Origin: Diploschistes diacapsis
Taxonomy: Eukaryota
Assembly (NCBI GenBank): GCA_023645945.1
Contig: JALAIB010000036.1
Coordinates: 1-43,476 of the forward strand
Length of the DNA: 43,476 nt
Direction of reading: 5' to 3'
A model generated the notes under the pieces. It saw nothing but the letters and a program-made list of their open reading frames with translations. It was not told the origin of the DNA and did not search any database. This document shows, in pieces, positions 1-43,476 of this stretch (positions are counted from its first letter, which is position 1; each line of letters opens with the position of its first letter). The translations under genes and the position numbers were made by a program.

Positions 1-23
1 GGCTTGGAGGCCCGGGGGGGCAT
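1..23 (-). CDS. Possible 5' end of a gene running off the window (MPPRASK...)
   Basis: Minus-strand CACC-ATG-CCC-CCC-CGG-GCC-TCC-AAG in a good fungal Kozak context after a CT/CA-rich leader. Only 7 codons are visible. Confidence 0.3.
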
Positions 24-202
24 GGTGAATGGAGGAGAGACAAGTTGTGTTGGATTTTAGGTATGGTCGTTCGTTCACTTGAATATATATATTGGGTTTG
101 CTTGCGGGAAACTGCTTGCAACTGCTAACTACAAGTACTTCGAATTTTTACTACTAGGTAAATTGTTCTCGTTTTTCTTAACACCTATCATTATTGATCG
201 AC

Positions 203-235
203 TTGGACCTCTGTTGGACCTCTGTTGGACCTCTG
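203..235. repeat. 11-bp tandem repeat (TTGGACCTCTG)x3
   Basis: Three exact adjacent copies read directly from the sequence. Confidence 0.9.
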
Positions 236-570
236 CTACCTTTCTTCTATTCGTGTAGTCTTGCCCGCTCTCATGAAGCTTCAACAGAAGGTCTGCAGGA
301 TTGCAATGTTTATCATCATTTCATATGGTTGCACCACGCATTCGTCTTACACCAACCAGAAGCTGTCGCACATCGTGGTTTGAAGCGTGATTCGACTTCC
401 GACTTCCTTTTGATATTGTCTCACCCTGCACTAACCTGGAATACCTACTTATATGAGCTCCATTGGCGGCTATTGCTGGGATTACTTTGGCTACCCTGGC
501 TTTCTGGAGGCGATGATTTGCCTTTCTTCGTAATACAAACCCGAGGCACTCGCAGGGGTAGATGTTATTA

Positions 571-1648
571 TCATTCAAGTGGCTCTACAATCGCATCGAT
601 CATTGCAATGAACCTCTGCTTAAACTCTCGCGCTGAGGTCGTAAGTGACATCGGGCCTTGCCTATCAACAATATTATAGCTCTTGATGAGAGCGGTCATG
701 GCTATGGCGGGTAGCTTGTGCTTGGACCAAAAGAAGTCTAGAAGAATCGCGCGGTAAATCCATTTCCTGTCCGTCGACAGGATGCCGGTTCGCCAAGAGC
801 CACCAGGTTGGTTGTCATTACCTGCTGGGTATCGCACAAGGAGGAGGGAGTAATCAACCGCATTCGCAGCTTGCAGAAAGTCCGTATCTTCATCCAAACA
901 GCCCTTGAGCTTTTCGCACTGCTGCTTGGTGATTCTGATTTTGTCATGGAAGTGATCGACCACCTTATCTTTTGCAGCCTCGCTCGACAGTCGGCCCTGC
1001 AGAACGTCACGCTCTGGATAGAAGTAGTTTGCGGGTTTAAGGTCGTAGGTCTCCCACTTATCCCCGCGAGGATCAGAAGCTTTCCCATACATGATATTCT
1101 CCATGACGACGTGATGACTAGGCACTACCTGTAATAGACCCCCTAGGGTTCTGTAGGGGGCCAGGAGGAAGTCGGTGATGCGTACGAGGAGGCTTTCTGG
1201 ATGAGACTGCATATAGTGGTAGTAAGGGTCTCGGAGCTCTTCCTTAAAGAATTGAGATTCGGCAGAGCGCGGTAGACTCTTGACGAGGTACTTGTGGTCC
1301 AGAGTCTCAAAGAAAGTCTGGTACCAAGATTAGGAACATGCCATGCGTATATCTTGTGTTTTAGAAATGTGATTCACTGACTGATCCAGAATAGCCAAGC
1401 TCACTCAGAGGATGCAGGTCCAGCTTTCCCTCATCATTTTCCACGTGGAAGGATTGTCGATAACCTTCCTCGTCGATAGACCATGCTTCCTCCCGTAGCT
1501 TTTTGAATAGCTCATGCTGGAAGCGTTGCAGAGGAACGCGGATTAGCGTGAAGAAGGTCAAGAAACGACGCAAGATTGACAACTTGCTTGGGCCTTGTAG
1601 AAGCGCCTGGAGAATAGCCACAATGACGGCTCGTTCGAGGTTGGGCAT
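571..1648 (-). CDS. Phosphatidylinositol-phosphate kinase (PIP5K)-like protein, divergent fungal subfamily
   Basis: Exons 1648-1382 and 1317-571, intron 1381-1318 (GTCAGT...CTAAT...CAG). The spliced product has GYSGS-TFF..D.KYLVKS, ITDFL, VVMEN, YDLKP, VDYSLLL and LLDFF, matching the PIPK core motifs. The start could be 1663. Confidence 0.8.
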
Positions 1649-2427
1649 GGCGTTTTGCATCATCAACAATACGTCAAGGTTCTGCAAGAAAAATAATGCC
1701 AGAATTAAAAGAAATAAGTTATGAAAATTATGCAAACTATGCAAACCATAATTACCCATCATCAGAGTGACACAACTACAAATAGGCGCTCATGCCTCCT
1801 TTGATTTCTTTCACCTTCACTGTGAATGCTTGGGTATGTATCCAGGTGCAATAGACAGACACTTTGCTCTTATGCTGTTCTACCGTTCACTCACCATACG
1901 ATAGCAAAGCAATACTCGAGATTGTACATGGCATGCCAAGCCAAGTGGCCCGAGTGTCATGGCCCTTTGTCATTTTCCCAACTCTCCAGTGGCTTGGACG
2001 AAGCGTTAAGAGTATTGGCTCTTGTTGAGAGCGGTCCTAAGACATAACGGCGGACGCCATGTCGTCGTGGACTCGTGGCCTCAAGTTCTTGCCGATTAAC
2101 AGTTTAGCACTTTTTCGCAGAAGCTTGTTACCCTTTGTTCTTGTCGTGTCTTGCGGCCAATTATGTTGGGAGCTTTTGAACGAGGATTCTATGAGCTTAT
2201 TCGCTGTCTAGCCTAAGTAGTTGTCACCCCGCAACGCTCCTGATCCGCTCATCAGGTAAGTCAACTCTTGCTACAGTACTTTAAATTCGCCTTTGCGCTT
2301 TTGTTCCGCTTGCTTCCCTTGCAGACTTTGCATCTCCGTGTCATCAGCGAGCACAGATCAAATTTCATTAAGATCGTATATCTCCTCTTCTTGAATTGAT
2401 ACCACAGATTGTTCTCTACTAATCAGC

Positions 2428-4011
2428 ATGGGGATCAATGACAAGCCTGCTCCGGGTTACCTAATTTACACAACCTCCAATGGAGCTTCCATTCCGGACC
2501 CAGAAGCATCCCAAAGAGTTGGTCATAATGGCCCTCTGCTACTGCAAGACTTCCACCTGATCGATTTGCTCGCGCATTTTGACCGAGAACGCATCCCCGA
2601 GCGGGTTGTCCACGCCAAGGGTGCTGGAGCTTATGGCGAATTCGAGGTCACTCACGATATTAGTGACATTGTAAGTATCACCCTGGGTTATTCTCCAGGC
2701 ACTCGTCTTTGGAATACATCTCACGCTCATTGTTTCTAGACTACCGTCGACATGCTCACAGACGTTGGCAAGAAGTCCAAGTGTGTTGCCCGCTTCTCCA
2801 CTGTTGGCGGCGAAAAGGGCTCTGCCGACTCCGCTCGGGATCCACGTGGGTTCTCCGTTAAGTTCTACACCGAAGAAGGCAATTGGGACTGGGTTTTCAA
2901 CAACACGCCAGTATTCTTCCTTCGGGATCCCTCCAAGTTCCCCATCTTCATCCACACTCAGAAGCGCAACCCACAGACCAATCTCAAAGATGCTACTATG
3001 TTCTGGGACTATCTTTCCACCCACCAAGAGTCCGCGCACCAGGTCATGCACCTCTTCTCTGATCGTGGCACCCCATATTCGTACCGCCACATGAATGGGT
3101 ACTCCGGCCACACATTCAAGTGGGTCAAGGCCGATGGCACCTTTAACTACGTACAGATCCATTGCAAGACCGACCAAGGTAGCAGGACGTTCACTAACGA
3201 GGAAGCCGGGAAAATGGCCTCCGAGAACCCAGACTGGCACACACAGGATCTCTTCGACGCCATCCAGCGCGGGGAGTACCCTTCCTGGACTTGCTACGTG
3301 CAAGTTCTCTCCCCTGAACAAGCCGAGAAGTTCCGCTGGAACATCTTCGACCTTACCAAGGTCTGGCCCCAGAAAGAAATCCCACTGCGACCCTTCGGCA
3401 AATTTATCCTCAACAAGAACGTCGAGAACTATTTTGCCGAGATCGAGCAGGTGGCCTTCAGTCCATCCCACCTGGTCCCTGGCGTTGAACCATCTGCCGA
3501 TCCTGTCCTCCAATCCCGCCTCTTCTCCTACCCCGACACCCACCGCCACCGCCTTGGCGTCAACTACCAACAAATCCCCGTCAACAAACCCCTGCGCTCC
3601 TTCAACCCTTACCAGCGTGACGGCCTCATGGCCGTCGACGGCAACTACGGCGCCGAGCCCAACTACCCATCCACTTACCGCAACATCCAGTTCAAGCCCG
3701 TCAAGGTCTCACAGGAGCACGAAAAATGGGCGGGCGCTGTGGTCGCACAGCAGTTGCCGGTCACGGACGAGGACTTTGTGCAGCCAAATAAGCTGTGGGA
3801 GGTCCTGGGCCGCACGCCGGGGCAGCAGGAAAATTATGTGAACAATGTGGCGGGTCACCTCAGCGCGGCGAGGGAGTCGACGCGGAAGAGGACGTACGAG
3901 ATGTTCAGAAGGATTAATCAGGATCTGGGCACAAGGATTGAGAAAGAAACGGAGAAGCTGGCACCGGCGGCAGGGAGCCAGGCTGCAGGGAGTGCTCAGG
4001 CGAGGTTGTGA
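2428..4011 (+). CDS. Small-subunit heme catalase, peroxisomal (CTA1/CatC-like)
   Basis: [20 protein letters not shown] active-site signature and RLFSYPDTH heme-ligand signature. One intron 2671-2739 (GTAAGT...TAG) joins the two ORFs in frame. C-terminal -ARL is a PTS1. Confidence 0.97.
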
Positions 4012-4567
4012 TTAAGTAATTGATGTGAAACAGGATATGCGAGGGTAAAGAATTCCAGACTATTTGGCTAGTTAGATGTTGAAGTCAACAGTAACGTGAC
4101 CTGGGTTGGTTTGAGTATATGTGGTTTCATATTCTGAGAATCCTCCTGAGAATCCTCCGTCCCAGTACCATTACTTTCTTATGCCTTTTTGCATCCGCAT
4201 CTACTGCCGCATATGTTTCTAGTCAGGGATATTCCTAAATCCCCAACACAGCATATTTTATAACACAAGATGACATCACAGCTTAAGAACTATAGACATG
4301 CACGTGGAAAATTACTTTGATTAATACAGTAAACCAGCCCAGGCAACCAAACCGGTTGGCTGATCGAGGCTCGTTGATCTCGTATCCGGGAAAAAAGTGC
4401 TCACACATAAATACCATACCGTCACTCTCTACTTTTCCCGAAACGCCTCATGTCTTGTACAACCCATATCTGCGCCAACGTAGTGGCCTAAAGGAAGACC
4501 CACCGTAAATAGCAGGCATTTCCCCGTCGCGTTCTGAAATCGGCGGTCTTGGGGAAGACAAAGCCGC

Positions 4568-5346
4568 TCAATGGCCGGCGCGCTGGTCGTACCTCGTCTT
4601 GCCGAACGAAAAGGGAACGTAGCGATACTTGATCATGTGCGCAATCTGGCGCTTCACTACGACAACCACGAGTCAGCCACAACAAAAACCTCGCTCGCTC
4701 TCTGCAGGATGGGGGCCAAGCCTTACTGGTGAGCGTAAAAAGCACGATCCAGTAGACGACCAGCACGGGCCAGAAGACCGGCACGTTGAACACCTCGAAC
4801 CAGGCGCAAAAAAAGGCGATCAGGACGGCGCGCGTCGCGCTGACCCAGAACTTGAATTCCGGCAGGCGCCGGATGAAGGGGCGGAACTCCTCGTCCTGCT
4901 TGACTGGCAGGGGCGAGCGCACGTCGTCGTCCTCGAGCGACTCGTCTTCGGTGAGGGAGGGGTCGAATTTGGGCTGGAGGAAGGCGAGGAAGAGGTTGAG
5001 GAGGTAGATTGCTAGGGAGTAGCAGACTATTTATTTTGGGGGCCGTATGTTAGCCGTTTGAGGAGGGGTAGAGTGAATGGGAGAGAGTAGATGTGGACGG
5101 ACCGATATACCAGCCTTCTGCTAGGACGATGCGCAGGAGGAAGAAGAGTAGGAGGACTGTGGTGCCGGCCCAGCGGTAGGTGACGTAGGGTGTTGATTTG
5201 TCTAGGAGCGCCTGGTATTGCTGGACGATGGGCTGTCAGCATGAGAGGGGTCTCTGGTTTGGTGATGCTTGTAGACGTACTCTCGTGAATCTTGAAGTTG
5301 TGCTGGCGACGGCGGAGAAAGGGGTGTCGGGTTCGGGAGCGTCCAT
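4568..5346 (-). CDS. RER1: Rer1 Golgi-to-ER membrane protein retrieval receptor
   Basis: Spliced product (3 introns) reads MDAPEPDTPF...YQALLDKSTPY...IYLLNLFLAFLQPKFDPSL...DEEFRPFIRRLPEFKFW...PVFWPVLVVYW...MKRQIAHMIKYRYVPFSFGK, hallmark Rer1 motifs. Confidence 0.95.
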
Positions 5347-5735
5347 GTTGAGAATGGATGGTCGCCTTGCGTAAACGTAGGCTACAGAGACGTACGGTAG
5401 GCGATAAATTGAGATCAAGCTTATCTTCAATGATTTGCGACCCAAAGCCTAGATAATCGCTCAAGGAGACGTGCGTGAATTCGGAGAACTGCTGGTGAAG
5501 CGCTAGGTCTGGATAGAGAAAAAGTGCCACGAATGCTCGACTTCTCAAAAGCCTCACTAGCTACACCCCGTGTGGCTTGCAGATCGTGTGGACTAAAGTC
5601 CGAGCCCCGGTGATAAGATAAGATTACCCATGCTGCTGGCCGAGGTGTCGATGCGGAGTTGAGTGCGGAGGAAGCTCCAATTGTTGCAGAGCATTTACAT
5701 TAGATTCCAGCTACAGTGCTTGACTCCATTTAGTG

Positions 5736-6708
5736 ATGGCGGCATGGTTAGCAGCTAGATCTTTCGCATCAAAGCTTCGCACACAGCAACTTGTACGGAA
5801 TGGCCGCCAATATGCTTCTACGAAAAGCTACGAGCACCTGCTCATCTCGAAACCCAAGCCAGGGGTTGCTCTCCGTATGTGGCTACAATTATGACAGTGT
5901 GCGACGCGCTGACGAGGATTATCAGTCACTCTCAACCGTCCAAAGGCATATAATGCCATGAGCTCTAGCTTCATGGGCGAGATCAATGCCGCACTATACT
6001 CGTTTGAAAGAGATGCTTCGATCGGCGCTACTGTTATTACAGGGAATGAAAAGGCTTTCATTGCGGGAGCAGATATCAAGGAAATGAAGGACAAGACATT
6101 TTCGGAGGCATATTCGGAAGACTTCATAGAGCCGTGGTCACTGCAAGTTTCGCAAATCAAGAAACCCATCATCAGCGCAGTAAACGGCTATGCACTAGGT
6201 GGAGGCTGCGAGTTTGCCATGATGGCCGATATCATGTATTGCACTTCGTCCGCGTCATTTGGGCAGCCAGAGATCAAGCTTGGAGTGATACCGGGCGCCG
6301 GTGGAAGCCAAAGGCTGACAAGAGCGATTGGGAAAAGTCGGGCAATGGAGCTCATCTTGACAGGAAAGAACTTCACTGGTAAAGAAGCATTTGATTGGGG
6401 GCTTGCTGCTCGGATATTTGAGACGCCCAAAGAGTGTGTGGAAGGTGCTGTTGAAACTGCGGCCTTGATAGCCTCATATTCCAAGATTGCCGTCAAAGCC
6501 GCCAAGGAGGTCGTCAACAAGAGTCAGGATCTTGGCATCAGGGACGGCGTTGAATTCGAGAGGCGAGTTTTCCATGGTTTGTTCGGAAGTGAAGATCAGA
6601 AAATAGGTGACAATATTCGCAAACATCTTCCATGATCCTGCTAATGATTTTGTCCTAGGTATGAAAGCTTTTGCAGAAAAGAAGAAAGCAGAATGGTCGC
6701 ATAAATAG
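5736..6708 (+). CDS. Mitochondrial short-chain enoyl-CoA hydratase (crotonase, EchA-like)
   Basis: Arg/Ser-rich presequence MAAWLAARSFASKLR; TLNRPKAYNAM, AFIAGADIKEM, VNGYALGGGCEFAM and FGQPEIKLGVIPGAGGSQRL. Introns 5875-5925 and 6607-6658. Confidence 0.94.
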
Positions 6709-6802
6709 CACCCTTAGAGCATTAAAAGATGGGAGCGCTCGGATTCGCAATGAAAAAGTTACATGTGTATATAGTAAAGGGTATCATGCCGCTAACAGAT
6801 AT

Positions 6803-7567
6803 TCACGAAGTTTCGTTTTGTACAGTTTGCTGCAAGGCGTCAGCTTAGGAGGGAACAAGGATATGGAAATGAGCTCACCACTAGCCAATCCATGCCTTCG
6901 TTAACGCCCCGTCCGTCTACCGCAGAACAGGCCATGATACTCCAATTTCGATCCCTCAGTTCGCCAAGTTGTAAAGCCTCTGAAATATCTCCAGCACCTT
7001 TCGCTCCGGGCTGATCTTGCTTGTTGGCAAACACTAAAAGTGCGGCATCTTTCAATTCCTCCTCATTAAGCATTGCGGCCAACTCTTCCGAAGCCGTGGC
7101 AAGACGGTCGATATCTGTAGAGTCTACTACGAAAATGACCGCCGCAGTATTGGCATAGTAGCACCTCCAGTACGGTCTTATTGAAGTTTGACCACCAAGA
7201 TCCTGTCCGACGTCAGTGTGTGGTCGGATTAAATGCTGAGGCGTCGTCCTCACCCAAACGTTGAAATTCAAGTTCTTGTAAGTAACAGACTCAACATTAA
7301 ATCCTACGGTTGGTATCGTTGTAACAACTTCTCCAATCTGACAACGATGTGAGTTGCGGTGACTTCCGTAAATACAATACGACTTAGAGGCCGACCTTTA
7401 ATCGATAGAGTAAGGTGGTCTTGCCAGCGTTGTCCTATGGGCTTCTCAGTGACCGGTTCAGTCCCGCATACAGATTGACATACTAGACCCAGTATTAGGA
7501 TCCGAATTTCCTTTTTCGCCCAAAGTAAGTTTCCTATGGACCACAATCTTGACATCGAGCCCCCCAT
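6803..7567 (-). CDS. ARL1: ADP-ribosylation factor-like GTPase Arl1
   Basis: MG N-terminus, [37 protein letters not shown] (Arl1-type) and FANKQD. Four GT-AG introns; last exon QTVQNETS*. Confidence 0.95.
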
Positions 7568-7927
7568 ATTTGTGGCGTGTCCACGAGAACTATGAGCTTG
7601 GATGTGGACTGGAGCTGTTCCGTGAAGGAGTGCAATGCACAGTTTTCAAATATTCAAAAGAGTGATATCGGATACAGTGATGTGGCCATCATGATTCGGA
7701 ACATTAACCAGGCAACACCATGTCCAAATGTCTAGATTTGACTTGTTGCGGTGCGCTTTTAGACCGAGAGCGGCATCTGACGCCGTGATTTCCTCATCAG
7801 CATGCCCAGCAACCTCGACTTCTTGGCAGCTACGCTTTCTTTGTCAGTTGTGGTACCACCTACTGTATGGTAAAAGCGCAAACACACATCGCAATTGTAA
7901 AGTGTTACGATATTCGTGCGAGCGACG

Positions 7928-10251
7928 ATGGTGGGCAAAAAGTCAGGAAAAGCCCTCAAAAGGGAGGAGGGTAAATTGAGACGAGCATTTTATGATAGAC
8001 TCTTGAGCTGAGGATCTGCTGCAGGTCTGGAGAGAACGGACAATAATATGAGTTTCACCTCCTGGCCGGTCATTCAAGGTATCAACCAAAAGAACTATTA
8101 CACGTAAGTCACCCATTCCCGCAGGAAGGTAAGGGTAACCGGATATGCAAGAGTATTGTACTAAAGCTTCAGCAGGGAGTACCTCAAGCGCGATGATCAG
8201 ATTCTGCCCTTACGCTTGACGCAAGAAGAGCGCAGAAACCGACTGGCCACTCAGCACAAGGACAAAGACCGAGCCAGAGCTCTCAATGAGGCCAATGGAG
8301 ACATGGATGTATCCATGGATATAGATGAGGAAGGCGGGCTCGATGATATGGCAGGTGGCTCTGGGGACCAAGATTTCCTATCCGGTAACAATGTCATTGT
8401 GATCCATCCAGGAAGCCAAAACCTGCGGATCGGCTTCGCGAATGATGCGCTTCCCAAATCTGTCCCAATGGTCATTGCAAGGAAATGGAGATGCAATGAG
8501 TCGGAAGAAGGCGGCGGCGAACCGGCGCCGAAAAGGATAAAGCTTAGTGACGAAGCCGAAATAGCACCGAGGCAACTGTTTGGGGAAGAAGTTTGTTCTA
8601 CCCTATGGGAAACGGTTTATGTACTAACGTGTACTAGTTTGCGAACATATATGACAATATGTGCCAGACTCTTAAGGTTCGCATGCGACAGAACAAGCGG
8701 AAGGTCTTACCCAATTCTAAGGAGCTTGTGGTAAATTACAATGACAGAATAGAGCCCGAACAGATTCCAGAGCATAACGACCTCCAGCGCGTCGAATGGA
8801 CGGAAATACCTAGAAACCCGAAAGATGCGCCAAATTACTTCACCGGAGCAGCAGCTTTGAGGATACCAGAGAACTCGAACCCTCGGTATAAACTATTCTG
8901 GCCGCTACGACGGGGTTGGTATAATGAAGATGACTACGACAATAAATTTCGCTTGTTCGAGGATATCACGACTATTATCGAGGAAGCAATCAAGACGCAA
9001 TTAAAGATCAAGAAAAGCCAGGATTTGGAACAATGCAGCTGCATCTTCGTCGTTCCAGATCTATACGAACGAAATTATGTGACGCAGACTATGGAAATGC
9101 TGCTCCGCGATGTTGGCTTCGGCAGGATCTGCTTCATTCAAGAAAGCCTCGCGGCTACGTTTGGGTGTGGGCACATGTACCCTTGCTGTGTGGTCGATAT
9201 AGGGGCGCAGAAGACCTCGATATGTTGTGTCGAAGATGGTCAATGCATGCCAGAATCGAGGATTAATCTTAAGCTCGGCGGCGCAGACATCACAGAGACC
9301 TTTATCAAGATGATGCTGTTTGATCATTTCCCATACACAGACGTGAACCTAAACCGTCGCTACGACTTCCTTCTCGCTGAGGAATTGAAAGCCAAATATT
9401 GTACGATGAAAGAGGACAACATCAGTGTGCAACTATACGACTTCCATGTAAGAGCACCAAATCAGCCTACAAGGAAGTATATGTTCAAAACCTACGACGA
9501 GGTTCTTCTGGCCGTTTTGGGGCTCTTCCGGCCAGAAATTTTTGACAACTCCCGCAAGCTGCGTGGACGAAGGAAGTTGATTCCTCCCTCATACGATCAA
9601 TTTGAGGATATTCGCAACGATCCTACTTCGCTTGCACAATCACGAATAGTGTCGAGACTTGCGCCAGAAACCTTCGAGACATCAGCCCCCGCAAATGCCA
9701 ATGGCATTATCAACGGTGCCAAGCAAGCCTCTATTCTGAAGCGCAATTTGCCTGCAGGCCATGCATTCAACCTCGCCAAGGAATCTCACGGCACACCGTC
9801 GAGAGACACACCTACAGTGGATGCCGATGGGACACCGCTACCCGGAACTGGAACAGACGGTGCTACCACGGAAGTATTGGAGCCTTGTCTAAGGGATGAC
9901 GTCCTTCCTGTGATCGACTTGGAGACGGCAGTGCTGACGTCCCTTGATATTGCTACTGGCGGCGACGAGAAAAGGTTCAAGGAGTTCACTCGATCCATTC
10001 TCTTCTTGGGCGGTGTTGCCAAAACCCCTGATCTGAGTAACTACTTGGAGTCTCGCTTGAACTATCTACGACCAAACTTCAACATCCTCATCACGCAACC
10101 ACCGCGAGAAATGGATCATGCACAAGTTGTGTGGAAGGGAGCAAGCGTATTGGCCAAGCTGCGAAGCGTAGCTGATCTTTGGATTGGGAAGTTGGAGTTT
10201 GAACGATTGGGTACAAGGACATTGCACCATAAATGTATGTGGGCTTGGTAG
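7928..10251 (+). CDS. ARP8: Actin-related protein 8, INO80 complex subunit
   Basis: N-terminus MVGKKSGKAL...ERTDNN...INQKNYYTEYLKRDDQ, then IVIHPGSQNLRIG, VVDIGAQKTSICCVEDG and VWKGASV. Introns about 7971-8024, 8104-8175 and 8591-8637. Confidence 0.94.
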
Positions 10252-10608
10252 CCTGGCGAGCATCTTGTTATTGTATCTTTATGTAGGATCTAGTCGCAAT
10301 TTGGTGAGAAGTCACTACAATTAACAAGGGAACCTGAAAATAAGTACAATAGGAATTTTGCATACTGCCTACTTCTTGAACTGCAGCCAGTCTCTATCGT
10401 AAGTACAGGATCCTGGGTCCTATTATTGTTCCAGTTACCGCTATCTTGCGTAAATTGCATCCCGTACAAATTGTGACCTGAAGTACCTTGTCCTCGACGC
10501 CAAATCACGTGCTCAACCCTTGCCCAGAAATTCCCTATCTTCAACGCATTTAAGAGGCAGACTTTACTTTATAATCAGATCCTCTGCAATTTCATCGTCA
10601 CCACTGCA

Positions 10609-12094
10609 ATGTCAGGAGCAGTTGGGCGCAGTGAGCGCGTGGTTCACCAGGACTACATTGTGCGCCAGCGATATAGCAATGCTCTTCCACCTCCTCCTGG
10701 GGCGCCGAAACTACTCGACATACCACTCAACGGCATGGCTACCTATACCATGCCTGTATATACGGAGCGGATGTACAAGGCGCAGCCGTTCAATATAGAA
10801 GCTGATGCTTTCCTTGGGATGCCAATCGACCTCGTCGGCATGCCCGGTATATTCGAGGGAGATGAGAGCTGTAAGTAGCAATGCGCAAAAGAAAGATTCT
10901 GCCAGTACTGAGACGGCCCAAGCTATCCAAGCTCCACTGGTAACTCCTTCACTCGATGCAAAAGACCGCTCTCTCCTCCGCCCACTCAAATCCCTTGGCA
11001 AACCCAAGAACGAAATCGCCGATGTCAGCTTCCTCCGCCGCACACAATACGTTGCAGAAGACCGCTCCCGCGTCGAAGGCAGCGGCGGTCGTGGCCCGAC
11101 TGGTCAAGTTAAGAGACGGAAGATAGACGCTACCAAAGAGGATCCTATGTACATCCTGCGTTCCGTGATCAAATCCTTCGACATTGCCAACCCCCAATCC
11201 GCCTACACGGGCCCCGACTCCACCACTCAAATCCGCGGCCTCACTGTCAACCAGGAAGACACTAAAGCCTGGAAGAACCCCAAACATCCTACTAAACCGC
11301 ACCTGAAAATGGTCGACTCCTACCCACTCATCCCCGATCTCACAGGCTTCACAGAAGACGAGCAGGGCGGCTACGCCGTCCTCAAGTTCGTCGGCAACCC
11401 AACCGAAATGACCAACAAACTAGATCCCCGCCTCGAAGCCTCGGTACTGCGCTCACTCGACGTAGACCCGCTAGTTGTTGAGGAATTCCAGCTACGCACC
11501 AGCCAGCACAAAGCGGACCCAGAGCACGTCAAAGCACCCTCGCTGCCAACAGTCAACTATGAGCTCTTCCTCCCGCCAAACGAGGAGCAAGCACGGGGCA
11601 TCAAGCGGAAACGCGACGTTCTGAACCCGGAGCGGGACGATGCGGGACTGTACACGGACATCCACGACCCCGAGGGCACGGTGAACGACTGCTTCAAGCT
11701 GAACAATGTGCGCGCGTACGAGAGCGGCAGGCAGGAGACCTTTTCCGAGTGGCCATACAAGGAAGTCGCCATCGCTCTACATGATCCCGAACCCGGTTCG
11801 GTGCCGGAAGCCGATGTGGAAGGGGATGGGGATGAGGATGGGCAGAGCCGAAGAGGTGAAGGGCGGAAGCTGCAGAAGGCGGCGTACTTCTACCCCATCG
11901 TTGCCAAGACCCAGCTCAAGCCACGCCGGGCGGCGCAGCTGGCGCATATGATGGGCTTGCCGGGTGCGGCTGCTGCAGCGAGGGCGGAGGGGGTGGAGGA
12001 GAAGATCGATGTGCTAGCGTTGCAGTATCGGGAGCAGAATGAGGAGGAGAGGGAGGCGAGGACCCAAATTCTGACCAGTTTAGCTGGCAGCTAG
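10609..12094 (+). CDS. PAF1: RNA polymerase II-associated factor Paf1
   Basis: HQDYIVRQRYSNALPPPPGAPKLLDIP, LGMPIDLVGMPGIF, VSFLRRTQY and KHPTKPHLKMVDSYPLIPD. Intron about 10871-10922 (GTAAGT...AAG). Confidence 0.92.
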
Positions 12095-12478
12095 GGGAGC
12101 ATAGTGACTAAGACTTGAGCGCAGAGTAGTTTGTATAAGTGAAGGCTTTGAATGAAAACTCGTCTGACTACCATACGGATAGCCATTCGAGACATCCATA
12201 TTTTCAATCGAGACGTTTCGGTCCGGGTAGCATGTCCTCGTACCAATGGATATATTAGAACCATACCTCCACACAAATTTACTGAGACTCTACTCGTTCA
12301 ATCATAGAATTGAAACCGTTTACACTGCGGCCGTCACTACTCTGAATCCAAAGCCTTGCTTAAAATCTCCTTGCAATTGTAAACCTGTTGAATCCCAAAG
12401 ATGAATTGCAGCAGAGGGCGTTCGCACGCTGCAGAGCCACAGCCATGCCTAATAACTTGGCCTCACCAGTTGGAAGGG

Positions 12479-14259
12479 CTAAGACATGGCTATCCTTTCA
12501 ACATTGGAAAATCCTACAACTCGGATTGGGCCCCGAAAAACCTTTGTAAGAGCTTTAAGCTTGATGAAGTGCGCATCGTCTAAACCAACATGCTGAGCGG
12601 TATTAGCCCGTGGGCTAAGGATACTGCGGCTCAAGCGCGACTATATCGTCCTTCCAATCCCATAAAGGAGACTTTTCTCGGTAATAATATGGTCTACCAC
12701 ATGAATAAACGAGCGTATGAGTTGCTCGCACTTCTTGTACGTGGACTGTTCGATAGGAGCCGTTAAGGCTTAAAGCTATCGCCGAATGCCATGGTGTTCT
12801 GGGAAATTCCTGGCCGATTTGTTTAATCAGAGGGATCGAGAGTTTAGCTGCACCGGTTGACTGATGGATTGAAAGGCGAACGCAGCCCGGAAACTTATCT
12901 TGTAGAAGCTTCGTGGAAGACTAGAAGAATCAGGTTGAAGTCACATCATCTTGACAAAAGGCTCACTTCAGCACGCATCATCATGTTGATTGCCACTTTC
13001 TTGACAATCTTTCGGTATTGCGAACCACTCCTGATTGTTCTTGCGACCGTGCTGTGCCTTATAGAAAGATAAGAAAACAAATGGCGTCGAAGGACATACC
13101 AGGCTTACCTTAGATCAGTCTCCAGAAACTTGATGAATCCGCAATAAGTCGATAATGCATCGCGGTCAGTTCGTATCAAGTCACGAATCTCTGTTTCACT
13201 TCTGCCATAATTCTGGAGCAATATTTGTCGCGACTGCTTGACCAAAGCAAGATACATGCCTTCCCGTCAGATGTTCTTGACTAAGGCCTAAGATGTCCAT
13301 GACACGCACAAGTTTGAGATTCTTGAATCCATGTCTCTGCATAAGGACCGAAAGTTCATGGGAATAGTTCCAGGTAGTTTCGTCTAATATACCCACGATA
13401 TCTGGCTTACGATTATTCCGAGGCCGCAGAGAATGAAAACTCTTTATAGCGTCGAAAACAAGTCCGTCACTCGCGATGCATACTTCTGCACCAGGACTAT
13501 AAATCTCTCGAATGCTCTCGCAAAGATGATTTAGTCTTGCTAGAGCAAGCATCTCTCCCAAGATCTGGAAGTTTGCCAAGGACTTTGTCCACCTCGTTAA
13601 CCTGCGGAGGTTTAGCTAGTATGGCAGTTTGAGACAATATTGCATCCTACGCTCTTCCAAGGAAATGCAGGTAGAATCATCTTAATAGCCTCATTTTCGT
13701 TACACTCATCTGTATACACGGGAGGAATTGCCATTCTCCAATCCATTCCATGAACTGCGAGTTTTCTGAGCATAGAGTATGGCTACCAAAGCTTTGAAGC
13801 ACATCCAATATCCTTAGTGCTTGGTGTTCGGGACACAAGGCTTCAGGTATATTGTGAAGTCTTAAGTGGGTATAAGATACAATACCAGGTAACACCGCTG
13901 TACTAAATAGTTAACCATTGTAGTTCTTGGTGACTTGCACTTCAACATATGCTATTCGTACCAGAAACGAGCAACTTGATGCTCTCAGTGTCTTTGGGAA
14001 TATCGTCATTTACTCGTGCTCGATAGTCACCTTGGCCATTTGATGAATCGAAGTACTGTAAGAGCTTTCCAAAGATATTGGGAGTACTGACGGAGAAGCT
14101 GCATTTTAGAATTAACACGCAAATGCTTAAGACAATCCGTGTCGAGCTGCTGATGCAGTTCATAAAACACAGTAGGTGAGCAGGGCGACTTGGAAATCTG
14201 GGTAAAGAAACCATGAGTGGGTTCGTTAAGTTGCAATGCAGAGAGGAGCTGATTGCCAA
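12479..14259 (-). pseudogene. Isocyanide (isonitrile) synthase, DIT1/PvcA family, disrupted
   Basis: Minus-strand fragments in colinear order: IKMILPAFPWKS (~13690-13650), VNEVDKVLGKLPDLG / GEMLALARLNHLCESIREIYSPGAEVCIASDGLVFD, TYCGFIKFLETDLR, VRLSIHQSTGAAKLSIPL, PRTPWHSAIA, GRPYYYREKSPLWDW and the tail GPIRVVGFSN. Frameshifts near 13700 and 13558 and stops near 12600-12620. The 5' boundary (13900-14259) is uncertain. Confidence 0.88.
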
Positions 14260-14670
14260 ATGCCCTCTGCAGTCTGAGGCACAGACTAGGTTTTATCCAT
14301 TGATTTTTCTAGGTCTCTGTCAGCTAGTAACCTAGACCGATTCTTTCGTCCTGCGGATATCTCCGTCCCTCCAGTGCAGGGGATGGAGTCACGGCATTAG
14401 CGAGATACAGAACCACTGAAGGTGCAGCTGGCATGCAGGTAGGGTGCTCAAGGTAAGATCCAACAAAGAAAAGCCCTCAGAATTTCCCTTTAAGACCATT
14501 TAGGTAGGCAATCATGGATATAAATTTCTACCCGGATACTTCAGAAATACAGGCCACGCCATTTATATCTTGCACGGAGGATCTCCTAACAATAGCTTGA
14601 CAGGCAGACCTTTCCCCTATCATTTTATGCTGACACCAAATTTGAATAGCAGGCAACAACGTTTAAAAAG

Positions 14671-15970
14671 ATGACCTTAGGGAACGAGGAACAGCTTGAA
14701 TTCGATAAAGGCCTTACTGCATGGCTACAAGTAGCAGCCAGCCATGTTCTAGTGATCAATGGGTTTGGCTACTTTCCGGCATTCGGACTCTTTCAATCGC
14801 ATCGGGAAGCGACATTGGATCGTTCTTCAGCGGATGTCGCTTGGGTAGGCTCTCTTCAGCTTTGCTTGATATTCCTAATTGGAAGTCTGTCTGGACGGGC
14901 CATGGATGCAGGCTATTTCCGAGCTTTACTTCTTTCTGGGTGTGCAATGCAGATTGTTGGAATATTTGGATCTTCCTTTGTTACTCGATACTGTCAGTTC
15001 GTGTTTTCTCAGTGCATCCTGCAAGGCCTTGGGAATGGATTACTTTTCACGCCATTGGTGGCTCTAGTATCTGTGTATTTCAAAACACAACGTGCTTTGG
15101 CTCTCGGGCTCGCTGCTTGCGGTGCTCCCGTTGGAGGTATTCATATTCCTCCTTGTACGCTCTTTCCCTTTCATCATGCGCTTGATCCTTAACCAAACAT
15201 AGATTGCACGCCAATTGGAGTTGCAGATCAGTTTCGCGTGGGTCATTCGCATCATGGGATTCGTCGTCCTTTTCAACACCAGCATCATTCTTTTCATCGC
15301 CCGGCCACGTAAGCTACAGAAATTATCTGGTCCCTTGGTCGAATGGGCTGCTTTCCGTGAGCTGCAATATGTCTTATTCGCTATTGCCATAGCATTTTCG
15401 CTGATGGGCATTTACACGGCGTAATTTTTTGTCTTTCTCCCTCTCTTGAGCTCGAGACTTTCACTCACTCTTATACAGACTGCCACCTTTGGTCGTACCG
15501 TAATAGGCATCTCGCAGGCAACCTCCCTGACAATGTTGATCATATTCAACGCAGTTGGGATTTCGGGACGTTTGGTCCCTGCGATCATCGTAGATCGATT
15601 GCATGGTGCGTTCAATACGCTTATTCCATTCACTTTTATCTCGGGACTTTTGCTTCTTAGCTGGATGGCTGTTACGTCCAAATCCGGATTCACGGCTTTT
15701 GTGGGTATTTACGGTGTTACAGCCAATGCATTTGAAACCTTGTCCCCCGCAACTTTAACAACACTGACTACAGATTTAAACAAAATTGGAGTCGGACAGG
15801 CATGGTATTTACTGTTGGGAGTATTGCTTGCTTGACAGGAGCCCCCATTGCAGGGGCATTGACAGGCTTGGATGATGGGGGATACCGTTATATGCAGCTG
15901 TTTAGCGGTATGGCGGTGATGTTTGGGCTATTTTATTAGTAGCCTCCAGGCTAGTGCGGACACGTCACTG
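14671..15970 (+). pseudogene. MFS monocarboxylate-transporter family (MCH-like) permease, frameshifted
   Basis: DKGLTAWLQVAAS, WVGSLQL, SGRAMDAGYFR, QGLGNGLLFTP, YFKTQRALALG and GRLVPAIIVDR. Apparent +1 shift near 15141 (exon phase mismatch) and -1 shift near 15792, where the expected RTGMVFTVGSIACLTGAPIAGAL lies in another frame. Confidence 0.8.
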
Positions 15971-16363
15971 AGTTTAAGCTGTTATGATCATACGGACAAA
16001 ACCTCACTCCGACAGTAAAGTGGGATTCAAGGCTTCTCGTTTACCCTTTGTTGCTTCAAAATCTCATGTGTGGCTATAACCGCTGCTCTTATCGAGAACT
16101 AACCGGGATCTGATCTATCGAAAGATTTGATTGGGCGCCTGTTTGACCCTAACGAGGTGGACAATCTCAGCAACAAGACGCAAGTGAAAAGAGATAATCT
16201 TGTCTTTTCTCGTGGACTCAGAAAACATAGGTCTAGTTATTACGCCTTAACACAAGAATAGTATTATCTAGGCTTTTTTAGTTTGTCATCTTTGGGAAAC
16301 GGCTTTTAAGGTCATAAATCTGAAGAAGTTCAATAGTCAAAGTTCCAGCGTATATACCTAGCC

Positions 16364-17841
16364 ATGAAGATTCCAATCTTTCAGCTTATCTTCTTTCCAG
16401 GTCTTTCTCTCATTGACTTAGGATATCAAAATGTTTCTGAGATTTTAGGGATCGCTTATCAACCTATGGCTACAACTTGCGGTCCTAACTCTTTCAAGAT
16501 TGCGTGCGTCTACCGCTTTGGTACTATCCTGCCGCCCTCGTTTTTCAAGAACGCGGATCCAATAGTGAGCTACTCCAATACAAAAAAATATCCGGGACCC
16601 ATCGGGAGTTAGTAAGTAATACCGACCTCGTGGTATTTGACCGGCAAACAGGCTTGGAGATCCTTGGAACGGTTCCTAAAATATGGCCTCGATATCTGGA
16701 GGTTCTTAACGTTATACAGTCAGGTGCCAAAAGTAGTTAGGTACACCATAAGCGGCAGTAAAGGGACAGTCAACCCTTTACTGCCGCTTATGGTGTACCT
16801 AACTACTTTTGGCCTAGTACTGTATATGAAGCACTTACATATATACCTAATTTCAACAAGCCTTTCTGTATTTAAGATGGACCACCCGGGAACCTATCTG
16901 ACATTATGATCGACTTGAGTTACGATCCACCCCTTGTGGAGTTATTCATTATCGACCCTCCGGTATATCAACCAACTGGTGATATCCTCTATAGAACATG
17001 ATATACTGGGCGATGTAAGGGAACAACATATTACTACTTAACGGTAATATGCAATGGCCTGGCGCGGTTCGGGTCGATTTAAAGACCTATAGAGCAGAAT
17101 GGCTTATAAAAACTTTTTTTTGGGTTTTACTTCAGAGGGTTGAATAACCTGACCATAGACCCAATTGGAGACATTTAGTTTACAGCTAGCGGTATGTACT
17201 CGATTCTTGTATTGAATGAATCTGGATCTTTTACTGTTTTTTTTAGATTATGCGTATGGCCTGGGTCTATCCAACATGTCTAATTACCTTCAATTTGCAA
17301 CGTACCGATTTCCACACTCGACCGGCGAAATTGCGGTAGTAGAGTCTTCGCTCGAGTATCCCAACGGCATCGTCTTTTCTCGGGACGGCAAGACTCTACA
17401 TATTACAGACACTGATCTAGAGACTGTCGGCCGTAATGCGAGCAAAGGCAAGAATAACTTCTATAATTATCCTATCCGTATTTATTTTACGTCCACATTT
17501 GCTCGCAATATCTATGCCCTTGATGTACGTAGGACGCCTGCCGGAGCCTATCTCGGCGGGAAACGGAGCATCTTTCAAGCTTTGGAAGGAAGCCCGGATA
17601 GGCTCAAAATTGCGGTAAATGGCTATATTATCGCAGGATGTGGTCTTTCCAACGGAGCTGATATTCTCGATCAGTATGGATCGCTCATTGCTCGCATTCA
17701 GACCAATCACCCTGTAGAAAACATGGCATTTGCTGGACCAGAGCTGAAGACGCTCTACCTCACGGGCATCGGCGGCATAACAAGGGTTGATTGAAACCTC
17801 ACCGGCCCAGATCCCAACAATTACTATGAACGGGGCATCTG
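16364..17841 (+). pseudogene. SMP-30/gluconolactonase (calcium-dependent phosphotriesterase beta-propeller) family protein, disrupted
   Basis: YPNGIVFSRDGKTLHITDT, SPDRLKIAVNGYI and ENMAFAGPELKTLYLTG. In-frame stops at 16873, 17176 and 17792, frameshifts, and a MITE insertion at 16717-16822. Confidence 0.85.
16717..16822. mobile_element. 106-bp MITE or internally deleted Tc1/mariner-type element
   Basis: Ends CAGT...ACTG flanked by TA at 16715-16716 and 16823-16824. Perfect 40-bp inverted repeat (16726-16765 / 16774-16813) with an 8-nt spacer. Removing the element plus one TA restores the host frame (...NVI-YEAL...). Confidence 0.85.
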
Positions 17842-18407
17842 ATCTACATCAACGTAGGGGGCCTAAAGCGGGCACTTTTTTGAAAATAACTTCAGGATCT
17901 CTGATTGTTTGTGAAAAGCCAGAGTGGATGTGCCTACTTGTTCCATACCGACGAGTATGCAAGTGAGCTTGAGCTTTATCAGAACCTGAAATGATCGCAA
18001 CCACACCTGAATTAAATAGATTCCATCCAGCCTGCGGCTGATTTTATGCAACAAGGCTGAACATGCAAATTACTATCACGATATCAATAGCTACAGCTGT
18101 GGTGTAATTAGCGGCCCACCGTAAGCAAAGTTTTGTTCGTAGCTTTGGATCGTTGCAAACGATATCAGATTGAATACAGACAATGATTCACGCAGGGATG
18201 AAAGAGTTCTTTTTTACCCCCATTTGTGGAACATTAAGCCTCAAGCTTGAACGTTTGCTCGATCATCTGATAATCTATGGATATTTATTTAGAAGCCTGC
18301 CTCTGTTATTGTTCTACGCGGACTAGGATTTATAACTTAACGTGAATGAGTCGTTCTTTAAGCCGATTAGTACCTACGCTTATATTGGGACAAGTTGTGG
18401 AGAGATC

Positions 18408-19379
18408 ATGGCCATCTATCTAGTTACTGGTTCTTCCAGAGGTCTTGGCCTGGCTTTCGCCTCATCTTTGGTAAGCCAGCCCGCAGACCAAGTTGCTAAA
18501 GCCATTGCTTCCTCTCGAAACAATCCGAGTGAGGAGCTTTAAAATATCATTCAAGGTTCTAATCACTGCGTCATGTGGGTCTAACTTGACATTATAGATA
18601 AGAGAAGCGTAAATCAGGCCGTGAGCGACGTTGAGGATCATTTTGCGTGGTTCCGGACTCAACGCCCTTGTCAACAACAGTGGCATTATCAACTGGCAAG
18701 CACCTGAAACTGGTATTGAAACAACGTTCGTACCATAATACGTGTAATTCAAGTAACGACTAACTTGGGCCGTGAAAGAGATGATTTTAAACATCAGTTT
18801 TCTGTCAACGCTGTGGGCACACACAATGTCACTAGCGCTTTTATTCCGCTTCTGGAAGAGGGTATTTGAAGAACATTGCAATGCTGTTTGTGTTAGCCTC
18901 CAAAGGGATCCTGTAAGACTTTCTAATGAGCAGTAGATCGACTACGGTAGGATCAATAACCTTGGCACCCAAGTATAGTGTCTTCAACCCTCCAGCATGA
19001 AAAGTTAGCAAAGCAGCGTTGAACATGCTCACTGTCCAGTACGTACTGTACTTCAAGGAAGAAGGTTTTACGGTTGTTAGTATCAGCCCGGGAGTAAGAC
19101 TTTCTCTGTCCTTCTTTCTTTCTTTCTTCCTTCCTTCCTTCCTTCCTTCCTTCCTTCCTTCCTTCTTTGTTACATCGCTTATGATGGTCGTTAGTGGTGT
19201 CTCACGGACTTATGAAGGCCCAATGCAGACCTTAGTGCAGAAGAAGGTACAGAAGCGGTTCTGAGCGTGATCCACAAAAACGGTCCAGAGGCTACCGGAA
19301 AGTTTTTCGATATTCGTGTAGCAGGATGGAGAAGCATGAGGGCTTGAATCAGTACGACGGTACCAATCCACCGTGTTAG
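18408..19379 (+). pseudogene. Short-chain dehydrogenase/reductase (CsgA/C-factor-like), disrupted
   Basis: MAIYLVTGSSRGLG (TGxxxGxG), LVNNSGI and PA*KVSKAALNMLTVQY, where the catalytic Tyr of YxxxK is replaced by TGA at 18998. Further TAA stops at 18540 and 18582. Confidence 0.88.
19111..19167. repeat. Compound (CTTT)n(CCTT)n microsatellite inside an intron of the SDR pseudogene
   Basis: Read directly; lies between the GTAAGA donor (~19094) and a TAG acceptor. Confidence 0.9.
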
Positions 19380-20235
19380 GCAACAGAAACTTTCGCTGCT
19401 TTGCGACTAGGCTAGGGAATGATGATAACTGGATGACGGGAAAGCTGCCAAATTTCCGAAGTTGCCTGCATGTGTTACAATACCTACGAAGTGACCCTCA
19501 GAACAAAGGTTAGCACCGAGCCAGTCAGGCGCCACACAAGAAGGGGTCCTTTGCCCTATAAAAGAAAAGAGCTCAACATGTCCTCTCACTAAAAGATATA
19601 TGTAAAAGGCCCCCTAATTTCATTGCGCCGACTTAGCATGAATACCAAGCTATCTCAGCAGAACCCTACCAAAATGCCTAGCATCAGTAATGTTCTTAGA
19701 ACTTGTCAAACAATCAGGAAGTGCGTCACATTGGGCTGGAAACTTTGAGTAGGTTGTTGTTTGTGCATTGTAATGTTGCCTGACGGATAGATTAGGCTGA
19801 ATTTGAGTAGGACCCTGGGCTAGATTCTACCGCCAAAATTGGACGGTGACTTTAAGTAGAACTTCAGCTCGCGATAGTAACAGCGGCAAGACACTCGCCG
19901 CAAGGATGCATCTTTGAATTGTATTCAAACACGCTGTACCTGTCTGGCTACTGTGCCACCTTTCAGCAAATGTCATCCAAGTTACGTTACAGCAATGGTG
20001 GAAGCTACTTGTTGCTACGAAAGGTTGGATGCCTTAAAAATAGCGGCCACTTTTGATAGCCGTCCTTGTTTCGAGTATAATATAAACCTATGATATTATC
20101 GAGTTTTTCGACTAAACCAGCCCTCTTTTCTGTGCGAACGTTTAACCTTGATGGCTATCATATACCTTATTTACTTATTCGTTAGCCTGGTACGGCTGTC
20201 AATTTAATTCCCTACCTCCGAGACTCTGGCAACAG

Positions 20236-21050
20236 ATGCTTTCCCTTTGGGGTTGGAATTTCGGAGCCCCTGTTAATGCAAGCTTCGATTATGTCGTGAT
20301 TGGTGGAGGTACTGCTGGCCTGACCCTCGCAGCAAGGCTATCCAAGATCTTCAGTGTCGCTGTCATTGAAGCTGGAAGTTTCTACGAGATCGGAAATGCA
20401 AATCTCAACCAGATCCCTCTGGATGATGCGTATTTTGTTGGAAAAGACCGCAATGACTTCAACCCCCTTGTGGATTGGGGTTTTGTAACTACACCACAAG
20501 CAGTTAGTTGTTTGCTCTTGCTTCATTTATACTATTCTACCCCGTACTGAACCGAATTGCAGGGCGCTTTAAATCAATCATGCCTGTATGCTCGAGGAAA
20601 CACACTCGGCGGTTGCTCAGCGAGAAATTACCAGCGAGCAACAGCGATGGCATACGAGAAGTGGGCAGCCCAAGTTGGAGACTCGAATTACACACTGGAC
20701 AATTGGCTTCCCTTCTTCGAAAAAAGTTTACATTATATTGCGGCAGATTTATCAAAGCGAGCTGCCAACGCAACTCCGGACGTTGATATATCGAGTCTAG
20801 GAACAAGATCTGGACCCCTTTCACTTACATTTGCAAACTATGCGCAAGCACATTCATTGCGGTTTCAGAAAGGATTCCAAGAGATTGGAATTCGACCAAT
20901 CAACGGCTTTACGAGCGGAAACTTACTGGGTCCTCGTACGTACTAGGAACTATTAATTCTACTACGCAGACACGAGAATCCTCTTAAACATCGTTCCTGC
21001 GGTCTTGTCTGGGATCGGTCAACCACAAATTGGTTATATACCAATCCACA
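20236..21050 (+). pseudogene. GMC oxidoreductase, 5' fragment only
   Basis: FDYVVIGGGTAGLTLAARLS...VAVIEAG FAD-binding motif, YARGNTLGGCSARNY and GFTSGNLLG. A frameshift and stop follow near 20940-20990, and no C-terminal substrate domain is recognisable. Confidence 0.85.
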
Positions 21051-21900
21051 TGTGTCGGAAGACCGCAAGGCTTGCTTACACGTTGCGTGCCGTTCCTGGT
21101 GCTAAATTTTTTAAAAGGATATGATAGACGACAACGCGACCAGGATGCGATGGGAACAGCGTATAATTTCTTTTCATTTAGAGCTGGGAACAGGTAGAGT
21201 TCCTAGAGACAACCATGGGACACGAAAATGCGGCCGGCGATATTAAATACGGTAAGCAACACAGGTAAGTTACTGTTACTGCGAAGATAGCGTTAAGACA
21301 TACGGGTGAGCGACACTTTGATACTGTCCCTTATCTTTGTCAGTTGCTTCTGGAGTTCCCATCAGTCATCTACTTGTTGTATGGCGTGTGCCTTCTCAAC
21401 TACAACTCTTTGATTGTTGTAAAAACGGGCTTAGAAGTAATGGGTGTTCGCTATCAAGTATGATTGCCTTTGAAATCAAACAATATCTATTCGGCGAGTG
21501 CCCTCGTACGTCATTTCGATTCAGGTAACTCAATTATCTTTAATTGCTTGGTATCTTACAACAGCCATGCCGTACACATACATCTAAACCGACACTGCTA
21601 GCTTCATTAACTTATACTTGCCTCTTGGCGTTCTATCAGAAGTTAGGTATCAGGCTGAACCACTGCTATCAACCCGGCTATGTAAGTGGGTGCTGTGCTT
21701 TAGTAGTGCCTTACTGTCCTGCCTTTATCAAGTTCTCTGGCGTTTCAGGGATTATTCAAACAGTCTAAGATTGCAGCATCTCTGGTATCTTTAATTAAAG
21801 CTTGGGTGCTAGTCTATTCTCCCCTTCCAGTCATCAACGAGGGTCTTTAATTGTTATTGAGATCGTTTATGGCTGGCATCTACGAACAACAAAGCTCATC

Positions 21901-23179
21901 ATGGCAGGCCCCACTTTGTCTCCTGCTGAACGATCTCAAGACCGAAGCGCCTATGTAAAATCAGGAGTTCCCTGCTTGATACTGGCTCTTCTTGGGGTTG
22001 TTGGCCGTCTTCATGCTCGCAAAGTTAAAAGGAGACGTTTGGATACATCCCACTACCTAATCATTCTAGGAACAGTTTTTTCTACTTTGCGAAGCGAGCC
22101 TTGTCTTTTCTAGTAACTCTTGCCCCACGAAATCTCATTTCTTTTCAGCTAACAGGGGCAAAGGTCTAAACTATGGCTTTGGCAGGCATATTGAAACACT
22201 CACGGATGATGAGATTGTGACTTTTCTCAAGGTTAGTCTTTGGAACTAGATGCTCAAGTTATGTTTTTTTATTATAACCAGATTTTCTTCGCGGCTGAGT
22301 TCTTTTACGCGATGACAATCACTATCATCAATTTATCAATAGTTTTTCTTTTATTGCTCGATGTTTGCGGAAAAAAGATTCGTCCTTGTTGCAAAATTCA
22401 TCGGTATATTCGTCCTAGCTTGGTGCATATCCTGCGTTTTCTCGGTTCTTTTCAGTTGTGTCCCGGTATATGCCTTTTGGGATACTACGGTGCCGGCAAA
22501 GTGCATCGACAATGCAAAACTCTTCATTGGAGATGCGATACCAAATATTTTCATAGATGCTTGCATTTTAGTACTCTCCATCAGCAAGGTCTAGCAGCTC
22601 CAGATCTCCAAAGGCCGAAAGTTCGCAGTATTAGGCCTCTTCCTCCTCGGCAGTTTGTAAGTTTCTATCAAGAGCGCCCATTTTTCATCATCGACCCACT
22701 AATTGCATGGTAGTGTTTATAGTTGCGAGCATCATGCTATTGGTTCTCATCTTCCACGAGGACCTGAGTGACCCAACTTGTAAGCTACTGGCGGCCAAGC
22801 TCATCGATTCGAATATTAATACATAGAATATGTAGGGGGCCTTGTGAATGCCTTCATATGGTCCAATATCGAAGTCAATATCGCAGTTTTGAGCGCCTGT
22901 CTGCCCACATTCCGACCCCTAATACAGGCGCTATTACCCTCGAATCTAGGTAGTCGACCTACAGAATTTGTCGAGCCTCGTGCTCGGGGCCGCGAATATA
23001 AAGATGCTATGGGGGCACGTTCACATTATTCGATGAATGGGTTCCAATTCCTCCCCGACTCGGTCGGGCAGGAAAATTTGATAAGTTCGGGACAAAGATC
23101 AATCCAACACCATATGAGTTCTGATGGTATTAAAGTGACGCACAAGATCTCTACCGAAAGTGAAATCTTGTTCAACTAA
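21901..23179 (+). pseudogene. PTH11-like (fungal rhodopsin-domain) integral membrane protein, disrupted
   Basis: GFGRHI, FSCVPVYAFWD...KCID, IPNIFIDACIL and WSNIEVNIAVLSACLPTFRPL. Frameshift near 22350 and a TAG at 22592 where Trp is expected. Confidence 0.82.
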
Positions 23180-23350
23180 GCATTAATCTGCTTTCACATC
23201 ATAGTCATAAGTAGACCGGCCATTCGGGGTGTCGGCGTTGATGAAGCATACCAGGAGAAGATTCTGGTCGAGGTTATCAGTTTTTTAACACCTTTGGCGC
23301 ACTCTTGCTAGCCAAACTCGAAGGCTTCGCGTTTTCTCTCGTAATTCTTC

Positions 23351-24393
23351 AAGGTCAACCATGCAGCCGTGCTCCATGAGAAGCACGCTAAAGCTGTCTA
23401 TACCGAACGGCCAGTGCCAGAGCCAGGCGCAGATGAACTAAGAGTACGCAACCGAGCAGTTGCGGTCAATCCGGTCGACTAGAAGATTCAGGACTACAGC
23501 TTATTCGTTGAGAAATACCCGAATGTGTTGGGTAGCGATGTTTGCGGAGTAGTCGATACGATAGGATCAGATGTGACCAAATTCAAGACTGGGATCGAGT
23601 GGCGGGTTTTGCAGTTACCATATACAACTCTAACATCGATCATAGTGCTTTTCAGACATACCGGACATTGCGTGAGATCTCATCGATGAAGATACCTGAC
23701 ACCCTGAGCTTTTGAACAAGGCAGTGTGTTTCCAATGGCCATGGCCACCGCTTGCATTTCACTTTTGTGAGTCTAGGACTGCCAAAACCTCCCAAAGACC
23801 AGGTCAGCTGGGACGCCAATGTCAAGGCACTTCTTATTAGGGGGGGTGGCTCAAGCTTGGGGCAGTGCGCCATACAGATCGTGAGACTAGCAGGAATCGA
23901 GACATTTGTAGTGGCAAGTGCGAAGCATCATGCTGCTTTGACAAAACTCGGCGCCACTCACTGTTTCGACTACCATGATGATGATACAGAGGAGCGAATT
24001 GCAAAGACAGCTAATGCAAACGGGTTGTCAATTGATTTGGCATACAATACTATCAGCGAGAATGGCACACTACACCGATGCGCCAAGGCTCTCAAGACAG
24101 CCAGCCAACAATCCGAACCAACACTCAGTTATGTTCTCTGGCAACCTGAAGGGCAAGCACCACCCGAGGGCGTCAGGCCGGAGCTCACAGTAGCCATGAG
24201 GGTGGGAGGCGACCAGCAAGAGCTAGATCAATGGTTCTTCAATGATTCGCTGGCAAAGGCATTAGCAAGCAGAGAAATCCTCCCTGTTCCAGAGATTGTG
24301 GTATGCCCTGGCGGTATTCGCGCGACCCAGGCAGCCTTAGACAAACTCCGCCATCGCGTCAGCGGCAAGAAGCTGGTAATTCAGGTAGAGTAG
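23351..24393 (+). pseudogene. Zinc-type alcohol dehydrogenase / trans-enoyl-reductase-like protein (MDR family), disrupted
   Basis: PVPEPGADELRVRNRAVAVNPVD*KIQD (TAG at 23480 for Trp), YPNVLGSDVCGVV, LLIRGGGSSLGQCAIQ, LGATHCFDYH and VSGKKLV. No intact ATG; additional frameshifts. Confidence 0.85.
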
Positions 24394-25311
24394 GTAGCAT
24401 GGACGGGGGCTCGTTATGCACGCTGAGATGCCAGAGTCTTATTTGGTTGCAGGAGAGATTTAGTGCCCAAGAGCTCGAGACTGAAATCAGGGAACTAGGC
24501 AACTTGTTTGCTTTTTGCATACCTAGCTCAGCCACAATCAAGGTATCCATCAACCCAGTACATCTCTGCCCATGCCATGCAGGCTTGCAGGTATGCAAGA
24601 GCCAGCTATCCGGCTGCCTGAGGCCGATTGCCTTTCATCAACTGCGTCTGTCCTAGCCTGCACATCTCCGCTTACTGGGACATACTGCTTTTGAACGCAC
24701 CAAACATAGTAGAGATCATGAGAAAAGGCCATTGACCTTGTAAAGAACCGCAGATATCATGTCCAAAGCATGCACCCGTGACTCGGAAAGTTTGCAACTG
24801 GTCATGCAAAAGCCCTTGAGGTGTGCAGCTCGAATGCACAGCACTCCTGTGCAACATGTCTGCTTTGGGTGTGTTGACCGATGTCGTACGAGCTCAAAGA
24901 TCATGCAAGAAGCTGCAGCAATCGAAAAAAGGAGAGTAGGGTAAGAGCTGTGGCTACTGAAATATGACCTGTCCAAGTAAGGCATGCAATAGGAACCCCC
25001 ATCAAGGGCTGGAGGTGAGGAGCTCCTTTATCAACGCTATGACTTTTGCCCCAGCCACGCCCTTGTTGAATTCCTCGCCGTCGGCCTTGCTCAATATGTC
25101 AAACATATTTCAAACCTCTCTAATCTATGATACACTTCTAACCTCTATCAACAAGATATTTTAGCTTGCGGAGCGAAAAACTTTACAGTCAGCAAAAATA
25201 GTTTATTACCCTTTGCTGTTTTTTCTCCCAATGCTCCGTAAGCCGGGATAAACTAAACGAGTCTCACCATTCTCTTCATCTTTCCGACGATGTAAGATCA
25301 TAGTTTTAATT

Positions 25312-27104
25312 ATGTTGCTTTCTCTGACCGCGATGTGTAACATCGAAGGGGATCCACTTGCCTTGATAAACGAGACCGTTTTGTATTCTAAGCCACCACG
25401 GGACTGAATAACTATCCAAGCCATTTGCTAGAGCTTCTAGGAACACATCGGTTCGTGCTCGCCAAGATGGGATTTCCATTCCCGGAACCGGTGTTACGAG
25501 ATATCATCGCTCCACAATAGCACGAGAAACAATATAGCCTGACGGTTGCGGTACGTCCTGCTTCAGGAAGATGAAATCTACACTAACGGTACTCAGAGAA
25601 GGATGCATTACCAGCCAACTATCGGTTTCCCGGACCGGTGAATGAGGCAAATTGGGGAGACTAGGTTGAGCCCACAGCCCTACAACAATCTTTCCAATCC
25701 AGAAGATGGAACTAGCATACGTCTCCATAGTCTGGAGCAATGTGGCACACAGTTCCACGATGGAGTGTCCGGTATATCCACAGTGTCCGACTTAACGTCT
25801 ATGTCCCAGCCCCTCGGACAACAACCTGATTGATGGGAAGAATCCTCCGATTTCCTCCTTACTATCATGAAACTCAACCATGAACACTACATGTCATACT
25901 GGCGCTCTCAACGCAAGATTTCTGTTTGAACGTGATAAAGGGCATCGTTCAAGGCTGATCAATACTGGCGCAGCAGCTTTGCTCCACTTTTAGCATCGAT
26001 AGGCATAAAGCTTACTGTGACTGCCAGCGATTTTACCCCCATCGAACCGTATCAAGCAGACTCCGTAACTCTCGGCGTCGCACAAAGGACGGATATTCTT
26101 GTTCAAGGTCGAGAACGACGCTGATTGCTTCTGTATCCGATCTACGATTTCCCTGAATTGTTCAGGAGCTCATAACATACATGCACTGGCAGTAGGCGTC
26201 CACGGCTCAACAGATGTTGCGTCCTTACCCTACTACCAGTATGAGTAATGCGGCCGCTGCAGCCGACTTGCAATTAACTCTCCGTAGGAACGTAAGCTAG
26301 TCTTCCTTTAACTTTATCCGCGGTTCTTGCTAATCCCTCAGAAAGGATCCTCTAGACCGGACTGTCCCTACAGCCTTCGAACCCGCCACCTTCATTGATT
26401 CGACAAGATTGGTAACTACTATCAATCTTACGACCAACGCTACAGGCCACCACATCTAGATCCAGAGCGACGTTACGCAGTCCACCGACTGTAACGCCCC
26501 TCACTTTCTCCGCGCAGTCACCCAAAACAGCACCGCCTTACCTCTCGGCCCAGAAGCCAGCGTTTACAACTTCGGCACGGAACAAAAACGCTACGGATTG
26601 TCCTAAACAACTACTACCAATCCGCCCCCATCCTATGCACCAGCACGGTCACACATTCCCAAGCCCTTCCCTCTCTCCCCTGACTCCCCAATCCCGACCA
26701 CCTCTCCCCCCCGGACTCATTCTCAAACCAACCCGCACCTTCTCTCTTCCAGCCCAACTCCTCTACTAAACTAAAACACAGGCCGTACTCTCCAAATGCC
26801 ATGGATCCTGGGACGGGCCACACGCTGGCCCATGCGCACAACCCCGCCGCGACGCGACCCTCACTTCCTGCGGCGCTACGGCCACCTGGTGATAAAAGTT
26901 ATGAGCTGGAACAGCCCCGGCGTGTGGCTGTTCCCACTGCCACATTGCGAGGCACACGCCAGCATGGGGTTTGCGCTGAACCTGCTGGAGCTGCTGGAGC
27001 GGCTGCGCGGGGTGAATGCAGGCGAGAGGGGCGTGAGCGCTGTCGATAGCCACGTGCAAGGCGTGGGAAGCGTCGACGGCGAGGAACGTCGTGCAGCAGA
27101 TTGA
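25312..27104 (+). pseudogene. Multicopper oxidase (laccase-like), heavily degenerate
   Basis: IPGTGVTRY, NNLSNPEDGTSIRLHSLEQ..DGVSGI (eroded HWHG box), PHPMHQHGHTF (~26628-26660), NP.RRD and NSPGVWLF-[shift]-HCHI..HASMGFAL copper boxes. Many stops and frameshifts; the 5' end is approximate. Confidence 0.82.
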
Positions 27105-27530
27105 TAAGTTGTGGGGGGGGAGGCAAGGAAAAATGTTATTGAGGCTGAATGAATGGGGAGGATGGAAAGAACAGGGGCGGAGATGGTAGGGTAAAGAGAC
27201 TGATGTAGTAGGGATAGGGAGGTCGAAGTTGATGCATCATCTGTCAAATATTTGCTGCCTGTTTCGCAGAAAGGTTGGAGGAGCAAGCTTGAATTTGTCG
27301 GTCGCTACTATTTACAACATTTCGTCAAAGAAAATGAGCAGGAATCAATCTCTGCATTCTTCATGCCCCTCCTCGCCACTTCAAACAAACTTCCATCGAC
27401 TTCCTACTTTACTCCCACTGCTTCCGAGCACCTTCGGACGAACCCCATCAACGCCTTCCCGGCCACCAACCCCAGAGGAGAAGAAGAAGATGAACCACGT
27501 AGGACTGGAAGTAAACCCGGAACCATCCGT

Positions 27531-30500
27531 CTACCACGCGTCCTCACCAGGCTTCTCCTGCTCCTCGGATTTCTCCCAGCCAGCCCGGTCCCATATCCCG
27601 TGCGTTCCGTCCAGCAGTAAGTCGTCCAGCTTGGAGTCGTCCGAGGGTTTGGAATTGGCCCTTCCAGTGCTGTTGCCGCCGCTGTTATTATTGTTGTTGA
27701 TGTTGTTGCTGTTGTTGGACCCCGCTCTTCTACCGGCGATCGGGGAGGTGAGGTATCTGCTCGCATTTGAGCGCGAGGAAGTAGTGTGGGGGCTGCAGGT
27801 AGGGGGTTGGCCAGATTGCTGCTGGTTGCGCTGGTTGTTGTTATGGTTGGTGCTGTGGTCCGGGGAGAGGGGGATGGGTGGCCTGGTGTTTGTGGGGTTT
27901 TGGTTCTGGGCTTGGGCTTCGTTTCGGTTGTTGTCGCTATCGTGCTGCCGGTAGTTTTGGGAGCCCCAGGACTGGGTGGCGGAATTCGAGATGCGTCGGT
28001 TTAGGTTATTGCCTTGGTTCCAGCCGTAGGTGCAGGCTTGAGCTGGGCCCTCGTTTGATCCACTAATGGTGGCGTCGACTTGGCTGCTTGGTGCGGCATT
28101 AGAGATGTTTCGGTTGTTCTGCCAGGTCTGGGTCTGATTGTTGTCAGACCAGCCTTCGCGGTCGTGGTTGTTGCTGCCTTGGGCTTGCCAAGTGTTTCTG
28201 TTGAAGCTTTTGTTCTCAGTTCCGTTATTTTGATTGTCGCTTTCCTCGAGTGCATCGGCATTTGTGCTCCAATTGCCAGAGTTAACTTCGTTCCCTTGAT
28301 TCTTACCATCCTGGGGTTGCCAAGCGCCTGGATTCCGGTTCTGCTCTTGTTTGCTCCTGGTGTATGCATTGTCGTTTTGCCGGGTGGCTTCCTCACCCCG
28401 GGCTTGGGTTTCAACAGCCTCGAGGTCAGCTTTAGTACCACCTTTAGGGACAGTTGTCCACACGGTAGGTGTAGCATTCTTCTGGTCTCCCGAAGCACCC
28501 TTATCTTCGATAACAGGATCCGGTTGAGACCAGTTGCTGGAGTTCTCCCCAGTTCCTTGCTTTGACGCATCCCATTGCACTCCTGAGCCAGTGTCTTCTC
28601 CATCATCTCCACCCCGGTTCTGCACGTGATCAGAGGCTCGGTCACTTGGAGTGCTGGGTTGAGAATGGTCGACCACAAAGCCACCAGGGCCACCAAAAGT
28701 GGACCCCTGGGCGCCTCCATTCTCATCATTGCCGGGAGGATGCACTATAACGGTAATGTTTGTATTACCGCTGTTCCAGCGTCGTGGTATGGGAGCATTC
28801 TGCCGCTCGCTGTGAGTTGTAAGGTTACTTGGCGGCCTCGGTTGAGAAGCTGGCGCCTGATTGTTGCTTTGGTTAGTGTTGAAAGACATTCCGGCCTGGC
28901 TCTTATCGCGAGGCGAGCTGTGTAGCTTTGAGACATCTTGGGAGCTTACACCAAAGGCATTGCTAGTGCTATGCGCATTATCGGGCACTTGACCTTTTGA
29001 CCAAGTTGATGCGTTCGCCTCGCCCTGATTAGAAGCTTGAAGAAACCATTGGGGAGCCTCTACAGAAACCTTCGAAGGGGAGCTCGTTGGCTGAACCGCT
29101 GGACTTCCACTCTTAGTCCGATAGGAATTGCCAACCTCCAGTGTAGGTTGACCAATGTGAGTATTAGAGGGCATGCTTTTCTGCTGACCATGCCTCGGAG
29201 ACTTGAAATTGGACGGGTGCTGTTGCTCTTGGAGTTTGGACGGACTGAACGAATTGGCAGCCTGTTGCTGGGTATTGTCGCTAAGATTGCCCCAGGCAGC
29301 GTCTGCCTGCTCTGATGCGCTCGTGGTGTCGTTATTGTGAGCCTGATTAGTAGAATTAGTTGCTACTCCTCCCCAATTTACACCTTGATTGTTCCAGCCC
29401 TTGTTGGTATTTTCGTCAACCTTCGCTTCTTCCAGCCCATTAATCGTGGACTTTGGCTGCGCTGATGGAGAGACATCATTAGCTTGATGGATGTTGTCTG
29501 TTGAATTATTCCCATCATTTGAAGCTTGTAGCTGTCTAGATTTGATCATGGAATCAGCATCCAGCGTGGGCCAAGAAACACCGAATTTCTCCTTGATATG
29601 CAGCAACGCCTCGTCTATCCGCTCCTCCGTAGAGTTCTGCGGAGCCAATTCTTTCCGAACATTAGGGGGAATGTTTGGTCCAACCGCATCGATGTACATT
29701 AGTGCAGCTCGTCGCCGTATAAGTACGTCTCCTTCCTCACGTTTCTGCTTTGCTTGAGTTTAAAATTAAAAGTCGAATGGGCTAGTGACGTACCAAAGCT
29801 TCAACCATCTCTGCCACTAGTTCTTCTTGGGTCTCGGTTTTGGCGAGTTTCTTTTCAGCTTCTGTCAGCGAGTCATCGATGGTCATACCGAGTATTGCCT
29901 CAATGGCAGCTTCGCAGAGTTAGCATTGCCAAGCAAATGCTATGATAGATGTAACTTACCTTTATCACGATACTTGAAAACAAACTTAGCATATGGAGCT
30001 TCTAGGCTATCAATGTAGTTTGCCCTGTGAAGGCGATGTGCATATTTCGTAGGGTACTCCTTTGCAACATAGTGTGACACGCCTTCTTCACTTACCTTAC
30101 TTCTACCATCTCTGCTGGGAAAAGGATGTCCTTCGCTCATGTTGGCCGGTGATTCGGTCTGCGGTACGCCCAGATGAGAGGTGTACCAACTAGGTTTTGG
30201 TTTATTCCGACTTGAAGAATCGCCCCCTGGCTCAGGTACTGCACTAATCGAATAGTTCCAAGAATCTGCAGCTGGAAAGTAGCTCCTCACAAGTTCTGGC
30301 AGAGCGTCTCCAGAGTTTCGAATCAACCATTGCCTATAGTTGCTTGCCCGGGGTTCATTATCTGGAACTTTGCCTCGAGCATCCGCTGTGCTACCTTTGG
30401 CTGTTTGCTCTGTTCTCCTCCCTTCTTGCACGCTCTTGTCCTCACCGTTTTGCTTTTTCTTGTCTTTGCTTTTCTGCTTGTTCTTGTTTTCACCTTTCTG

Positions 30501-31777
30501 CTTGTTCTGGTCTTCACCTTTCTGCTTGTTCTGGTCTTCATTTTTTTGCGTGTTCTTGACCTCACCTTCTTCCACGTCTTTGTCTCTACCTTTCTGCACT
30601 TCCTTGGGTTTGCCATTCGGCTCATCTGACTGGACTGTGGCTTTCTTCTTGCTATCTTCAGTGGTGCCCTGCTCGTCCTTTTCGCTAATGCCTAGGGCGT
30701 CGGCGTCGTCACTTCCCGCATCGGGATGCTGACTCAAGCTCGACGTGGCCCCAGGCTTTGTTTCATGCTTATTGTCACTTGCTAGCTTGGGCGAGGCTTT
30801 ATCCTTAGAAAGGTGAGAATCGTCTCGTACATCATTAGTATCAAGTTGAACTCGTTAAGAACTACTTACTTGATTTTATGGCTTCGCTTTGATGCCTTTT
30901 CTCTTTAGGCTTCATGCTTCTCCTTTCAATCCCAACATCTGCCGGAGAAGATCTCTTTCGCACGAACATCAAGCGAGTATCCTTCTTTTTCGGTCGATCA
31001 TTTGCAGAATCGTCATCAGCGCCATCGCAGCCAAAGGGAATCTTATGTTTTTCAGCATGATGTTCTAGGCCAGCATCATCGTACACAAACTTCCATGTAC
31101 CGCGCTTAGAAGTTAAACCCAGGATTTCAGAATTCGGATGGGGACCAAAAGTGGAAAGGGGATGGCTAGGTCGTCGGTCACCATGACATCGCAGTACAAT
31201 TACCTCGATGACTCCGTAATTCTTACGACTCCGGGAAGCTCCAGCTTTCTCATCAGCTGAGCGCCTGTGTCCTTCACTAAAGGGGGCGAACACCCAGGGA
31301 ATGCCCCACATCTGGTGGTTGCTGTCCTGCATCCTTTCATCCTGCCGAACTACGAAGCTGACTTCTGACGTTGACTGAGGCTCACCAGGTTTGGGAAAAG
31401 TGAGGTTCTGTCTGTTCCGATTGCAAGCGTACTTTCCATCGATGTCTAGTTGACCTGAATAAGATAGCAAAACAAAACCGGATGCTCTAAAACTTACAAA
31501 CAAACATAGAAAGCCCAGGCGCAATGTAGCCGTGGGACTGGAGCTGGACGCGAAATTGCGTCGACTCATCTGGGATGTGAAGATAGCATTCGACTCTCCC
31601 ATCGCCGTACTTGACATCGTACTCGTTGAACCCTGTGTTAGCATCTGCACTCAAAGTCAGCAAGAGGTTTTGGTAGGAGTCACAGGGAATCAAAGAAGGT
31701 TCATTCCCTTCGAGACCTCGCTCGACGAACCTACCTGCAGAAATCACAGTGCAGATCAACTGCTTAAGGATGGGCAT
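27531..31777 (-). CDS. Large multi-exon protein of unknown function: conserved fungal N-terminal domain plus a long Q/N/S/G-rich disordered tail with spaced Trp
   Basis: MPILKQLICTV...EYDVKYGDGRVECYLHIP...GYIAPGLSMFV / IDGKYACNRNR...VSFVVRQ and later KYAHRLHRANYIDSLEAPYAKFVFKYRD resemble a recurrent Pezizomycotina hypothetical family. Most ORF pieces join through GT-AG introns; the acceptor near 30810-30825 is ambiguous. The last exon contains the 722-aa ORF. Confidence 0.72.
30437..30545 (-). repeat. 24-bp coding tandem repeat (EDQNKQKG-like units, ~4-5 copies)
   Basis: Translated EDQNKQKG EDQNKQKG ENKNKQKS KDKKKQNG EDK; DNA unit CACCTTTCTGCTTGTTCTGGTCTT on the + strand. Confidence 0.85.
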
Positions 31778-32357
31778 ATTAGCGTCTGTTAACCGTAATA
31801 ACAGTGGAATATCCTCAACAGCGGTTAGGTTGTAGATGAATATCAAAGACAGAGAGAAAGTAGTAACTCTAAATGCAATGTCTCTGACCTTGCATTCTAA
31901 TTATCTACTTTGTAGCTCATCATGGTCATCTGTTGTGCTGCTGTGATGGATGAAAGTGAGATACAAATGGAGAAATGAGTTGAGTTCGTGAATCAGCCTT
32001 TGTGATCTTCACAAACAGGGACTTTAATCTAGCTGGTGTAGAAACGTGGCTGATCGATCCTCCATATCAAACCAAGACTCGACAATCAAGGAAAGCTCCA
32101 TCTCAACAAGGCCGAGGAACTATGATCAGTCTGGTTCTCTCCACTACTGGTAAGCAAACACATGAGGTGCATACAACCACGACTATCCTTTGCAAGAACT
32201 GATCAAAGGGCAGTAGGTCCTGTATTATCTCACCTTACTTTATACCTAATTTTTTGAGTCATTGTCTGCAATGTTGGATACCACTAGCCATCTCGGATTC
32301 ACCATTCCCGGATGGGTTAGCTGTAGACCTCAATATTCACATCGACATTGATTTCCT

Positions 32358-33686
32358 TTAGCTGCTCGACAAAGCTTTTCGATATGGCAGTTGCGTCTCT
32401 TCTTTACTTTGAACCAAATGGAGGTGATGATCCGTCCAAATGAGGGAAATGGCCGACAGCCATGGCAGATCCTGGTCTTTCTTTGAGCTCATTTCTCTGG
32501 AGAGACACAACCTGTACTTCCGCGTTGTGAGAGAAGATCGATCTGACTTTGTCGAGAGAAGCGGGGAAAATGTCACCAAGCTTCGGCAGATTTTCGTAGA
32601 CTGGGACTGGGGGAAGCTCCGTAGATGAGCTAATCTGCTTTTCTGCATCACCACGAGGCATGTCTAGAGCAAATCGACTTCCAGCTCGAGAAGTTCAAAG
32701 CTTGTAAATTCGGTGAAAGAAAAAATCTTGCCCTAACATTGTGCGTTTCCCTCCATGAGCGTAAGGCTTCTAAGACTACTACCACTCATAGCACTCAATA
32801 TTTCAGTGCACAATGTTGCATCAGAATAAGGGAGGGTGTACCACCCCCAATGGCGGTGATGCAAGTACTTAAAGACACGAAGGCATGCGATGTTCCGAAG
32901 AAGCAGCTATCGAACTCAATGTCCTCCACGGATGAAGTGACATCCCCACAACCCAGTTTATCACTACTTTATAGAGGCGTATTGGGGACTGTACAGTGCG
33001 ACGAAGAAGGATAGCTTGATCTTCCTTAGGAATTGGATTGTGAGGTAGGTATCCTTGCTGCTAAGCCGCACATGTCCTAACCTAGGAGGCATGTAGGTTC
33101 CTGTCTGTGACAGATTTGGCAGCGCTCCAGAGTCCCCATTTTTGTGTATCATATCACTCCATACACCCTTGCTATACGGGATGGCCGTGAATGATGATAC
33201 AGACCAAAGCACGTTTAAGACTTTTAGGTTCCTTAAGAATGAGATGAGTAGAATGCAAGCATAAGTGGCCACTATGAAGATCTCGGTGGCATTGCGCAGC
33301 ATTTTCAACGGTATGGGCCACGTAGGGGCATTCCCGTAAAAAGCTGAGTCCACCGTTGCACTCACTAATCGCACGAGTGACAAATACTCTTATGGTGACT
33401 CCAGATGAACATCAAACTGCAAGGAGTCCGAGTCACCTGCAACGAGACGCCTCTGCAAGAATTGGTTGTCGGCGGATCTCATTGAAGATAATGATAGGAT
33501 GCGTATAACGGTCTACGGAACCGAACTGACGCTTCAATTGATTATGCTCCGGTCCGAAATCAGATAACCGCGAAACAGCGAAAAAGCGCTTGCATGATAA
33601 CGCTAAGCTCTCGAAACCATCCATTCTGCTTTTTTCCAAGACTTCGTGAAGTAGTTCCGGATGGCAAGGCCGGTCAAGATACTCAT
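32358..33686 (-). pseudogene. Probable F-box domain protein, degenerate
   Basis: ATG 33686 MSILTGL, then a frameshift into PELLHEVLEKSRMDGFESLALSCKRF (F-box-like LPxELLxxI...LALxCKRF). Downstream fragments such as ALPNL and PKLGDIFPASLDKV lie in several frames with stops. Confidence 0.55.
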
Positions 33687-34031
33687 TGAGGTCTGCGGAT
33701 TAATAAATTTCGAAAGGCAATTGGTGAATAGAGAGTAGCAGGAGGTGCAAGCTCATAAGGCTAGGTTGTACCGTGTTAAGGAACAATCTCATCCGATGAC
33801 GTCCTCCGTTCGAAAGCTTTGGTTTCAGAATGTTTACATGTAGGTTCTCGCGATGTTTAATGTATGTTATATACTATATTCAATTGTCATTATTGCTTCT
33901 ATGGTCGTCGCTAAGGCTGCTGGCGCCCTTTCCTTGTACAAGCGCCACTCTTGAATTTTGTTAGAGATAAAAGCTGAGTCGAGAAAGGTTGAAACAACTA
34001 CCAAGAACCCATGCGAATTGTTGCCGTATTC

Positions 34032-36566
34032 TCATGCATATCCAGCGGTATTAGGCTCTTGACCTGGTAGTATGGGTATTGTGTTCAGATTCTCCGTTAC
34101 CTGATTGTTGTTAATGACCCATTTCCATTCATTGTCCAAGTCCAAATCAATGCCATCCACAGGCATATTCCACCAATTCAAATCGGACCCCCAGTCACTG
34201 TTTATTGCTAATGAATCGTTCAAAGTAAAATCTGAAGTTTCTGCAATGGTGGCCATGTCGTTGAACCCTGGAGGCAGTGGGATGTTGACTGGATCAAAGG
34301 CCACGCGAGGCTGCGCGAAAGACGGGTTTTGCTCAGTGCCAGAACTCGTGCCCGAGAAGGAGCAATGCCCTTGGGGAGGAGTCGGAAGCTGCCATAGGTG
34401 CGGCGCAGGGCTACCAGAAGAGGAGATAGTTTGTGAGGGGGTGGGCATCTGTTTTTTGGCTCGATCGATGGCAAGGTAGTGCTCTTTGCGGGCCCGCATC
34501 GTAATAGTGCCGAAGTATGGGATAGTTACCTTGGTCGAACAATCAGGGTCGCAGTCGCCGTCCTTTGCGCCGAAGAAGAGATCGAGAGTCTTCACTGCTG
34601 ATTCCTGCATAGCACCACTGGTACCAAGGGACTCTTTGGAGGCCTTGTCAAGTATATTCTGGACCTCTCTAACAAGCTCCCAGTCAGCAATATTCTCAGG
34701 CGTTGAGTTTGCTTGGCCGCTCAATGGTACAAAGGCTAGCTGATTCAGAACCAACAAGACACATCCGAGGAAGATCTGAAAATCCACCGTCTTGCAGGCG
34801 CAGAAACCACCATGGACACCTGCGCGGAGAATCTTGAATGCGCGAATCATTTCACGTGCAGATTCAACAGCTGCGATCCTATTGTATTCGCACCGACGAT
34901 CGCTCGACGATTTAAGCATGAAGGGCAAGTGCAGAAGGGTGCGGGTATAGTGGTGGTACAGAACCGCGAGGCTGCGGTCATATAGTTCATCGAAGGTGAA
35001 GTGCTGCATTGCCTCGAGATCTTTCACACTCGGTAGATGTTGCGAAATCTCTTTTAACTCCTCCTCGTCCTCCATGGTTGCTGATAACGATACCAGGTCG
35101 GGATTCTGACATCGGTCAATAAGACGACCACCGAGGTTGCACAAGCGCAACATCTGCTCGGCTCCGACTCCCCTCATATCCATGTTCTGCTTCGTAATTT
35201 CCCTGATGTCGCACTGCTGATCACCAAGGGAGTATGGAAGACCAAGAATGAGGCTCAAGTACCTATCCCCTTGGAACAAGGCCCAGAAGACGGCCCTACG
35301 CCTTGGGCCGGTATTTGGATCAGCAGAGGTGACCTGCCAGGTTGCTTTTCGGTTGAGGCCAAGTAGGAGAGCAGAGGAGATGGCACGGCGATACTGAAGC
35401 CACGCTTTCCGTGGTCTTCCACCATTCGCATTCAACTTGGTGAGAAGAATGGTAAGCTCTAGGCCTTCGAGTGTTGTCAAATACTGATCATCTCCGAAAA
35501 CGTATTTTTCTACCGTGTTGATATAATGGTGGATAAGCTGATTGGCTGGAATAGGAAGGTCTAATCTTTGATTCACAAACGAAGCAGAAAGCTGCTGCAA
35601 GCCTAGAGAAAGGCACAATAAGGTCTTGCTCAGCGCGAGAATAGAACCTCCGGCAATCGAAGATTTAGTGTACTGGCAGATGCCCTCGGCGCCCTTTACG
35701 GCAAGCTCTGGGAACATTCGACCCCAGACGTACCACCAATGTGAACACTCATCCCATATCAAGTCTATGTCCTTGTTGGATGGTACATACGTCAACAGTC
35801 GCTGGCGTATCTTATCCTCTTTCGGCTTGTTGCGTCTGGAAGTCGAGACCCCAGTTCCCTGGTCGGGCGACTCAGCTTCAGCGCGGGCATCGATGATGCC
35901 ATTGTTGAACAAAGACATTATGGGGGCATGGCCGATGCCTGAGACCGTGACACTGACATCGGCCGTAAGATGGCCATTGCTTGCACTTTTCTCTGAGCCG
36001 GTTCCTTCATCAACCTCGACCTTGCTGACGAGGGTCTTGACGAGACATTCTAGGTTGGCTACACGTTCTCTAAGGCTCTGTTTCGTTTCGATGGTCTGCG
36101 AGTCGGCAGCCGACCCCTGGTCTACACAACGAATGCCACGAGAAAAGCACTCGTTGCAAATGTTCGGCCTTTCATCACGAAAGAGGCACTTGATCTTGCG
36201 GCGTCGGCCTGGGGTTGAAATCAGTGAGTTGAATGTATAAAGAGCTTAGAGAAGGGATGGGACAAGTATATTAAGCATTATCGCAGCGTCTATCACAGCG
36301 GTGCTGGTAGATGAGCAAAAGATAGCTTCAAGTTAGGGCATAATCGGTAAAGAATAGGGATCTAGTCGTTCCCAGGAGTGACATGAGGTTACTCTACAAA
36401 TAAAATAAAAGACACAGTCGGATAAGCTTCTCTAGCATAGGGCGTACTAAGGAGGCTCAGAGTTAGGGATCTTACATTCGATGCAGCTGTGTGTCCCCTG
36501 ACGCATCTTTTTCTTTGGGGGTGCAGGTCCATCCACTGAGTCTGGTGAACGCCTTGCGCTAGACAT
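34032..36566 (-). CDS. Zn(II)2Cys6 fungal transcription factor
   Basis: Exon 1 KKKMRQGTHSCIEC, 267-nt intron 36475-36209 (GTAAGA...CAG), exon 2 RRRKIKCLFRDERPNICNECFSRGIRC completing the C6 cluster. Coiled coil LRERVANLECLV and middle homology region (RRAVFWALFQGDRYLSLILGLP). Confidence 0.93.
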
Positions 36567-36694
36567 GATGAAGAGATTGGGCCGCAATGCCGAATCAAGA
36601 AAGCGATACGACGTGGGAAAGTGATCAGGATATTGTGAAGTTGGGGAGCTCACAGACCACAGACTGGGAGGAACAAACTCGTCCGTCCTTAGTT

Positions 36695-37608
36695 CGTCCG
36701 TCCGTTCGGATAAGGTCTGGGCGAGCTGTTGTATTATGCAAGAGATAATTTGGCGTAGAGATGGGCAGATTCTTGTAGAAGCCAGGAATAAGGCAGCAGC
36801 ATATTGAACCTAGAGAGGATGGCTTTGATTTTCGTGCGTTTTCTTCGGACGGGAGAGAATCGGTGCTGACAAAGAATGCCCCCCCAGGCTGATAAGAACA
36901 CATACCTCTCTTTTACTATTCCCACGTACTGTGTCCCTAGACTTGGGATTAAATCGGACCCGGTCCATGTTTTCTCTCTAATAGAAAGATCCCGCTTGCT
37001 TCATGACCACCCTAGACCCTTATAGCTGATGCGCCAGAGCCTGAGCCCCTTTTCCTTTTGAGTTAGTCTCCCGCTGATTCCCATTTGGATTAGTGGATGC
37101 ATGATGTGTGAAATCTACGGCAATCTATGAGTCGACTCATCATGATTATGATAACAGAAACCCCCTACTATACTAGTACCGGTGTTCATTATGAATCATT
37201 CTTGACCATTTTCCGCAATTTCAAAAGAGCCAAATGGATGAGAGTCTGGTCGAGATCGATAGGCCAAGGGCTCGAGGGTCAGCAAAACCCCGAGTCCGTA
37301 GGTACAATAATAATACAATAATATAATATATGAGCATATGGCTAGGTAGGCAGGAAGGAAGGCACGGACTTAAAGGTGATGCTCTTGACTCCGACTCCGA
37401 AGTCCTCTCACGCTTGCATTAAAAAACGGAACTTTAACTTTAAATAATCTTCCTGTTATGATGACTCACTGTCGTTTGGCACTCGTAGCTATGCGGAAGA
37501 AGAAGGGAGATATTATTTTCTTGTTATCACCGGACGGACGGGGCTGGATGGTTCGACCGAAAGTGAGATTCTGACCTACCGTTGTCCCAACTACTACAAT
37601 ATTATATA
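36695..37608. promoter_or_regulatory. Divergent TF/MFS promoter with CGG-triplet motifs and a TATA-like box
   Basis: CGGACGGACG on - at 36695-36704 and on + at 37531-37540, CGGACGG at 36846-36852, GACTCCGACTCCGA at 37387-37400, and TATATA at 37603-37608. Confidence 0.5.
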
Positions 37609-37745
37609 GTGTCCACAATGTGCTCCCGTTCAGCTGGGTTTTCTCCAGCTCAACTTCTTGTCCTACAGTGGAAGTATTACCCACCCTAGCTCCGACCCTT
37701 CAGGCGGAAGCTCTTTTTTAAGGCCAGCAACAGATCAACCACAAA

Positions 37746-39605
37746 ATGGCAGACTCCGAGTACAGGACATGGGCTGCCGTAGCATCCTCGGAAGATGCGG
37801 CCATGACCGAAAAGAGCGCACCAGATGCTCCTCGGGCCCTTCTCTCTCCTCCAATGATGGATGACGAGAAGAGCAAAAGAGCCAGTTCGGCCTCAAGCTT
37901 CACCGATCTTTCGATTGAGAAGCCTATCGACACAGACAAGGATACCGAGGCCGGGTCACAGAAGGAAGCTGCTCTGGACCTTGCCAAAACCGTAACTGCG
38001 ACTTCTGAAAAGAAGCATGGACTGGAGCTCAAGAAGACGAAGACCGCCGCGGAAACAATCGCATCGGTGGCGGACCAAGTCCCCGCCTCCGTCAAACTTG
38101 TCGGCATTGTCGCTGCCCTTGCGTTATCCATCTTCTTGGTCTCTCTCGATATGACAATTGTTGCTACCGCTATCCCAGAAATTACGACCGAATTCAACTC
38201 TCTCAACGACGTGGGTTGGTACGGGAGCGCCTTTTTTCTAACCATCGCTTCATTTCAATCCACGTGGGGGAAGATATACCGCTTCTTCCCACTGAAAACA
38301 TCATTCTTGATATCGATCTTCATCTTCGAAGTCGGATCGCTCATTTGTGCTCTTGCCCCGAACTCTGTCACCCTGATCGTGGGACGCGCCGTCGCTGGCG
38401 TTGGCGGAGCTGGCGTGTCATCCGGATCCTACACTCTCATGGCCTTCGCCGCTCCCCCTGAGAAGCGGGCAGCGTTCACAGGGATCATGGGTGCCGCGTA
38501 CGGTATTGCCAGTGTCGCTGGCCCGCTACTTGGCGGTGTCTTCACATCCGATGTTACCTGGCGATGGTGCTTCTATGTGAACCTCCCGATTGGTGGCTTC
38601 TCCGCCGCCATCATCTTCATCTTCTTTCAAACGCCACCTGCAGCCAAGCCACAGCAAGCAAGCTGGAAAGAGAAGCTGCTTCAAATGGATTTTCCCGGCA
38701 CTGTCGTCATCATGGCTGGTGTGGTCTGCTTTTTGCTAGCAATTCAATGGGGCGGCACTACTAAGTCGTGGAACGATAGCCAGGTCATTGGTCTCTTGGT
38801 TGGCTTTGGTCTATTCCTCATTGTGTTCATTGCCATCGAATACTTTTCTGGCGAGCGCGCTCTACTCGTTGGACGTCTCGTCAAACAGCGTAATATTTCC
38901 GTGGCCATGCTATTCGTCTTTTTCTTCGCAGGGTCCTTCTTCCTCCTCCTATATTATCTGCCGATCTACTTCCAGAGTGTCGATGGTGTGTCGCCCGCCC
39001 AATCTGGCGTGAGGAACATCCCCCTCCTTGTCGCTGCTTCAATACTTTCTATCCTGTCCGGTAACGCCATTGGCGCACTTGGCTACTACCAGCCATTCCT
39101 CATCGGAGGAAGCGCGCTTACCACGATCGGAGCTGGCCTCATCTACACTCTAGACATTGGGACAGGCACGGGCAAGTGGATTGGATATCAGATAATTACG
39201 GGCGTTGGAATCGGGCTTGCCATTCAAACAGCCGTCATTGTTGGGCAAGCTTCCGTCGAAGCTGCCGATCTATCAACAGTTACTGCCATGATCTTATTTG
39301 CTCAGACCATTGGAGGCGCATTCTTCGTCCAGGCCGGCCAATCGGCATTTTCAAACCAGCTGTTGACGGATGTCCCCACCACCGCACCAGGAGTTAGTCC
39401 TGAACGCGTCCTTGCCACCGGCGCCTCGGATCTAAGAACAGTTTTCGATGCACAGCAATTACCAGGGGTTCTAGAAGCATACATGTCCGGTCTTCGTACT
39501 GCATACGCCATTGGAATCGCATTGGGCGGTGTGGCATTCATCGTCTCGTTCTTCACAACGTGGAAGAGCATCAAGGGCAAAGCAATCAGTGGAGGCGCCG
39601 CTTAG
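37746..39605 (+). CDS. MFS drug:H+ antiporter-2 (14-TM, toxin-efflux type) transporter
   Basis: Uninterrupted 619-aa ORF with FLVSLDMTIVATAIPEIT, DVGWYGSAFFL, GRAVAGVGGAG, GPLLGGVFT..TWRWCFYVNLPIGG and YYLPIYFQSV. Confidence 0.95.
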   Translation: MADSEYRTWAAVASSEDAAMTEKSAPDAPRALLSPPMMDDEKSKRASSASSFTDLSIEKPIDTDKDTEAGSQKEAALDLAKTVTATSEKKHGLELKKTKTAAETIASVADQVPASVKLVGIVAALALSIFLVSLDMTIVATAIPEITTEFNSLNDVGWYGSAFFLTIASFQSTWGKIYRFFPLKTSFLISIFIFEVGSLICALAPNSVTLIVGRAVAGVGGAGVSSGSYTLMAFAAPPEKRAAFTGIMGAAYGIASVAGPLLGGVFTSDVTWRWCFYVNLPIGGFSAAIIFIFFQTPPAAKPQQASWKEKLLQMDFPGTVVIMAGVVCFLLAIQWGGTTKSWNDSQVIGLLVGFGLFLIVFIAIEYFSGERALLVGRLVKQRNISVAMLFVFFFAGSFFLLLYYLPIYFQSVDGVSPAQSGVRNIPLLVAASILSILSGNAIGALGYYQPFLIGGSALTTIGAGLIYTLDIGTGTGKWIGYQIITGVGIGLAIQTAVIVGQASVEAADLSTVTAMILFAQTIGGAFFVQAGQSAFSNQLLTDVPTTAPGVSPERVLATGASDLRTVFDAQQLPGVLEAYMSGLRTAYAIGIALGGVAFIVSFFTTWKSIKGKAISGGAA

Positions 39606-40303
39606 ACAATTTTCTCTTGAGCCGGGTCTCAGAATCTTGTATTGCTATTAATGTCAAAACGATACCCTGGGAATGGAACGGATAGAAGGATGAGGAGGCT
39701 TATCTTGATTTAGAGTAGAGTTGACAAAGCATTAGATTTTCACGGGTCCACGACGCAGTGAAAGAGGCTACAGTTGATTACGGAACATGAAGATAGACAA
39801 CACCATCGAAGCAATAAAAGTTAATGAAGGTTCAGGATATGGCTTCTTCAACTTGCAATGACATGGCTCGCATGTGAGAGATGATTTGTCTCTTGTGGAT
39901 ATATTGACAGTAGTGGTGTTCAGGAGAATGCAAGAGGATTTCGTGATGAAGTGTGGCCTCTCATTTGGGACTGTTGCAGTTTAATACCTGCATTGCTCCA
40001 GATACCAGAGACTTTTAGTTCCTCTGTCCTGAATATAACTTCCCGGACCGAAGTCCTCGGAGAAGCATGAAGCCTCGGGCCGAGCGGACTCCGTGCCAAG
40101 ATGGCTGTGGGTCATCAACAAGTAATTTCTCAGCATCACCTAAACCGCACAGCAGGCCCTCCGTGGGGATATTCGAAATGGATATTCTAAGCAAGCTCGA
40201 TAAAGATAGCTTAGAGGCACATTACTCTTCACACACCCATATCTCTCCTCTTTCTCAATCTGTTATATAGCAAGAGCTTGAGGCGACGTCTTAGTGGACG
40301 GCC

Positions 40304-41540
40304 ATGCCTCTAATTATGCCCAATCTCCCCGCCCACGGCTCACCCGCTTACAAGCCTCCCCCTCTCCCCTCCGAGGGCATATACCACTACGATCTAACGC
40401 AGCAGCGCCCTGGGTCCTCCTTTACTGACGTTCCTCCACCACCATCTCTTCTCAGTCCCGCCTTCACGCCGCCAAGTACACCCGGTCTCAGCACACCTAC
40501 CACTTCCACCACAACACCGCCTCACCCTGAGTATCGCCCCGCCCGCTCCGTGCCCGTTGACACTACGTCCATTTCTTTCGCTCATTCACAGCGTCGTTAC
40601 TTACTCGAGCGCCTACCTACAGTTCACTGCGTGGTGCGTGCCCGAATACCCACAACAACAGGGGCCGAGATGTTCCTTCATTTGTACCAAAACGACGTGG
40701 ACAATAAAGAACACCTTGCAATTGTTTTTGGGAACAAAATCAGGAGCAGCAGCCTAGATGCCCCTGTGCCGGGGGAAACGGAGCTGGATAGGATGATTCG
40801 CGGGGCTTATGTAGGAAGATTGCATCCGGGGCGTGTCTCGAGCAAGGCGGATGATACTACAGAGGAAGGCACACATGGAGAAAAGCAAGGCCAAAGAGGG
40901 GCAGACGATGTCGCTGCAGGCGGAGAGTCAAAGGACGGAATGGAGGAAAGGCCGCAGCTGCCTCTTGTTCGCATCCACTCCGAATGCTATACCGGCGAAA
41001 CAGCTTGGTCCGCGCGCTGCGACTGCGGCGAACAGCTCGACGAGGCCGCCCGCCTCATGTCTCAGCCTTCGCAATCCACTTCCCCATCCAGCGCGGGCGG
41101 CGTGATTGTTTATTTGCGGCAAGAGGGCCGAGGGATTGGCCTCGGCGAGAAGCTCAAGGCTTACAATCTGCAAGATCTGGGAAAAGACACGGTCGAGGCG
41201 AATCTCATGCTCAGACATCCGGCTGATGCACGGAGTTACGGGCTGGCGACCGCCATACTCATGGACCTTGGACTAGGAGGGGAAGAAGGGATCAGGCTGT
41301 TGACGAACAACCCGGATAAGGTGGTTGCGGTAGAGGGGCCGAACAGGGAAGTTAGAGTGAGGGAGAGGGTGGCTATGATCCCGCTGAGTTGGAAGACGGG
41401 CGGGAAGCAAGGGGTTAGGGGAGAGGAAATCGAGGGGTACCTGCGGACAAAGGTGGGTTCTTCGACGAGAGAGAGGAGATGCTATGGAACATGAGCTAAT
41501 GACTGTGCAGATTGGAAAAATGGGACACATGATTGAGTGA
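40304..41540 (+). CDS. RIB1: GTP cyclohydrolase II (riboflavin biosynthesis)
   Basis: [71 protein letters not shown] and LLTNNPDK. Intron 41453-41510, then IGKMGHMIE*. Confidence 0.96.
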
Positions 41541-43045
41541 GGAAAACCTCGGGGTTTCGTTGTCTCATCACCTAGCAACGCTCGCGAGATGTAGGATTCG
41601 AAACGAGCGAAGCGAACGAATGAATGAGGAAGCTTACATCAGCTGACTATGTCTCGAAGGAGTGAAGTAAAAGGACAGCAGCCTTCCGGACAAGGGAGCT
41701 CACACCAGCAGCGGAACACTCCAGCTACCTTGAACGGTAAAGAATGCGACGATCATAGATTTATCTATCTGAGCCAAACGAATTTGGAAAAGGATCTTAC
41801 GATGAACTTCCAAATAATTTGGGAAGTCTCAATCAACCACGAAAAGAGCCTCTGGGCTGGAAGGTTAACAAATGCGTTGCGAATTCCTGAAGAGGTGCTA
41901 AACATTAAATGTAACTAGGTCAAGGGCCTCGACCACGGTGGCTGTGCATTTTTGATGCATGCAGCCCACGAATCCATCCAACCCATGCCCATTCCAAAAA
42001 CACATTGCATACAAACAGAGGGCAATGTAAGTGGCGAGACTAAGCTCAGTCAGTACAGCCTATTGTCCAGTACAGCTTGCGCGCAGGCAAAAGTACCAGA
42101 CGTGAATGGCAAGCTAAAGCTCAACTGAGGATGTCACAAATAACATCCACCTCAACCTCCCGCTCACTCACAACTCGCTAAGATACGCCATGGCTTGTTG
42201 TCGCCGATATCCTCTGCAGTCATCATCGGACTGTCGAGTTGTGGCCATGGTTTGTCTCCCGTGTTGTTCGACCCCATCTTCGGGCTATTGAACTCCATGT
42301 TCAGACTGCTATACTGTAATTCGGGACTGCTGGACTTTATCGATGGGCCGCTGAACTCATCTTCGGACTGCCTAGATGTGGCCAGGGCTTGCAATCTGCT
42401 GCATTCTCCTATTCCGTCTCCGGATTACGGCGATGCCGCCATTCGCCCTCTTTCCAAGCCATCCTGTGCTCGGCCTCCATGCTGTATCGTCCGCCCAGCT
42501 CCTCGTCCCCGCAATCCATCGACCTCAGCCGCCTTGACGTGGATGTCGGCAAGCGCGTCAACTATGCTCACGAATCATCCCATACGGCCACGGCCCGCAT
42601 TCACGGATATCGGCCGTCAAATCGAAATCCGCCGTCTTGCACACGCGGAAAGAAAGCCATGGCGACTGCAGCATAGGCACAAGCGTCGCTTCTTCATCCC
42701 CTTTTGTCTTGCGATTCGCCATAGAGTGCAGAAGGTCGGGTTGAGGAAGATGTTGGAGCGTCCGGCGGAGAGGAGGGGGGAGAGGTCGAGGGGGTTGAGC
42801 ATTGTGGTGTGGCGGTGGGGAGGTGTGGTGGAGAAGTGGTGGAGCGTGGTACTGTGCGGTATGGTGGGATGTTGTGCGATATTTCTCTGCGGTTCTGTGC
42901 GACATGAGCGCACAGGAGTTTTAAGTAGAAAGAATACAAAAGTGGATAATGGCTCGGACAGGAAAAGGGGAAGTCCAGAAATCATCTTTCCCATCGCCCC
43001 TCCACCCAGCTTCCTCGTCCATCAGGCAAGCTCGCCACAATGAGC

Positions 43046-43375
43046 CCATGCCATGCCATGCCATGCCACAACGCGCCACTATGAGTCCCAGCCAGCCTGG
43101 ACCCCCACCGCCACTGCCACTGCCACTGCGTGCTCGAAACACACGACGAACACGCGTCGCTCGAGTTCGGCCCCTCGCCCCCCGCCCCCAAACGCATGCG
43201 TACCGTCCTTTTCCGCATCCACGTTCTGCCGCCAGCAGCCCTCAAACCCCGCCTCTCTCTCTCTCTCTCTCTCTTTTGAGAAAAAGGGAAAATGAAAAAA
43301 ACTCAAAAAAAAAAACTCAAGCAGATCGGTTGGCTATTGTGGTCGTCGTCGTCGTTGCTGCTGCTGCTGCTGCTG
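43046..43375. repeat. Cluster of simple repeats: (CCATG)x4, (CT)x11, poly-A tracts, (GTC)x4(GCT)x6
   Basis: Read directly at 43046-43065, 43253-43274, ~43295-43316 and 43342-43374. Confidence 0.85.
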
Positions 43376-43476
43376 CAGTTGCTGTTGGCGGGCTTCGGCG
43401 CGCCTCTCGCGCGCCCCTTTTTTCCACGCATTAGATCAGTCTCTTCTTTCTGTGCACTCACTACCTAGTGTTCTTT

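Follow-up and report, generated by a model that had tools for sequence, protein, structure and literature searches.

The window, that is the whole stretch of 43,476 nucleotides analysed here, holds a block of eight disrupted genes at 12.5–27.1 kb with an open gene on either side. The features and the evidence by which each was recognised are as follows.

10609..12094, forward strand: PAF1, left flank, outside the cluster; intact, 478 aa, one intron (Pfam Paf1)
12503..13847, reverse strand: single-domain isocyanide synthase (ICS; DIT1/PvcA) pseudogene, aligned part (Pfam, spliced alignment)
14671..15965, forward strand: MFS pseudogene, divergent from the ICS (Pfam MFS_1, spliced alignment)
16364..17830, forward strand: SMP-30/gluconolactonase-like (SGL) beta-propeller pseudogene (Pfam SGL, alignment)
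16715..16822, no strand: palindromic MITE of 108 bp with TA target duplication, in the lactonase exon
18408..19326, forward strand: short-chain dehydrogenase (SDR) pseudogene (Pfam adh_short)
20152..21062, forward strand: GMC oxidoreductase remnant (Pfam GMC_oxred_N)
21901..23179, forward strand: PTH11-like (fungal rhodopsin domain) pseudogene (Pfam Fung_rhodopsin)
23357..24393, forward strand: medium-chain (GroES-type) reductase (MDR) pseudogene (Pfam ADH_N and ADH_zinc_N)
25478..27105, forward strand: laccase-type multicopper oxidase remnant, aligned part (Pfam Cu-oxidase)
27528..31777, reverse strand: large low-complexity gene, right flank, outside the cluster; intact, 1,353 aa, four GT-AG introns

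Frameshift-aware spliced alignment against intact relatives found all eight genes of the block broken by stops, frameshifts, insertion, deletion or truncation, and PAF1 and the right-hand gene both open, in agreement on both counts with the first-pass annotation of this DNA. The tally amounts to 16 stops and 29 frameshifts over 2,776 aligned codons (ICS 4, MFS 3, lactonase 7, SDR 6, GMC 2, PTH11-like 2, MDR 4, laccase 17), to which are added the MITE insertion, the truncation of the GMC, a 69-codon deletion in the laccase and the loss of the intron-1 donor of the MFS. With stops read as X, Pfam recovered the eight families where they had been placed before, DIT1_PvcA in three frames and ADH_N with ADH_zinc_N in two. 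As a control, the same references aligned to the other cluster loci were lesion-free in 14 of 18 alignments. Elsewhere in the assembly that contains the window (the host assembly, 4,361 contigs), a stop was present in 6 of 76 other PTH11-type exon matches as opposed to eight broken genes out of eight here, and the breakage of the block is therefore not due to chance. No sustained signature of RIP-type decay was seen between 12 and 27 kb, where 2 of 15 1-kb bins were marginally positive. A relic of a ninth gene was found neither in the gaps between the block genes nor at 32–34 kb.

The ICS remnant carries four frameshifts (near 13694, 13562, 13255 and 12617) and an altered intron-2 donor, and matches PF05141 in three pieces of 58.7–67 bits against a curated cut-off of 26.4. 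It is 57.6% identical to the intact gene model of metagenome locus L035, with which it has four intron positions in common, and its best named match is the ICS of Chalara cluster 1099. In a tree built without the ICSs of Venustampulla, Xylona, Diplodia, Xylaria and Plenodomus, the window copy belongs to a clade (support 0.98) in which the ICSs are single-domain and linked to an MFS and come from Chalara, Colletotrichum, Fusarium and ten loci; the branch of this clade arises among ICS-TauD fusions, and intact relatives measure 510–570 aa. The structurally solved relatives are tyrosine/tryptophan isonitrile synthases, the chemistry of which has been described (PMC11350588). The neighbouring MFS, which we read from its sequence as putatively of monocarboxylate type, has a stop at 15422 and frameshifts near 15791 and 15928, and is 62.9% identical to the L035 model. 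When the MFS of the L024 cluster was searched against the host assembly, the window copy was the most similar of 29 matches (56% identity). The divergent ICS/MFS pair is found in the window and in 15 of the 17 loci having an MFS.

In the lactonase, four stops and three frameshifts accompany the MITE, and the remnant is 63.9% identical to the L035 model; intact SGLs keep four metal-site motifs. The MITE has 80 matches in the host assembly, which are both strands of 40 scored places out of 91 candidates, and TA flanks both ends in six of six inspected copies. The SDR has four stops, one at the catalytic Tyr codon, and two frameshifts, as read against a host paralogue of 39% identity; what ties it to the cluster is its place in the block, which corresponds to that of RDL33851, OMP83341 being another SDR in such a cluster. 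The GMC remnant, with a frameshift at 20926 and a stop at 20985, ends at residue 284 of 617. Its best match of 627 is RDL33850 of Venustampulla echinocandica cluster 832 and its fifth a member of Xylona 505, and in a tree it groups with cluster-linked copies apart from host paralogues (support 0.73 for the clade including Xylona). In the host assembly (4,361 contigs, absence not proven), a genome-wide search found no second ICS, and neither an intact MFS nor an intact SGL closer than the remnants.

The PTH11-like remnant has a frameshift near 22345 and a stop at 22592, two possible splice lesions having been traced to a rough reference model and left out of the count. Its identity to the corresponding gene of the L035 cluster is 46.7%, and it ranks second of 77 host matches, 1.2 bits or less below the first, a paralogue. 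The MDR has a stop at 23480 and three frameshifts and pairs with the L035 cluster MDR (support 88/91), apart from host paralogues; the MDRs of L033/L028 and of L024 are placed elsewhere, so that the designation MDR in cluster lists covers more than one lineage. The laccase, with four stops and about 13 frameshifts, has lost its second copper motif through the 69-codon deletion, and all four copper motifs are retained in intact cluster laccases. It groups with the cluster laccases of L024, L033 and L038 (support 83/84), apart from host paralogues, and has an HASMG tail in common with them. Hydrophobic N-terminal leaders, as judged by eye, are present on SGL, GMC and laccase.

We consider the block to be a single isocyanide-synthase biosynthetic gene cluster that once worked, no longer has any function and is now eroding, a reading to which we assign a probability of roughly 0.88. 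For ICS, MFS, lactonase, GMC, PTH11-like, MDR and laccase, the closest or near-closest intact relative is found in another fungus next to an ICS orthologue. The order ICS-MFS-SGL-SDR-GMC, as read from neighbouring accession numbers, is identical in Venustampulla echinocandica cluster 832. The near-identical metagenome contigs L034–L036 carry ICS, MFS, SGL, MDR, PTH11-like and the 3' end of a GMC (87–89% identical to RDL33850), almost all unbroken, with ICS-MFS-SGL in the order and orientation of the window and GMC-PTH11-MDR adjacent. Among 23 metagenome ICS loci, which include many near-duplicates and by our count represent about a dozen lineages, an MFS is present in 17 (the six without it are 1.4–3.8 kb long), SGL in 12, laccase in 7, MDR in 6, GMC in 3, PTH11 in 3 and SDR in none; the PTH11 linkage rests on the three near-identical contigs. 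No single intact locus with all eight genes was found among the loci seen.

Clusters of this composition have been catalogued per genome by Nickles et al. 2023 (PMC10153163): the rows of their Table S4 covered here list ICS, MFS, SGL, multicopper oxidase and GMC, with or without SDR and MDR, and the paper counts multicopper oxidases among the core genes of ICS cluster families. Gene orders, as read from neighbouring accession numbers in these rows, are as follows.

Xylona 505: GMC, MFS, MDR, SGL, MFS, ICS, laccase
Diplodia 604: SGL, MFS, ICS, laccase, GMC, SDR
Plenodomus 1163: GMC, laccase, ICS, MFS, SGL
Xylaria 901: SGL, MFS, ICS, laccase, MDR
Chalara 1099: MDR, MFS, laccase, ICS
Colletotrichum 579: ICS, MFS, laccase

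For Venustampulla, Xylona, Diplodia, Xylaria and Plenodomus, the connection to the window is through GMC sequence or domain content only. Members free of laccase, in the rows covered and among the contigs, are Venustampulla 832, Fusarium 1454, L032 and L035 (within 10 kb). The suggestion of the first-pass annotation that the block is the decayed copy of an ICS pathway, of which intact versions may survive in relatives, is borne out by Venustampulla, L034–L036 and these rows, with intact ICS orthologues lying beside at least three other block genes in several species; its remark that this set of genes fits no pathway it recognised is not supported, the same rows listing such sets. Clusters 28 (Botrytis, 21 of 33 rows viewed), 1152 (Mytilinidion) and 790 (A. 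heteromorphus, 6 of 12 rows) were considered and rejected as members of this family. No 7- or 8-mers shared beyond the level of shuffles were found in eight intergenic regions, the species being distant.

That unrelated accessory genes are dying independently in a dumping ground, with only ICS and MFS truly paired, is one form of the mosaic raised at the outset, an idea now largely rejected and one that we regard as very unlikely. It would accommodate the varying gene content of clusters among fungi, the absence of an SDR from all 23 loci, the different decay schedule of the laccase, and the existence in the host assembly of other broken accessory genes, namely a GMC on C587 (one frameshift) and a laccase on C3989 (three lesions). 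It is opposed by the collinearity of five genes with the Venustampulla cluster, by the co-location of six of the eight genes in L034–L036, by the grouping of the GMC, laccase and MDR remnants with cluster-linked copies, and by the homogeneous lesion density across seven genes. That the cluster is intact and the lesions are mistakes of sequencing or assembly is more improbable still, to the point of being hardly credible, even if 5 of the 29 frameshifts lie near runs of at least five equal bases (3.9% of random places do). Mistakes of this kind do not take the form of 16 stops, a MITE, a truncated gene and the deletion of 69 codons, and the flanking genes are open on the same contig. Contigs of run X1 have the same letters as the window over 10.5–28.5 kb, with zero gap letters and a depth of 83–173 (seven long pieces), a microsatellite at 19099–19176 being uncovered; on this agreement the lesions are rejected as an assembler artefact, although X1 is possibly the source of the window, the two perhaps being one read set, and is not an independent sample.

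That two further runs, X2 and X3, bear different lesions also speaks against such errors. Contigs of both lack exactly the 108 bases of the MITE, their laccase deletions differ from one another, and X2 has frameshifting indels of its own in GMC and MDR, while one X3 contig (depth 3) joins 17075 to 24569, dropping SDR, GMC, PTH11 and MDR. X2 has zero cover over 12.9–15.9 kb (ICS and MFS) and about 90–150 elsewhere, with no contig spanning the interval, an observation that we do not count as evidence. Gap letters number 14 in 12479–12839 and 1 in 12853–13382 in X3 contigs, and 3 in 22888–24005 in X2; these counts, which come without positions, fit the frameshifts of the window being private to it and serve as a lead only.

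Decay has gone much further in the laccase, with 17 lesions over 440 codons, than in the other seven genes, which have 28 in 2,336 (p = 3e-4) and are homogeneous among themselves (p = 0.42); the laccase count has possibly been inflated by its alignment at 50% identity. On this difference the laccase probably died first; the other seven genes may have followed later, roughly together, and related lineages would have gone on losing pieces separately. PAF1 aligned to a full-length homologue (P0318) with zero lesions and an open spliced frame, and differs from run X2 by 12 synonymous and 8 non-synonymous changes among the differences listed. The right-hand gene has no Pfam family and no useful match in the protein atlas. 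Neither flanking gene has a match adjoining any of the intact cluster loci examined, so the insertion site is not common to the loci seen. A Zn-cluster-type factor (34.0–36.8 kb) and a DHA2-type MFS (37.7–39.6 kb) were rejected as cluster members, both being unmatched in the 23 ICS loci.

For the living pathway we put forward a scheme that, as a whole, we hold at somewhat less than even odds. A cytosolic single-domain ICS would join ribulose-5-phosphate to an aromatic amino acid, for which tyrosine is the likeliest candidate, giving an isocyano acid or its N-formyl hydrate; crm-type ICSs use valine, and ICS substrates need not be aromatic amino acids. Since the ICS has no TauD domain, the carboxylate would stay on the isocyano acid. 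SDR and MDR may reduce this acid within the cell, and its export would fall to the MFS, which is transcribed divergently and is the only constant partner. The laccase, presumably secreted, would oxidise or couple the phenol ring, a role held by the P450 Dit2 in the yeast dityrosine pathway, the GMC oxidase and lactonase, presumably secreted as well, would tailor the product outside the cell, and the PTH11-like protein may act as a sensor of some cue. Because some members are without a laccase, coupling by this enzyme cannot be obligatory. It is a more speculative proposal, and one we consider rather doubtful, that the fossil is the fullest form of a widespread pathway in which an isocyano amino acid is exported unmodified and finished extracellularly by a dedicated laccase, whose type-1 copper has tyrosine in the axial position, along with a secreted oxidase and a lactonase, as a laccase-based counterpart of dityrosine coupling; if true, this would yield isocyanide or formamide products of a new class. 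In the literature searched, mostly open-access papers, we found no description of the product of such ICS clusters, no fungal isocyanide pathway with a known product and a laccase, and nothing joining isocyanides with lichenized fungi or dityrosine biosynthesis with laccase and gluconolactonase.

The same dead cluster could have served copper handling, the exported isocyanide scavenging copper and the laccase being a client or co-regulated copper sink and not a tailoring enzyme. This we judge unlikely, if worth keeping in mind: xanthocillin is chalkophore-like and copper regulates the two isocyanide products characterised in A. fumigatus, according to PMC10153163, and a copper enzyme adjoins the ICS in 7 of the 23 loci and in many of the Table S4 clusters covered. 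However, a copper transporter was present in none of the clusters examined, and tailoring better explains the lactonase, GMC and reductases. Nor were Mac1- and Ace1-like motifs, scanned with patterns that we take to represent these regulators, in excess in ten ICS-MFS intergenic regions (observed versus expected 1 and 1.3, 0 and 0.67, 17 and 16.8, 12 and 13.3), and the promoter scan thus lends no support to the earlier suggestion of copper binding. Slightly less likely again is dearomatisation of the tyrosine ring, in which the laccase would form a spiro-lactone dienone, the lactonase open it, and MDR and SDR yield a hydroxy-cyclohexanone isocyanide. One scheme would then cover the lactonase, an ene-reductase-type MDR and the SDR, the metal-site motifs of intact SGLs are kept, and fungal isocyanides with hydroxy-cyclohexanone-type rings exist. 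Against this, cytosolic reductases would have to act after a secreted oxidase, the SGL alone has decayed in L038/L039 and L042/L043 with the ICS still intact, and no experimental support was found.

The block, read as a single eroding cluster, is a dead member of a catalogued and chemically unexplored cluster family. It makes nothing itself, and its value is that of a pointer to intact clusters, namely Venustampulla RDL33850-54, Xylona KZF20175-83 and contigs L024, L035 and L038, in a field where known products are few among fungal isocyanide pathways. By uniting at a single locus the genes that intact clusters hold as subsets, the dead copy shows which genes belong together, and it offers a clean example of in-place erosion of an entire cluster, probably starting with the laccase and with differing losses in close relatives. 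The lichen-associated lineage is barely covered by PMC10153163, with 8 Lecanoromycete rows from 5 species among 3,300 genomes.

Like the clusters of Table S4, in the rows examined, the window combines a single-domain ICS beside an MFS with SGL, multicopper oxidase, GMC, SDR and MDR, which occur there in varying subsets; it differs in that all its genes are broken, that its eight genes are the largest set seen, that it includes a PTH11-like gene, the Pfam family of which is absent from those rows, and that its laccase lies at the far end instead of beside the ICS. Like the yeast and filamentous dit1/dit2 system, which makes N,N'-bisformyl dityrosine, it combines a single-domain ICS with an MFS exporter and an enzyme that oxidises phenols, but a Dit2-type P450 was found neither in the block or its gaps nor among 83 ORFs from ten loci. 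The single-domain ICS P0029 of Paracoccidioides, which we take to be dit1-like, sits in another part of the ICS tree. The A. fumigatus xan cluster (xanthocillin) has the DIT1/PvcA domain in common with the window, and the C-terminal tail of the clade aligns into ICS-TauD fusions; compared with the usual xan gene list, the window is without a TauD domain (absent also from the intact relatives P0002–P0005 and P0007), a P450, an isocyanide hydratase and a cluster transcription factor. Only the DIT1/PvcA domain is shared with the crm-type ICS-NRPS-like clusters, there being no adenylation, carrier or transferase domain on the window ICS or its intact relatives. The abrogated ascochitine cluster of Ascochyta is reportedly a secondary-metabolite cluster that was pseudogenised in some lineages, and the present block resembles it in cluster loss by pseudogenisation but differs in being an ICS cluster with all eight genes broken and yet still in place.

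All eight gene families were recovered from the window by six-frame reading and by Pfam searches with stops written as X. The window is the whole of contig C2890 in a source assembly of 29.1 Mb and 4,361 contigs, and a lichen metagenome run shares 99% of its words. Intact relatives were aligned to it with a purpose-written spliced, frameshift-aware aligner, and 16 stops and 29 frameshifts were found in the 2,776 aligned codons of the eight genes.

Lesions per gene, in window order (spliced frameshift-aware alignment)
ICS (isocyanide synthase, DIT1/PvcA): 4
MFS: 3
SGL (SMP-30/lactonase): 7
SDR: 6
GMC: 2
PTH11-like: 2
MDR: 4
Laccase: 17

The GMC ends at residue 284 of 617, and 69 codons are missing from the laccase and one splice donor from the MFS. 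PAF1 on the left has an open frame and the right-hand gene splices into 1,353 aa, which bears out the first-pass annotation in its claim that every gene from 12.5 to 27.1 kb is broken between intact flanks. The aligner found no lesion in 14 of 18 control alignments to other cluster loci; two showed one frameshift and two were of decayed lactonases. Background breakage in the source assembly is low, with a stop in 6 of 76 other PTH11-type matches; lesions occurred in two of the five close paralogues aligning at ≥45%. Probable additional pseudogenes are a patulin-synthase-like GMC paralogue on contig C587 (L054/L056), disrupted by one frameshift, and, on contig C3989 (L011), a paralogue of the laccase bearing three lesions. 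Logan contigs of run X1 matched the block at a depth of 83–173 with zero gap letters; as X1 is possibly the source sample, this agreement rules out assembler error and nothing further.

Other features of the window
12092: PAF1 stop codon, Gln in the related run X2, whose PAF1 C-terminus therefore differs
16715-16822: 108-bp palindromic MITE in a lactonase exon, with TA target duplication and ends CAGT...ACTG
19099-19176: (CCTT)n microsatellite in the last SDR intron, the sole hole in X1 contig cover
27528-31777, reverse: intact right-hand gene, its N-terminal part small and folded-looking, with long Asn/Gln/Ser-rich repeats; no Pfam family and no useful match in a protein atlas search
34032-39605: fungal transcription factor (reverse) and TRI12/DHA2-type MFS (forward), intact and divergent; the pair was found beside none of the intact ICS loci examined

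The closest named relatives of PAF1 are from Lecanoromycetes (42–45% identity), and metagenome proteins are closer (up to 65%). With the lichen metagenome match, these relatives identify the host as a lichen-associated ascomycete.

By profile search and name look-up, the closest named ICSs are single-domain proteins of Chalara (Stipitochalara) longipes, Colletotrichum and Fusarium. In the excerpted rows of Table S4 (PMC10153163), whose counts are lower bounds, these belong to clusters 1099 (MDR, MFS, laccase, ICS), 579 (ICS, MFS, laccase), 495 and 1454 (both ICS, MFS). A separate search with the window GMC gave as top match of 627 RDL33850 of Venustampulla echinocandica, which opens cluster 832 (GMC, SDR, SGL, MFS, ICS), whose order, taken from neighbouring accession numbers, is that of the window inverted, gene for gene. 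Match number five, KZF20175, lies in Xylona cluster 505 (GMC, MFS, MDR, SGL, MFS, ICS, laccase), and OMP83340 in Diplodia cluster 604 (SGL, MFS, ICS, laccase, GMC, SDR). Plenodomus 1163 and Xylaria 901 match these clusters in domain content; among the rows listed, Botrytis 28, Mytilinidion 1152 and A. heteromorphus 790 differ and were rejected. Neofusicoccum EOD43060 has an accession number within the span of cluster 200, yet is missing from its excerpted rows. The ten best GMC matches include proteins of Trapelia, Pseudocyphellaria, Chaenotheca and Alectoria (P0172, P0173, P0176, P0179), and intact copies of the cluster in lichens may lie around these genes.

Scanning metagenomes yielded 23 ICS loci, many of them near-duplicates, with an MFS in 17, SGL in 12, laccase in seven, an MDR in six, GMC and PTH11-like in three each and SDR in none; the six loci without MFS are all <4 kb long. 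Loci L034-L036 hold six of the eight genes, with ICS-MFS-SGL ordered and oriented as in the window, followed by MDR, PTH11-like and, where the retrieved sequence stops, a partial GMC (3' end, 87–89% identical to RDL33850). Intron positions in ICS, MFS, SGL and laccase are common to window and metagenome loci. In locus L035 the intact ICS has a UDP-glycosyltransferase (15442-16596) 4 kb downstream, possibly an extra tailoring gene of that lineage. Loci L044/L045 carry a distinct cluster, in which two facing ICS genes enclose genes for an amidase, an MFS and a DJ-1/PfpI protein resembling isocyanide hydratase.

In trees, the window ICS falls inside the MFS-linked single-domain clade (support 0.98, long branch), the GMC with Venustampulla and Glarea (0.88), apart from the source-assembly paralogue, the laccase with cluster laccases (83/84) and the MDR with that of L035 (88/91). 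The laccase tail HASMG is common to window and cluster laccases and occurs in none of nine source-assembly loci. Cluster laccases L024:13925-15600, L033:7662-9474 and L038:13057-14917 end in HCHIAWHASMGY, with tyrosine where Leu, Phe or Met is usual, at what we take to be the type-1 copper axial site; the window has Phe, and L037 and the source-assembly paralogues Leu. The SDR is tied to the cluster by position alone, the PTH11-like gene by one lineage only, and MDRs of other ICS clusters are not all orthologous. No second ICS was found in the source assembly. Intact ICSs stand beside at least three of the other genes in several fungi (clusters 832, 505 and 604, L034-L036); with the collinearity of 832, the six genes of L034-L036 and the trees, the proposal of a decayed copy of one ICS cluster with intact relatives elsewhere is supported.

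Lesion density is homogeneous across seven genes and threefold higher in the laccase (p = 3e-4), which is 50% identical to intact relatives, themselves 66–67% identical to L024; the laccase was thus probably the first to fail. Runs X2 and X3 represent two related lineages, ~3–4% distant from the window, that eroded separately: one X3 contig lacks 17075-24569, laccase deletions differ between the two, and frameshifting indels at 20570 and 24237 are specific to X2. The lactonase alone has decayed in L038/L039 and L042/L043. The MITE is present in at least 40 places in the source assembly at up to 98% identity and missing from the lactonase site in X2 and X3, and was therefore recently active.

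In the intact ICSs PF05141 is the sole domain and ICS-TauD fusions branch outside them, in agreement with the TauD loss proposed in PMC10153163. In locus L031 (10310-14536) the ICS precedes TauD and an FAD-dependent oxidoreductase, and the divergent MFS seen elsewhere is present; the L031 ICS falls immediately outside the single-domain clades, and the arrangement may resemble their ancestor. Solved relatives of the ICS are tyrosine/tryptophan isonitrile synthases; according to PMC11350588, such enzymes form isocyanopropanoic acids from an amino acid and ribulose-5-phosphate, and a TauD-type enzyme afterwards strips the carboxylate. Where TauD is absent the product would remain an acid, which fits the putative monocarboxylate-type MFS, the invariant partner of ICS. 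Hydrophobic leaders, judged by eye, begin SGL, GMC and laccase, and metal motifs are kept in intact laccases and SGLs. Dit2 is a P450 acting in the dit pathway. We tentatively suggest (probability about 0.4) that a tyrosine-derived isocyanide or formamide would be exported and then oxidised or coupled extracellularly, the laccase filling the role of Dit2; members without laccase exist, so it is not obligatory. Copper scavenging as the purpose of the living pathway seems unlikely, and a promoter scan with Mac1/Ace1 motifs gave it no motif support; ring dearomatisation via a spiro-lactone is somewhat less likely again.

A literature search found no product for the catalogued ICS family. The first-pass view that the gene content matches none recognised is not supported, as the excerpted Table S4 (PMC10153163) already catalogues such clusters computationally.

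The window cluster differs from dit clusters in having no P450, from xan clusters in having no TauD and from crm clusters in having no NRPS-like domains; it is a dead, newly found member of an ICS family already catalogued by computation.
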